DNA of 56,680 nucleotides from Chloroflexota bacterium (GCA_013151955.1 JAADHH010000013.1:1-56680), one strand, 5' to 3'. Positions 1-56,680 are shown, numbered from the stretch's first letter. The notes: a model not told the origin generated them from the sequence alone. Made by a program: numbers and translations.

Positions 1-96
1 GGGGTCCCTATACGATTTTCATCCCTCTGCGCCTTTGCGTTAAAACAATTCTCACCCCCAAACTGAAATACACCCGATTTTGAAGGACTGCTGCCC

Positions 97-1458
97 CTAC
101 CGGAGTTGGGGAAGTATGAAGCCATACAAACTGTACACGTCCAGGGCAAACATGCCGATGATCAAGAACGCCACCGCCAGCTTCCACCTGTGGAGGGAAA
201 TCACGTCTTGCAACCCTATGGCCAGGAACAGGCCGATGGGGATTAGTGCCGGAAAAAGGTATCGCCCCTGAAATTGCACAAAGGCCATATTATACCCCAT
301 ATACGCCAGAATCGTCGCGAACAGGGTGAACCCCAGGGTTGCCAATCCCTTTGAGCGGATTGGAGGCTGGCTGGTACGCTGGTTCAACCAAACGTCTTTA
401 TAATAAAGAAAGAAGCCCAGCACAGCCAGCGCAGTAAAGATAAAGAGGACGTCATACGTCCGGGCACTCATCGGCACGCCCATCCAGCCAAATTGCCCCC
501 AGAAACTGTGGAAGGTCGTGACCAGAAAACGTCGCGCGTACCCCGAGGCCCCGTACAAGGTTAACCATTCCGACGTCCGTGGCTGGCCCACCACGACAGC
601 GCTGTGCCGGAGCAATCCAAAAACATCTTTTTGCCCGTAGACCAGCGCGTTCCGCACGAGCCACGGAGACACAATCACCCCCGCGACTCCCCATATCACC
701 AACAGGCCGCCGAACACTGTACCCAAGAACCCCCTACCCGGGCCTTGCTCCGCTCCCTTTTCGTCCCTCCCCAGCCACAAGGCGACCGGCACCGCCAAAA
801 CGGCCACCGCTACCGTGACCTTGGTGAGCAATCCTAATCCCAAGAAGAGACCCGTTGCCAAGCGCGTTCGCAACAAGGTATCTTGCGTTGCCGGGCGAAT
901 CAATAACCACAAAGCCCCGGCAATCAGAAATTCCGCCAGCGTATCATTATTGATTGCCGCAGTCATGGCCACGTGCATAGGAACCGTCGCCACAATTGTC
1001 GCTGCGGCCAGGGCCAGCGCCGGCTTATCGGAAAACAGGGTGATGGCGATGAAGTAGGCGAACACGACAACTCCCGCCCCCAACAACACCGAAAGCAGCC
1101 GCAACACCAGCACCTGCGTCGAGAGAGCCTGCTGCGCTACCACTTTATAGACCAACGCGGCCAGGGCATAATAGAGCGGAGGCTGATGAAACTCGTAACG
1201 AATTGGCGCTATCGACATGCCCGGAGGAAACTTGTTTGCCTTGATCTCTTCGAGGTACCCTGCCGGATAATCACCCGGTTCAAGGACGGGAACCTTGCCG
1301 GTGTTTGCCAAAGACGTAATATAATTGTAATGAGCCGGTTCGTCAGGAGCCTGCCACATAGGCGTCTGCCAGGCATAAAGAGAGGCCACCAACACATACC
1401 CTGCCACAAGGAGAACGAGGGGCCAAGTCCCTCTATCTGTTTGCTCCACGTTCGTCAT
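97..1458 (-). CDS. GT-C fold (ArnT/PMT-like, DUF2142-like) polytopic membrane glycosyltransferase
   Basis: 453 aa with many TM segments; first-loop 'QAPDEPAHYNY' (DE motif), 'HQPPLYY', 'NNDTLA', 'LLTK', 'QGRYLFP'. Confidence 0.8.
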   Translation of the reverse strand: MTNVEQTDRGTWPLVLLVAGYVLVASLYAWQTPMWQAPDEPAHYNYITSLANTGKVPVLEPGDYPAGYLEEIKANKFPPGMSIAPIRYEFHQPPLYYALAALVYKVVAQQALSTQVLVLRLLSVLLGAGVVVFAYFIAITLFSDKPALALAAATIVATVPMHVAMTAAINNDTLAEFLIAGALWLLIRPATQDTLLRTRLATGLFLGLGLLTKVTVAVAVLAVPVALWLGRDEKGAEQGPGRGFLGTVFGGLLVIWGVAGVIVSPWLVRNALVYGQKDVFGLLRHSAVVVGQPRTSEWLTLYGASGYARRFLVTTFHSFWGQFGWMGVPMSARTYDVLFIFTALAVLGFFLYYKDVWLNQRTSQPPIRSKGLATLGFTLFATILAYMGYNMAFVQFQGRYLFPALIPIGLFLAIGLQDVISLHRWKLAVAFLIIGMFALDVYSLYGFILPQLR

Positions 1459-1506
1459 TCAATCACCATCCAGCACGCCTCCTGCACAAATCGCTTCCTT
1501 CCCCTT

Positions 1507-1535
1507 TTGACAACGTTTGCAAGACTTGGTACAAT
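1507..1535 (+). promoter_or_regulatory. sigma70 promoter for the 1593 gene and maf
   Basis: TTGACA(1507-1512)-17 bp-TACAAT(1530-1535), with an extended -10 TG. Confidence 0.8.
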
Positions 1536-1592
1536 AGGGAGCCAATTTTCAGTCGAACACGCGTCTTGTAGGGAGTACCAGAGAAGAGATCT

Positions 1593-2312
1593 ATGTCTTC
1601 CATTTTACCTATTATCTCAAACTACGCCTTAGCCATTTACGTTACCTGCACTGCCGGCGTTTTGTTCTATCTGCGTTTCCTGATGCAAGCACAAAGGGAA
1701 GAGCGCCAGTCTATTTTTGCCCTGGAGAAAGAAACTGCCGCAACCGAGGCCCGAAGATCTCTGATTATTGTCTTTGTCTTCCTGGCAATTATGGTTGCAA
1801 CGGGACTCCTCGACCTGGTTATTCTCCCAACTCAAAATCACCTGGCCCCGACGCCGACCCCGACGCCGTTCGAGGCGATACCGCTGACCCCCACACCGCC
1901 GCCAACGGCAACCGCTACGCCGACAACGCCCCCCCGTCCAACGCGGCGACCACGCCCGACAGCGACCCCCGTCCCGCCGACCACGCCGCCGCAGCCCATC
2001 GCCAATTGTCCGAACCCGGGTGTGCGCATCACCTCACCCCGCATGAACGCCCAGATTCAAGGCATCGTTCCGATCAAAGGTACGGCCAGTATCACAAATT
2101 TCTCTTTCTATAAAACAGAATACGGCGCAGGAAGCAAGCCCACCGTATGGCACAGCCTTAGCAGCACCCATGCAAATGCCGTTGTGAATGGCACATTGGA
2201 CGTGTGGAACACGGCCGGCTTCCCCGCAGGAACCTACACAGTGCGCCTAACGGTTGTGGACCAGACCAGCAACTTCCCCACCCCATGTACCGTACAAGTG
2301 GTCATACCATAA
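1593..2312 (+). CDS. Membrane protein: two N-terminal TMs, Pro/Thr-rich linker, C-terminal Ig-like beta domain
   Basis: Hydrophobic N-terminus, PTPTPTP tract, C-terminal domain 'CPNPGVRITSP...GTYTVRLTVVD...PC' bracketed by two Cys. Confidence 0.7.
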   Translation: MSSILPIISNYALAIYVTCTAGVLFYLRFLMQAQREERQSIFALEKETAATEARRSLIIVFVFLAIMVATGLLDLVILPTQNHLAPTPTPTPFEAIPLTPTPPPTATATPTTPPRPTRRPRPTATPVPPTTPPQPIANCPNPGVRITSPRMNAQIQGIVPIKGTASITNFSFYKTEYGAGSKPTVWHSLSSTHANAVVNGTLDVWNTAGFPAGTYTVRLTVVDQTSNFPTPCTVQVVIP

Positions 2313-2318
2313 TCGCCC

Positions 2319-2987
2319 ATGCCCTCTGCCCACGCACCAGGCACGCCGCCCGAACTGATCCTTGCTTCTGCATCGCCCCGTCGCCAGCAACTTTTGCGTC
2401 TCTTGCACATCCCTTTCCGCGTCCAGGTCGCCGAAATAGACGAAACGCCCCACATCGCGGAAAGCCCGACGGAGACTGTACAACGGCTGGCTCACCACAA
2501 GGCCCAGATGATCGCCCAACAGAACCGCGAGTCTCTGGTACTGGCCGCCGATACGCTTGTCGTCTTCCGCAACGAAGTGATCGGCAAGCCGGCCGGGCCG
2601 GCCGAAGCCACCGCCATCCTCCACCGCTTGCGTGGCCAACGCCACACCGTTCTCACCACTTTTGCCCTGCTTCACGTTGCGACAGAACTTGACCTGGTCG
2701 AAACTTCGGAGACCCATGTCTGGATGCGCCCCTATACAAACCAGGAAATCGCCGATTATGTGGCCAGCGGAGACCCCCTCGATAAAGCGGCCGCCTACGC
2801 GATCCAGCATCCCACCTTTCGACCGGTGGAACGCACCAAGGGTTGTCCCGTCTCGGTAATGGGCCTCCCACTCTGCCTCGTTGCCCGCGCATTCAGACAA
2901 TCGGGCGTCGGGGGCTTGGCTCAGGTTGCCAACTCCTGTGACCCCGCGTCCAACCATTGCGCTGTGACCAAATTGCTGGGCCTATAA
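2319..2987 (+). CDS. maf: Maf family nucleoside triphosphate pyrophosphatase
   Basis: 'LILASASPRRQQLL', 'IDET', 'LAADTLV', 'GKP', 'DKAAAYAIQ', 'VMGLP'. Confidence 0.93.
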   Translation: MPSAHAPGTPPELILASASPRRQQLLRLLHIPFRVQVAEIDETPHIAESPTETVQRLAHHKAQMIAQQNRESLVLAADTLVVFRNEVIGKPAGPAEATAILHRLRGQRHTVLTTFALLHVATELDLVETSETHVWMRPYTNQEIADYVASGDPLDKAAAYAIQHPTFRPVERTKGCPVSVMGLPLCLVARAFRQSGVGGLAQVANSCDPASNHCAVTKLLGL

Positions 2988-2989
2988 CG

Positions 2990-3826
2990 CTACAACTTCA
3001 GGCCGCTGATCAATTTTTTCTCGGCATCTCCCTCTATCGTGGCCGACACTTCTACATACGGTTCCAAACCCGACCCGTGCAGTTTCTTCTTGAGCAACTC
3101 ATCCACTTGAAAGATTCCGGCCGAATTCACCATGTGTATATGAATAGAGATCGGTTTTACCGACCCTTTTTCAATCACCACGTCCGCTACCGCCGCCGCC
3201 GACAAAGAATGGATATTCACCGAGCCGGTCTCGAAGGGAATCCGCGAACGTCCCTTGGCCATGTCCAGCGCATCGGCCACGCGAATCACACCGGCCTCCA
3301 CCGTATAAGGGTGCCCCCCACTGCGGTGAGAAATGATGGCATGCAAAATCTCGGCCGTCATCACCGTACGCACCGCCGGATCGTACAACCCTTCCAACAA
3401 ATCCTTCACCTTCGGCTGTGCCACAAAAAGGCTAAACGACTCATGATCCTCACGGTGGATAGACATCCCCACATCGTGCAACAACGAAGCCAAAACCACC
3501 ACAACCTCCGCGTCGTCGTTCGATAGGCCGTAATCGCGCACGATGCCCGGTTCCACACCCCAATCGATCAGAATGCGAATCAAACGAAGGGCAATGTTGG
3601 AGACAACCTGCATGTGTACGGGACCATGATCGCTCATGCCCAAGCGATCCACCGCATTCACATTTTGCGCGCGCCACAAAAAGAAAAGTTCCTCGTCCGC
3701 ATTCACACGCTCGATCACCGCTTGCAGCGTCGGGTTGTGACGGGCCGGAAGACGAATAGCAATTTCCCTTGCAAATCTCTCTGCGCGAAGAGATTCACCC
3801 TTGACCAAACTATCAGATGAATTCAA
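2990..3826 (-). CDS. HD-domain phosphohydrolase
   Basis: 'DHGPVH', 'LLHDVG', 'H..H', 'ADALD' metal ligands; TTG start preceded by an AAGGAGG RBS. Confidence 0.85.
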   Translation of the reverse strand: MNSSDSLVKGESLRAERFAREIAIRLPARHNPTLQAVIERVNADEELFFLWRAQNVNAVDRLGMSDHGPVHMQVVSNIALRLIRILIDWGVEPGIVRDYGLSNDDAEVVVVLASLLHDVGMSIHREDHESFSLFVAQPKVKDLLEGLYDPAVRTVMTAEILHAIISHRSGGHPYTVEAGVIRVADALDMAKGRSRIPFETGSVNIHSLSAAAVADVVIEKGSVKPISIHIHMVNSAGIFQVDELLKKKLHGSGLEPYVEVSATIEGDAEKKLISGLKL

Positions 3827-3856
3827 CGGAGGGCCTCCTTTGCCATGATTTCGTAT

Positions 3857-3885
3857 ACTATACCATGACTTACATCAAAAGACAA
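3857..3885 (-). promoter_or_regulatory. sigma70 promoter for the HD gene
   Basis: Minus strand TTGTCT-17 bp-TATAGT with an extended -10 TG. Confidence 0.6.
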
Positions 3886-3903
3886 AGTAGAGGGCCACCA
3901 CTT

Positions 3904-3932
3904 TGTAGGGGCAAGGAATCCTCCCCCCTACA
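3904..3932. repeat. GTAG-class REP-like hairpin
   Basis: tgtagggg...cccctaca inverted repeat in the divergent intergenic region. Confidence 0.55.
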
Positions 3933-4053
3933 GTTCCCCACAGTTTTGCGCTATCCCCCCGTCGCACGGGTGTCCGTCATTTTTTTGCGTTGGGGTTTCA
4001 CCGCCCCCTCGACCAACGCAAAACTTTGACGCACACCCCCAGAATGCTTCGTG

Positions 4054-4082
4054 TTGCGCACACGGGCAATGTATTGTATAAT
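4054..4082 (+). promoter_or_regulatory. sigma70 promoter for the cyclase-patatin genes
   Basis: TTGCGC(4054-4059)-17 bp-TATAAT(4077-4082). Confidence 0.6.
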
Positions 4083-4184
4083 CTACGCGTAGAAACTAGC
4101 AAGCCGAGCAAAGGTGTTTGCAGCTACAATCGTGCCCGGACGCTACGGCGTCCAGGCATGAAAACGCATCTGAGAGGAAAGCTC

Positions 4185-7100
4185 ATGTCGCAGCGTTGTC
4201 CGGCCTGCGGTCACGACAACCCGCCTGGCATAATCATCTGCACAACGTGTGCAGCGACGCTAGTCAACGCCTGTCCCCAGTGCGGGTTTGAAAGCCCTGT
4301 CGGCTTCAAATTTTGTGGAAACTGTGGGGAGAGCCTTCTTCCCAAGACGGCCCCCACCACCCCTTCCGAAACCGAAGAAATCTGGAACCGCCTGCGCAGC
4401 TACATCCCCGAACACCTGGCGGAGAAACTGCTCTCCTCCCGCAGCAAGATCGAGGGAGAACGCCGAAACGTTACCGTGCTGTTTGCCGATATCCAGGGTT
4501 TCACCTCCCTGGCCGAAACACTCGACCCCGAACGTGTCTACGACCTTTTGAGCGATTGTATGCGGGGCTTCGCCGACCAGATACACCAACAAGAGGGAAC
4601 CGTAGACAAATTCATCGGCGACGGCATCATGGCCCTGTTCGGCGCGCCCCTCACCCATGAAAACGACCCGGAAAGAGCCGTTCGCTCGGCACTCGGTATG
4701 TTATCTTTCCTGGAAACCTTCAATCAATCCTTGAAAGAGAATTTCGGCATAACCCTCCACGTACGCATCGGCCTGAATGCCGGCATGGTTGTCGCCGGCA
4801 CCGTCGGGTCAGACCTGCGCATGCAATACACCGTCATTGGGGATACCGTCAATCTCGCCTCCCGGCTGGAAGAACTGGCCACCCCAGACACAATCTTGGT
4901 AAGCCAAACAGTGTGGGACGCGACAGCAACCATCTTCGATTATCTACCTCGCGGGCCGGTGAAAGTCAAGGGGCGCAAGGCCCCCGTCGAAATCTACCAG
5001 GTCATCGGCTTGAAAACCCACCCGGGCGCGGCAAGAGGTATTCGCGGCCTGCAAGCGCCCATGATCGGGCGAAACCGCGAACTTGTCCAATTGCACCAGA
5101 CCATTTCTGACCTCGCCGAACGGCACAAAGGGCAAATCGTCCTTTTGACGGGAGAAGCCGGCATCGGCAAATCTCGCCTGGTCTCCGAAAGCAAACATTT
5201 TATGCAGCAATATCGCCTGCGCGTGATTGAAGCAGTTTGCCGCTCTCACACAGCCCATGTCAGCTACTGGCTCTTCCAGCAACTGTTCAACCAGGCCTTC
5301 GGCTTGCGCGAAGGGGACAGCGACGAAACAAAGTCCCAGAAGATACGCCTGGGCACGAAATCCCTGATACCCACAGAATACGAAGACGTGCTCCCGTTCC
5401 TACTCCGCCTGCTGGATGTCACGCCGGCCGACCCCAAGATGGCCGACCGCATCCGCCACCTATCCCCCGAGCAACTTCGCCGGCAGACATTTCTCGCCCT
5501 GCGCCGCCTGGTACTGAGCGCCACCGAAGTGCAGCCCCTCGTCATCCTCATCGATGACCTCCACTGGGTAGACCGCGCATCGTTGGAACTGCTCCTTTTC
5601 TTGATACCCCTCGTGGGACAGTGCGACCTTTACATGGGACTCATCTCTCGACCCTACGAAGGACAGGCGGCCAACTTGATTCACCGTCTGGCATCCGATA
5701 CCTGCCCTGGCTCCTATCTCTCGCTTCCGCTAACCAAACTATCCCGCGCCGATAGCCATACCTTGGTGACTACACTCCTCCGAGAATCGGTTTTGCCGGC
5801 CAGCGTTCAAGAAGGCATCTCCGAAAAAGCGGAGGGCAACCCCTTTTTCCTGGAAGAAGTCATCCGCCTGCTCATCGAGCAGGGAGCAATTTGGCGCGAC
5901 AACGGTATCTGGAATGCCAAGCCAGACCTGGACCTGAAGACCCTGGACATTCCCCAGTCCCTGCACGCCCTGTTGATGAGTCGTGTAGACCGCCTGCCGG
6001 AAGAATTAAAATACGTGCTCCAGTGTAGCTCCGTGATCGGACCCCACGTTCCCTTTCCTCTCCTCCAAGCCGTCGTGGGAAAGGAATACGGCCCGTCACT
6101 AGACACAGGATTGCAAGAGTTGGCATCTCGCGAATTCCTGGACCCGCAACCGCAAGAGAAACATACCTACACATTTCGTCATACACTGGTCCGCGAAACC
6201 GTGTACGGCACACTCCTCACCCCGCGACGCCGCGAACTGCACCAACGCGTAGGCCGCAGCCTGGAAAAACTCCACGCCCACCGGCTGGACGAAGTCATCG
6301 ACCTGCTCGCCTACCATTTCAGCGAGGCAAACGACCCGGCACGCGCGCTCCCATACACCATCCGCTCGGCTGAACGAACCATGAACCGCTTTGCCTACGA
6401 AGATGCCGTGAATCTCTTTGAACGCGCCGAGAAATTTTTCGGAGCCGTCTCCCCCACGTTCGATCAAAAACTGCGCGTCTACCAAGGTTTGGGAGACGCT
6501 AAGACCTTTACCAGCGATTTCGATGCTGCGCTCAAAGCCTTTGAGCGCGCCCTCCTCCTGCTCCGGGAACAAGCCGACCAAGAAGACCAGCGCCGCCTCG
6601 TAGCAGAGCAACTGCGCAAGATCGGCCGCACCTGGGAACGAAAAGCCGATTATGACGAATCCCTTCGGTGGCTTGGGTTGGCCCTGGCCGAATTGGATAT
6701 GGCAGACGACACGATCAAGACGGTGGAAAGAGCGCGTGTATACAACGATATGGGCTGGGTCAACTATCGTCAAGGGCAATCGCGCAAGGCCCTCTCGTGG
6801 GCCGTCCGTGCACTCGAGATTCTGGAGGGCACAGAACACTATCAAGACATCGCCTCCGCATACAACCGCCTGGTCGCCGTGTACTACCAAACAGGCCAGT
6901 GGACAAAAGCGATTGAGTTCGCCGAAAAAGGCTTACAACTCCGCGAACAAATCGGCTATACCTACGGCGTGGCCAATTCATTGGGAAACCTCGCCGCCCT
7001 CCTCACCATCGAAGGGGCCTGGGATCGGGCTTTGGCGTGCGTAGAACGAAGCCTGCACTACAGTGAACAGATGGGAGACATAGAGGGGATAGCCGTGTCC

Positions 7101-7808
7101 TACAACAACCTGGGCCTCATCTATCGCGACCGTGGAGATTTCGAGCGGGCCAACGAAGCCTTGAACAAGAGCCTTGCCGAAGCCGAACGAATTCGCAACC
7201 CTCTGCTCATGGTCTTCGCTTATAACAACCTGGGCCACCTCGCCCTCTCTCGCGGCGACCATCAAACTGCGCAGGGCTATTTGCGGCAAAGCCAATCGCT
7301 GGCCACCGAGATCGGCTCAAAAGAACAGCTATCCGAAGCGCTCTGGCTGATGGCCGAGAGCCTCGTCGAATCGAAAAAATACGAAGAAGCGCGCGCGTTG
7401 GCTTTGGAAGCCATTGACCTGGCAAAACAAGTGCAAAGCACAAACAACCGGGGGGCCGCCTTGCGAACCTTGGGAAAGCTTTGCCTGCAAAGCGGGAACC
7501 TTTCTGATGCAGAGGAGTATCTGGTAGCCGCTCGCACCATCTACCAATCACCACAACACCCTTTCGAACTGGCAAAAACACGCCTCCTTTTGGCAGAACT
7601 CAGACGAGAACAACAACGCTTGCCAGAAGCACACAAACTGCTCGACCAGGCAACCGAAACTTTTCAGAAACTGCAAGCCAATCCAGCCCTGGAAAAGGCC
7701 AACGAACTGCGCAGATCATTTCCGCCGGCCGGCACCCCCAACGGCGAAGATACCTCGCTCTTGGACCGGCAACAGCCAACTTATGTAGGGGAAAAAACCA
7801 ATGTCTAA
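4185..7808 (+). CDS. Double zinc ribbon - class III adenylate cyclase - STAND/AAA ATPase - TPR protein
   Basis: Four CxxC pairs; cyclase motifs 'VLFADIQGFT', 'DKFIGDGIMALFG', 'YTVIGDTVNLASRLE'; Walker A 'GEAGIGKS' and Walker B 'LIDDLHW'; 'GNPFFLEE'; TPR-like 'YNNLG' repeats. Start set at ATG 4185 behind GAGAGGA (the ORF track opens at 3990). Confidence 0.9.
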   Translation: MSQRCPACGHDNPPGIIICTTCAATLVNACPQCGFESPVGFKFCGNCGESLLPKTAPTTPSETEEIWNRLRSYIPEHLAEKLLSSRSKIEGERRNVTVLFADIQGFTSLAETLDPERVYDLLSDCMRGFADQIHQQEGTVDKFIGDGIMALFGAPLTHENDPERAVRSALGMLSFLETFNQSLKENFGITLHVRIGLNAGMVVAGTVGSDLRMQYTVIGDTVNLASRLEELATPDTILVSQTVWDATATIFDYLPRGPVKVKGRKAPVEIYQVIGLKTHPGAARGIRGLQAPMIGRNRELVQLHQTISDLAERHKGQIVLLTGEAGIGKSRLVSESKHFMQQYRLRVIEAVCRSHTAHVSYWLFQQLFNQAFGLREGDSDETKSQKIRLGTKSLIPTEYEDVLPFLLRLLDVTPADPKMADRIRHLSPEQLRRQTFLALRRLVLSATEVQPLVILIDDLHWVDRASLELLLFLIPLVGQCDLYMGLISRPYEGQAANLIHRLASDTCPGSYLSLPLTKLSRADSHTLVTTLLRESVLPASVQEGISEKAEGNPFFLEEVIRLLIEQGAIWRDNGIWNAKPDLDLKTLDIPQSLHALLMSRVDRLPEELKYVLQCSSVIGPHVPFPLLQAVVGKEYGPSLDTGLQELASREFLDPQPQEKHTYTFRHTLVRETVYGTLLTPRRRELHQRVGRSLEKLHAHRLDEVIDLLAYHFSEANDPARALPYTIRSAERTMNRFAYEDAVNLFERAEKFFGAVSPTFDQKLRVYQGLGDAKTFTSDFDAALKAFERALLLLREQADQEDQRRLVAEQLRKIGRTWERKADYDESLRWLGLALAELDMADDTIKTVERARVYNDMGWVNYRQGQSRKALSWAVRALEILEGTEHYQDIASAYNRLVAVYYQTGQWTKAIEFAEKGLQLREQIGYTYGVANSLGNLAALLTIEGAWDRALACVERSLHYSEQMGDIEGIAVSYNNLGLIYRDRGDFERANEALNKSLAEAERIRNPLLMVFAYNNLGHLALSRGDHQTAQGYLRQSQSLATEIGSKEQLSEALWLMAESLVESKKYEEARALALEAIDLAKQVQSTNNRGAALRTLGKLCLQSGNLSDAEEYLVAARTIYQSPQHPFELAKTRLLLAELRREQQRLPEAHKLLDQATETFQKLQANPALEKANELRRSFPPAGTPNGEDTSLLDRQQPTYVGEKTNV

Positions 7809-9468
7809 AGAAGCCACATCCATGGAACAGCACCTTCGACGTATCTCTTTCTTTAGCAACTTGCCTGACGAAACACTCCGTGCCATCCACAGCCACATGC
7901 AAATACAACGATACCCAAAAGGGAAAAAGGTGGTGGTCGAAGGCGATCTGGCCGATTCAATGTACCTGATTGAATCGGGACAGGTACAGGTCGTCTCCGG
8001 CTCCGGGGCCGATCAACGCATCCTGGCCTATCTGGGACCCGGAAGTTTCTTTGGCGAAATGGCCCTCCTTCTCAGTGAGCGGCGGTCGGCAACCGTAGAA
8101 GTCGTCATTGACACAGAACTCTGGGTATTGCTGAAAACCGACCTGGACAAACTCCTCCAGGAACACCCCTCCCTTGGCCTGACCATCAGCCGTGAACTAA
8201 GTCGTCGACTCCAGCAAACCATTCAACACCCCACACAACGGAAAGAAATCCGGATTATTGCCGTTAGCGGCGCTTTCAGCAGCGAGCTGGCCAGATCCCT
8301 GGCCATACAGACCGCAGAAAGCGTCCTGTGGTTCCCGACCAGCGATTCCGCTCCCAACCTACACCCCGATACCCCAGGCGTTATCCCTTTCAAGCCGCCG
8401 GCGGACTTGACCGTCGAAGGACTCCCCGAAATCCTCAGTCAGGTTTTGCAAGATTACAGTCGAGTCTGCCTGGCCATAGATACCGAAGATAGCCCTCTCG
8501 CCCGCAAGGCCGTAGAGCTGGCGGAAGAAGTAATCCAGGTCGGCGATGTACAGATTCCCTGGGCATACGACATGGCCCTGGACCGCTACAGAGTCACCAC
8601 CCTCGATCCGGTCAGGCTGGGACGCATGGCCCGCAACATTGCCGGAAGGCAAATTGGGTTGGCCCTCTCCAGCGGAAACGCCCGCGGAATCGCCCACATC
8701 GGCATTCTGAAGGTATTCGAAGAAGAGGGCATCCCCATCGATGTCCTGGCCGGAACAAGCGCCGGCTCATTATTCGGAGCGCTCTACGCCGCCGGCATGA
8801 GCACGGACGAAATCGCCGACTTCGCCCGCAACCTGCCCCGAATTACGAGCTTCCGCTTTGGCCTCTGGGACATCAGCATCCCCCCACGATCCAGCCTCAT
8901 TCAGGGAAAGAAGACTCTGAATTACATCCGCGAGCTGCTCGGCAACAAAACCTTCGAGGAATTGACGATTCCTTTCTACGTCGTCTCCGCCGACTATCAT
9001 TGCGGCGAGGAAATCGTCTTCCACGACGGACCGGTGGCCGATGCCGTACGCGCCAGCATCTCCATCATCGGCCTATTCAAACCGATGCACCTGCAGGGCC
9101 GTTACTTTATCGACGGCGGCACCGTAAACCCGGTGCCCACCAGCGTACTTTATGACCACGGCGTGGAAACGATCATCGCCTCCAGCGTAATTCCGAACCT
9201 GGAAGAACGCCTGGAAAGACAAGACCTCCGCCGCCAAGGAAAACTCCCCAACATCGTGGGCATTTTGATGGGTGCCATGGAAATCATGGAGAGCGAAATC
9301 ATTCAATCCCGCATGGGACCAGTAGACGTCTTGATCAAACCAGAAGTGGCCGACCTGCACACCATGCAATACGAAAAAGCCGACGAGTTCATCCGCCGGG
9401 GAGAGGAAGCTGCCCGCAAACACATTGACGCGATAAAGACCTTGATCGCACCGAAGCCGCGAACGTAG
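7801..9468 (+). CDS. Cyclic-nucleotide-binding domain plus patatin-like phospholipase (NTE/RssA-like)
   Basis: CNBD 'FFGEMALL..RRSATV'; patatin 'SSGNARGIAHIG', catalytic 'GTSAG' and 'DGG'; overlaps the cyclase stop by 8 nt. Confidence 0.9.
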   Translation: MSKEATSMEQHLRRISFFSNLPDETLRAIHSHMQIQRYPKGKKVVVEGDLADSMYLIESGQVQVVSGSGADQRILAYLGPGSFFGEMALLLSERRSATVEVVIDTELWVLLKTDLDKLLQEHPSLGLTISRELSRRLQQTIQHPTQRKEIRIIAVSGAFSSELARSLAIQTAESVLWFPTSDSAPNLHPDTPGVIPFKPPADLTVEGLPEILSQVLQDYSRVCLAIDTEDSPLARKAVELAEEVIQVGDVQIPWAYDMALDRYRVTTLDPVRLGRMARNIAGRQIGLALSSGNARGIAHIGILKVFEEEGIPIDVLAGTSAGSLFGALYAAGMSTDEIADFARNLPRITSFRFGLWDISIPPRSSLIQGKKTLNYIRELLGNKTFEELTIPFYVVSADYHCGEEIVFHDGPVADAVRASISIIGLFKPMHLQGRYFIDGGTVNPVPTSVLYDHGVETIIASSVIPNLEERLERQDLRRQGKLPNIVGILMGAMEIMESEIIQSRMGPVDVLIKPEVADLHTMQYEKADEFIRRGEEAARKHIDAIKTLIAPKPRT

Positions 9469-9490
9469 TCGGGGGGCGGGGAGCAACTCT

Positions 9491-9670
9491 GAAACGATGA
9501 ATGCAGAATGATGAACGGCGTGAAACGTAATGAGCGGTTGCACGCCACCACGGATGAAAATGGCGGGACGTGAAACGTAAAACGTGATGCGTGATGCGTA
9601 AGACGCAATACGTTTCACGTCTTCACGTTTTACGTTTTACGTGACACCTGACACGTTATTTTCAAAACAG
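9491..9670. repeat. Composite intergenic repeat, family A copy 1 (heptamer core between fixed flanks)
   Basis: Flanks 'atgagcgg..ggatgaaaatggcgggac' and 'gtgacacctgacacgttattttcaaaacag' recur at 30401-30550 (reverse) and 46483-46603. Confidence 0.9.
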
Positions 9671-9680
9671 AGGAGACCAC

Positions 9681-10355
9681 ATGTCCACCATTCTTATCGC
9701 CGATGACGAAGATAACATCTTTCAATTGGCAAAGCTATACCTGGGCAAAGAAGGCTTTCACGTTCTCCATGCCGCCGACGGAAAGAAAGCGCTGCAGCGC
9801 GTAGCCAATGACCGGCCCGACCTCTTGATCCTGGACATCATGTTGCCGGAAATGGACGGCTGGGACGTGTGCCGGCAACTGCGACAAGAAAACAACGACA
9901 TCCCGATCATCATGCTGACCGCCAGAGACGACGACATAGACAAAATCGTCGGTCTCGAACTGGGCGCAGACGACTACGTCACCAAACCCTTCAATCCGCG
10001 CGAGTTGGTCGCCCGCGTCAAAGCCCTCCTGCGCCGTGTGGACACCGGCCCCAAAGTCCCCCCCGCCGTCGACCTGGGCGAGTTACACCTGGACTCAGCA
10101 CGACGAGAGGTACGCATTGACGATCAGCCGGTAGCCCTGCGGCCCAAAGAGTTCGACCTCCTTTGGGCTTTCGTCCAAAACCGGGGACTCGTACTCAGCC
10201 GGGACCAACTGCTCGATTCGGTGTGGGGATACGATTTCTACGGCGACACGCGCACCGTAGACGTCCACGTCGCCAGCCTTCGAGAGAAGCTAACCCATAG
10301 CGGGGTCATCATCGAAACCGTTTGGGGCATTGGCTACAAGCTGTCTGCGGATTAA
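9681..10355 (+). CDS. OmpR/PhoB family response regulator
   Basis: 'ILIADDE', 'ILDIMLP', 'KPFNPREL', winged helix 'RTVDVHV..LREKL', 'VWGIGYK'; GAGGAG RBS. Confidence 0.95.
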   Translation: MSTILIADDEDNIFQLAKLYLGKEGFHVLHAADGKKALQRVANDRPDLLILDIMLPEMDGWDVCRQLRQENNDIPIIMLTARDDDIDKIVGLELGADDYVTKPFNPRELVARVKALLRRVDTGPKVPPAVDLGELHLDSARREVRIDDQPVALRPKEFDLLWAFVQNRGLVLSRDQLLDSVWGYDFYGDTRTVDVHVASLREKLTHSGVIIETVWGIGYKLSAD

Positions 10356-10361
10356 CCTGTC

Positions 10362-11786
10362 GTGTTCCGAACCCTGCGCCACAAACTGATCGTATCCTAC
10401 GTGTTGATCGCGCTGCTTTCCCTGCTCCTTTCCGGGAGTGCCGCAGCGTGGCTCCTACAAAATAGCCAGGAAGAATCGGCTGTGCGCAGTTTGCGCATCC
10501 TGGCCCTTTCTGTTTCCGTACGCCTGCCCCGGCTCCCCCAGCGACAGGTAACCCTCACCTTCCTCCTGCCACGCCTGCGCCAGGAGGCAGCAGACGCCGG
10601 CGTACGGCTTGTCGTGCTCACCGCTAACGGGCAAGTGCTCGCCGACACCGATACATCTTCCAATTTGCAGGGCGAACAAATTCCCTTTGCTTTGCGCACA
10701 GACCTGCGTCGCCCCGACGTGAGACGGCGACAGGTGAAGGGGCAAGACCTATTTTTCGTTGTCCTCCCCCTCGGTGCCCGCGCCCGGCCGGCACCGCCCG
10801 ATCAACCCAGTTTCGTCGCCCTCGTTGTGCCCGCCGCAGACATTGTGGATACCTGGCTGGAACTGGCCCCCTCTCTGTTGCTCGCTTTGGCCCTGGCGCT
10901 GGTCGTGTGCATTGCCGTAGGAGGAATCTTGTCGCGGGCCATCACACGACCGCTGGAAGAAATGACCCACGCCTCGCAGGCCATCGCCGCCGGTGATTAC
11001 GAACAGAAAATCGCCACTTCCGGCAATGACGAGGTGGGCCGGCTTGCCGAGGCCTTCAACCACATGGCCCTTGAAGTACACCGGGCCAGGAAAACCCAAC
11101 GCGATTTCCTGGCCAATGTCTCCCACGACCTGAAAACACCCTTGACCTCCATCCAGGGGTTCTCCCAAGCCCTGCTCGACGGCTCTGCCGATTCCCCCGA
11201 AGACCGCCAAAGAGCAGCGCGCATCATCCACCAAGAATCGGAACGCATGAACCGGCTCGTCGGTGAATTACTCGAACTTTCCCGGCTTGAATCGGGCCAG
11301 ATTCCTTTTCGGCAAGACCATGTCGATGTCGGAAATCGCCTACAACATTGCGCCGAAAAATTCCGCCCGCAAGCGGAACAAGGCCATGTCGATTTGCAAA
11401 TCGACCTACAGGCCTCGGAGCTGGCGATCACCGGAGACGCAGACCGCCTTGATCAGGTGCTGACCAATCTCGTGGATAACGCCCTCCGCTATACCCCCGC
11501 CGGTGGCCAAGTGCTTTTGCGGGGAAACAGGGAACGGACTGCACAAAATGAAACCTGGGTCGTCATTCGCGTGAGCGACACCGGCAAAGGAATCTCACCG
11601 GATGACCTCCCCCACGTCTTCGAGAGATTCTACCGCGTGGATCGCGCACGCACAAAAGAGGGAGGTACCGGCCTCGGTCTGGCCATCGCCCGCGAAATCG
11701 TGCAGACGATGGGCGGCTACATCGCCGCCCAAAGCCAGTTGCACCAGGGCACGACCTTCACCGTCCGCCTGCCGGCGGCGGAGTGA
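10362..11786 (+). CDS. HAMP-domain sensor histidine kinase
   Basis: Two TMs, HAMP, H-box 'SHDLKTPL', N-box 'NLVDNALRY', G-boxes 'DTGKG' and 'GTGLGL'. Confidence 0.95.
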   Translation: MFRTLRHKLIVSYVLIALLSLLLSGSAAAWLLQNSQEESAVRSLRILALSVSVRLPRLPQRQVTLTFLLPRLRQEAADAGVRLVVLTANGQVLADTDTSSNLQGEQIPFALRTDLRRPDVRRRQVKGQDLFFVVLPLGARARPAPPDQPSFVALVVPAADIVDTWLELAPSLLLALALALVVCIAVGGILSRAITRPLEEMTHASQAIAAGDYEQKIATSGNDEVGRLAEAFNHMALEVHRARKTQRDFLANVSHDLKTPLTSIQGFSQALLDGSADSPEDRQRAARIIHQESERMNRLVGELLELSRLESGQIPFRQDHVDVGNRLQHCAEKFRPQAEQGHVDLQIDLQASELAITGDADRLDQVLTNLVDNALRYTPAGGQVLLRGNRERTAQNETWVVIRVSDTGKGISPDDLPHVFERFYRVDRARTKEGGTGLGLAIAREIVQTMGGYIAAQSQLHQGTTFTVRLPAAE

Positions 11787-11789
11787 TTC

Positions 11790-11895
11790 GAAATGATGAA
11801 TGCGGAATGATGAACGGCGTAAAACGTGGATACAATCGAACGTGCTCACGCAATACGCAACACGGTTTTCACACAACACGTTTTACGCATTACGC
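11790..11895. repeat. Heptamer-type intergenic repeat (partial family A relative)
   Basis: 11790-11827 matches 9491-9528 with 3 mismatches in 38 bp, followed by cacgcaa/tacgcaa/cacg units. Confidence 0.7.
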
Positions 11896-11917
11896 CCTAC
11901 ACACCCTCTGGCGACTG

Positions 11918-13240
11918 ATGACTGACCACTGGCTACTGCTCACCCCCCTCTGCTTCCTGTTGGCCCTCCTCATCGCCGGCTGTACGGCTGCGTCGCCGGC
12001 TGCGCAACCAAGCCCGGCCATCACGCGCACGCCGCGACCGACCTTCACACCCCGTGCAACACCGACATCCACACGCCTACCCACGATGATCGCGACCCCT
12101 TCGCCCACGCCGGCAAACACCCCCCTGGCCATCGGCGAACCGGAGGGCGAGACGGCGCGCGTCCGCATTTTCCAGGAAGAGGTGGCCGCCCGGCGCACCG
12201 CGACCGCACAGGCCCGCAACGCCGCCACTGCGACTCCCCCTGCCTCGCAAATCACCGGCGCGGACAACGGATTGAAGGCATCGTCCGTGCCACACGAACA
12301 GGGACAACGGCTGGTGCTGGGCAACTATTTCGTCTGGTACGACGCGGCAGGGTGGGACGGCTGCAACATCAGCGACGGCGACCGGCCGCAGATACCCTAC
12401 AACTCGGACGACCCCGAAGCGATGCGTCGCCACGTCGGGCAAGCGCGTGATGCCGGCCTGGACGGATTCACCGCCCAGTGGTTTGCACCAGGGGAGCGCA
12501 CCGACCAAAATTTTGCCCGGCTGCTCGATGTCTCGCGTGGACAGGACTTCCATTCGACGGTCGTCTTCCTGCGTCACATCTGGCCCGGCGCCCCCCGCCC
12601 GACGACCGCAAACGTGGCCGATGCGCTGCGCTACATTTTGGATCGCTACGGCGGCCACGACAGCTTCTTGCGCTGGAAGGGGAAGCCGGTCATCTTCTTC
12701 GCCGACATCTATCGCGTGCCCCACGCCGGCGGACAAACAGCACAACAGGCCTGGCAAGCTATCCGCCAGCAAGCAGACCCCCAACATCAAAGCTGGTGGA
12801 TTGCCGAAGGGTTGGACCCCTCCTATCTGGCCGTTTTCGACGGGCTGTACGTCTACAAAGTCACGCACGCCGCATACCCCGACGACTACCGCAAAGATTC
12901 GCGCTGGGCACAGAACGTGCGCCGCTGGGAACAGCGCACCGGCCAGACCAAACTCTGGATCGCCACGCTCATGCCCGGCTGGGACGACCGGCGCGCCGGA
13001 TGCCGGCCCAATGTGCGCGTCCCCTCGCAGCCACACAAACGCGACCGGGAAAACGGGGCCTTCTACCGGGCCACGTTCGACGCCGCCCTGCAAAGCAACC
13101 CCGATTGGCTGTGGATCAACAGTTTCAACGAATGGGTCGAGGGGACGTACATCGAGCCGAGCGCACACTACGGAGACCGGTACTTGCAAGAAACAAAGCA
13201 GCTCGTTCTAAGCTGGAAGAAAGAAGATCACGGGCGATGA
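11918..13240 (+). CDS. Lipoprotein with PT-rich linker and a GH99/GH71-like glycoside hydrolase domain
   Basis: Lipobox 'LIAGC'; 'YFVWYD', 'ARDAGLDGF', 'GKPVIFF', 'MPGWDD', 'INSFNEWVEGTYIEPS' (ExxE pair as in GH99). The ORF-track start 11783 lies in repeat DNA, so ATG 11918 was preferred. Confidence 0.75.
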   Translation: MTDHWLLLTPLCFLLALLIAGCTAASPAAQPSPAITRTPRPTFTPRATPTSTRLPTMIATPSPTPANTPLAIGEPEGETARVRIFQEEVAARRTATAQARNAATATPPASQITGADNGLKASSVPHEQGQRLVLGNYFVWYDAAGWDGCNISDGDRPQIPYNSDDPEAMRRHVGQARDAGLDGFTAQWFAPGERTDQNFARLLDVSRGQDFHSTVVFLRHIWPGAPRPTTANVADALRYILDRYGGHDSFLRWKGKPVIFFADIYRVPHAGGQTAQQAWQAIRQQADPQHQSWWIAEGLDPSYLAVFDGLYVYKVTHAAYPDDYRKDSRWAQNVRRWEQRTGQTKLWIATLMPGWDDRRAGCRPNVRVPSQPHKRDRENGAFYRATFDAALQSNPDWLWINSFNEWVEGTYIEPSAHYGDRYLQETKQLVLSWKKEDHGR

Positions 13241-13269
13241 TCAAATATCAAAGACCAGTGTCCAGTATC

Positions 13270-14559
13270 TTACCTGCGCCAGAAGGCCCACCTTCTCCTC
13301 ACCGGTCGTGACCTTCCCAATTCCTGCGCCACAGCATCTAAAATGGCCCACTGTGCTGCCACATTTTCAGGAGCCGGAACCCCCTCTTCGAGCGGCAACG
13401 CCGGATAGGAAACGAACTTCATAACGTGCAAGGCGTTCGGGCTGACCCTTTGCACAAAGCGGGCCGTCTCCCGAACCGAATCCTCGGTTTGCCCGGGCAA
13501 ACCGACCATGACAAAGAGGCGCACGGTCAAACCGATACGCTGCGCCTCGTGGATCACCCTGCCCGCGTGCTCCAAATAACCCGATACGGCCGTCTCAGAG
13601 GGCACACGTTTTAGCGCCACGAGCAACGCCGGGGCCACCGTCTCCAGCCCCAGCTTGATCACACGGCAACCGGCACGCTTCATGGTCTGCAACAGGGGCG
13701 CATCGAAGTGTTCCGGACGGGATTCGCATTCCCACGGCACAGCAAAGCGGCGATCACGCAAAGCATGGCACAACGCGACGACCCGATCACGCTCGCGGGC
13801 GAAGACCGGATCGCGGAAGATCAGGCGGGGGGGGCGAAACCGCTCCGCCAGCCAAACCATCTCGTCTGCCACGCGGCGCGGGTCACGAACGCGGTAGTGA
13901 CGGCCCTGCGCGACCACGTAGGGACAATACACACAGGCCTCCTCGCACCCCCGGCTGGCTTGCAGCGTGTAGAAGGGGTACGCGGGGAGCAAATCCCAGG
14001 CCGGCCGTGGTAGAGAATCGAGAGACTCGAGCCGTCCCTCCTCATCGTAGCCGGAAGCGCCCAGGTCGGCGGGCCAAAGCGGGCCGCACAAACTCTGGGG
14101 CGCATCGAAAAGGGCCTCCACCAAGCGAGGGAAAGCCAGTTCCGGTTCTCCCAGGAGGATGGCACGAGTCGCCCCCGTCGCCTCGATGTCCTGCACCATG
14201 AACCGCGTCGCCGGCCCGAAGGCGACCAGGGGGGTAGCGGGCAACCGCTCGTGCAACCGTTGCAGACAGGCACGATCGGCCGGCCACGTGGCCGGGGAGA
14301 CAAAGACGCCGACCTGTGCCGGATGGTGTGCGTCCACGCGGGCAACCGCTTCGGGCAGGGCCATCCCTCCGGCGACGGCATCCACGATGACGACCGTATG
14401 TCCGGCATCGCGCACAGCGGCCGCCGTGACCGCCAGAGTCTGCGGCGGATAGAAGAAGCCGCTCGGCTCCCTCCGTACAGCGCCCATGCCGGCCGCTCCC
14501 TCGCGGTTGGCGGTCGTGCCCGGCGTTCCGGGAGGATTCAGCAACAGGAGGGGGTGCAC
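13270..14559 (-). CDS. Cobalamin-binding radical SAM protein
   Basis: 'SRGCEEACVYC' (CxxxCxxC); N-terminal 'LLLNPP'/'GEPE' B12-binding-like region; GTG start behind GGAGG, just after the upstream stop at 14562. Confidence 0.85.
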   Translation of the reverse strand: MHPLLLLNPPGTPGTTANREGAAGMGAVRREPSGFFYPPQTLAVTAAAVRDAGHTVVIVDAVAGGMALPEAVARVDAHHPAQVGVFVSPATWPADRACLQRLHERLPATPLVAFGPATRFMVQDIEATGATRAILLGEPELAFPRLVEALFDAPQSLCGPLWPADLGASGYDEEGRLESLDSLPRPAWDLLPAYPFYTLQASRGCEEACVYCPYVVAQGRHYRVRDPRRVADEMVWLAERFRPPRLIFRDPVFARERDRVVALCHALRDRRFAVPWECESRPEHFDAPLLQTMKRAGCRVIKLGLETVAPALLVALKRVPSETAVSGYLEHAGRVIHEAQRIGLTVRLFVMVGLPGQTEDSVRETARFVQRVSPNALHVMKFVSYPALPLEEGVPAPENVAAQWAILDAVAQELGRSRPVRRRWAFWRR

Positions 14560-14561
14560 CT

Positions 14562-16214
14562 TTACCCTCCGTCCGCCGGTGGCAACAAGCGAAACACCAG
14601 GGTGCGGCCCTTGTTGCCCGCCTGATCGTAGACCGCCTCCAACCCGGCCGGCGGATGCGCCGTATCGAGCAGAAAACGGAGGTGTGGTCGCAACACGGTC
14701 AGCTCTCGCGTATCGGTTACCAGATAATCTGCGCCCTGCCGCCGGGCATACGCCAAATAGCGGTCGAATTCGGCGTGGGGCGAAGGCACCCAGCGACGAT
14801 CGGCATACAAGGCCACGGCAATGTCGCGCGTCAGGATGACCGCGTCGGCGGGCGTATTTTGGCGCAGCCACAAGCCGGCCGTCTTGTGCCCAAAGTCGCT
14901 GCTCTGCACACCCTGTTGGAACGTGGCCGGCATGGAGAGAAGGAAATAGGCCAACACCAACACCCCCGGCAGGAAAAAGATCATCCGCTTTCTGCGCGCG
15001 CCACCGACCCAAACCGGCCAGAGGTTACCCAAAGTCGCCACCAACCAATCGCCAAGGGCCACAAGACCGCGGGCCGACCAGATAAGCAGCACGACGAAAA
15101 CCGGGGCGAAGAAGCGCAGCTCGATGTGAAAGGGTAAGAACGTAAACAGCGGCAACAGACCGATGGCCAATAAGGCCTCTCCGCGCAGCCGGCGGCGAGA
15201 CCAGCGATCGGTGAACCAGGCCAGGGCAAGGAATGGCAACAGCAGCAAAGGAAAGGCTGTGCGCCCGATCAAGTCTCCGCGAAGGGTGCGAGCATTGCGA
15301 ACCATCCGCCGCAACAAGCCCTCTGGGTTTGCGGCAACAAGTTGAAACATGTTGCGGTCGAAGCGGTGCGGCGAGAACCAGATAATCTCTTTGCCTTCGG
15401 AGTCGAGGCCGGCGGTAACACGGTCGTACTCGGCAGGGTCGCGGTCTTGCACGGCCCGGCCAATGTCCCAGGTCACGGCCAGCTTGCCGCTGAGGGACCA
15501 GTGGCCGGTCTGGGTGTGGAGGTAAACAACGTAGGGAGCAGAGACGAGCAGAAACGCTGCGATAAAAAGCCCGCCTCCCCCGGCCGCCAGGCGAGGGTTT
15601 TGCGGCCTGTGAAAATGTGCAGACAGAAGCCACCAGAGCAATCCGGCCACAAAAAAGCTCACCGCCTCCGGCCGGGTCAGGTAAGCCAGGCCGAAGGCCA
15701 CGCCGGCCATGCCCATTGCCGGCCACGACTGCCGTTCGTGCGCGGCCAGCAGCAAAGCCAGCCCACCAAAAACGAGAAACAGGTAGAGCGGTTCCGTCAT
15801 CGTACCCCAGTAAAGGACGCTGATCGTGAGGGGCGGGAAGATCGCCAGCAGGGCAAGGGCTGTCCATGCCGTACGCCGGCCATACACCCGTCGGGATAGA
15901 AACCAGACGGGCAGCAGCAAGAGCGCGCCAAAGAGGGCGTATGCCACATCGCTGGCGCGCTCCAGGTCGTGGACGATCAGGTTGAAAAAGCCTGTAACCA
16001 GCGGATAGAGGGGCGTATAATGCACCTCCGGCACCCATCCCGAGGTGAAACCCTGACCGGCCCAGAGGTGCTGGCCCAGCAGCAAGTAGTCCGGCTCGTC
16101 CCATTTGACGACCCGTGGCAGGACAACTGTAAGGAGCAATCGCAGGGCGAACAGCGCGAGTACCCCTCCCAGCAGCCACCTTCTCTCACTTGAGTTCCTC
16201 AGACGAGTCGTCAT
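14562..16214 (-). CDS. GT-C (ArnT/PMT-like, GT39/83) membrane glycosyltransferase
   Basis: 'WDEPDY', 'TPLYP', 'TEPLY', 'YLTRPEA'; multi-TM. Confidence 0.8.
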   Translation of the reverse strand: MTTRLRNSSERRWLLGGVLALFALRLLLTVVLPRVVKWDEPDYLLLGQHLWAGQGFTSGWVPEVHYTPLYPLVTGFFNLIVHDLERASDVAYALFGALLLLPVWFLSRRVYGRRTAWTALALLAIFPPLTISVLYWGTMTEPLYLFLVFGGLALLLAAHERQSWPAMGMAGVAFGLAYLTRPEAVSFFVAGLLWWLLSAHFHRPQNPRLAAGGGGLFIAAFLLVSAPYVVYLHTQTGHWSLSGKLAVTWDIGRAVQDRDPAEYDRVTAGLDSEGKEIIWFSPHRFDRNMFQLVAANPEGLLRRMVRNARTLRGDLIGRTAFPLLLLPFLALAWFTDRWSRRRLRGEALLAIGLLPLFTFLPFHIELRFFAPVFVVLLIWSARGLVALGDWLVATLGNLWPVWVGGARRKRMIFFLPGVLVLAYFLLSMPATFQQGVQSSDFGHKTAGLWLRQNTPADAVILTRDIAVALYADRRWVPSPHAEFDRYLAYARRQGADYLVTDTRELTVLRPHLRFLLDTAHPPAGLEAVYDQAGNKGRTLVFRLLPPADGG

Positions 16215-17746
16215 TTCGCCGCCCTTCCGTACAAGAAGACGTCCGCCGTCTCCACCGGCCCGCGAAACGACCGGTCGGCCTCACGGAGTACGTACGTGCG
16301 GTCGAACGCTGCTTTGATCGCGCGAATTTGGTCGAAGCGAGGGTCGTTCGGGTATGCATCGAGCGGGGCGATGAGCCACACCCGTCCTCCCGGGCCAAGC
16401 GATTTCTGCACAAATTGCAAGGTGGGGGTGATCGTAGCGTGCTCCCACCGGCGGTTGTAATCCAACCACTCGATTTCTTCAACTCGCCGGCCCGGTTGGT
16501 CAGGGAAGGAAACTTGCGGCTGTGTGCCCTGGTAATAATAGTTGAAGGTCGTTGCCAGGTAGTCCGGGGCGATGACGATCACGTCTCCCGGGCGGCTGTT
16601 CTGTTCGACAAAGGCGGCCACTTCGCGCAGGCTGGACGTGGGCTGGCCTATTTCGGGGATCAAAACGCGCGCCCACAGCAGCGCGATGATGGCCACGGTG
16701 ATGACCATCAGGGGGCGAAAGCGCAGGCCAAAGACGCCCCGGGCAAGCAGCAGGCAAAGGGCCGGATAAACCGCCATCGTCGCGTAGGAGGGAACCACGC
16801 CCAACCCGTTGCCGGTCAAGAACACCGCCAGCAGCAGGGGGCCGGCCAGACAGGCCAACACAAGTGTCGGTGCTGCTTTCATATCCAGCCGAAAGGAGAG
16901 GCTCTCGCGGTCACGAACCAGCGAAAAGGCCCCCAGAAAAAAGAGCAACAGCCACAAATAGTAACGCCCGCCGGAGAATGCCAGACCGGTCATTTCGTTG
17001 GCGATGCGGAAGAGATTGCCCACTCGCGACCCCTGGGCAAGCCAACTTCCGGCTACCACCAGGCGCTGATTCTGTTTCAGCAATACCGGCACCCAAGGAA
17101 GATAGCCCAAAACGATCATGACTTCGGAAACGAACCAGGAGCGTATCCCTTTGCGCTCCTCTCGATTCCACAGCAGCCGAAATAGCGACCACACCCCCTG
17201 GCTGGCTACGACGAGCAACGCCCAGTTGTGCGTGTAGAGGGCCAGGAGAGAGAAAACCACGTATGCCCCCCAATCTTTCCGTTGCCCATCTCGCCACGCT
17301 CGATACAGGAAGCCCATGGAGAGCGCTGTGAACAGGGCCAGCAGCGTGTACATGCGTGCCTCGTGCGAGACAGAGACGTGCAGGGGCAGGCCCATACCGA
17401 GTGCGGCAGCCAACAGTCCCGTCCGTGCATCGAACATCTCTCGCCCCAGCCAGAACAGCACCGGAATCACCGCAATTCCGGCAACGGCGGAGATCAACCG
17501 GATTTCCAGCTCCCCACGCCCCACCAGCGGAACCCAAAAGTGAACCAGGAAATGAAAGACGACGGGGGGGTGTCCTCCGTGGATCAAAGCCTGAATGATT
17601 CCTACCGGAAAGGCCTTCAGGGAGACGAAGATTCCCTGCGCTTCATCGCGCCAGAATCCGTAATCGCCCAACCGGTAGAGGCGCAGGAACGCGCCGGCAA
17701 CCGTTAAGATAATTAGAATGGCAAAATCTTGTCTTTTGGTGTTCAT
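16211..17746 (-). CDS. GT-C (PMT-like) membrane glycosyltransferase
   Basis: 'GFWRDEAQ', 'HPPV', 'SHEARMY', 'LYTHNW'; multi-TM. Confidence 0.8.
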   Translation of the reverse strand: MNTKRQDFAILIILTVAGAFLRLYRLGDYGFWRDEAQGIFVSLKAFPVGIIQALIHGGHPPVVFHFLVHFWVPLVGRGELEIRLISAVAGIAVIPVLFWLGREMFDARTGLLAAALGMGLPLHVSVSHEARMYTLLALFTALSMGFLYRAWRDGQRKDWGAYVVFSLLALYTHNWALLVVASQGVWSLFRLLWNREERKGIRSWFVSEVMIVLGYLPWVPVLLKQNQRLVVAGSWLAQGSRVGNLFRIANEMTGLAFSGGRYYLWLLLFFLGAFSLVRDRESLSFRLDMKAAPTLVLACLAGPLLLAVFLTGNGLGVVPSYATMAVYPALCLLLARGVFGLRFRPLMVITVAIIALLWARVLIPEIGQPTSSLREVAAFVEQNSRPGDVIVIAPDYLATTFNYYYQGTQPQVSFPDQPGRRVEEIEWLDYNRRWEHATITPTLQFVQKSLGPGGRVWLIAPLDAYPNDPRFDQIRAIKAAFDRTYVLREADRSFRGPVETADVFLYGRAAK

Positions 17747-17755
17747 TTTGCTTTT

Positions 17756-17857
17756 ATTCAGTATCTTCTCAATAAGTAGGGGCGTACCCTGGCGGTCGCC
17801 CTACGGGGCAGGCGCAAGGCCATGCCCCTACCCCGGATTATTGAGAAGATACATTCA
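17756..17857. mobile_element. MITE-like element: 15-bp TIRs, 5-bp target duplication, internal GTAG REP pair
   Basis: gtatcttctcaataa (17761-17775) / ttattgagaagatac (17838-17852), flanked by ATTCA at 17756-17760 and 17853-17857. Confidence 0.7.
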
Positions 17858-17866
17858 TGAAAGTTG

Positions 17867-17899
17867 AAGGTTGCCAACTTTCCAAAAGTTGGCAACCTT
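17867..17899. repeat. Perfect 15-bp-arm palindrome (REP-like)
   Basis: aaggttgccaacttt-cca-aaagttggcaacctt. Confidence 0.8.
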
Positions 17900-17903
17900 T
17901 TCA

Positions 17904-19541
17904 TTATCCGCCGGCGATATACCGAAAAACGAACAACCTGTTCTCAGGGTCTTCATTGTCCTCGTAAATCTGTTTGAGATCGGGTGGTTGCGTTTCAGAC
18001 ACGAGCAACGGGGCCAACTGCGGTCGCAACTTGCGCACCTCCCGTTCTTCCAGGACGAAGTATTCGACTCCCTTGGCCTCCGCGTAGGGCCGGATTTCCG
18101 GCCAGGTGGCGTTTGGCGTCGGCACCCAACGCGCGGCGTCGGCATGGAAGGCGATGGCCGGGTAGCGTGACATGACCGTGACGCCGGCCGGCAGGTGCGC
18201 CTTCATCCACAGACCGACGCGGCGGTGCGCCGGATTCCACGATCCCAGGCTGGTGTTCGCATCCACGCGAGGAATCATAGCGGCGAAAAAGATGAGCGGC
18301 ACGAGCGCAGGAAGCATCACCAAAGCCAACCGCTGTCTTTGCCCGGCAAATCGCCCCCCCGTCAGTTCTGTGACCGTCTCTCCCAACCATTCTCCGGTCT
18401 CCCGCACGCCGTGTGCTGCCCAGATCAGCAGGGAGGGCAAGGCCGTGGCGATGTATCGCTCCTGGATGAAGAACAGGAGGAAGGCCGTCACCGGCAGGCA
18501 GGAAATGAGAATCAATCCCTCGCCCCGTGCCCGGTGGCGATTCCAGGGACGCCGGAACCAGCCCAAAGCCAGGAAAGGCAAAAGGTAGACCGGCATCATC
18601 CGCGAGGAGACCATCAGGTGAGCGAATTGGGACACATTTCGTTTGAACAGCCGCAAGAAGTCTTGGGGATCGGCCAGGATCGTCTGTACCATGCTGACGT
18701 TGTAACTTTGCCGCGAAAAGAAAAAGACTTCCCGGCCGGTGCTATCCAGCCCCCAGGTCGCTCGGTCGAACGTAGCCACGTCGCTGTAGGCCAGACTCTT
18801 GCTGGTGACGTACGTGACGCCGGCCTTTTCGCTGATCATCCATTCGCCGGTCTCTCCGTGGACGTACACGGCATAGGGCATAAAGAAGAGGGCAAATCCG
18901 GCCAGATAGGCGGCGAACAGGAGAACTTCCGTCCGCGTGAACAACCGCCTTTCCAACAGGCGCACCAGCAAGAAATAGCCTCCCACCGCGACCAGGTAGG
19001 CGATTGCTTCCGGACGGGTGAGGTAGGCGAGGGCGAAGAGCATACCCGCGCCGGCGTAGGCCCACACCTTGCGCGTCTCCAGGGCGAGGAGCGCGGCCAG
19101 CAAACCGGTGTAGATGAACAGGTAGTAGGGAGGCTCGGTAAGCGTGCCCCAATGGATCACGCCGGCGGTGAGTGCGGGGTGCAGCGAGACGAACAGCAAG
19201 GCCAGCACAGCGGTGGGACGGCCATACAACCGTCGCGCCAGCAGGTAGACCGGCACGCCCAAAAGTGCGCCGAGCACGATATACCAAATGCGGCTGGCCA
19301 ACTCCAGATTGTGCGTTATCAGGTAGAGCGTGCCGGTGAGCAGCGGGTAGAGAGGCGTGTGATGGACATCGGAATAGCCGGTGAAGGTGTAGCCGTGGCC
19401 GGTGAGCCAGTTCTTGCCCAGCCAGAGGTAGAAGGGCTCGTCGCCCCACACGACGCGGGTCGGAGAAGCCAGCACCGCGCGCAGGCCGGCGGCCAGGAGT
19501 ACGACGGCCGCTACCAGCCACCATTCCCGTCTCTTACGCAT
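17904..19541 (-). CDS. GT-C membrane glycosyltransferase, paralog of 14562-16214
   Basis: 'WGDEPFY', 'HTPLYP', 'WGTLTEPPY', 'YLTRPEA', 'GLDSTG'; start set at ATG 19541, overlapping the DUF2304 stop. Confidence 0.8.
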   Translation of the reverse strand: MRKRREWWLVAAVVLLAAGLRAVLASPTRVVWGDEPFYLWLGKNWLTGHGYTFTGYSDVHHTPLYPLLTGTLYLITHNLELASRIWYIVLGALLGVPVYLLARRLYGRPTAVLALLFVSLHPALTAGVIHWGTLTEPPYYLFIYTGLLAALLALETRKVWAYAGAGMLFALAYLTRPEAIAYLVAVGGYFLLVRLLERRLFTRTEVLLFAAYLAGFALFFMPYAVYVHGETGEWMISEKAGVTYVTSKSLAYSDVATFDRATWGLDSTGREVFFFSRQSYNVSMVQTILADPQDFLRLFKRNVSQFAHLMVSSRMMPVYLLPFLALGWFRRPWNRHRARGEGLILISCLPVTAFLLFFIQERYIATALPSLLIWAAHGVRETGEWLGETVTELTGGRFAGQRQRLALVMLPALVPLIFFAAMIPRVDANTSLGSWNPAHRRVGLWMKAHLPAGVTVMSRYPAIAFHADAARWVPTPNATWPEIRPYAEAKGVEYFVLEEREVRKLRPQLAPLLVSETQPPDLKQIYEDNEDPENRLFVFRYIAGG

Positions 19542-19911
19542 GATCGCTCCCTGATTCGGAGGCCGGGCGCTCCAGCTCGGCAACGCGTTGGGAGAGCAGC
19601 GCGACCTCTTGTGTCAGCACCTTGATTTGCTCCGTAAATCGGGAAATGCTGACGGAAAACTGAAACAGGATGAACAGCAAAAAGAGAAAGAAGAGCACAA
19701 AAAGAAGTGCCGGCGGATAGTCTATGCCCATGGCGTAGGCCAGCACATCCAGCCAGTCTATCGTCAAGGGGGCGATGACCAGGGCCGCCCCGGCAAACAA
19801 CCAGAGCAACGCGAACTCCTCTTTCAGTTTGCGCGTGCGCACCAGATTTATCACGAAGGCCAGCACCCCCAGGCTGAGCAGGATGACAAACATTTTAGCC
19901 CGAACAGACAT
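19534..19911 (-). CDS. DUF2304 family small membrane protein
   Basis: 125 aa, three TMs, 'ALLW', 'GIDYPPALLF', 'LTQEVALL'; this family typically accompanies GT2 genes. Confidence 0.85.
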   Translation of the reverse strand: MSVRAKMFVILLSLGVLAFVINLVRTRKLKEEFALLWLFAGAALVIAPLTIDWLDVLAYAMGIDYPPALLFVLFFLFLLFILFQFSVSISRFTEQIKVLTQEVALLSQRVAELERPASESGSDHA

Positions 19912-19917
19912 GTTTTC

Positions 19918-21150
19918 TCACCTCCTACGTGCCAGCACGATGAAGAACAAGCCCCACAAAAGCAGCGTTCCCACCAAGATGTGAGACTGAATCAACCGGA
20001 TCACAAAACGGACATTGAACGAGAATTCCCGGCCCACCAGGAGATAGGCTGCCACCAAAAGGATCGTCATTGCCCAGGGAAAAGGGTTCTGGTGCGTCAC
20101 CCACCGCAGGATCACGAGGAAGGGGAGCAGCAACCACACAAAAGCGTAGATTTGGGAGTGCGGCGAGACCAGCAGCAATACGATAACGGCAAAAGCATAC
20201 TCCAACGCAAATCTTTCGCCGGTTGGCGCACACTCTTTCCACGTGACGGCCAAGAAAGGCAGCGTGACGGCCGCGCTAGCCAGGAGGGTCAGGGACCAGG
20301 CCAGCGGGGGGCTATCTATCCCCCGCACCGGTGCCGTGAAAAGATTGGCCGTGAAGGCGCGACTGAAGAACCCACTGAACGATTGGTTGTATGGGAAGGC
20401 CGCAAATCCTCCGTGGCTGTACACCGACGTAAAAGCCAGGTAACGCGGGATGTTGTCCAGCCCGACCACGGCGTACGAAACGATGAGCAGGGCCAGAGCA
20501 CTGCCGATTCCCCAGGCTGCGGCTTTCCAGCGCCGCTTCCAAAGAAGAAAGCCGAGTAACGCGCCGGGGAAGAACTTCAGCGCAGTAGCGAGGCCCAATG
20601 AGAGGCCGGCCACCCCTTCTCGTTGATTTCTCAAAGCCCACAGAGCGGCCGCCAGGAGCACGAACTGGGCCACTTCCATTTGCCCCAACCGCAAAGCCAC
20701 CGTAGCGGGGTAGAATTGATAGAGCAGCAACAACGTCGCCAACCCCATCGTCCAGGTGAGCCGTCCCAGAGAAAGAAGTATCAGCGCGCACCCACCCCAC
20801 AAGAACAAGAAATTCGCCACCGTCCACCCGGCAGCGGCCCACGCATACGGAATCCAGGTTAGCGGCAGAAAAAGGATCGCGGCCAGCGGAGGGTAGGCAT
20901 AGGGCCATACCGTGTCTGGATTCTTCAGGACGAACGAGCCGCTTGCAATCGCCTTCTGGAATGTCGCCAGGTCGCGGTAGATGTCTTGCCCGTTTCTCAA
21001 CCGTGCGGCTGCCTGGTAAAAGACCGCGAAGTCATGATTGTTCGTGATGGCCCATACGTGGGCGTAATCGAAGGCCAACAAAATGATCAGCCCGGCCAGG
21101 AGAATCCAGCGCACCCGCGTCTTGCGCTCGTCAAAAGAGAGGACGGCCAT
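19918..21150 (-). CDS. GT87 (DUF2029) family GT-C glycosyltransferase
   Basis: 'HDFAVFYQAA', 'YAYPP', 'LGQ', 'KFFP', 'NQS'; start set at ATG 21150. Confidence 0.8.
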   Translation of the reverse strand: MAVLSFDERKTRVRWILLAGLIILLAFDYAHVWAITNNHDFAVFYQAAARLRNGQDIYRDLATFQKAIASGSFVLKNPDTVWPYAYPPLAAILFLPLTWIPYAWAAAGWTVANFLFLWGGCALILLSLGRLTWTMGLATLLLLYQFYPATVALRLGQMEVAQFVLLAAALWALRNQREGVAGLSLGLATALKFFPGALLGFLLWKRRWKAAAWGIGSALALLIVSYAVVGLDNIPRYLAFTSVYSHGGFAAFPYNQSFSGFFSRAFTANLFTAPVRGIDSPPLAWSLTLLASAAVTLPFLAVTWKECAPTGERFALEYAFAVIVLLLVSPHSQIYAFVWLLLPFLVILRWVTHQNPFPWAMTILLVAAYLLVGREFSFNVRFVIRLIQSHILVGTLLLWGLFFIVLARRR

Positions 21151-21151
21151 A

Positions 21152-22033
21152 TCAGCCCTCTTCGCCCCGACTTTCAAGGTAGGCACCCAGGGCCTTTTCC
21201 ATGGGCGCAAACCGGAACCGGTTGAGAATCCCAGCAAGTTTGAGCAACGTGCCGTCTATGTTGTGATAGGTGATGAAGCTATCCTGCGGCGAAAGGTTTG
21301 CCACGTGCGGCGTCCCCGGATACGTCTCCCAGGGATGGACGTACAGCGTGAAGGGGATTCCGTCTGCATTCAGCCTGCGCAGCCCCCATAAGAGCAGGGA
21401 AAGGGGGAACAAGCGGAGGTAGAAGCCGCCGGCCAGAGGGACCTTCAGCGGGCCGACGGGGAGCACCGGCAAGGGAAACTCCCACAGCAAGCTACTCTTT
21501 TCGCTATCGCGGGTCACATCTTCGGGGGAGAGACGGTAGGGCACAGGAGGGCAACGATCCACGCCATACAACGGCGTGCGCAGGGGAAAGATGCTCGAAT
21601 CGTAGCGATAGCCGGCCTCGGAAAGGGCTCGAATGGCCCAATTCGTATGCTGGTTCAGGGAAAAGGTAGGCGCACGAAACCCGACGGGGGAGAACCCCTC
21701 GCCCAAGACATCACCGGTAAGCTCGGCGAAGGCGGCAATCTCCGCCCGAAAAGCCTGCTCTCCCATCTTGTGGAGCGGCCGGTGGGACATGGTGTGGAAG
21801 GCGATTTCGTGCCCTTCGTCGTGCAAGGCGCGGACAAGCGCGGGGTGCAGGCGGAGGATCTCTCCTACGAAGAAAAAGGTGGCCCGCACACCCTGGCGGC
21901 GAAACAAATGTCGCAAGGGAGCCAAGGCTTCTTCCACTTGCCGGAGTCTTTCGGTTTCGGGCACACGGTGGCGAACGATTTCGGCATGGTACCACGCTTC
22001 CACATCCACCGTCAGTGCATTGACAATATTCAT
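21152..22033 (-). CDS. Polysaccharide deacetylase (CE4, DUF3473-type)
   Basis: 'ALTVDVEAW', 'ATFFFVG', 'GHEIAFH', 'GFRAP', 'YDSS', 'GGFYLR', 'YVHPWE'. Confidence 0.88.
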   Translation of the reverse strand: MNIVNALTVDVEAWYHAEIVRHRVPETERLRQVEEALAPLRHLFRRQGVRATFFFVGEILRLHPALVRALHDEGHEIAFHTMSHRPLHKMGEQAFRAEIAAFAELTGDVLGEGFSPVGFRAPTFSLNQHTNWAIRALSEAGYRYDSSIFPLRTPLYGVDRCPPVPYRLSPEDVTRDSEKSSLLWEFPLPVLPVGPLKVPLAGGFYLRLFPLSLLLWGLRRLNADGIPFTLYVHPWETYPGTPHVANLSPQDSFITYHNIDGTLLKLAGILNRFRFAPMEKALGAYLESRGEEG

Positions 22034-22767
22034 GAGCGATCACGTCCGTTTAGATTGGTTTTCTGTCGTAGTCCAACGACCAGGATGGACAAGAGCATCT
22101 TGAAAACGTAGTAGAGCGGCTTCCAGCCGGCGTGCATAGACTGGCCACTGAGCCGGTCCCTGATCGTCACCGGAACCTCTTTCACCCGGAAGCCGGCATA
22201 TTTCAAAAGGAGGATGGTGTCGGCGTCGGGGTAATCGGTTGGGTAATTGTCGCGAGCAAAAAAGCGCATCACTTCACCGCTCAGGCACTGGAATCCCGAC
22301 GTGGGATCGGTGAACCGCTGCTTGCTCATACGATCCACGATTTTCCGAAAGAAAGCCATGCCCAGACGCCGCGTGAGAGGGACGTGATAGGTGGCCTCTC
22401 CCAGGAAACGAGAGCCCAGGGCAACATCGGCCTGGCCAGTTTGCACCACGGACAACAGAGCGGGCGCACTGTGCGGATCGTGTTGCCCATCGGCATCCAT
22501 CAGCAGGCCGAGGGAGTAGCCGAACTCCGAGGCGTAGCGAAATCCGGTCTGCACCGCTCCCCCGTAGCCCAGGTTGCAGGGCAATTGCACAACCTTCGCC
22601 CCCAAACGCCGCGCCACCGCGGCCGTTTCATCGACCGAGCAGTCATCCACGACCAGGATGTCCACTGCGCCTAACACTTGCCGCAGCTCGGCAAGCACAC
22701 GAGGCAGATTTTCGGCTTCGTTATGTGCCGGCATGATGACGATGGTCCCTTCTGCCAAACGGTTCAC
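22030..22767 (-). CDS. GT2 glycosyltransferase (DPM/DPG-synthase-like)
   Basis: 'MPAHNE', 'VDDCSVD', 'NLGYGGA', 'MDADGQH', 'DPTSGF'; GTG start overlapping the upstream TGA. Confidence 0.88.
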   Translation of the reverse strand: MNRLAEGTIVIMPAHNEAENLPRVLAELRQVLGAVDILVVDDCSVDETAAVARRLGAKVVQLPCNLGYGGAVQTGFRYASEFGYSLGLLMDADGQHDPHSAPALLSVVQTGQADVALGSRFLGEATYHVPLTRRLGMAFFRKIVDRMSKQRFTDPTSGFQCLSGEVMRFFARDNYPTDYPDADTILLLKYAGFRVKEVPVTIRDRLSGQSMHAGWKPLYYVFKMLLSILVVGLRQKTNLNGRDRS

Positions 22768-23534
22768 CCTTCCCGACCTGCTTGTTTCCGGTAGGCTGCG
22801 ATCCAGGCATCCCAGGGCAGGCCACCCCACCGCAATCGGAAGACCGTGTACATCGCCTTTGCGATCTCTACCTTCGATATTTTGGACGATCCCCGCTGCC
22901 GGTTCTCAAAAATGATCGGCTCCTCCCCGATGCGAAAGCCCAGTTCCTGGCACTTATAGATCATCTCGATCAGGAAGGAATAGCCGCTGGAAAATATCTG
23001 GTCGAGCGGTATGGCCTGCAAAACCTCACGCCGGTAGCAGCGAAATCCGGCGGTACAATCGTGGGCGTGCAGCCCGAGCATCATTTTGGCGATGGCGTTC
23101 GCCCCACGACTGAGCATTTTCCGCGTCCAGGTGCAATAGCGGGTGTCCCCGCCAGGCACGTACCGCGAGCCGATCACGACATCGCAGTGATCCATAGCCC
23201 GCAACATGCTCGGAATGTAGCGCGGGTTATGCGAGAAATCGGCATCCATCGTCACGATGTAGTCAACTTCCTGTTCGAAGGCGTGCCGAAAGCCGGCGAT
23301 GTAGGCCGTGCCCAATCCCAACTTGCTGGCGCGGTGGATTACAGAGATTTCTTCGTGCGTCAGGGCCAGCTCGTCGGCCAGTTGTCCTGTGCCATCGGGC
23401 GAATTGTCGTCCACCACGATGGGCATCAGACCCAGGTCAAGGGCCAGCAGTTGCTCGATCAGGCTGGGCAAGTTTTCTATTTCATTGTAGGTGGGGACAA
23501 TTACGGCTGTCCTCTTTTCTTCACTCATAGGCAT
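22764..23534 (-). CDS. Polyprenol monophosphomannose synthase (Ppm1/DPM1-like GT2)
   Basis: 'VPTYNE', 'VDDNSPDGT', 'KLGLGTAY', 'MDADFSH', 'GSRYVPGG', 'GYSFLIEM'; start uncertain (23528, 23534 or 23549). Confidence 0.88.
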   Translation of the reverse strand: MPMSEEKRTAVIVPTYNEIENLPSLIEQLLALDLGLMPIVVDDNSPDGTGQLADELALTHEEISVIHRASKLGLGTAYIAGFRHAFEQEVDYIVTMDADFSHNPRYIPSMLRAMDHCDVVIGSRYVPGGDTRYCTWTRKMLSRGANAIAKMMLGLHAHDCTAGFRCYRREVLQAIPLDQIFSSGYSFLIEMIYKCQELGFRIGEEPIIFENRQRGSSKISKVEIAKAMYTVFRLRWGGLPWDAWIAAYRKQAGREG

Positions 23535-23562
23535 GACCTGTCTTCGCAATTCATCTCAAATA

Positions 23563-23697
23563 GTAACTACTCAGCCCCATGAGGCAAATCAGGTGCCAGG
23601 CACTTTCGGTGGATGTCTCAAAGCCAACATTCGTCTACATGCCTTGTCACGTTGCGAGAGGGCCTTCACAAGTGCCTGGCACCTAAAGACTGAGTAG
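23563..23697. mobile_element. Non-autonomous repeat, family B copy 1, forming the 3' end of the 23589-25853 CDS
   Basis: Near-identical to 42474-42607; ends ctactcag...ctgagtag; internal 15-bp IR aggtgccaggcactt/aagtgcctggcacct. Confidence 0.85.
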
Positions 23698-25853
23698 AGA
23701 AGCATCGCCAACGTTGCACACGCTGCCCCCACAGAGAGCAGGTATCCGAACCAGACGTACGCGGGTCTGGCAAAGTGAAAGGCGACCGCGCTGGTGCCGG
23801 CCGGCAGGGCAACCCCCAGAAAGGCGCCATCCACGCGCAGCACGGGCGACTCGGCTCCATTCACCGTCACGCGCCAGAGCGGGTACCACGCCTCGCTGAC
23901 GGCGAGCAGCGCCGGGCGAGGCGTTTCAACGCGCAGGGCGATTTCGTCGCCCCTGGGCCGCTGCCATTCCGGCGATGGCCGGTCGCCCAGGCTTGCCACC
24001 GGCGGAAGCTTCTGGGGGGACAGCGACTCGACCGTGTAGGCCGTGCGGATGTTTCGGTTTGCGCCCAAGCCGCCATCCAGCAGGGCAACCTGTTGTGAAA
24101 GCGCGTCCGGCAAGGCGGCAGCCAATGCCGCCATATTCTGATCATCCAAGCGCACGGCCCGCGCATAGAGCCGGGCAAAAGGCTGCACCGTCCGGTTTTC
24201 CAAAATGATGACGTCCCGCGATTGCCAGGCCAATTGATTCCATCCGGCTGCCTGCAAACGCTCGTTGTCACCGGCAAAGTGCGGATCTGCCGGGCGAAGG
24301 AGAATGTAGCGCACCCCTAAAAGATTCAACAGCGTCGCCTCGTCCCCATTTTCGCGCAAGAGGGCCATGGGGAGGGGTACCCCTTCGTCCCAATGGCCGT
24401 CGTAATGAGGGAGGGACGTGTAACGGACCGAATAGGTATAGCGATATTTGTTGCCGATCAGGCCGGTTGGTTCCCAGAGCCGGTATCCTTGCCCGTGGTC
24501 TTCCAGCCAATGATACGCGGCCAGTTCATCGGCAGAAAAATAGGCCGGCGTGTGCTGAAAGACGGCCCAGGCCGGTTTGTAATCCACTACGATCAGGCCC
24601 AAAATGGCGACAAAGAAGAGGACTCGCCACAAGGGTTTGTGCAAAGTCCCCAGCAAGCGGGCCGCGCCGGCACCGGCCAGCACTGCCAATCCGGCCGCCA
24701 CAAACATCAACGCGCGGAAGGGCATCAGCCGGGAAAGGAAGGGTGTGTGCATGACCGGATTGAGGGGCAGGAGAGGGCCGGCGGCCATGACCAGGCCCAG
24801 CCCCAAAACGGCCCCCACCGCGCCAAGCCCGCGAACCCGTCGCCAGGAAAGAGCGCCGATCAACGCCAGAAGCAGGGTACTCCCGCCCAGGTACCAGGCA
24901 TTCAGCCCGCCAAAGGCTTTCCAGATGACCGGCAAAGAGGAGGTGTCCACAGGCATCTTCACCCGTTTCAATGCGGCATCCCAGAGCATCGGCACAGAGA
25001 CGGCATAGCCGCGCAAGAAATCGGCGGAGAGGGCCGCCGAGGCACCACGCATTTGGGATACGGCAACCTGCTTCATTTCGACAGCGGCCGGCACGAGTAT
25101 GGCAGCGCCGAGTGCTCCGGCGATTGCGACGACGACCAGTCCCATCTGCAAGCTCCGGGCGATGGTACGCCGCCCGCTGCGCCACAGACCGGCTTCGCGC
25201 AGGCCGAGGTATGCGCCCAGCACGAGCCAGGCCGGAGGCGTCCGCTCCAGATTTGCCAGGGGCAAGATGCCCAGGAAGAATCCCAGTCCCCACACCCATG
25301 CCCAATTCTGCACCGGGCGGTGGCGGTGGCGCTCATACCACCACAAGGGCAACGGCAGCAAGGCCCAGAAGAGGGCGTGCTCCCACCAATCCACGGCCGT
25401 GTGCAGATGGAAGGGGAAGAGAAGATAGACGGTGCCGGCGATGAGCGCGCCCGCTCTGCCGATATTCAAAGAGGAGGCCCAAAGATAAAGGCTCATCGCC
25501 GAACCAGAGAGCACAACCAGGTAGAACAGCTTCGTCACGAAACCCAAAGAGAAGCCGCTCAGCACGGAGAATCCGGCGACGGCATAATAAACCGGCCAGG
25601 CCAGGAACCGCGTCCAGGGCAAACCGCCGAACCAGGCCGGAGTCCACGGGGAGAAGAGCACGCCGTGCAAAAGGTCTTGACGCACCAGCCAGGCCGTGCT
25701 CATTTGAACCAGCATCTCACGGCGCGGGGTGAGGGGCATTTCACGATTCCACCAGCCGTGCATGGCCACGACGGCTACCAAAAACAGCAGCAGACCATCA
25801 GCCCAGCGGCCGGTGAAAGAGAAACTGCGCGGCACAGTACGCAATTTGCGCAT
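23589..25853 (-). CDS. Large polytopic membrane protein (YfhO / PTPS-related GT-C-like)
   Basis: 'WTPAWFGGLP', many TMs, 'LGVRYILL', C-terminal 'SEAWYPLWRVTVNG' YfhO-like domain. Confidence 0.7.
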   Translation of the reverse strand: MRKLRTVPRSFSFTGRWADGLLLFLVAVVAMHGWWNREMPLTPRREMLVQMSTAWLVRQDLLHGVLFSPWTPAWFGGLPWTRFLAWPVYYAVAGFSVLSGFSLGFVTKLFYLVVLSGSAMSLYLWASSLNIGRAGALIAGTVYLLFPFHLHTAVDWWEHALFWALLPLPLWWYERHRHRPVQNWAWVWGLGFFLGILPLANLERTPPAWLVLGAYLGLREAGLWRSGRRTIARSLQMGLVVVAIAGALGAAILVPAAVEMKQVAVSQMRGASAALSADFLRGYAVSVPMLWDAALKRVKMPVDTSSLPVIWKAFGGLNAWYLGGSTLLLALIGALSWRRVRGLGAVGAVLGLGLVMAAGPLLPLNPVMHTPFLSRLMPFRALMFVAAGLAVLAGAGAARLLGTLHKPLWRVLFFVAILGLIVVDYKPAWAVFQHTPAYFSADELAAYHWLEDHGQGYRLWEPTGLIGNKYRYTYSVRYTSLPHYDGHWDEGVPLPMALLRENGDEATLLNLLGVRYILLRPADPHFAGDNERLQAAGWNQLAWQSRDVIILENRTVQPFARLYARAVRLDDQNMAALAAALPDALSQQVALLDGGLGANRNIRTAYTVESLSPQKLPPVASLGDRPSPEWQRPRGDEIALRVETPRPALLAVSEAWYPLWRVTVNGAESPVLRVDGAFLGVALPAGTSAVAFHFARPAYVWFGYLLSVGAACATLAMLLYSVFRCQALVKALSQRDKACRRMLALRHPPKVPGT

Positions 25854-26813
25854 CTACCGGCCCCGACAGACGATTACATCGTCCGGCGTCATCACCGTAT
25901 CCACGATGTCTTCTGTACCGGTCACCGGCGTGCCCGCGAATAGCAAAGAGTCCCGAATGGTGATGGGCTGGCTGACGGTTACGCCATCGCCGATGACAGA
26001 GTTGATCACCTGCGTGCCTGGGGCCAGTCGGACATTTTGTCCGACAATGTTATCCTGCCCCAGGCGTTCCCTTTGACGACGGTTACAGCCCAACAGGTCA
26101 CAGGCCAGGGTGATGTTCATGTCCCACTTGACCACTTCTGCGGGGTAGACCGGGTAGCCATCGTCAATCAGAATCTGGATCGAGCTGGTGATCTCGTATT
26201 CGTCGCGCTGTGCCGTGCGGGGGGTACGGCGGATGGCGTCGAAGATCGCTTGATCGAAGAGATAGATGCCGCACCCTTTCAGATCGGTGTTTACGTAGCG
26301 CGGCTTTTCGATCACGCGGGTGACGATACCGCTGGCGTGAAGGATCACCGCAAAATTGCGCCGGATATACTCCGGGTTGTACTCCCGCTTCACGGCCAAC
26401 ACCCCGCCCGCCTGACGCGCCCAAAACATCTCGACCATCGTTTGCAGGTCCTTGTTGACCATGAAGATGTCACCAAGGAAGAGAATAAAGGGAGAATCAA
26501 TCTGGTCTTCCAACTGCAGAACAGCGTGTGCGATGCCGAGCGTTTCTCCCTGGTCAATGTAATGCAACTTCATGCCCCAGGCAGAACCGTCTCCTAATTG
26601 CTGAGGGACTTTTTCCTTCAGGTGCCCGACAACAACGAAAACTTCCTTTACGCCGATGCGCTTCATGTCCTCGATCTGGTATTGGATGATTGGTTTGTTG
26701 CAGACCGGCAGCAACGGTTTGGGATATCGCAAACTGAGGGGCTTGATCCGCGTGCCCCGTCCCGCGGCTAAAATTACACCAACCAGATTTTTCTCAGTGG
26801 ACAATTCCATCAC
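25854..26813 (-). CDS. Sugar-phosphate nucleotidyltransferase (long RmlA-like, with left-handed beta-helix tail)
   Basis: 'ILAAGRGTRIKPL', 'PKPLLPV', 'LFLGD', 'IEKP'. Confidence 0.85.
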   Translation of the reverse strand: MMELSTEKNLVGVILAAGRGTRIKPLSLRYPKPLLPVCNKPIIQYQIEDMKRIGVKEVFVVVGHLKEKVPQQLGDGSAWGMKLHYIDQGETLGIAHAVLQLEDQIDSPFILFLGDIFMVNKDLQTMVEMFWARQAGGVLAVKREYNPEYIRRNFAVILHASGIVTRVIEKPRYVNTDLKGCGIYLFDQAIFDAIRRTPRTAQRDEYEITSSIQILIDDGYPVYPAEVVKWDMNITLACDLLGCNRRQRERLGQDNIVGQNVRLAPGTQVINSVIGDGVTVSQPITIRDSLLFAGTPVTGTEDIVDTVMTPDDVIVCRGR

Positions 26814-26825
26814 CTCCGAGATATG

Positions 26826-28799
26826 TTATTTGATTTCGTAGATCAACAAGTTATCCTGCAAGAAAGATTGCTCGTCCCCGTAAAGAAACTCCGATGGAGG
26901 AACCAAGGGAGAGACTGGAAGCAAGCGTAACAAGCGGTCGCCGGCATATAAGTTCCGGTCCGTTCCGGCCCAAATCAATTGAACGCCAGGCATGTGATTC
27001 AATGTCTCTACAGCGTCAGGGTTAGCTTTGGCCAGGCTGTCCTGCGCGATCACGATGTACTGCACGCCCCAGCGCCGCAAAAGGGCTAGGGCTGACCGGC
27101 TGGGAAACGTCTCCAGCGGAGCCGCCGCTTCCTGATATTTGTGCGGCACAAAGGTTCCGTATCCGTACGCAACCGGTTTGCCGTGCCAGCGTGCCTCGTA
27201 GAGCGGGTAGCCGGCCCAGGTACGATCCAGGGGGAATTGTATGACCAGGCCCTGTCCAGGCTGTTTGGCCAGCCACGTATCGACCGGTTGCGGCTGCACC
27301 CGCGCATACCCCAGAGCGTAGGGCATGGGAGCAAACTCAACGATGATCCCCGCACAAAGCAGGGCAACGACGAGTCCGTTTCGCCACCGGTCTGCCAGAT
27401 ATGCGGCCCCCACGCCACTCAGAACGGCCACGCCGAGCAAGACGAACAGGCCAAAGCGGGTCCATACGCGCATGGCGCTGAAAAAGGGCATGAAAAGGTA
27501 GAGCAACAAGGTCGGCATCGGGACCACAATCGTGCCCGATCCCCCCATGTCCCATCGGGAAACGGGGTTCAGGGCCAGTTTTGTCGAAAGCCAACTCATT
27601 CCCCTCTCGAAAGCAAATTGCACCTCGCTCGGAACGGGAATTTGCACAGGGTGCCTCCCCACATGCAAGGTCGTTCCCAGGGCCAACACAAAAGCGCCCA
27701 CAGCGAGCCACCCAAAGGCCCGGGCGGCGACATTGCGCTGCCTCCATCCGACCCAGGCCAGGGCCAGCGGAATCCATCCCACGAAAAGGACGTTCTCGAA
27801 CACATTTTGCGGGTACAGGCCGGCGACGACCGCTCCCCACAACGGGTGCATGATGTTCGGTACCACAAAATCTAAAGGACTGGCCGACCACTGATCGACG
27901 TACCGCAACGGATAGGGTATCGCTTGCCGGCCGGTCGTACGCAACAGCGGCACCAACGCAGGCAAGAGAACGATACCGGCCACGACAAACAACCAGGCCA
28001 ATCCGATGCCCCATTGTACCGCAAATGTTCTTTTTCGCCAAAGGCGTCCGCGCAACGGGCTTGCGGCGAACCGCTGCGCAAGCCCCGAAATGTAGGGGGG
28101 AGGGAGAGGCGAGGGGACACCCCTCGTACGCCCCGGGCATTTGCTACGCAAACCCCGCAACACCACGTACATGAGAACGAAGATTCCCATCATGTAGGCA
28201 TAATACCACGAAGAGAGTCCGGTCAATCCCAAGAACAAGCCGCCCATGGCCGCGTTGCGAAACCGTTGGCGGCGCATCATTCGTTCGAGGTAGAAAAATG
28301 TGAGGGGGATCCATTGCGTCCCCATCAATGGCAGATGGCCGGCTCCCAAGTGCGCCAGGCGATAGGGCGCAAAGGCGAACACGATGCCGGTCACCAGGCC
28401 CGCCGCCCGGCGTCCGGAAATGGCATAGCCCAACAGGTAGCCGGCAAAAAGGGAGAGAACGAACGAAGCCACAATCACCGCGTTGTAGGAAATGACTTCA
28501 CCGAAAAGTATCGTAAGCGGAAAGCCGGTCAGCATGTTGGCCAGCGTCGTTTCGGAAAGGGCCAGCGGGTAGCCAAAAGGCGCAAAAACCCCCGGGTTAA
28601 AGAAAGGGGAGATTCCTTTGACGAGAAGCGCCTCCTTGAACCACCACATCTTATAGAGGTATTCAAAATTATCGCCGGGCGGGCCCAGGATGATGCTCCC
28701 CGGGTGCAAGACAAGGGGATAGGTCATGATAAGAGAGAGCAGCAGCCCCAGAGAAAGGATGCCGGCGTTGATCTTGCCTGGCGCGTACCGGGGACTCAC
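26826..28799 (-). CDS. Polytopic membrane protein (GT-C/YfhO-like) carrying an in-frame repeat insertion
   Basis: 'GDNFEY', 'FAPFGYPLA', 'FAFAPYR', 'MRVWTRF', 'YGYGTF', 'WGVQYIV'. Confidence 0.7.
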   Translation of the reverse strand: MSPRYAPGKINAGILSLGLLLSLIMTYPLVLHPGSIILGPPGDNFEYLYKMWWFKEALLVKGISPFFNPGVFAPFGYPLALSETTLANMLTGFPLTILFGEVISYNAVIVASFVLSLFAGYLLGYAISGRRAAGLVTGIVFAFAPYRLAHLGAGHLPLMGTQWIPLTFFYLERMMRRQRFRNAAMGGLFLGLTGLSSWYYAYMMGIFVLMYVVLRGLRSKCPGRTRGVPSPLPPPYISGLAQRFAASPLRGRLWRKRTFAVQWGIGLAWLFVVAGIVLLPALVPLLRTTGRQAIPYPLRYVDQWSASPLDFVVPNIMHPLWGAVVAGLYPQNVFENVLFVGWIPLALAWVGWRQRNVAARAFGWLAVGAFVLALGTTLHVGRHPVQIPVPSEVQFAFERGMSWLSTKLALNPVSRWDMGGSGTIVVPMPTLLLYLFMPFFSAMRVWTRFGLFVLLGVAVLSGVGAAYLADRWRNGLVVALLCAGIIVEFAPMPYALGYARVQPQPVDTWLAKQPGQGLVIQFPLDRTWAGYPLYEARWHGKPVAYGYGTFVPHKYQEAAAPLETFPSRSALALLRRWGVQYIVIAQDSLAKANPDAVETLNHMPGVQLIWAGTDRNLYAGDRLLRLLPVSPLVPPSEFLYGDEQSFLQDNLLIYEIK

Positions 28800-30307
28800 G
28801 TTTTTCTTCTCGCAACCTGAAAGAGGGAAACTTCTACCCCCAAGTATGCCCGCCTATCCATCTGCACGAGTCGCGGATCCCTTTGAAATGCGTAATCCAA
28901 CGCGCGATCGGGAGCATGACTCCGCACAATCCAGAAACGGCGGTGGCCAACGATGGCCCCATCCACCAGTTCACCCAATTTCTGGGGGTCGTCCAACCCT
29001 CTCCACACGCGCTGTTCGTCGGTGACATGCCGATAATAACGATTGAAGGGGATGAAGATGTCTCCATCCACCAGAAAGATCACATCGTCGGGCCGCACCT
29101 GGCTATCTACGTATGCCGCAGCACCACGCCAATCTTCTTTTTGGGGAAGCTGGTACAAATTGAGCAAGGATACGAAAGATAGCAGCACCAGGGCAAGGGC
29201 TAAGGGCCATTGAACCCAGCGAATGTGGATGGAAGCAATGCCCAGCCCCAGCCACAAGCAATAGGCCGGAAGAAGCGGTATCAGATAGCGTGTAATGAAC
29301 ATGGGGGTAAATTGGGAGGCTGCGTAGGCCAGGACAAGGGGCAACAAGAAATAGAGAACGACAAAGAGCGACCGGTCAAACGGAGCTTCTCCCCCCTGAG
29401 TTCCCTTCACGTATGACAGAAGCGGGCTTATCGCACCGGACAGCAGCGTCACGGCGAAGATTAACATGGCGATCAATCGCCAGGGGTGCGAATCGGGGAA
29501 GGTCACGCCCACACTGAACTGTTGCCAGAGGGTGATCAGGTTGCCGATGTGTGGCGGCCCATATTTCCTGGCGACCCATCCCCACCAACCATGTCGTTGC
29601 TGGTATAGCAATCCAATCAGCCAGAGCAAAGCGACCAAGAACACGGCAATTTGCGAAAGCACCCAGCGCCGAAAGAAGGGCCAGCCAAGTTTGCGCCGGC
29701 TCGTGTGATACAACGAATAGGTATTTTGGAAAATTACAACCAGGACAGCCACATAATGGGCATACAAAGCGAGACAAGCAGATACTACCATGGCCACCCA
29801 ATCCATGTTCCACCGATCATTCGCAGACTTTAGGATGCGCGCAAAGAAGAACACGGAAGCCAGGCTGAATGTGCTGGCAAAGATGTACATCCTGGCTTCT
29901 TGAGAATACCAAACGTGCAAGGGGGAAATGGCCAGAAAAGCAGCGCTCCACAATCCGACCGCGCGATCAAAGAGCGTTTTTCCCAGGAGGTAGAGGAGAA
30001 AAACACTGCTCCATCCAGCAAGGGCAGAGGGCAGGCGTACAAAGGTGTCTCCCTCGCCCAGTTGTATCCAAAAATGGAGGAACAAATGGTACAGATTGCG
30101 GTCGGAGAAGGGCAGGCCGGCGAAATGGGTCAGCGAAAGTTCCTGAAGGGAGCGATGCGCGAAGGCAACACTGTAGGCCTCGTCATACCAGAAACTCTCG
30201 CTTCCCAGGGTATACAGGCGAAGTGCGGCAGCCAGCAGCAAGATTGCAGCCAGCAGATAGGTGGTTTTTTGGGCATCGACCGTTTCATTCTTCCCGAAGA
30301 ATCTCAT
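28796..30307 (-). CDS. GT-C (PMT-like) membrane glycosyltransferase
   Basis: 'SFWYDEAYS', 'VRLPSA', 'YSQEARMY', 'LYAHY', 'KEDWR'. Confidence 0.82.
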   Translation of the reverse strand: MRFFGKNETVDAQKTTYLLAAILLLAAALRLYTLGSESFWYDEAYSVAFAHRSLQELSLTHFAGLPFSDRNLYHLFLHFWIQLGEGDTFVRLPSALAGWSSVFLLYLLGKTLFDRAVGLWSAAFLAISPLHVWYSQEARMYIFASTFSLASVFFFARILKSANDRWNMDWVAMVVSACLALYAHYVAVLVVIFQNTYSLYHTSRRKLGWPFFRRWVLSQIAVFLVALLWLIGLLYQQRHGWWGWVARKYGPPHIGNLITLWQQFSVGVTFPDSHPWRLIAMLIFAVTLLSGAISPLLSYVKGTQGGEAPFDRSLFVVLYFLLPLVLAYAASQFTPMFITRYLIPLLPAYCLWLGLGIASIHIRWVQWPLALALVLLSFVSLLNLYQLPQKEDWRGAAAYVDSQVRPDDVIFLVDGDIFIPFNRYYRHVTDEQRVWRGLDDPQKLGELVDGAIVGHRRFWIVRSHAPDRALDYAFQRDPRLVQMDRRAYLGVEVSLFQVARRKT

Positions 30308-30400
30308 CGTGCCCCTATTATATTCTCACTTCTCTGCCTGCGCGAATCTTTCCTGATCAGGTCGCCCCCCAGTCTCCCAATCCTGGGGGGAGCAGCACGA

Positions 30401-30550
30401 CTGTTTTGAAAATAACGTGTCAGGTGTCACGTAAAACGTGATGCGTGATGCGTAAGACGCAATACACAATACGTTTCACGCCTTCACGTTTCACGCCTTC
30501 ACGTTTCACGTCCCGCCATTTTCATCCTTGGTGGCGTGCGCGCCGTTCAT
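30401..30550 (-). repeat. Composite intergenic repeat, family A copy 2 (reverse orientation)
   Basis: Its reverse complement matches 46483-46603, with extra gtgaaggc/gtgaaac units. Confidence 0.9.
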
Positions 30551-30558
30551 AGTGACTG

Positions 30559-31596
30559 CTATGTTGCAGCAGGATTGATTTCTCTGCCGGCGTACTGACG
30601 GGTATAGTATTCCTCGTAATGTGCGCCGCTCTTTATTTTGCGCCACCACCATTGGTTGTCCACATACCAGCGCACCGTTTTTTCTAACGCTTCCTCGAAC
30701 GTGTGCCGGCTCTGCCACCCAATCGATTGAATCTTGCGGCAGTCCAGCGCATAACGACGGTCATGACCGGGCCGGTCGGTGATCGGCTGGAGGAGACTCT
30801 GCGGCTTATCGAGCAGCTTGAGGATGAGGTGGGCCATGTCGATATTGCGCGTCTCCGTACCGGTTCCCAGGTTGTAAATCTCGCCGATCTGACCTTTGTG
30901 CAGCACCACATCAATGCCCTCGCAATGGTCCAACACGTATTGGTAGTCCCGCATCTGTAATCCATCGCCGTACAGAGGCAGAGGAAGGTCGTCAATGGCA
31001 TTGGTCACGAAGAGGGGCACAACTTTTTCAGGATATTGGTACGGGCCGATGTTATTGCTTCCCCGCGTGATGGTTACCGGCACACCAAAGCTCGTGAAGT
31101 AGGCCAAGCACATCAAATCGCCGCCGGCCTTGCTGGCCGAATAGGGACTGCGCGTGTGCAGGCGGTCACTCTCCGTGGAGCGGCCATCCAGCACTTGGCC
31201 ATACACTTCATCTGTGCTAACCTGGTGATATCGTTCCACACCAAATTTCCTCGCTGCTTCCAGCAGCACATAGGTGCCATAAACATCGGTTTGGATAAAG
31301 CCCCCCGGTTCCATCAGGGAGCGGTCTACGTGACTTTCGGCGGCGAAGTTTACGATTGTATCGACGCTGTATTGTTGCACGACCCGCTCTACTTCTTTGG
31401 CATCACAGATATCGGCCCGCACAAAATCGTACCGCTCCGCAAATCGCTCGGAAACGTCCTGCAGGTTGTCAAGGTTGCCGGCGTAAGTCAAATTGTCGTA
31501 GACGACCACGTGATAGTTTGGGTAACGTTCCAGCAGGTAGCGTACGAAGTTGGAACCGATAAAGCCAGCGCCACCGGTGACGACAATGTTCTTCAC
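30559..31596 (-). CDS. rfbB: dTDP-glucose 4,6-dehydratase
   Basis: 'TGGAGFIGSNF', 'FAAESHVDRS', 'VSTDEVYG', 'YSASK', 'DRPGHDRRY'. Confidence 0.95.
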   Translation of the reverse strand: MKNIVVTGGAGFIGSNFVRYLLERYPNYHVVVYDNLTYAGNLDNLQDVSERFAERYDFVRADICDAKEVERVVQQYSVDTIVNFAAESHVDRSLMEPGGFIQTDVYGTYVLLEAARKFGVERYHQVSTDEVYGQVLDGRSTESDRLHTRSPYSASKAGGDLMCLAYFTSFGVPVTITRGSNNIGPYQYPEKVVPLFVTNAIDDLPLPLYGDGLQMRDYQYVLDHCEGIDVVLHKGQIGEIYNLGTGTETRNIDMAHLILKLLDKPQSLLQPITDRPGHDRRYALDCRKIQSIGWQSRHTFEEALEKTVRWYVDNQWWWRKIKSGAHYEEYYTRQYAGREINPAAT

Positions 31597-31616
31597 AAAG
31601 TGACTCCTTTCGTGAT

Positions 31617-32684
31617 CTACAACACGCCTACTTGGCTATAATCGCCCAGGGTGAGTTTGTACGCCTTTGGCTTGACCGGCGAGCGCGTCAGCACCACCCG
31701 CCGCCCGATAAGGCTTCCTTCGATGCGATGTGGAATGTCGCTAATCTTGCTATGTCCCAAAACCATCGAGTTTTCAATCTCGCTGTTCTCGACGAGCACG
31801 TGATGATATATGGAAGTAAACGGGCCCACGTAGGAATTGACAATCCGTGTTTGTTCACCGATGATGGCGGGGCCGCGGATGACGCTGTTGATGATTTCTG
31901 CACCTTTTTCTATGGTCACCCGTCCGTCCACCTGGGAATCACGGTCAACATATCCGTCATTGTGCGGCGTGAGTTCTTCCAAAACCAGGCTGTTTGCTTC
32001 CAGCATGTCACCGGGCCGGCCGGTGTCGATCCACCAGCCGCGATGCACGTATGGGAAGACATTGTATTGATGATCTACGAGCCACTGGATGGCATCGGTG
32101 ATCTCTAATTCGCCGCGCCACGACGGCGTTATCTTTTCTACAGCTTCGAAGACGTGGTGGTCAAACATGTAGATTCCGACCAAGGCCAGATTGCTGGGCG
32201 GGTCCTTGGGCTTCTCGATCAAATTGACGATCTCGTTGTCGTTGCCCAACACCGCTACGCCGTATTGTTCGGGATGCGCTACACGGGTCAGCACAATTTG
32301 TGCCGTGTAGTCTGAATCGGCAAACTGCGCGATGAGGGGTGAAATGCCCCCCTCGATGACGTTGTCCCCGAGGAACATCACGAACCGGTCATCGCCCAGA
32401 AAATCGCGACTGATTTTCACCGCATGGGCCAGTCCTAACGGGGATTCCTGGGGGATGTAGGTGATATTCACATCCCAGCGCCCTCCCCTTCCCACAGCGT
32501 TCTTGATTTCCTCGGCTGTGTCGCCGACGACGATGCCGATGTCGTTGATCCCCGCGTCGCGAATCGCCTCGATGACCCGAAACAGCACCGGTTTGTTGGC
32601 AACAGGGATCAATTGTTTTGCGCTGGTAAAGGTCAGCGGGTATAGCCTTGTCCCTTTTCCTCCACTCAGTATCAGACCTTTCAC
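31617..32684 (-). CDS. rfbA: Glucose-1-phosphate thymidylyltransferase (long form)
   Basis: 'LSGGKGTRLYPLT', 'KQLIPVANKP', 'LGDN', 'SWRGELEITDA', 'WWIDTG'. Confidence 0.92.
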   Translation of the reverse strand: MKGLILSGGKGTRLYPLTFTSAKQLIPVANKPVLFRVIEAIRDAGINDIGIVVGDTAEEIKNAVGRGGRWDVNITYIPQESPLGLAHAVKISRDFLGDDRFVMFLGDNVIEGGISPLIAQFADSDYTAQIVLTRVAHPEQYGVAVLGNDNEIVNLIEKPKDPPSNLALVGIYMFDHHVFEAVEKITPSWRGELEITDAIQWLVDHQYNVFPYVHRGWWIDTGRPGDMLEANSLVLEELTPHNDGYVDRDSQVDGRVTIEKGAEIINSVIRGPAIIGEQTRIVNSYVGPFTSIYHHVLVENSEIENSMVLGHSKISDIPHRIEGSLIGRRVVLTRSPVKPKAYKLTLGDYSQVGVL

Positions 32685-32737
32685 AATGACCTCCTAGAGA
32701 TTTTCAGAGCTTGATTTGGGGAAGGGGCACCTTTCCT

Positions 32738-33508
32738 CTACCAGCGACCGAACCATTTTCGTCGGTGCTGGGGGGGCAGGGGCGGTGCCACGGCAATGGG
32801 CACGTTTTCCAGAATGGCCCGGGGAACCTCCGTGACCATCCGCTCTGCCTGTTCCCTGCCCACGTATTCAGCAGCGATGGTCACCGCTTCCGAAAGGAGC
32901 GGCGGGCGAAGGTCTGTATTGTGCGCATCGGAAGCAATGATATGGGCCAGCCTCCGCCGCAACAGCGTGATGGCCGTTTGTTTGGCCTGACTTCCAAAGG
33001 TTCCGCCCAGGCTGCCAGAAGTGATTTGAACCAGCACACCACGTTCGACAAGAGGAGGGATCAGCTCTATCTTTTCTTGCACCGCAGAATATCGTTCCGC
33101 ATGGGCCAAGACCGCGGTAATTCCTTCTAAGGCCAGCTCAAAAAGCACCTGGTCCAGGTAGTGGGGGAAAGCAGAGAAGGGAAGTTCCAGCAAAATATAG
33201 CGGGAGCCATTCAGTGTCAGCATTTGTCCCTGCTTCATGCGTTGTACAAGGTCGGGTGTAATATGTACTTCACTTCCCAAATAAAGGTGCAGGCCAATGT
33301 TTGCGTTTTCCACAGATGATTGCAGGTGGTGCAGTCTTTCAATCATCCCCTCGCGTTGCTCCTTTTCCTCCCAATCTGCGTTGTGGGGGGTGGCGATCAT
33401 CTGGTGGATGCCGTCGGCTACGGCCATACGAGCCATTTCCAAGGCTACGTCCAGGTCGCGTGCCCCATCGTCAATGGCCGGCAGGATGTGTGTGTGGATG
33501 TCTATCAT
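32738..33508 (-). CDS. CpsB/CapC family PHP tyrosine-protein phosphatase
   Basis: 'MIDIHTHILPAIDDG', 'ATPH', 'AHAERY', 'ASDAH'. Confidence 0.92.
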   Translation of the reverse strand: MIDIHTHILPAIDDGARDLDVALEMARMAVADGIHQMIATPHNADWEEKEQREGMIERLHHLQSSVENANIGLHLYLGSEVHITPDLVQRMKQGQMLTLNGSRYILLELPFSAFPHYLDQVLFELALEGITAVLAHAERYSAVQEKIELIPPLVERGVLVQITSGSLGGTFGSQAKQTAITLLRRRLAHIIASDAHNTDLRPPLLSEAVTIAAEYVGREQAERMVTEVPRAILENVPIAVAPPLPPQHRRKWFGRW

Positions 33509-34182
33509 ACTTGCGTGTAGTATCCTTGCACGACGGAATCAAAAGGAGCATTGTTGAGCACGGACCCGATCAGGCGGGCGTTGACCTTTTGCAATAAGTT
33601 CACGGCCCGGCGGGCATGCTCGCGGCGGGTTTTGCCCACGCGGATTACCAGCAATACGCCATCCACTTTGGAGGCCAGGACGGCCGCATCTGTCACGGCT
33701 ACTACGGGAGGCGTATCCAGAAATACGATGTCGGCCTGTGCCGTGAGCGCTTTGATGATTTCCTCCATGCGGCGGGAAGCCAGCAACTCGGAAGGGTTCG
33801 GAGGCAACGGCCCACTGGGCAATAAGAAGAGGTCCGAAACCTCCGTTTCCCGCAGGGGGGGCTGGGCAAACAATTGCTCGTCCACCACCATCGAAGTGAT
33901 TCCGGAATCGTTGTCAAAGCCAAACAGCGTGTGCAGCGAGGGCTTGCGCAGGTCGCAGTCGGCCAGGATCACGCGCTTGCCGGCTTGCGCAGTAGCCACA
34001 GCCAGGTTGGCTAGCGTGGTAGATTTGCCCTCCTCGGGGCCGGCAGAGGTGATGACCAGCGTGTGCAGCGGGTTGTCCAGGCTGGAAAACTCGATGTTCG
34101 TGCGCAGGGAGCGATAGGCTTCACTGATCGGCGAACGAGGGTTTAGCAATGTAGTCAAGTCTGCGTGTATGTGTTCATTCAC
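33505..34182 (-). CDS. CpsD/CapB family BY tyrosine kinase
   Basis: 'SEAYRSLRTN', Walker A 'EEGKST', 'DCDLRKP', 'LDTPP', C-terminal YY. Confidence 0.92.
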   Translation of the reverse strand: MNEHIHADLTTLLNPRSPISEAYRSLRTNIEFSSLDNPLHTLVITSAGPEEGKSTTLANLAVATAQAGKRVILADCDLRKPSLHTLFGFDNDSGITSMVVDEQLFAQPPLRETEVSDLFLLPSGPLPPNPSELLASRRMEEIIKALTAQADIVFLDTPPVVAVTDAAVLASKVDGVLLVIRVGKTRREHARRAVNLLQKVNARLIGSVLNNAPFDSVVQGYYTQV

Positions 34183-34201
34183 AGTCGTTTTCTCCTGCCC
34201 C

Positions 34202-35011
34202 CTATAACGCCAGTAGGGTCATGCCGGCGATGGCCAGTGTCACTCCGCCAAGAAAAGCTACCGCAGCGATCAAGAGGGTGCTGCTCGAAACGCTGCCCAG
34301 AAAACTACGGCCGGACTTTTCGGGACGATCGGCTTGCGCAGCAACAGAGGAACCACTCATCGTGGGGATAACCCCGAGAATGGAGATATCTTCCCCAACG
34401 TAGCGCCCGACGTCCCCGGCAGTCTTGATCGTGTCATCGGCATACTCGAGGATCAGCGCAATGATCGCGCCGAGCAACGCCCCCAAAAGAGCGCCGGCGA
34501 GTATGTTGATATTGGTCTTGGGGGAAAAGAGAGAACCCTCTTCAGGGTCCTCTAGCTTAGTAACGTAAACGCGATCCCTCTTGTCTTGGTCCAGATTAAA
34601 GGCTTTCATTTGGGCGACGAAGACCTCGGCGGTCACACGGGCGATGTCTCGAGCCACAATGGGGTCATGGTCCTTCACGTCCACCTGAATGAGCAGATCC
34701 GATTCAATCGGGCTTACGTTGAGTTTGGCCTTCAGGCTGTCGGGGGACATGTCCAATTGCAACTGGTCAATGACTTGTTGGGCGTTCTGGCGCGATTTGA
34801 TTTGACGGCTGTAATTCCGCATCATGTTCTTCAGGGTTTGTTGCAAGCCCCAATCGAGCCGTGCAGGTTGTACGCTCAACAAGACTGTCGCCCGGTATAC
34901 TGGCTCTTGCGCCTTGCTGAAGGCCAAGGCGCTGATCGTCGTTACCGCGGCTACCAGCAGGATGATCCAGCCCCTGCGCAGCAGGATCCGCCAGTATGTT
35001 TTTATGTCCAT
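34202..35011 (-). CDS. CpsC/CapA (Wzz-like) polysaccharide co-polymerase / kinase modulator
   Basis: 'RRGWII', 'PVYRAT', 'SPK...GALLG', 'EYADDTIKT', 'LGVIP'. Confidence 0.85.
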   Translation of the reverse strand: MDIKTYWRILLRRGWIILLVAAVTTISALAFSKAQEPVYRATVLLSVQPARLDWGLQQTLKNMMRNYSRQIKSRQNAQQVIDQLQLDMSPDSLKAKLNVSPIESDLLIQVDVKDHDPIVARDIARVTAEVFVAQMKAFNLDQDKRDRVYVTKLEDPEEGSLFSPKTNINILAGALLGALLGAIIALILEYADDTIKTAGDVGRYVGEDISILGVIPTMSGSSVAAQADRPEKSGRSFLGSVSSSTLLIAAVAFLGGVTLAIAGMTLLAL

Positions 35012-35093
35012 GCCCCATTCCTCCTTGGGTGTGCTACAGGATTATGTGCGACACGTGGAATACACGGGATGCCTTCCAGCGCGCAACGCCCGT

Positions 35094-35122
35094 ATTGTAC
35101 CACATTTGAAAGGGGCAGGCAA
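35094..35122 (-). promoter_or_regulatory. sigma70 promoter heading the cps/GT cluster
   Basis: Minus strand TTGCCT-17 bp-TACAAT with an extended -10 TG. Confidence 0.65.
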
Positions 35123-35326
35123 GAAAACTCTTTTACACGAAAAAAGAAAACATTCGTGGTATTCGTAGCAAGAAGGAGATTGTATCAGGAGTTTCCAAGG
35201 CAACCCCTGAAATCCTTGACGCCCCAACTTCTTTACAAACGAGTCAAGATTCTGAACACAGATAAAGCTTTTTTGATCTGTGCCAATCTGTGTCCCATCA
35301 ACTTGTCGGTTTGAGGCGAAGCTTCG

Positions 35327-38092
35327 TTAGACGGTTACTCTTGTACGCACAAATTCCAGAATCCGTCGCAGGTTTCCGGAAACATCCCCGTCAAGTTGCA
35401 AACGGAGTACGCGCCGTCCACGTTGGGTAAGGGCCTGGTAGTCTCCTTGAGACTGGGCTTCGATCAAGGTTCCAAAGGTATAGTCGGTTTCCGGCACGGC
35501 CAGGTCTTCTGCCGGGCTGTCTACCAGTTGCAGGAAGAGGCCGTTGTTCGGCCCACCCTTGTGCAGTTGTCCGGTGGAGTGCAAGAAGCGCGGCCCGTAG
35601 CCGAAGGTGGTCGCCAGGTGCAGGCGGTCACGCAAGGCCATGCGAATCTCTTGTAGAATCTTTGTCGTTTCGGCGGTCGGAGCAAGGTAGGCCTGAAGGC
35701 CCAGATAGTCGCCGGTCTTCGCTTCTGCGAGCCAGCTTTCCATCCCGGGCAAATCTACGCCGCCCGCAGCAGACAGTTTGTGCGTCGATGGGCTCTCGTC
35801 TGAGGCGTCTGTTGCCTGGGCCATCGCTTCGCGCGCCAATCGTTTTGCCAGTTGTACGTCCGGTTGGTTGAAGGGGTGAATGCCCAGCACAGCGCCGGCC
35901 GCGGCCACAGCGACCTCCCAGCGGAAAAACTCTTGGCCCAGAGCGGCTTTGTCTGCCAGGCTGATGTGGATCACCGGGAAGCCGGCGGCTTCCAGCTCGG
36001 CCAGACGTTGCTCCAGCAAGGGAGCTTCGTCACCATCCATCGTCAGGGAAACGAAGACCCTGTCCTGGCCATAGACGGCCGGCGGGCCAACAGATTCATC
36101 GGCGACGGGGACAATGCCCTTGCCCTCCTTCCCCGTGCTTTCGGCAATTAGCTGTTCGGCCCAAATGGGAAAGGCGGACAGCGAAGGGGACGTAACGAAC
36201 GTTACCTTGTCCCGGCCGGCCAAAGCAAGTTCTCCGAGGGCGGCACCCAGGGCAAGTCCGGGGTTCTCGGCTCCCGAAACGCAGAACGCGCACGATTCGG
36301 TCATAGTCCAGGCCCGGTCCAGCAGGCTGTGAATGTCCACGCCAATGAGGGCGGCCGGCACCAACCCGAACACCGAAAGGGCCGAATATCGCCCCCCCAC
36401 ATCGGCCGGCGACGAAAACGTGCGGCGGAACCGGCGCTCTTTGGCCAAACTTTCCAGGGCTGTGCCCGGATCGGTGATCGCTACAAAATGATCTCCGGGA
36501 GATGGCGAGATTCGCGACACTTTCTCCCAAAAGTAATGAAAGAAGGAGAGCGTCTCCGTCGTCGTTCCAGATTTGCTGGCCACCAGAAAGAGCGTTTTGG
36601 AAAGCTTTACCCGCGCCCCGACAGCGCGCACGGCGTCTGGATGGGTGCTATCCAACACGATCAGTTCCGGATATCCGGCCCGGTTGCCAAAGGTCCCTTG
36701 GAAAACTTTGGGCGAAAGACTGGACCCGCCCATACCCAGCAATACCAGATGCCGTATTCCTTCATCCTTCACTTCGTTGGCGAAAACACGCAGCGCATCA
36801 ATTTGATCGTGCATGGAAATCGGCAGAGTCAACCAGCCCATGCGGTCGGCCAATTCGGGAAGGGGTTCGGGGGACCAGAGGGTGGGGTCTTTTTCCCAGA
36901 GACGGCGGGCAAACCGCGAATCTGCCCAGTCCTGCAAGCGAGAGGCCACGACTTTTTCATACGCACCAAGGTGTTGAACGGGATGGCTGGTACGGCCGGC
37001 CAGAATAGCGTTGCGTTTTTCATGGAGTGCTTGCAAGAGGTCGTCGAATGAGGCCGCGAACGAGGAGACGCCGGCCGCTTGCAGATTTTCTGTAATAGTT
37101 TCAAGGTCCAGGCCCAGCGCTTCAAGTTGGGCTAACTGGCCACGAGCTTCGTCTACCCCTTGCTCGATGGACGTCGCCAGGACGTGACCATGATCGCGGA
37201 AGTTTTGCAGGGTTGCCGGCGGGAGCGTATTGACCGTGTCCGGTCCGATGAGGTTTTCCACATACAAGACGTCGGAGTATGCCGGATTCTTGGTTCCGGT
37301 GCTGGCCCAGAGGGGGCGTTGCACGTGTGCGCCGCGACGTTCCTGCACTTTCCACGCTTCGGAGGCGAAGATTTCGCGGAATCGGGCGTAGGCCACCTTC
37401 GCGTTGGCTATGCCGGCCGTGCCGCGCAGGGCCAGCGCTTCCGGCTGCCCGGCGGCTTCCAACGCGCGGTCTACGGCAACATCTACCCGGCTGATGAAGA
37501 AGGAAGCGACCGAGGAAACACGGCCCGGAGCCTCGGCGCGGGCAACTCCACGAATGTAGGCTTGGGCCACCGATTCATAATGGGACAGGGAGAAGATCAG
37601 GGTAGCGTTGACGTTAATTCCCTCGGCAAGCAGTTCTTCGATGGCCACGACGCCGGAGGGTGTTGCCGGAACCTTGATCATCAAGTTCGGGCGGTCGACG
37701 GCCTGCCAGAGGCGACGGGCTTCGGCGATGGTGCCTTCCGTATCGTGCGCCAGGTGGGGCGAGACTTCCAGGCTGACAAAGCCGTCCGTTGCTTTCGTTT
37801 CCTCGTAGACGGGACGGAGTACATCGGCTGATTGGACGATGTCGGTGATAGCCAGTGTTTCGTACAATTTGCGTGAATCGCTGTGCGGGTCGTCGTCCAA
37901 AAGGGCGCGCAGGTCCGCATCGTAATCTGTGCTGCCGGCGATGGCTTTCTGGAAGATGGTCGGATTGCTGGTCACGCCGCGCAGTCCTTCGTCCACCAGG
38001 CGTTGCAATTCACCGCCGGCGATCAGGCTTCGGCGGATATAGTCCAGCCAGATTGACTGGCCCACTTCGGTCAGTTCTTGCAGTTTCGTCAT
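35327..38092 (-). CDS. tal-pgi: Bifunctional transaldolase / glucose-6-phosphate isomerase
   Basis: N-half 'GVTSNPTIF', 'MIKVPAT', 'WASTGTKNP'; C-half 'GMGGSSL', 'SKSGTT.E', 'GGRYS', 'EQLIAES', 'HSTGQ'. Confidence 0.92.
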   Translation of the reverse strand: MTKLQELTEVGQSIWLDYIRRSLIAGGELQRLVDEGLRGVTSNPTIFQKAIAGSTDYDADLRALLDDDPHSDSRKLYETLAITDIVQSADVLRPVYEETKATDGFVSLEVSPHLAHDTEGTIAEARRLWQAVDRPNLMIKVPATPSGVVAIEELLAEGINVNATLIFSLSHYESVAQAYIRGVARAEAPGRVSSVASFFISRVDVAVDRALEAAGQPEALALRGTAGIANAKVAYARFREIFASEAWKVQERRGAHVQRPLWASTGTKNPAYSDVLYVENLIGPDTVNTLPPATLQNFRDHGHVLATSIEQGVDEARGQLAQLEALGLDLETITENLQAAGVSSFAASFDDLLQALHEKRNAILAGRTSHPVQHLGAYEKVVASRLQDWADSRFARRLWEKDPTLWSPEPLPELADRMGWLTLPISMHDQIDALRVFANEVKDEGIRHLVLLGMGGSSLSPKVFQGTFGNRAGYPELIVLDSTHPDAVRAVGARVKLSKTLFLVASKSGTTTETLSFFHYFWEKVSRISPSPGDHFVAITDPGTALESLAKERRFRRTFSSPADVGGRYSALSVFGLVPAALIGVDIHSLLDRAWTMTESCAFCVSGAENPGLALGAALGELALAGRDKVTFVTSPSLSAFPIWAEQLIAESTGKEGKGIVPVADESVGPPAVYGQDRVFVSLTMDGDEAPLLEQRLAELEAAGFPVIHISLADKAALGQEFFRWEVAVAAAGAVLGIHPFNQPDVQLAKRLAREAMAQATDASDESPSTHKLSAAGGVDLPGMESWLAEAKTGDYLGLQAYLAPTAETTKILQEIRMALRDRLHLATTFGYGPRFLHSTGQLHKGGPNNGLFLQLVDSPAEDLAVPETDYTFGTLIEAQSQGDYQALTQRGRRVLRLQLDGDVSGNLRRILEFVRTRVTV

Positions 38093-38219
38093 TCTTGGTC
38101 TCCCATCGAGGTTAGTCTGTTCGGTTCCGGGTACAGCGTGAAGGAGCAGGGGAATCCCGCTCTTTTATTTGTAAGCATTCACCGGTTCCACATATTTGAC
38201 GCCGGCGGTGCTGAAAACC

Positions 38220-39143
38220 TTACGCCTGGCACGGGGACTCTCTCCAGGAAGGGACCTGCCGGCTGTGAGCAGCGTCCGCAGGGGAGGTGATGGCGACCTT
38301 CTCCCCGCTGAACATCAGGACGGCACAGCCTCCGGGGCCGGGACCGGCAAGGACGTTCTGCAGGCGCACATCTTCTACAAGGGCATCGGCCAGCACCACG
38401 GCATCGGCCAGCGCACAATTGCGAAGGTGCGCACGTGGGCCTACGGTTACGTGCGGGCCAAGAGTCGCGTCTGTGATTGCCGCGGAGGGGGCCACCCACA
38501 CCGAGTGAAGGTTGCCGGACGGCGTCGGGTCTGTCCACAGTTGTTTTTGCAAATCCAGATAATCTTGAACCGAATCGATGTCGTATCGCCAGCCCCCCAA
38601 AAGTTCCCATCGAACCGCAAGCCCCGAGTCTTGCAGGCTGCTCACCAGCGTGGCCAGGGTATCTTCCTGAGACCGTCCCGCGATTTCTTGTAACGCTGCT
38701 TGGCTCAGGAGGTAACAGCCGGCAGCAGCCGCAACGTCCGGCGAATAGGGAGCGGTGGACATCGTTTCCAGAAAGAAAGTAGAAGCCATGCCCGGCGCAT
38801 TGCGTATCGCGTGGAGAGGAAGCGCAGAAAAATAATGGTCAGCGTGCAAAATCAGGCAGACATCTTTGACAACACGGGCTGCCGTGGCCAGCGCCCCGGT
38901 CAGCGTAAACGGGGGCGACTGGCTGATCACGTGAACATCAGGGTGTTGGGTTGCCACATCTGCGACCCGGTCAGCCAGGTGATGGGTCACAACATGAAGG
39001 GCGCGAGGATCGAGGGGGGCAACCTGTTGGATCAAACGGCTGAGCAACGTGCCCCCTGGCACGGGAAATAACGGCTTGGGTGTCCAATAGGTGATGGGTC
39101 GCAAGCGGCGACCGGCTCCCCCGGCCAGGATAACAACTTCCAT
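38220..39143 (-). CDS. Divergent sugar-phosphate nucleotidyltransferase
   Basis: 'ILAGGAGRRLRPIT', 'PKPLFP', beta-helix-like tail; several internal motifs are degenerate. Confidence 0.7.
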   Translation of the reverse strand: MEVVILAGGAGRRLRPITYWTPKPLFPVPGGTLLSRLIQQVAPLDPRALHVVTHHLADRVADVATQHPDVHVISQSPPFTLTGALATAARVVKDVCLILHADHYFSALPLHAIRNAPGMASTFFLETMSTAPYSPDVAAAAGCYLLSQAALQEIAGRSQEDTLATLVSSLQDSGLAVRWELLGGWRYDIDSVQDYLDLQKQLWTDPTPSGNLHSVWVAPSAAITDATLGPHVTVGPRAHLRNCALADAVVLADALVEDVRLQNVLAGPGPGGCAVLMFSGEKVAITSPADAAHSRQVPSWRESPCQA

Positions 39144-39152
39144 GGTTAACTG

Positions 39153-40097
39153 CTAGAGAGCCTGGTCGGGGGTGGGCAGGTCCATCAAATCGAATGAAAG
39201 ACCTTCGTACGCAGTGTAGGTGGAGGGAAACAGGGTGCGTGCCCTTTTTTCCATTTCCAGAACGGTCTCATCATCGTGAGAGGGGTCATGGTGAAAGAGG
39301 ACGAGCGTATGCACGCCGGCCGAGTTGGCAACAGAGGTCGCCATTCGTGGCGTGCTATGGCCCCAACCCTGTCGAGAGTCTGCTGTGTCCAGGTATTCGG
39401 CTTCTGTGAACTGGGCATCGTGGATGAGGAGGTCTGCGCCTTTTGCAAACTGTGTCAGCCGTTGGTCACTTCCCAGGTATCCCTCTGTGTCCGTGGCGTA
39501 GACAATCGACCGGCCGGCCCATTCGATCCGGTAATGATAGACACCTCCTTGGGGATGTGCGTAGCCTTTTTGTGTGTAGATCACAACATCCTTTGGATCA
39601 GGGGGGGGAGAATCTCGAAAACGGTGACGAAACTGCGGTTCTTGGTTGCCATTTTGAAAGATGAGCAGGTCGGTCTCCTCCAGATTGCGGATGATCTTGA
39701 AAGAGTGCAGGTCTTGTAATTGGACGGGGAAGGCCGGCGGCAGCATGGCGCGCGAGAGAGCCTCTTCGAGGTCTTGATCGAACGTGCGTGGGCCAAGGAT
39801 ATAGAACGTGTTGCCCCCTTGGTAGGCAGGAACGAAGAAGGGAATGCCTTGCGTGTGATCGTGATGGGTATGGCTGAAAAGGATGGTTGCCACCGTAGGA
39901 CGGCTTTGTTGCACGCTTCTCCGCAGAAGGTCCTGCCCAAGGGCGATCATCCCTGTCCCCGCATCCAAGATGATGAGGTGGCCATCAACCTGAACCTCGA
40001 TACAAGGGGTGTTTCCGCCAACGGCAACTGTTGCCGGCCCGGGAACGGGGTAACTCCCCCGAACGCCCCAGAACCGCGCGAGAAAAAGGCCTTTCAT
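39153..40097 (-). CDS. MBL-fold metallo-hydrolase
   Basis: 'WGVRGS', 'GGNTPC', 'LDAGTG', 'SHTHHDH', 'TDTE', 'HDAQ', 'GWGHST', 'FHHDP'. Confidence 0.88.
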   Translation of the reverse strand: MKGLFLARFWGVRGSYPVPGPATVAVGGNTPCIEVQVDGHLIILDAGTGMIALGQDLLRRSVQQSRPTVATILFSHTHHDHTQGIPFFVPAYQGGNTFYILGPRTFDQDLEEALSRAMLPPAFPVQLQDLHSFKIIRNLEETDLLIFQNGNQEPQFRHRFRDSPPPDPKDVVIYTQKGYAHPQGGVYHYRIEWAGRSIVYATDTEGYLGSDQRLTQFAKGADLLIHDAQFTEAEYLDTADSRQGWGHSTPRMATSVANSAGVHTLVLFHHDPSHDDETVLEMEKRARTLFPSTYTAYEGLSFDLMDLPTPDQAL

Positions 40098-40157
40098 AAG
40101 AATGGTTACGTCTCAAAGAGATTATTGCTGACGACTTTCGCTAGATAATATACTTTC

Positions 40158-40185
40158 ATTCTATACTTTCCGGACAATTTGTCAA
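40158..40185 (-). promoter_or_regulatory. sigma70 promoter for the MBL hydrolase operon
   Basis: Minus strand TTGACA-16 bp-TAGAAT. Confidence 0.6.
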
Positions 40186-40289
40186 GGGGACGTTGGTACC
40201 AAAAGGTCGTGGCCTACCAAATTTCGGCATGGTTCATTTTGCAGAGAAAACTGCTTGACGAATGGTAACGGTTCGCGCAGGCAAAATCC

Positions 40290-40340
40290 GTGAAACGTGA
40301 AAAGGGCCTTCTTTCACGCAGTACGCTTCACGTTTTACGC
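40290..40340. repeat. Short heptamer hairpin repeat (family A core-like)
   Basis: gtgaaacgtgaaaag...ctttcacg...ttcacgttttacgc. Confidence 0.55.
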
Positions 40341-40409
40341 AGATTCTTCCTGGCACCAAGACTCAATTTGTCAACCTGCTTTCATGCCATGCGACCATGC
40401 CCAAATTTC

Positions 40410-41030
40410 TTACTCTGTAGACTCCAGGTGGCAAACGTCGTTGATCTGGCGTACGCTCCACTCACGCCCATACCGTTCGATTGTACTCAGGGATGTGTTT
40501 GCCATTTGGATTCGCCAAAGGCTGCTGAGGGGAAAGTCGAGTACGTATGCTAACAAAGCGCGCAAAGCTCCGCCGTGGGATACGATGACAATCTGTGAAC
40601 CGGCGCAGCTTGCGGCAATCTCCTCGACAGCGGCAACGATCCGGTCTTGTGCTTCCTGATAAGATTCGCCTCCACCACGGCGGACGTTTGGGTCGCCTTG
40701 GCGCCAGGCTTCAAGTTCGTCGGCATAGTGTGCGGCAATCTCTTCCAGGGTAAGGCCGGCCCATTTTCCGATGTCTATTTCGCGCAATCCTGGATGGAGG
40801 TGCAGCGGTATACCCTTCCGATTGGCGATGATTCTTCCGGTATGGTGCGCACGCTCCAGATCGCTGGCATAAACGGCATCAATCGTGCGCTTTGCCAGGC
40901 GGTCGGCCAGAAGTTCGGCCTGCATTAGGCCTTCTTCGCTCAACGGGGTATCGGTCTGGCCCTGAAATCGTCCGATCAGGTTGCCCTGGGACTGGGCATG
41001 ACGAATCAGCAGGATGGTCAAGTCAGCCAT
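40410..41030 (-). CDS. Histidine phosphatase (phosphoglycerate mutase/CobC-like)
   Basis: 'LIRHAQS', 'SDLERA', 'LREIDIG', 'GGES', 'VSHGG'. Confidence 0.9.
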   Translation of the reverse strand: MADLTILLIRHAQSQGNLIGRFQGQTDTPLSEEGLMQAELLADRLAKRTIDAVYASDLERAHHTGRIIANRKGIPLHLHPGLREIDIGKWAGLTLEEIAAHYADELEAWRQGDPNVRRGGGESYQEAQDRIVAAVEEIAASCAGSQIVIVSHGGALRALLAYVLDFPLSSLWRIQMANTSLSTIERYGREWSVRQINDVCHLESTE

Positions 41031-41913
41031 TCTTCGCCTCCTCTTTGGCGGTCACATAAATACCCATCAAGATCATCAGGCCTCCGGCCAGTTTTGCCGG
41101 CGTGAGTCCTTCTCCGAAGAGAAAGTAGGCCATTATCGTTGCGGCAATCGGTTCTCCCAACAGGCTGACGGCTACAAACGAAGCGGATAGGTAGCCTAAG
41201 GCCCAGTTGTAGGACGAGTGTCCCATTATCTGCGGTATCAAAGCCATGAGGAAGAACAAAATCCAGGTTTCTTGCGAGAAGCCGTGGAGGGGTTGTCGGG
41301 TGAGCAGGGCCAAGAGCGCCAAAACCAGAGCGGCGGCGCTATACACGACGATGACATAGGTGAGGGCCGGTAAGCGCCGGCGCAGATTGCGCCCCATCAA
41401 GATGTACAGGCCGGCCATGATCGCGCCGGCAAGGGCGAGCAAGTCTCCAAACGCCTGCGCTGGCGCCAAACCGAAATCGCCGATGCCGATGATCACGCCG
41501 CCGATCACGCTGATCAGTATGCCCACGGCCATGATCCGGCTTACCCGTTCGCCGGTCAGGAGGGGCGCAACCATGCCCACCCAAAGGGGGTTGGTGTTGA
41601 CCAGCACAACGGAACTGGCTACGGACGTATAATCGAGCGAGCTGACCCACGTCGCAAAGTGCAGGGCCAGGAAGCAACCGGTGAGCAGGGCGAGCGCCAG
41701 GTCGCGGCGGGATATCTTTTGCAACGCGGGTTTCTCTTTCCACAGTCCCACCGGCCACAGCAACAGAGAGGCTATGCCCACGCGATAGGTGGCAATCATG
41801 ATCGCCGGCGCGTTGGCCAACCGCACGAATATCGATCCAAAAGATACCGCGAACACGCCTACGAATATGACCAGATAGGGATTTAGGGGGGGATCATGGG
41901 GTGTCGTAGCCAT
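41023..41913 (-). CDS. DMT/EamA family transporter
   Basis: About 10 TMs; 'LALHFATW', 'GDLLAL', 'GHSSYNWAL', 'LGEP'. Confidence 0.9.
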   Translation of the reverse strand: MATTPHDPPLNPYLVIFVGVFAVSFGSIFVRLANAPAIMIATYRVGIASLLLWPVGLWKEKPALQKISRRDLALALLTGCFLALHFATWVSSLDYTSVASSVVLVNTNPLWVGMVAPLLTGERVSRIMAVGILISVIGGVIIGIGDFGLAPAQAFGDLLALAGAIMAGLYILMGRNLRRRLPALTYVIVVYSAAALVLALLALLTRQPLHGFSQETWILFFLMALIPQIMGHSSYNWALGYLSASFVAVSLLGEPIAATIMAYFLFGEGLTPAKLAGGLMILMGIYVTAKEEAKNG

Positions 41914-41948
41914 ACATCACTTCCGCCCAAGAAGTTCGTCCAGGAACA

Positions 41949-41981
41949 AGAAGTTCAACTTCTTTGAGAAGTTGAACTTCT
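41949..41981. repeat. Perfect 15-bp-arm palindrome (REP-like)
   Basis: agaagttcaacttct-ttg-agaagttgaacttct. Confidence 0.8.
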
Positions 41982-41984
41982 ACT

Positions 41985-42410
41985 CTAATAGTGTCTGGCG
42001 AGACGAAGACGGTCTGCCCCGCGTGGCATCTCCCGGGATCGCCAGTCGGTGCTTGCATCAACGGAAACGCTCCATTCCGGGCGAAAAGCAGGAACGCAGA
42101 TTGCCCAGAAGACAAGGGGGTCGCTGTTCGGATTGTGTGTGGCATAGGCGGTACGGGCCGGCAGGTGGAAAACATCGCCGGCGCTGACGGGCGTTTGCTG
42201 TCCGCCCTCTTCGACGAGCCCGTTGCCCTGGATAATCAACAACACCTCATCGAAGCGGTTGGTGCGGAGTATGCCTTTGCTCGAAGCAGGCACAACAACG
42301 TGGGCAACGCTGTATTGTTCCGTATCCGTGGTTCGTAAACCGAGTACTTCGGTAATCTGGTGCCCATCCGGTCCGGTGATCGCCCGTGAAAAGTCTACGC
42401 TGTAGCGCAT
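41985..42410 (-). CDS. Cupin domain protein
   Basis: 'E.LLIIQGNG', 'AGDVFHLP', 'FWAICVPAF'; AAGGAG RBS; canonical metal-binding His residues not evident. Confidence 0.7.
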   Translation of the reverse strand: MRYSVDFSRAITGPDGHQITEVLGLRTTDTEQYSVAHVVVPASSKGILRTNRFDEVLLIIQGNGLVEEGGQQTPVSAGDVFHLPARTAYATHNPNSDPLVFWAICVPAFRPEWSVSVDASTDWRSREMPRGADRLRLARHY

Positions 42411-42440
42411 AGCAATTGCTCCTTTCTACTCTGCCCGCCC

Positions 42441-42470
42441 ATTCTACCACAGGTGATGGAATCGTGCCAC
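42441..42470 (-). promoter_or_regulatory. Extended -10 promoter for the cupin-DMT-phosphatase operon
   Basis: Minus strand TGgTAGAAT (42449-42441); weak -35. Confidence 0.5.
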
Positions 42471-42637
42471 TTGGTAACTACTCAGCCCCATGAGGCAAAT
42501 CAGGTGCCAGGCACTTTCGGTGGATGTCTCAAAGCCAACATTCGTCTACATGCCTTGTCACGTGTTCAAGCAAGAGAGCCTTCACAAGTGCCTGGCACCT
42601 AAAGACTCTACCACAGGTGATGGAATCGTGCCACTTG
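42443..42637. mobile_element. Family B repeat copy 2, flanked by a 31-bp direct duplication
   Basis: tctaccacaggtgatggaatcgtgccacttg at 42443-42473 and 42607-42637; the insert is near-identical to 23563-23691. Confidence 0.85.
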
Positions 42638-42871
42638 TACGTAATGATCAAACGATATTTTGCCTGTCCGCGACTGCTTTGGTTCCACGCAGTGTCCAGA
42701 TTTGTTTGTCTCATTTTCTTGATTCCAAAATAATCCTTTTTGCCGGTCTTCCAACACAACCTGTAGTAACACAGGCGCGACCCTACACTACTTATAGGGC
42801 CACGTTATCATTATATGCCCCCCCAATCCTTAAAAATATGGCAATATGCAGCAATTATTAAGATAAGCCTC

Positions 42872-42900
42872 TTGCGTCATTTGCAATCTTCTGGTAGAAT
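42872..42900 (+). promoter_or_regulatory. Putative dnaA promoter
   Basis: TTGCGT(42872-42877)-17 bp-TAGAAT(42895-42900) with an extended -10 TG and AT-rich upstream DNA. Confidence 0.65.
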
Positions 42901-42906
42901 ACTACT

Positions 42907-43216
42907 AGTCATTCAAAGACAAGTTTTCTTCTGAACAACTTGATAGAAAAACTGCCTCAAGAATGAGATTAGGTCTTGCTTTCCGCAGGCTTAGTCTCCT
43001 TACAAATGTTCTTACTTATTGCCCTTAGAATACCTTGACAACGTTATAGTAAGCCTGGCGAGTGAATTTGCGCCCTGTTTGCGGCGAGGTCTCCCTTCGC
43101 CGGCCAGAGGAATCTCTGCAGGGCACGGTTTCAATCAGCGTATATCAGAATGTACCCTTGTCAAGATACAGCAGTTCCAGTAATCTATTTTCTTTCTTAG
43201 GAAAACCAAAGGCCCC
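42907..43216 (+). ncRNA. Candidate structured dnaA leader or unannotated ncRNA
   Basis: Hairpins at 42920-42942 and 42965-42998; multibranch fold at 43034-43165; G-U pairs favour the + strand. Confidence 0.4.
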
Positions 43217-44614
43217 ATGGATCCTAACAAAACCTGGCAAGCTGCCTTGGGAGACATACAACTGCAAGTACTCCCTTCGACCTTCAATACCTGGTTGAAG
43301 AACACGCGTCTCTCCTCGTACGAAGATGGGGTATTCGTAATTAGCACACCGAATCCCTACGCAGTTGAGTGGCTGGAAAACCGCTTGCAGCGCCTGATCA
43401 AGAACACGCTTACGCGTATCGTGGGACGAAGCGTAGGGCTGCGGTTTATCGTACACACAGAAACGGAGACATTCGCGGAGGAAGACGGCCCCCTGTTCTC
43501 AGAAGCGCCCCTTCCCTATTCTGCTATGGAGAGCTCTTCACCGGTTGTCCCCTCTCATGCTCCGCTCAATACAAACTCGGCACCTTTCTATCCGCTGAAT
43601 CCCCGGTACACCTTTGATTCTTTCATCGTGGGAAACAGCAACCGCATGGCCCACGCCGCCTCCCGTTCGGTAGCTGAACATCTCGCCGAAGCCTACAACC
43701 CCCTGTTCATTTACGGGGGCGTAGGATTGGGCAAGACCCATCTACTGCAAGCCGTGGCTCATTCCGTTGTGGCCAGGGGGTTGCGTGCCGGCTACACCTC
43801 TTCCGAAGTCTTTACAAACGAACTTATCAAGGCCATCCGCCATCAAAATACCGACGACTTTCGTAACCGCTATCGCAGTCTCGACGTGCTTCTGATTGAC
43901 GACATCCAATTCATCGCCGGAAAAGAGAGTACCCAAGAAGAGTTCTTTCACACCTTCAACACCCTACACGGAGCAAACCGGCAGATTATCATTTCCAGTG
44001 ACAGAGCGCCACGCGCAATGGGTACCCTCGAAGAAAGACTGCGTTCCCGATTTGAGGGAGGACTGGTGGTAGACCTCCCTCCGCCAGAATTTGAAACCCG
44101 TATTGCCATTCTTCGCTACAAAGCAGACCATCAACCCGTACAGGTTCCCGATGAAGTTTTGTCTTTCATTGCCAGAAAAATAGAAAGCAACATTCGGGAG
44201 CTGGAGGGTGCTCTTACAAAAGTGATTGCGCACAGCCGCTTTCTGCGTCTGCCCCTCAGCATAGAAACAACCGAAATGGCTTTGCACGACATGCTGCAAA
44301 AACGTCGCTCCATCCGACTAGAGGATATCACACGCGCCGTAGCCCAGTACTATGAAATCCCCTTAACCGACATGTTGGGGAAGCGAAGAAATAGTCGCAT
44401 CGTCTTCCCCAGACAAGTGGCCATGTACCTGTGCCGTGAACTCACCGACACTTCCCTTCCACGAATCGGTGCCGTCATCGGCGGGCGCGATCACACGACA
44501 ATCTTGTATGGCTACGAAAAAATCCTGAAGCAATTGGAGGCAGATGAAACACTCCGGCAAGATATTCTCTCTATCAAAGAGTTCCTCTACGAAACTCCCG
44601 TCCATACTCCCTAA
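43217..44614 (+). CDS. dnaA: Chromosomal replication initiator DnaA
   Basis: 'YTFDSFIVG', 'YNPLFIYGGVGLGKTHL', 'LIDDIQF', 'QEEFFHTFN', 'RELEGAL', 'GGRDHTT'. Confidence 0.98.
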   Translation: MDPNKTWQAALGDIQLQVLPSTFNTWLKNTRLSSYEDGVFVISTPNPYAVEWLENRLQRLIKNTLTRIVGRSVGLRFIVHTETETFAEEDGPLFSEAPLPYSAMESSSPVVPSHAPLNTNSAPFYPLNPRYTFDSFIVGNSNRMAHAASRSVAEHLAEAYNPLFIYGGVGLGKTHLLQAVAHSVVARGLRAGYTSSEVFTNELIKAIRHQNTDDFRNRYRSLDVLLIDDIQFIAGKESTQEEFFHTFNTLHGANRQIIISSDRAPRAMGTLEERLRSRFEGGLVVDLPPPEFETRIAILRYKADHQPVQVPDEVLSFIARKIESNIRELEGALTKVIAHSRFLRLPLSIETTEMALHDMLQKRRSIRLEDITRAVAQYYEIPLTDMLGKRRNSRIVFPRQVAMYLCRELTDTSLPRIGAVIGGRDHTTILYGYEKILKQLEADETLRQDILSIKEFLYETPVHTP

Positions 44615-45015
44615 TCTCTTTTTTCCACATCTTCCTGTGGACAACATTATGATTACTGTGGATAATCACCCTTTGTTGGGGATAACTCTTCCTGCTCCTA
44701 CATCGCCCCTTAATGTTACCCCCCTACATTTTGGGGCGCAACCCTCCCCGGAACCGACATATCCGGTACTTTCTTCTTTCGTTTTTTCAAATAATGCCTA
44801 TTACACTTCTCCACAGCTTTTCTCTCCTTTGTACCCAGACCCTGCTTACACGAATACGCAATATGTTCACCCGGACAAGACGATGGCTGGCCTATCTAGT
44901 GTGCCCTTTCCCCTTTTCAATGACTTATCCACATATCCCACGCCCCTACTACTATTATTTAATAGTACACTACACAAAGATAGAAAAAAGAACTTGTTCA
45001 CCGGAAACTTGACCC
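44615..45015. other. oriC: Replication origin oriC (DnaA boxes plus DnaA-trio unwinding element)
   Basis: Boxes TTTTCCACA 44621, TGTGGACAA 44636, TGTGGATAA 44657, TGGGGATAA 44677, TTCTCCACA 44807, TTATCCACA 44925; then a degenerate box, a C-run, CTACTACTATTATT (44946-44959) and an AT-rich tract. Confidence 0.85.
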
Positions 45016-46413
45016 ATGGACATTGACTTAAATCCCTTGAAAAATCTTCCTTCCGTAGATGCCTTGCTGAATGATCCTTCTTTGCAAGGTAGTCTGCTGA
45101 AAAACGAACGGCCTTATGTTGTTTCGCTTGTTCGGGAATATCTGGATTTCTTACGAAAGAGGATAAAGGGCGGAGTAACGTGCCCCTCTCTGGAAGAGAT
45201 CGTTGCCGGCGTTACAGCGCACATAAACGCTTCGCTGCAACCCAGTCTTTTTCCCGTCATCAATGGCACCGGCGTAATTATTCACACCAACTTGGGTCGA
45301 GCATTGCTCAGTGAAGAATCGTTAGCGGCGATGCGCCGGGCCGGCCAGACGTATAACAACCTTGAATACAGCTTAGAGAAAGGGCAACGAGGCTCGCGGT
45401 ATGACCACGCCACCCGTCTGCTGCGCTTGCTCACCGGAGCAGAGGATGCCCTGGTGGTGAACAACAATGCGGGGGCGCTGGTGCTGGTGTTGAGTGCCTT
45501 TGCCAAAGGACGGGAGACATTGATTTCACGGGCGCACCTGGTCGAAATTGGTGGCGGCTTCCGTGTCCCGGACATCATGGCCCAAAGCGGCTCCCGCTTG
45601 GTTGAAGTGGGGACCACAAACCGTACGTATTTGCGCGACTATCAGCAGGCTTTGCGTGAAGAGACCGCCCTGATCTTTCGTGTACATGCGAGCAATTTCT
45701 TGATCACCGGATTCACGACCGAACCTTCTCTTGACGAACTGGTTCGATTGGGTCGGGAGCAAGGCTTGCCGGTGGTTTACGATTTGGGTAGCGGTGCTCT
45801 CCTGGATACCACAGGCTATGGCCTTGCCCGTGAACCCCTTGTCCAGGATAGTGTGGCGGCCGGTGTGGACTTGACCTGTTTTAGCGGGGACAAACTCCTT
45901 GGCGGTCCGCAGGCCGGCATCATCGTGGGCAGACAGCCTCTGATCGCCCAGTTGAGACGACATCCGCTGACCAGGGCGCTGCGCGTGGACAAAACCACGT
46001 TGGCTGCCTTGCAAGCGACTTTGCTGCACTACGTGCGTGGCGAAGCCGAACAAAAAATCCCCGTTTGGCAGATGATTGGTATGAAAGTGAATGAAATTGA
46101 AGCTCGTGCAACACGGATCGTGGAGGCGTTGAAGCAACAAGGTATCCCGTCGGCGGTTGTGGAGGGATTCTCCGCCATTGGTGGAGGTTCCTTGCCTGGA
46201 CAGAGTCTCCCCACAAGGTTGATTTCGGTTGCTGTGCCGAACCCTTCCGCTTCGACTCGCCAATTGCGGTCCGCTTCGCCTCCGGTGATCGCGCGTATCG
46301 AAGATGACCGGCTCGTACTTGATTTGCGGACTGTTCTCCCGCAACAAGACGAGACTCTCCAGGTCATCCTCAACGATGAATTGGGGGAGTCGGGAGTCGG
46401 AAGTAGGAAGTAG
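45016..46413 (+). CDS. selA: L-seryl-tRNA(Sec) selenium transferase
   Basis: 'VINGTGVIIHTNLGRA', 'VVNNNA', 'VEIGGGFRVPD', 'EVGTTNRT', 'DLGSG', PLP lysine motif 'FSGDKLLGGPQAG'. Confidence 0.95.
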   Translation: MDIDLNPLKNLPSVDALLNDPSLQGSLLKNERPYVVSLVREYLDFLRKRIKGGVTCPSLEEIVAGVTAHINASLQPSLFPVINGTGVIIHTNLGRALLSEESLAAMRRAGQTYNNLEYSLEKGQRGSRYDHATRLLRLLTGAEDALVVNNNAGALVLVLSAFAKGRETLISRAHLVEIGGGFRVPDIMAQSGSRLVEVGTTNRTYLRDYQQALREETALIFRVHASNFLITGFTTEPSLDELVRLGREQGLPVVYDLGSGALLDTTGYGLAREPLVQDSVAAGVDLTCFSGDKLLGGPQAGIIVGRQPLIAQLRRHPLTRALRVDKTTLAALQATLLHYVRGEAEQKIPVWQMIGMKVNEIEARATRIVEALKQQGIPSAVVEGFSAIGGGSLPGQSLPTRLISVAVPNPSASTRQLRSASPPVIARIEDDRLVLDLRTVLPQQDETLQVILNDELGESGVGSRK

Positions 46414-46463
46414 GGCGCGGAGCGTCGAGCGTGCTCCCCTCCCCGCGTCGGGGAGGGGGCGTC

Positions 46464-46603
46464 TATTTTCAAAACAGTCCCCATGAGCGGCGCGCGCCAC
46501 CAAGGATGAAAATGGCGGGACGTGAAACGTGAAGGCGTGAAACGTATTGCGTCTTACGCATCACGCATCACGTTTTACTTGACACCTGACACGTTATTTT
46601 CAA
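46464..46603. repeat. Composite intergenic repeat, family A copy 3
   Basis: Same flanks as 9530-9670; preceded by an extra right-flank motif tattttcaaaacag and a cccctcccc/ggggagggg hairpin. Confidence 0.9.
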
Positions 46604-46636
46604 GGCGGCCGGCCGGTGCCGAGGTGGTGTCCCCCT

Positions 46637-47152
46637 CTAAAAAGCAAGCACAGTGTAGATGTTATACCCTTCCAGCTTGTCCCGCCCGTGAAGGAAGGTC
46701 AAGTCTATCAGAAAGGCGATGGACGCGACCTCTCCCCCCAGTTTTTCGATCAAGTGGGCGCTGGCTGAGGCCGTTCCTCCGGTCGCCAGTAGATCATCGA
46801 CCAAAAGGACGCGCTGGCCTGGGCGGATGGCATCCTTGTGGATTTCCACAGCGTCCGTGCCATACTCCAGCGCATATTCAAACCGCTCGGTTTCGGCGGG
46901 CAATTTTCCCGGCTTGCGGATGGGAATGAACCCGGTTCCCAGCAAATAGGCCATTGTCGCACCAAAAATAAATCCTCGCGATTCAATTCCGGCTACCAGG
47001 TCAATCTCCTGGTCTTGATAGTGAGCAACCAGGCGATCAATCGCTTCGCGGAAGGCATCCGCATCTTTGAGCAGCGTCGTAATGTCCTTGAAAAGAATCC
47101 CTTCCACGGGGAAATCAGGTACGTCGCGGATTGTTTTGGCCAGGTCTAACAT
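46637..47152 (-). CDS. apt: Adenine phosphoribosyltransferase
   Basis: '[14 protein letters not shown]', 'IESRGF', 'RKPGKLP', 'LEYG', '[10 protein letters not shown]'. Confidence 0.96.
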
Positions 47153-47186
47153 TGCAGTGCTTTCTCCTTTTGTGCGTTTTCATTCG

Positions 47187-47226
47187 GCGGGGGTGTGTGA
47201 CTTTCTGTAAAGTCACACACCCCCGC
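47187..47226. repeat. Perfect 18-bp-arm palindrome (REP-like; possible mRNA stabiliser after the SBP gene)
   Basis: gcgggggtgtgtgacttt-ctgt-aaagtcacacacccccgc. Confidence 0.8.
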
Positions 47227-47269
47227 ATTCTCATATCCTCAAAGGTGTTCTATTTGCCGGTGAACGAGG

Positions 47270-48664
47270 TCATCCACCGGTTCCCGCCAAAGCATCCTGC
47301 GCTGTTGTTGCTGCTTCGTCAAGCGCTTCTTGTGGAGATTTTTCTCCGGTGATGACGGCCACAATGGCGTTGCCCAGGGCATCGCGTACGCCCTGCCAGC
47401 CGGCGATGGTTGGCTCGGTCCGGCCATACGGCAAGAAATCAAACGCTTTCTTGTACAGCGGATTCTTCTGGAAGTAGGCTTGCATCTCCGGCGATTCCGC
47501 GGCGGAACGACGGACGGGGAAGTAGTTCGAGTCCATCGCCCAGGTAGCGGTCTGTTTCTTTTCCGTGAACCACTTGACAAAGAGCCACGCCGCCAACTGA
47601 CGCTCTGGCGTACTCTTGAAAATGGTTACGCTTGGCCCATAGACATCCACGACCGGTTTGGGCGTACTGTGGGGGAAGGGAGCAATGGACCAGTCAAAGG
47701 CAAAGGTATCTGAATCGCCCTTGATCGCCTTGGCATAGTAGGGCAGACCGGCCGTTGAACCAAAGGTAAAGATGACTTTCTGGTTCGCAAAGTCTGTCTG
47801 GTCGCCATATCGCTCGGATATCTGGTACGCCAGCCCCTCATCTACCAGCTTCTTGAGGAATTCCAGGGCAGCCAGTCCTTCCTTGCCGTTGAAGGTGACT
47901 TTCTTGCCGTCCTTGCTGATGATGTTGCCCCCGCGTGTCCAAACCCAGGCGGCGAAAGTAGAAGCGCTAGGACTGATTGCGTAGCAGGGCATATCCTTCT
48001 GTTCTTTGGCGGCCTTGCAGATGTTGTAGAACTCGTCCCACGTTGCCGGCGGCTTATCAAAGCCCAACTCTTTGAGCAGAGACACATTGAAATACATCAC
48101 TTCCATGCTGCGGTTGGGTGGGAAGCTGTACATCGCGTTGTTGAATTCAGGATAACGATCTCCGGCAAAGAAGTTTGCGAAGAAGTCATTCAGATCGTCC
48201 TTGCTCAGTCCATACTTCTCGCTTTTCAGGTAGGGATCCAGGTTGACAACGGCACCGGCGCCGGCATATTCGGCGACCATATTCTGGTATGAGACGGCCA
48301 GGTCTGGAGGGCTACCGGCCTGAATGGAGGCCAGAATCTTCTTGCGAATGTCCGGATAGTACCCGCCATACTCCGGTTGAACCGTTATGCCCCATTTATT
48401 CGTCTTGTTAAACTCATCTATTAGCGTCTTAAGAGTCTTTTCATGAATCTTGGTGGAAACGTGCCAAAACAGAACAGTCTGTCCGCTGGGATCAATCTGA
48501 CTGATCGCATCAGTGGCTTTGGTCGGTGCAACGGTTGGTTGCGCCGCAGCCGGCTTCTCCGTCGGCGGAGCTGGCGCAGCCGTGGGTGTGGGCGCGCAAG
48601 CGGCCACAAATCCCGCCAAGAGTATCACCGCAAACAACCCGATAATGACCCTTCTCATATTCAT
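47270..48664 (-). CDS. CUT1/UgpB-like ABC transporter substrate-binding lipoprotein
   Basis: Lipobox 'VAAC', PT linker, 'PPATWDE', 'AAWLFVKW', 'YFPVR'; ATG 48664 behind GGAGGAGG. Confidence 0.9.
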   Translation of the reverse strand: MNMRRVIIGLFAVILLAGFVAACAPTPTAAPAPPTEKPAAAQPTVAPTKATDAISQIDPSGQTVLFWHVSTKIHEKTLKTLIDEFNKTNKWGITVQPEYGGYYPDIRKKILASIQAGSPPDLAVSYQNMVAEYAGAGAVVNLDPYLKSEKYGLSKDDLNDFFANFFAGDRYPEFNNAMYSFPPNRSMEVMYFNVSLLKELGFDKPPATWDEFYNICKAAKEQKDMPCYAISPSASTFAAWVWTRGGNIISKDGKKVTFNGKEGLAALEFLKKLVDEGLAYQISERYGDQTDFANQKVIFTFGSTAGLPYYAKAIKGDSDTFAFDWSIAPFPHSTPKPVVDVYGPSVTIFKSTPERQLAAWLFVKWFTEKKQTATWAMDSNYFPVRRSAAESPEMQAYFQKNPLYKKAFDFLPYGRTEPTIAGWQGVRDALGNAIVAVITGEKSPQEALDEAATTAQDALAGTGG

Positions 48665-48794
48665 GTTCCTCCTCCTTAAGAAGAAATTGGTTTCTCTTGT
48701 CAGACGACGAAAGGAGATACCAAACACCACTCCTTCCATCGCAAACGCAGAACAAGATGCTTCAAAAGCTAAACGACAAAGAACCGATTCTTGC

Positions 48795-48880
48795 CTCCAC
48801 TGAAAAAAGGTGCTCTGAGACCCCTCCTCGGGCCGATTTTTCGCACCCGAGGACAGGTGCTGGAGCTTTTTTCAGTAGAG
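48795..48880. other. Long imperfect stem-loop between the permease and SBP genes
   Basis: actgaaaaaag/cttttttcagt outer stem and tcctcggg/cccgagga inner stem. Confidence 0.5.
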
Positions 48881-48923
48881 TTAATCTTGGTTTTAGGCTA
48901 TCCCCCCTTTCTTTTGCAGACAT

Positions 48924-49838
48924 TCATCCCTTCAGTCCGGAAGAAGCGATTCCTTCGATGAATTGCTTTTGAGCAAAGAAATAGATGATGACGATTGGCA
49001 AAATGGTCAGCGTCGAAGCAGCCATGAGCAGTTGGGTGTCGACTCCCGCATCCGTGATGAAGAAGCTCAACCCCACAGTGATTGGGCGCATAGCCTCGCT
49101 GGACGTGATGATCAGTGGCCAGGTAAACGCGTTCCAACTGCCGAGGAAGGTGAACAAGACCACGGCCACGATTGCCGGCCGGGAAAGGGGCAAGACAATG
49201 CTGGTCAGGAAACGGAAGTGCCCGCAGCCATCCAACACGGCCGCGTCGTGCAGGTCTTCGGGAATTGTGGCAAAGAACTGCCGGAAGAGAAAGATGCTGA
49301 AGACGCTGGCCGTCCAGGGAACAATCATGGCCGCATAGCTATTGTACCAGCCGCTGCTGGCCTGCCCCAGCAACGTATAGCCAAAGAGAGGAAGCGGCGG
49401 CGGGCTGACGTGCAAGAACTGGTAGATTCGGCGCACGATGATGAAGTTCGGGATCATCGTCACTTCAAAAGGAATCATCATCGTGGTCAGGAACAGGATG
49501 AATATAGCATTCTTGCCGAAAAAATCTATTCGTGCAAAGGCATAGCCGGCCAAAATGGACGTAAACAACACCCCCACAATCGTAGACAGGGCGATGAAAA
49601 AGCTATTGAAAAAGTAGCGGGCAAAGGGCGCAGAATTCCAGGCCTCCGCGAAATTGCCGAACCGCGCATGCGCCGGTATCCAGATTCCACGGGCGACCTC
49701 GGAATAGCTTTTGAGGGACGTCGTGAGCATCCAGATAAACGGGAAGATCGCGACAATGACTCCAATGAGCAAGAGCGCGTGAATCCCTACCCTTACCAGG
49801 GGATACGGCCCTTTTTTGGGGGGCTGTTTATCAGACAT
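48924..49838 (-). CDS. Carbohydrate ABC transporter permease (MalG/UgpE-like)
   Basis: 'PFIWM..TSLK', 'AGYAFAR', EAA loop 'DAAVLDG', 'WN.F.WP'; start 49838 or 49856. Confidence 0.93.
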   Translation of the reverse strand: MSDKQPPKKGPYPLVRVGIHALLLIGVIVAIFPFIWMLTTSLKSYSEVARGIWIPAHARFGNFAEAWNSAPFARYFFNSFFIALSTIVGVLFTSILAGYAFARIDFFGKNAIFILFLTTMMIPFEVTMIPNFIIVRRIYQFLHVSPPPLPLFGYTLLGQASSGWYNSYAAMIVPWTASVFSIFLFRQFFATIPEDLHDAAVLDGCGHFRFLTSIVLPLSRPAIVAVVLFTFLGSWNAFTWPLIITSSEAMRPITVGLSFFITDAGVDTQLLMAASTLTILPIVIIYFFAQKQFIEGIASSGLKG

Positions 49839-50850
49839 AGTGAACCCTCTCGCCAATCCACTTGTTCTGGAGCACGGTTAGGGATAGGATGATGGCAAAC
49901 AAGACAAAGGCAATGGCCGAGGCGTAGCCGATATTCACGCGGTTGTAAAACTGATCAAACAGATAAATCGTAGTCGTCGTGGTCGAATGTAACGGCCCCC
50001 CCAACTGGGCACCGGAGCCGGCCGTCATCACATAGATGATGTTGAAAGATTGAAAAGCGCCAATCGTCGAAATGATCAACAGGAAAAAGGTGGTTGGGGA
50101 AAGCAAGGGTAGCGTAATGTAGCGGAATAATTGCCATTGGCCTGCGCCATCAATTCGCGCCGCTTCGTACAATTCTGTGGGGATATTTCCCAAGCCGGCC
50201 AGAAATATCACCACGTCAAAGCCGACGAAGTGCCAAACGGTCACCACCATCACCGCAACCAACGCCAAACTGGGGCCGGCGGCCCATGCCGGCACGTGCA
50301 TGCCCAGCCCGGCGGCCATCATTTTCACGATCCCCCTGGGCTCATTCATCCATCGTTGAGGAGAAAGCCCCACCAGGCTTAGAACCTGGTTTAGCGGCCC
50401 GTGACGGGGATTGAATATCCAAAGCCACACGGCGGCGGCGGCCACGGTTGAAGTGATGTAAGGCAGAAAATAACTGGTTCGATAGAAAGAAAGCCAGCGC
50501 ACCTTTTGGAAGAGAAGATAAGCGAGCAAGAGTGAAATGCCCAGCGTAAAGGGAACTGTCCCCAGAACATAAAAGAGGGTTACTTTCAACGACCCCCAAA
50601 ACCGGGGATCATGAATCGCCTGATCATAATTGGCCACCCCGCGGAACCCAAGGTTTCTTATCCTCCAGCGATGGAGACTGATGTAGAACGCATACAACAC
50701 CGGCAGAAAATGAAATACAGCAAGGACGATCCCGGCCGGGAGAAGATACAGGTAAGCCAGTGCCGTTCGCTTCCAGTACCGCTTACGGGAACCTGTCCAC
50801 AGAGGTTGGGATGTCATTAGACTCGAGTTTTTCTCGTCAGCAGCCGCCAT
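49831..50850 (-). CDS. Carbohydrate ABC transporter permease (MalF/UgpA-like)
   Basis: 'YLYLLPA', 'FLPYITS', 'LYEAARIDGA', 'ITLPLLSP', 'GYASA'. Confidence 0.93.
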   Translation of the reverse strand: MAAADEKNSSLMTSQPLWTGSRKRYWKRTALAYLYLLPAGIVLAVFHFLPVLYAFYISLHRWRIRNLGFRGVANYDQAIHDPRFWGSLKVTLFYVLGTVPFTLGISLLLAYLLFQKVRWLSFYRTSYFLPYITSTVAAAAVWLWIFNPRHGPLNQVLSLVGLSPQRWMNEPRGIVKMMAAGLGMHVPAWAAGPSLALVAVMVVTVWHFVGFDVVIFLAGLGNIPTELYEAARIDGAGQWQLFRYITLPLLSPTTFFLLIISTIGAFQSFNIIYVMTAGSGAQLGGPLHSTTTTTIYLFDQFYNRVNIGYASAIAFVLFAIILSLTVLQNKWIGERVHYV

Positions 50851-51040
50851 ATACCCCCTCAACGTCTTATCTTAACCGTTTAACCGTTCGGGAGAAGTGA
50901 AAATGGTATGGCATAGTGCAATCAGCGAATTCATTGCCCGGGCATTCCGTGTTCAGCAATGTTGGGAAACCTCCCACCTTCTTGAGCAGATACCTTCGCC
51001 AAGAAAAAAGGCTTCTACGTGGTTTCGCCACAGCAAAGTC

Positions 51041-51069
51041 ATTATAACAGAAAAGGCTTAGAGGGTCAA
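51041..51069 (-). promoter_or_regulatory. sigma70 promoter for the ABC-apt operon
   Basis: Minus strand TTGACC-17 bp-TATAAT with an extended -10 TG. Confidence 0.75.
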
Positions 51070-51102
51070 AGCACGCACGTTACCGTAACGATTTTCCTTC
51101 TC

Positions 51103-51131
51103 TTGTCCATCTCCTGACTTTGCTGTATAAT
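51103..51131 (+). promoter_or_regulatory. sigma70 promoter for acylphosphatase (probably leaderless)
   Basis: TTGTCC-17 bp-TATAAT; ATG 7 nt after the -10 box and no SD. Confidence 0.65.
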
Positions 51132-51138
51132 AGCGAAC

Positions 51139-51429
51139 ATGATGGATCCCACGGCCATACAGCAACTACGCGCCATCGTGCATGGTCGCGTTCAGGGCGT
51201 GAGTTTTCGCTATTACACCCAACAGCAAGCCCTGCGACACGGCCTGGTGGGCCATGTACGGAACCTCCCCGATGGCACAGTAGAAGTCGTCGCCGAAGGA
51301 GAGCCGACCGCGCTCCAGGCACTTCTGGTGTGGCTACACAGGGGGCCGCGCATGGCAAGGGTGGATGAGGTGCAAGAATTATGGGGCGAACCAACTGGCC
51401 GGTATCGGCGGTTCGCAGTGAAGCTATAA
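51139..51429 (+). CDS. acyP: Acylphosphatase
   Basis: '[11 protein letters not shown]', '[17 protein letters not shown]', 'GPRMARV'. Confidence 0.93.
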
Positions 51430-52676
51430 GCGGAACTGAGTTCGACACGAAGAGCCGCGAGCGCCTGGCCTGGACGATCATGATCAGTGCCTTCGCGGTG
51501 TTCACAGTTTTGTTGATTACGACGCCATTGGCGGTGCGCTGGTATCTGTCGCGCGCTACGTCTCCGCAACAGGCCACGCTGGAGGTAAACTCCGGCACGA
51601 TCCCCGTAATCCAGGTGAAAGGGGCTGCTCCCCTGGCCATCGCCGAAGGCAGCATGAGGAATGACATCAAGGAAGGGGCCGAAATTCGCACCGATACTTC
51701 ATCTCAGGCCTTCCTCACGCTATTCAACCACAGCACGGTCGTAATCTTCCCGAATACGGTTTTGCGGTTGCGTCGTATGCGTGCCCCCCGTTTTTCCATG
51801 AGCAAACGCCCCCAGGAAGTGTCGCTGGAAATATTGGAGGGTCGTGTACGCATTGGCGTGGCGCCGGCTGTGGCCCGCCCCACGAATACGACGATTCTCA
51901 CGCCGCACGGAGAGGCGACTTTGCAGGATGGCAGCTACGCCGTGGAAGTTACGGGCGAGGAAACCCAACTGGTCGTTCGTACGGGAGAATCCCTGGTGCA
52001 AGCGGGCGGCAAGGGAATATTGCTGAGCCAAGGGGAACGGGCCATCCTTCTCGATGGTCGCTCTCCAGAGGGACCCCTGCCCGCCGCGCGCAACCTGGTT
52101 ACAAATGGGGATTTTGGGGCGGCGGCTTCCGGCATGACTCAAACGCTGACCGAAGGGGAGTTGGTCCCCCCTTGGCGAGTCTATAACGACCAGGGGGGGG
52201 ACGAGGGCGAAGTCGACGGCACTGCATCGTTGGTTTCTGTGGGAGACCGCTTTGCTGTGCGTTTCTTCCGCTCAAATAGCAAGAACAATCACGGGGAAAC
52301 AGGCATCATCCAGGAAATCGACAAAGATATCTCCGATTATCTCTCCATCAAGTTACGAGCAGACATCAAACTCAGCTACCAGAGTCTTTCCGGGGGAGGA
52401 AACCAGAGTTCTGAGTATCCGGTCATCATTCGAATCAACTACAAAGACGTGTACGGGAACGACAATTCCTGGACGCATGGGTTTTATTATCAAAACGTGG
52501 CCGGAAAACCGACCCAGCATGGGCAGCGCATTCCGCCGAATGTCTGGTATTCGTACGAAGAACCAAATCTGAAGGAAAAACTATCGAACCCCAAGACGAT
52601 CACCTCTATCCAGATTTATGCCTCTGGCTGGGATTACGATAGCCAGGTCTCCGAAGTGGGCATCATCGCCGAGTAA
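51381..52676 (+). CDS. Single-TM protein with a FecR-like domain and a C-terminal beta-sandwich domain
   Basis: TM followed by 'IRTD..SQA.L.LF..STV', 'ILEGRV', 'TPHGEA', 'GSYAVEV' and 'RNLVTNGDF'; start uncertain. Confidence 0.65.
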
Positions 52677-52681
52677 CCCCG

Positions 52682-54277
52682 CTAACGCGAACGAAAGACC
52701 AACGCCCCCTGATCTTCGTGTACTTGTTCCATGCGTTGCGCAACGCGGTTCAAGAAAGCAGGTGAGTACTTTTCCTTTAAGCGCCGCCGGTCCACGACAA
52801 ACCATACCACGGGCGTGTTATCCAGCACCGCGTCGAGCTGCTCTGGAGAAGTGAGCAGGGGCGTTAGATTCCACCCGCCAACCCACCGGCCCTGCGCGTC
52901 CTGCAAGGCGTATCCTTCGAAGCCCTTTTCCACCGCCACGTAATCGCAGCCGCCCAGGACGAAGGCACAGGCCGGCGCGTTGATGGTGAGCACCACGTCG
53001 CCAGGTTGCCGCTGACCGGCCAGCCAGCGAAACGCCCCGCCATACCCCCACACGGCTGTTTGGGGAGCGCGTTGGGCCGCCGGCAAGTAGAGCGCCACAG
53101 TCGCGGCGACCAGCAGCGCCAGCACAAGCGCCTGCGCGCCCGAAGCCGACCGCGTCACCCAGCCGGCCGCTCTTGTGGCCAGCGACGAAACGATAAGGTA
53201 GAAGATGGGCAGGAGCATAAAGAGGAATCGGGGGCTTTTCCAGGTGTGGCCCACGAAGACAAACATCTCCAGCATGACACCGAGCATGACCAGGTAGCCG
53301 TAGGCCAGCGCGGGATCGTTCTTCCAAATGTCCCGGTGGCGCAAGGCTTTTGCGCTATACCAAAGCAGGCCGATCAGAAACAGCGCTGTGAGCGGGGCGA
53401 AGGGCCGCTGCATGTAGGGAGCCAGTATCTTGATCGTGCCCGAGCCATCGAGGGCCGGTTGGAATGTGGGACGATGGCGCGTGACGAACTCGAACGGGGC
53501 CACCATGGTCATCGCCGGCAAACCGATGCGGTCCAGTTTCCATACGACCCCCACGCTGGCTCCGGCCAGGGCGAAGGGCAGGGCCACGCGCCAACGCAGC
53601 GTTTCGCGCAGACCTCTGCGCCACAGCACCAGCAGGCCCATCACCGGCAAGAGCAAGGCCGTTATCCCCTGGTTGAACAGTGCGCCGGCATAAGCCAACG
53701 CGAAGCCCAGCCGGTATTTCAGGGAAGAAGGGGGGGATTGCGCACCGTTCACTTTGCCGGGGACCATGTCGCTGCGATACAGGGCGTAGAACGCCAGCAG
53801 CACACACAATTGCTGGAAGGCATACATGCGGGCTCGCCCGCCCCACAGAATCGCGTCAGGGTCCATGGCGAGCAGCAGCGTGGCCAGCAGGGCCGCCCGC
53901 CAACCAAACATCTTCCGCCCAACCTGCCACAAGACGGGGAGCGTAAGCAGGCTGAGCAGCAAGCCGGGCAGCCGCGCCACGGTCTCCGAATGGCCCAGCA
54001 AGGCCAGTGCTCCGGCAACCAGGTACGAATGGGCGATGCCGTGCGTGTAGATATTGCCCGAAGCCAACAGCGGATAGCCGTGCGCCAGAATCTTCATCGC
54101 CGCCCAGATGGTGATGTATTCATCCACGAAGAGGTTGACGTTTGCTACGACCTGCGTGCGCCAAAATGCGCCGGCAATGAAGATTGCCAGAAGAATCACC
54201 GCAACGACAAGGGTTTGTCCTTGCGGAGGAAAAACGTCGCCGGCTGTTGGGTTTTTGTTATCCACGGGCGCGGTCAA
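52682..54277 (-). CDS. GT-C (ArnT/PMT-like) membrane glycosyltransferase
   Basis: 'FVDEYIT', 'VARLP', 'RARMY'; multi-TM. Confidence 0.78.
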   Translation of the reverse strand: MTAPVDNKNPTAGDVFPPQGQTLVVAVILLAIFIAGAFWRTQVVANVNLFVDEYITIWAAMKILAHGYPLLASGNIYTHGIAHSYLVAGALALLGHSETVARLPGLLLSLLTLPVLWQVGRKMFGWRAALLATLLLAMDPDAILWGGRARMYAFQQLCVLLAFYALYRSDMVPGKVNGAQSPPSSLKYRLGFALAYAGALFNQGITALLLPVMGLLVLWRRGLRETLRWRVALPFALAGASVGVVWKLDRIGLPAMTMVAPFEFVTRHRPTFQPALDGSGTIKILAPYMQRPFAPLTALFLIGLLWYSAKALRHRDIWKNDPALAYGYLVMLGVMLEMFVFVGHTWKSPRFLFMLLPIFYLIVSSLATRAAGWVTRSASGAQALVLALLVAATVALYLPAAQRAPQTAVWGYGGAFRWLAGQRQPGDVVLTINAPACAFVLGGCDYVAVEKGFEGYALQDAQGRWVGGWNLTPLLTSPEQLDAVLDNTPVVWFVVDRRRLKEKYSPAFLNRVAQRMEQVHEDQGALVFRSR

Positions 54278-56304
54278 AAGTCTTGCTTAAATATCGGGAT
54301 GAACCGGTACAGCAGGTTTTGGACATAAGAAAGCGTGGCCGTGACGACCCGGGGACTGCCTTGCGCGCCGGGCGTATCGCTGGATATCGTCAGGGTGGCT
54401 GTGTAGAGGCCGGTCTGCGTGATCTGGTCGACGAGTACGAAGGTGGTGACCGTCACCGGTGTGCCGCTGGCCACGGTGCCGGAGGGTGGCGATAGGGCCA
54501 GCCAGGATGAACCGGTGCCGGCTTGCCAGTGCAGCGAATCGCTGCCGACGTTAGATATTGTAAACAGGGCATTTCTGGGAGCCGTGACCGTGTCGCTGAG
54601 AAAGATGAGCGCAGTTGGGGAGACGGCCAGCACCGGCGCTACCACCCGATCAACGTCCTGGTACTGATTGTTCCACGCGGAAGCATCCGCCCCCTGCGAG
54701 CCATCATTGCCGATGCTTACGGAGTTCGTGACCATCGTTCCGCGGGAAACGGTGAGGGGCACACTGGCGATGAACGTGGCTGTGCCGGAACTATTGGGCG
54801 GCATATCTCCAAAAGCCAAGTGCCACTGTCCATTCCCCAGGCTGGCGAAGGCGGGATTGCTGCTCTGGTAATCGAGCGGGGCCCACAACGTTTCGGTGAT
54901 TTGCACGTTCGTGGCGGTGATAAACCCGCTGTTCGTGAAGTGGAGGGTGTAGGTCAGCCTTTCACCGACGCGGGCGATAGAACGGCCATCATCTTTTGTT
55001 ACGGTCAAATCCAACGGAGCGGCGCGCTGTACCGCACGGAAAGCGTTGAGGCGGCCCCAGCCCAGGTAGGTATCCCAGCCTGGATTGGTGGCGTTGTTTA
55101 CGTCGTCGGCTGTGGCTTCCAGCAAGGCTTGAATCTGATCGTTGGTGTCGTCGGGCCGCAGGGACCAAACCAAGGTAGCCACCCCCGAAACAAAGGGCGT
55201 GGCCTGTGATGTGCCACTGAGGTACGCATAGAGTCCACCGGTCCAGGTACTCCAGATGCTCGTACCCGGAGCGCCTATATCCACATACGATTGTATCTCC
55301 GAGAAGCTTGCTCGTTGGTCGGTTTGTGTTGTCGCGGCCACGGCCATCGTCTGCGTATAGGCTGCGGGATAGAGTGCAGGGTTATATGTGCTGCATCCGT
55401 TATAGCTATAAGTGAGTGGGTCTCCACAGTTTCCGGCCGCTGCTACCGACAATACGCCGGCACGATGGGCGAAATCCAACGCGTCGTGCAGTACCGGCAC
55501 GTCCTCTTCGCCGGCCAGACTCAGGTTGATCACGTCGGCACCATGTCCGGTAGCCCAGAGTACCCCCTGTGCCACGTCCCACTCTGTGCCATATCCGTCA
55601 TAGGCCAAGACTTTGATGGGCATGATGTTTGCCAGCCAGGAAACGCCGGCCACGCCTCTGCCGTTGTTCGTTGCGGCGCCGGCCACACCGGCCACGTGCG
55701 TGCCATGTCCGTGATCGTCGTAGGGACTGGTTGTTCCGGTAACGAACGTCGCTCCCGCCACCAGCTTGGGGGTGAGGTCCAGGTGGCCCAGGTCTACGCC
55801 TGTGTCCACGATAGCAATGGTAAACTCCGCAGTGCCGGTGGTTACATCCCAAGCGTGGGGAGCCTGAATTTGGGTCAGTCCCCACTGCGATGGGTAGAAC
55901 CCGTCGTCTGGAATGGTATCTGCGATGTGCAGCAGATGATCAACGCCGGCGTAGGCCACCCGCCTATCGGCACGCATCCTGCGCACGAACTGCTTCTCCT
56001 GGCCGGCGGGAACGGACAACCGCCAGTACCCCAGCGATTCTATCCGGCCCATGGGTTGCAGACCAACGGAGGAGAGGAGTGCGGCACGGTCTGCGCTCGA
56101 TGTTTGACGGGCCATGCGTATCACAATCTCCCCCGGAGCATAAGTGCGGGGCAGGTCTTGTTTGGGACCGGCCGCATGGGCAACGTTGCGGTGTGCTTCA
56201 TACGTGGTCTGGAGGAATACAAGGAGGAATATCATACTCGCGGGAGCCAGGAAAGCGAGCAGAGCCGTGAGCCATTTTTGTAACGATTGTCGTTTCATAG
56301 TCAA
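54274..56304 (-). CDS. Secreted S8 (subtilisin/thermitase-like) serine peptidase with DUF11-like and BACON-like C-terminal domains
   Basis: Catalytic triad 'IVDTG', 'HGTHVAG', 'GTSQA'; oxyanion 'AAAGN'; 'DLTVTK...LTYTL..TN.G'; 'WLALSP.SG'. Confidence 0.9.
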   Translation of the reverse strand: MTMKRQSLQKWLTALLAFLAPASMIFLLVFLQTTYEAHRNVAHAAGPKQDLPRTYAPGEIVIRMARQTSSADRAALLSSVGLQPMGRIESLGYWRLSVPAGQEKQFVRRMRADRRVAYAGVDHLLHIADTIPDDGFYPSQWGLTQIQAPHAWDVTTGTAEFTIAIVDTGVDLGHLDLTPKLVAGATFVTGTTSPYDDHGHGTHVAGVAGAATNNGRGVAGVSWLANIMPIKVLAYDGYGTEWDVAQGVLWATGHGADVINLSLAGEEDVPVLHDALDFAHRAGVLSVAAAGNCGDPLTYSYNGCSTYNPALYPAAYTQTMAVAATTQTDQRASFSEIQSYVDIGAPGTSIWSTWTGGLYAYLSGTSQATPFVSGVATLVWSLRPDDTNDQIQALLEATADDVNNATNPGWDTYLGWGRLNAFRAVQRAAPLDLTVTKDDGRSIARVGERLTYTLHFTNSGFITATNVQITETLWAPLDYQSSNPAFASLGNGQWHLAFGDMPPNSSGTATFIASVPLTVSRGTMVTNSVSIGNDGSQGADASAWNNQYQDVDRVVAPVLAVSPTALIFLSDTVTAPRNALFTISNVGSDSLHWQAGTGSSWLALSPPSGTVASGTPVTVTTFVLVDQITQTGLYTATLTISSDTPGAQGSPRVVTATLSYVQNLLYRFIPIFKQDF

Positions 56305-56343
56305 CGTACTCCCGAATCATAGGGGTGAGCAAAGCGTATCTGC

Positions 56344-56680
56344 TCATGGGTTTACGGGCGTGCCGTTCTGTGCAGGCGGGGTTTCTGCTTGCACTCCCGG
56401 CGTGTCGGCGGGTGGGACGGTCGTATCGGTCGGTGGGACGGTCGTATCGGTGGGCGGTACGACCGTATCGGTTGGCTGTGGCGTGTTAGTCGGCTGCGGC
56501 GCAGTGGTGCTGGTCGGCACGGGCGTATCGGTCGGTGGTACCGGTGTATCGGTGGGCGGCACGGGCGTGTCGGTCGGTGGGACGGGCGTATCGGTCGGCG
56601 GCACCGGTGTGTCGGTGGGTGGGACGGGCGTGTCGGTGGGCGGCACCGGTGTTGCTGTCGGGCTGTGCGTCGCCGTGGGG
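56344..56680 (-). CDS. 3' end of a gene truncated by the window edge; Pro/Thr-rich C-terminus with PPTDT(P/T)V repeats
   Basis: 21-bp tandem units with synonymous variation, open frame running to the window end. Confidence 0.75.

What the first reader, a model, noticed from the sequence alone, without database searches (positions are those of the whole stretch)
4185..9468. NLR-like adenylate cyclase coupled to a cNMP-gated patatin phospholipase: candidate sensor, second messenger and membrane-effector system
Seen: two genes overlapping by 8 nt behind one promoter. Gene 1 has zinc ribbons, a class III cyclase with intact metal Asps and the K/T/N/R pattern of adenine-specific class IIIb enzymes, a STAND ATPase and a long TPR array. 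Gene 2 has an intact CNBD phosphate-binding cassette (GE..L....RSA) and an intact patatin dyad (GTSAG, DGG). Established: Avs defence uses STAND-TPR sensors, Pycsar uses a class III cyclase with a CNBD-fused effector, and CBASS uses the patatin CapV. Inference: this pair joins all three logics, so ligand sensing by the TPR would trigger cAMP and then phospholipase activation, for defence or envelope remodelling. Caveats: each architecture is common on its own, and the neighbourhood is not a defence island.
Basis: partly seen in the sequence, partly recalled or inferred. Interest (0 to 1): 0.85.

Follow-up and report, generated by a model that had tools for sequence, protein, structure and literature searches.

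The report
cAMP cyclase, lipase and kinase cluster
An uncultured Chloroflexota bacterium keeps a sensor-type cAMP-making enzyme next to a cAMP-binding membrane-lipid-cutting enzyme and a histidine kinase, which looks like an undescribed lipid-control signalling module and not a phage-defence system.

Summary
Gene 1 (4185-7808) is a double zinc ribbon, class III cyclase, AAA_16 STAND ATPase and TPR protein. Gene 2 (7801-9468) is a CNBD, a degenerate P-loop-like domain and a patatin lipase.

The adjacency is conserved but not universal: 11 of 31 loci (window included) that hold a full-length CNBD-patatin have the orthologous cyclase directly upstream.

It lies directly downstream in 25 of 31 loci.

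The defence reading is not supported:
- There is no recurrent defence neighbour among 134 flanking ORFs.
- The locus is stable within genera.
- All four cyclases in this genome are STAND-type.
- cAMP is shared with at least five other CNBD proteins, one a CRP-type regulator.
- The lipase is RssA/PlpD-like, not CapV-like.

Best reading: a lineage-specific cAMP module that controls an NTE/RssA-type lipase, tied to envelope or lipid signalling. I found no paper describing it. Interest is moderate.

The parts
4054..4082 (+). Candidate promoter: TTGCGC (4054-4059), 17-nt spacer, TATAAT (4077-4082), about 100 nt before the gene 1 start
   Evidence: Read directly from the sequence. Not reported by the consensus scan, which needs 4 of 6 matches in each hexamer. 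Weak.
4185..7808 (+). Gene 1, 1207 aa: double zinc ribbon + class III (K/T, adenine-type) cyclase + AAA_16 STAND ATPase + TPR array
   Evidence: ORF. Pfam. Residue conservation. CyaB (3r5g) 9e-34.
4197..4328 (+). Two CxxC...CxxC zinc ribbons (residues 5-48)
   Evidence: PF12773 DZR 9e-10. Eight Cys conserved in 12 orthologues: 7 invariant, C5 at 90% or more.
4464..5003 (+). Cyclase catalytic domain (residues 94-273): D102, D146, K142, T216, N223, R227
   Evidence: PF00211 7e-33. Same place found. Residues.
5064..5618 (+). STAND P-loop module (AAA_16, residues 294-478): Walker A GEAGIGKS, Walker B ILIDD
   Evidence: PF13191 2e-21. Walker A invariant, Walker B D458 at 90% or more.
6462..7694 (+). 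TPR array (about residues 760-1170), MalT-like
   Evidence: TPR_12 3e-43. TPR_MalT 67 bits against a cut-off of 45.
7801..9468 (+). Gene 2, 555 aa: CNBD + degenerate P-loop-like alpha/beta domain + patatin lipase. No predicted membrane helix.
   Evidence: AlphaFold2 model with mean pLDDT 77.6. Hydropathy scan.
7906..8166 (+). Cyclic nucleotide-binding domain (residues 36-122) with an intact phosphate-binding cassette, G85-E86 ... R95-S96-A97-T98
   Evidence: PF00027 2.6e-22. Same place found. G85, E86, R95, A97 and T98 invariant and S96 at 90% or more in 17 sequences.
8248..8646 (+). Middle alpha/beta domain (about residues 150-282), well folded, without a Walker A motif
   Evidence: pLDDT about 82-93 with a beta-alpha-beta pattern. 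Atlas lead to NTE_Ploop clusters, score 0.82. Weak CBP_BcsQ matches in 8 of 17 relatives, best E 0.011.
8659..9150 (+). Patatin catalytic domain (residues 287-450; the fold runs on to about 540): oxyanion G292..R295, Ser320 in GTSAG, Asp438 in DGG
   Evidence: PF01734 2.6e-32. PlpD 5fqu 1.2e-35. Foldseek TM 0.84 to PlpD. Invariant residues.
9567..9647 (.). Long imperfect palindrome of ACGT-rich short repeats in the 212-nt spacer between gene 2 and the response regulator. A second copy lies at about 30400-30520.
   Evidence: Inverted repeats of 20-25 nt. RNA fold -79.3 kcal/mol, z = -5.2. Five pattern matches against 0.01 expected. Second copy read.
9681..10355 (+). OmpR-family response regulator, the conserved downstream partner
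   Evidence: Response_reg 6.5e-34 and Trans_reg_C 7e-28. Orthologue directly after the patatin in 8 of 20 loci from relatives, with a 4-nt overlap in four of them.
10362..11786 (+). Membrane sensor histidine kinase: two hydrophobic segments (9-27, 172-190), HAMP, HisKA, HATPase_c
   Evidence: Pfam. Hydropathy. Orthologues follow the patatin in relatives.

Best explanation
This is a chromosomal, lineage-specific cAMP signalling module of Anaerolineae/Ardenticatenales. It is not an immune system.

Gene 1 is a cytoplasmic STAND-type adenylate cyclase. A ligand or partner bound by the TPR array (and perhaps the zinc ribbons) would drive nucleotide-dependent oligomerisation of the AAA_16 module. 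That would bring the cyclase domains together into the dimer that class III cyclases need, and cAMP would be made.

Gene 2 is a soluble NTE/RssA/PlpD-type patatin (lyso)phospholipase. Its N-terminal CNBD would hold it inactive until cAMP binds. Its activity would remodel or turn over membrane lipids.

The histidine kinase that almost always follows the lipase gene links the same locus to envelope or lipid-state signalling. It is an OmpR regulator plus a HAMP membrane kinase in this clade, and a soluble GAF kinase in others.

Shown here: the domain make-up, the intact and conserved catalytic and binding residues, the conserved gene order, and the genomic context.

Inferred: cAMP as the product, activation and not inhibition by cAMP, the lipid substrate, and the role of the kinase.
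For: 1. All functional residues are intact and invariant across orthologues. The cyclase is closest to the cAMP-forming CyaB, which has the same K/T pair.
2. Gene order cyclase then CNBD-patatin: same strand in all, overlapping (4-8 nt) or abutting in 4 of the 7 related-genome loci and spaced 25-102 nt in the other 3. It occurs in 11 of 31 loci (window included), down to 34-46% (gene 1) and 45-52% (gene 2) identity. The linked state is clustered on the tree.
3. 0 of 16 cyclase-less relatives have a full-length CNBD-patatin, against 20 of 45 with a cyclase.
4. A histidine kinase lies directly downstream in 25 of 31 loci. Two unrelated kinase types occupy the same position.
5. The context is housekeeping and stable. 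All sampled genomes of genera g1-g4 hold it. Maf and HD recur upstream and RR, HK, GH99 and B12-rSAM downstream within the genus. GC content is unremarkable.
6. All four cyclase genes in this 3.0-Mb genome are cyclase + AAA_16 +/- TPR, so this is the lineage's ordinary cyclase type.
7. Related STAND cyclases sit near other CNBD or GAF outputs: CNBD-HD_5 two genes downstream, CNBD-kinase after a TPR gene, GAF-kinase directly downstream.
8. The lipase matches RssA (149 bits) and PlpD, not CapV.
Against: - Nothing was measured: no product, lipase activity, binding or expression.
- Adjacency is absent in 19 of 31 loci and unknown in 1. Genomes G041 and G055 hold both genes unlinked, so the coupling is facultative.
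- With four cyclases and six CNBD proteins in one genome, pairing by adjacency need not mean private signalling.
- The RssA model is matched below its cut-off (149 against 272 bits).
- The family is patchy. A full-length match occurred in 2 of 201 genomes drawn evenly from the phylum and in 20 of 61 near relatives. Patchiness is also what mobile or accessory systems show.
- A cyclase next to a CNBD-fused effector is formally the Pycsar layout. Swapping of effector domains among related cyclases is also a hallmark of defence systems.
- The PADLOC scan was at the level of single HMMs, on crude ORF calls. It was not a system-level call.
Confidence: 0.6

Rival explanations
1. Anti-phage abortive-infection system. 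The STAND-TPR module recognises a phage protein, the cyclase makes a cyclic nucleotide, and the CNBD-patatin destroys the membrane.
For: - The layout (class III cyclase next to a CNBD-fused effector) is that of Pycsar. The cyclase domain matches PADLOC PycC models (best 9.8e-29), and the CNBD part of gene 2 matches PycTIR and effector models (1e-17).
- Patatin effectors of CBASS (CapE) are structural neighbours, with TM about 0.6.
- Related STAND cyclases carry different CNBD outputs.
- The distribution is patchy at class and phylum level.
Against: - The PADLOC matches cover only the generic cyclase and CNBD domains. Avs1b scores E 0.008, and CBASS_lipase scores 20 bits against a cut-off of 200.
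- Among 134 flanking ORFs from 20 loci no defence family recurs in more than 4, and the recurrent ones (mad2/3/8) are few; the commonest Pfam domains of those ORFs are histidine-kinase ones.
- The locus is fixed within genera, with the same housekeeping neighbours.
- The TPR part is no more diverged than the rest: 94% in the genus and 66% in the family, against 93% and 66% for the NTPase part.
- The K/T residues predict cAMP, which the cell also uses through a CRP-type regulator. That would cross-trigger a suicide effector.
- All cyclases of the genome are STAND-type.
Confidence: 0.12
2. The functional unit is the CNBD-patatin plus the histidine kinase or two-component system. The lipase reads the cell-wide cAMP pool, and the kinase senses or controls the resulting lipid or envelope state. 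The cyclase is a frequent neighbour but not a dedicated partner.
For: - A kinase is downstream in 25 of 31 loci, against a cyclase upstream in 11 of 31.
- The patatin and the regulator overlap by 4 nt in L033, L036, L037 and L042.
- Nine genomes hold the patatin without a close gene-1 orthologue: G004-G007, G010, G013, G034, G038, G047.
- The genome has three other cyclases.
Against: - Where it occurs, the cyclase-patatin junction is often tight: an 8-nt overlap here and in L031, 4-nt overlaps in L039 and L040.
- The linked state is old and clustered on the tree.
- In this genus the kinase operon is separated from gene 2 by 212 nt that hold a repeat element.
Confidence: 0.18
3. The CNBD is a structural or regulatory relic that no longer responds to cyclic nucleotides, as has long been debated for eukaryotic NTE. 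The gene order reflects inherited synteny only.
For: - The function of the NTE/PNPLA6 cyclic nucleotide-binding sites is described as still unknown in the abstract of PMC12710771.
- Much of the adjacency lies within one class, whose members are kin.
Against: - The phosphate-binding cassette residues G85, E86, R95, A97 and T98 are invariant in 17 sequences at 41-69% identity.
- No cyclase-less genome holds the fused protein: 0 of 16.
- Flanking genes other than the cyclase and the kinase are not conserved beyond the genus.
Confidence: 0.07

Closest known systems
Eukaryotic neuropathy target esterase (PNPLA6/NTE, Drosophila Swiss-cheese) and bacterial RssA/YchK-type patatins
   Same: - CNBD(s) N-terminal to a patatin Ser-Asp lipase in one polypeptide.
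- Public sources name relatives 'NTE family protein' or 'RssA/CRP-like'.
- The best NCBIfam match is RssA, 1.3e-43.
- The middle domain has its nearest Atlas clusters in NTE_Ploop families, which is a lead only.
   Different: - One CNBD, not three, and no membrane anchor.
- The RssA score is below that model's cut-off (149 against 272 bits).
- It sits beside a dedicated cyclase and a histidine kinase, which NTE does not have.
- No NTE structure was available for comparison.
Pycsar (pyrimidine cyclase anti-phage system) and its cGMP offshoot 'Pucsar'
   Same: A class III-type cyclase gene lies next to an effector with an N-terminal CNBD. There are domain-level HMM matches.
   Different: - The cyclase carries STAND + TPR + zinc ribbons and the adenine-type K/T pair.
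- The effector is a patatin. It is not one of the TIR or transmembrane types named in the Pucsar abstract (listing) and, from recall, for Pycsar.
- No defence-island context.
- No phage phenotype is known.
CBASS phospholipase effectors CapV/CapE
   Same: Patatin fold activated by a nucleotide second messenger. Foldseek finds CapE at TM about 0.6.
   Different: - No CD-NTase gene adjacent.
- The ligand domain is a CNBD.
- NF041079 CBASS_lipase scores 20 bits against a cut-off of 200.
- PlpD is much closer, at TM 0.84 and 1e-35.
Multidomain mycobacterial/actinobacterial cyclases of the cyclase + ATPase + TPR/HTH type (for example Rv0386)
   Same: Class III cyclase followed by an AAA_16-type STAND ATPase and helical repeats. 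The nearest NCBIfam model over residues 88-751 is the TOMM kinase/cyclase fusion, 1.4e-79.
   Different: - N-terminal double zinc ribbon and no HTH.
- Below the cut-off of that model (268 against 706 bits).
- The Rv0386 comparison is from recall plus the listing of PMC2447327. It was not aligned here.
Avs / bacterial NLR-like STAND defence proteins
   Same: STAND NTPase with a C-terminal TPR sensor and an N-terminal output domain.
   Different: - The output is a cyclase, not a nuclease or protease.
- The only Avs model matched is Avs1b, at E 0.008.
- Context and inheritance are those of a core gene.

Membership tests
Class III adenylate cyclase, adenine-specific K/T (IIIb-like) type | Two metal-binding Asp, a substrate-defining Lys and Thr/Asp, and a transition-state Asn and Arg | tested here: met
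   D102, D146, T216, N223 and R227 are invariant and K142 is present in 11 of 12 orthologues. The same K and T align with CyaB 3r5g. PF00211 scores 114 bits against a cut-off of 21.9.
Class III adenylate cyclase, adenine-specific K/T (IIIb-like) type | The product is 3',5'-cAMP | not testable with these tools
   Needs an enzyme assay with LC-MS.
STAND NTPase (AAA_16 / MalT-like) | P-loop with Walker A and B, followed by a helical arm and a repeat sensor | tested here: met
   AAA_16 77 bits against 32.6. TPR_MalT 67 bits against 45. Walker A invariant, Walker B D458 at 90% or more.
Patatin-like phospholipase (Ser-Asp dyad) | Oxyanion G-x-x-R-G loop, G-x-S-x-G nucleophile, D-G-G/A Asp | tested here: met
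   G292/R295, S320 and D438-G439 invariant in 17 sequences. PF01734 scores 113 bits against 27.7. PlpD TM 0.84.
RssA (NF007623 equivalog) | Score at or above the curated cut-off over the whole model | tested here: not met
   149.3 bits against a cut-off of 272. It is a relative, not an equivalog.
Cyclic nucleotide-binding domain | Beta-roll with phosphate-binding cassette G-E ... R-[ST]-A | tested here: met
   PF00027 scores 79 bits against 27.5. G85, E86, R95, A97 and T98 invariant, S96 at 90% or more. Which nucleotide binds was not testable.
Pycsar | The cyclase makes cCMP or cUMP | not testable with these tools
   The K/T pair shared with CyaB argues for ATP, but product identity needs an assay.
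Pycsar | Cyclase adjacent to a CNBD-fused effector | tested here: met
   8-nt overlap here. Same order in 11 of 31 loci.
Pycsar | Defence-island or mobile context and phage protection | tested here: not met
   Context test: no recurrent defence family among 134 neighbours, and housekeeping neighbours. Phage protection was not testable.
CBASS (CapV effector) | CD-NTase partner and a CapV-type lipase | tested here: not met
   NF041079 scores 20.3 bits against 200. No nucleotidyltransferase among the neighbours scanned. The whole genome was not searched for a CD-NTase.
Avs | Match to an Avs family model | tested here: not met
   Only Avs1b matched, at E 0.008 and 11.5 bits.

The most novel reading that the evidence does not exclude
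A vertically fixed, NLR-like immune or self-lysis module. The STAND-TPR cyclase detects an invader or damage signal and raises cAMP locally. The CNBD-patatin then attacks the membrane. The adjacent kinase reports or limits the damage. This would be a chromosomal fusion of Avs-type sensing, Pycsar-type signalling and CBASS-type killing. In these filamentous bacteria it might instead sacrifice single cells of a filament.
Probability: 0.1. Interest if true: 0.85.

Novelty: new variant of a known kind. Interest (0 to 1): 0.5.

Why it matters
- CNBD-patatin proteins are annotated by the hundred in Chloroflexota MAGs. I found no paper that characterises one or notes its conserved cyclase and kinase partners (searches; full text of open-access papers and bioRxiv only).
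- If the model holds, it adds a lipase to the short list of bacterial cAMP outputs.
- It would show STAND cyclases acting as ordinary signal sensors in a whole lineage.
- It offers a simple soluble bacterial model for an open question in the NTE/PNPLA6 field: whether and how cyclic nucleotides control the patatin domain. The abstract of PMC12710771 states that the function of those sites is still unknown.
- It is also a caution. An NLR-like sensor, a cyclic nucleotide and a patatin together are not enough to call a defence system.

Tried and rejected
- Expression: no RNA holder was listed for window 3900-11800. The three DNA holders had shares of only 0.05-0.11.
- Promoter and terminator scan: no + strand promoter-like site upstream of gene 1, and terminator-like sites were not above shuffles (10 found, 8.5 expected).
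- Pfam NTE_Ploop for the middle domain was not matched by any of 17 relatives at E up to 1. Only weak CBP_BcsQ matches appeared. The Atlas score of 0.82 is below the level that tool calls reliable.
- The genome-contig scan with alignment A1 returned mostly CNBD-only matches from other phyla. Only 16 of 79 loci (L051-L066) were examined. The two full-length matches outside Chloroflexota (L063 Bacillota, L066 Auribacterota) showed no cyclase or kinase by tblastn within 8 kb.
- The NAR 2026 domain-centric defence paper (PMC13069673) was checked by term search only. Its patatin mention concerns CBASS-DAC, not a CNBD-patatin. Supplementary tables of papers were not available, so candidate-operon lists there could hold this architecture unseen.
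- Complex prediction, the search of protein representatives and the second structure job were not used, because no binding claim is made.
- Copies not fetched or counted: G002:C3 and G013:C451 (the gene lies at a contig start), G047:C454, G004:C7, G005:C31, and the distant 28-29% matches in G018 and G035.
- L043, L051, L055, L061 and L062 were left out of the tree as near-duplicates, truncated or broken copies.

Full report
**1. What is there**

The window holds two + strand ORFs that overlap by 8 nt, 7801-7808. With the ATG at 4185, preceded by a purine-rich stretch, gene 1 encodes 1207 aa. Gene 2 encodes 555 aa.

Pfam on gene 1:
- double zinc ribbon, residues 5-48, 9e-10
- class III cyclase domain, 94-273, 7e-33
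- AAA_16, 294-478, 2e-21
- a long TPR array (TPR_12 3e-43; TPR_MalT 67 bits against a cut-off of 45)

Pfam on gene 2: cNMP_binding 36-122 (2.6e-22) and Patatin 287-450 (2.6e-32).

Neither protein has a convincing membrane helix in a hydropathy scan. Gene 1 gives one weak segment inside the NTPase.

**2.

In 12 gene-1 orthologues (34-93% identity):
- D102 and D146 (metal), T216, N223 and R227 are invariant, and K142 is present in 11 of 12.
- Walker A (G323..G328-K329) is invariant and Walker B D458 is at 90% or more.
- All eight Cys of the two zinc ribbons are conserved (7 invariant, C5 at 90% or more).

The nearest solved structure is the P. aeruginosa adenylate cyclase CyaB (3r5g, 9e-34). Its printed alignment shows the same Lys and Thr.

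In 17 CNBD-patatins (41-69% identity to the query):
- The phosphate-binding cassette residues G85, E86, R95, A97 and T98 are invariant, and S96 is at 90% or more.
- The oxyanion loop (G292, R295), the nucleophile S320 in G-T-S-A-G and D438-G439 are invariant.

The patatin part is closest to PlpD: 5fqu at 1.2e-35, and Foldseek TM 0.84 on an AlphaFold2 model of mean pLDDT 77.6. The CBASS lipase CapE is a more distant structural neighbour (TM about 0.6).

Residues about 150-282 form a confidently modelled alpha/beta domain without a Walker A motif. It gives only leads: Atlas NTE_Ploop clusters at 0.82 and weak CBP_BcsQ matches in 8 of 17 relatives.

**3. Organism and genome**

- The closest public record for gene 2 (92% identity) is titled an uncultured Ardenticatenales bacterium. 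Other relatives are named Anaerolineae, Ardenticatenia, Caldilineaceae or Chloroflexota.
- The window lies in a 3.02-Mb, 166-contig assembly, 86% complete.
- That genome has four cyclase genes, and all four are cyclase + AAA_16 with or without TPR.
- It has ten CNBDs in six proteins:
  - the patatin
  - a CRP-type regulator
  - a four-CNBD protein
  - a two-CNBD/bPH_2 protein
  - a RACo-like protein
  - a NACHT-TPR-CNBD protein

**4. Is the adjacency conserved?**

Gene 2 was searched in 61 genomes: the window's own and 60 relatives of the same class. Twenty, the own one included, hold a full-length homologue at E of 1e-129 or lower.

I fetched 20 loci from 17 of these genomes and laid the four modules of gene 1 on them by tblastn.
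- A complete zinc-ribbon/cyclase/STAND/TPR gene lies directly upstream on the same strand in 7 of 20: L031, L032, L034, L039, L040, L045, L047. These come from four families in the tool's numbering.
- Twelve of the 20 have another upstream gene, and one (L046) ends too early to tell.
- The junction is an 8-nt or 4-nt overlap in L031, L039 and L040, and the genes abut in L034.

Ten further distinct loci came from the genome-contig scan. Three of them (L052, L054, L060) have the same gene upstream. With the window, that makes 11 of 31.

On a maximum-likelihood tree of 30 ingroup copies, the cyclase-linked state needs 4-5 changes, against about 9-10 for shuffled labels (0 of 500 shuffles as low). 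It occurs on several deep branches. That fits an old linkage with losses, though kin share labels.

Co-occurrence:
- 0 of the 16 relatives without any class III cyclase domain hold the fused CNBD-patatin, against 20 of 45 with one.
- These genomes are kin, so no test statistic is given.
- The unpublished genome G011 is one of the 45.

The link is facultative. G041 and G055 hold a close gene-1 orthologue and the patatin on different contigs. G057, G050 and G024 hold the cyclase orthologue without a full-length patatin.

**5.

Directly downstream of the patatin lies a histidine kinase in 17 of the 20 loci from relatives. It also follows the patatin in 7 of the 10 extra loci (one more ends at the contig edge) and in the window, which makes 25 of 31.

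There are two forms:
- In the Ardenticatenales clade it is an OmpR-type regulator plus a two-helix HAMP/HisKA kinase, like window 9681-11786. In L033, L036, L037 and L042 the regulator overlaps the patatin gene by 4 nt.
- Elsewhere it is a soluble GAF-HisKA_3-HATPase kinase of about 425 aa.

The three loci without a kinase are second copies within a genome.

Among 134 flanking ORFs, the commonest Pfam families are HATPase_c (16), HisKA (11), HAMP (9), GAF (8), HisKA_3 (7) and Response_reg (6).

In this genus the regulator is separated from gene 2 by 212 nt. That spacer holds a strongly folding ACGT-rich palindromic repeat (z = -5.2), which has a second copy near 30400-30520. In the sister family genome (L032) the gap is 1 nt.

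**6. Defence or signalling?**

For defence:
- The layout is formally Pycsar-like.
- The generic domains match PADLOC PycC and effector models.
- Related STAND cyclases sit near different CNBD or GAF outputs: CNBD-HD_5 two genes downstream in L140, CNBD-kinase after a TPR gene in L143, GAF-kinase directly downstream in L141.
- The family is patchy: 2 of 201 genomes in an even draw from the phylum.

Against defence:
- The ten nearest ORFs in the window are housekeeping or envelope genes.
- Of 134 neighbours in 20 loci, no PADLOC family is matched by more than 4. The recurrent ones are mad2/3/8 (3-4 members each). The rest are single hits, among them one set of SNF2-helicase models and one type IV restriction enzyme model. 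This is an HMM-level scan of crude ORF calls, not a system call.
- All sampled genomes of genera g1-g4 hold the gene. Within the window's genus, Maf and HD recur upstream and RR, HK, GH99 and B12-rSAM recur downstream.
- The TPR part is no more diverged than the NTPase part.
- Avs1b is matched only at E 0.008, and the CBASS lipase model at 20 bits against a cut-off of 200.
- STAND cyclases are this genome's only cyclase type, and cAMP is also read by a CRP-type regulator. A lethal cAMP-triggered effector would therefore be exposed to cross-talk.

I put the defence reading at about 0.12.

**7. Most likely mechanism (confidence 0.6)**

- A ligand or partner binds the TPR arm.
- The AAA_16 module then oligomerises, which is established behaviour of STAND NTPases.
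- The cyclase domains are brought into the dimer that class III cyclases need, also established knowledge.
- cAMP is made.
- cAMP binds the CNBD and releases or repositions the patatin domain, which changes membrane lipid turnover.
- The adjacent kinase ties the locus to envelope or lipid-state signalling.

Only the anatomy, conservation and context are shown here. Product, direction of regulation, substrate and kinase role are inferred.

**8. Comparison with known systems, and novelty**

- Nearest in architecture for gene 2 is the NTE/PNPLA6/Swiss-cheese family, with CNBDs ahead of a patatin. The abstract of PMC12710771 describes the role of its cyclic nucleotide-binding sites as still unknown.
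- Nearest for gene 1 are the actinobacterial cyclase-ATPase multidomain proteins. That comparison rests on recall and the listing of PMC2447327; nothing was aligned.
- Six full-text searches found no paper on a bacterial CNBD-patatin with a cyclase or kinase partner. Subscription journals and supplementary tables were not searchable.
- I rate it a new variant of a known kind, of moderate interest (0.5).

Noticed in passing
window 9567-9647 and about 30400-30520: An ACGT-rich palindromic repeat element occurs at two intergenic sites of the window. It contains units like ACGTGAAACGTAAAACGT, with 20-25-nt inverted arms and an RNA fold z of -5.2. At the first site it fills the spacer between gene 2 and the response regulator, which are 1 nt apart in a sister-family genome (L032). 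It is possibly a REP/MITE-like element or a regulator-binding array.
   Followed up: partly
L148:1-3360 (G000 contig C66, about 18500-21860): The same genome encodes a NACHT + TPR + CNBD protein of at least 1119 aa, running off the fetched stretch. This is a STAND protein that would read a cyclic nucleotide, not make one.
   Followed up: no
L149, L150, L151 (G000 contigs C153, C135, C28): All three other cyclase genes of the genome are also cyclase + AAA_16 STAND proteins. One is a 55%-identical paralogue of gene 1 with zinc ribbons but no TPR (758 aa). One carries two cyclase domains.
   Followed up: partly
L140:5264-6322, L143:4221-5621, L141:828-3485: Relatives of gene 1 in other Anaerolineae sit near other receiver proteins: a CNBD-HD_5 phosphohydrolase two genes downstream, a CNBD-histidine kinase after a separate TPR gene, and a PAS/3xGAF kinase directly downstream. 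This suggests local cyclase-receiver cassettes in this class.
   Followed up: partly
L042:8005-11538 and L043:7984-11650: In two genomes of one genus (a record of the same contig is titled Ardenticatena sp.), the CNBD-patatin is tandemly duplicated ahead of the regulator and kinase, with no cyclase nearby. A third copy lies elsewhere (G004:C7).
   Followed up: partly
window 2990-3826 (- strand): An HD-domain protein (278 aa, PF01966 7e-7) is transcribed divergently from gene 1. HD-superfamily enzymes include nucleotide phosphodiesterases. It is conserved at this position only within the genus (L031).
   Followed up: no
L062:4908-5425: In one MAG the patatin part of the homologue matches only in two pieces (query residues 3-82 and 215-273 of the patatin segment). 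It is possibly a deleted or broken copy, still followed by the GAF kinase.
   Followed up: no
window 97-1458, 11783-16214: Envelope-glycosylation-type genes flank the locus: two PMT_2 glycosyltransferases, a GH99/WbsX-like protein and a B12-binding radical SAM enzyme. GH99 and the radical SAM gene keep their position in the same-genus record L051.
   Followed up: no
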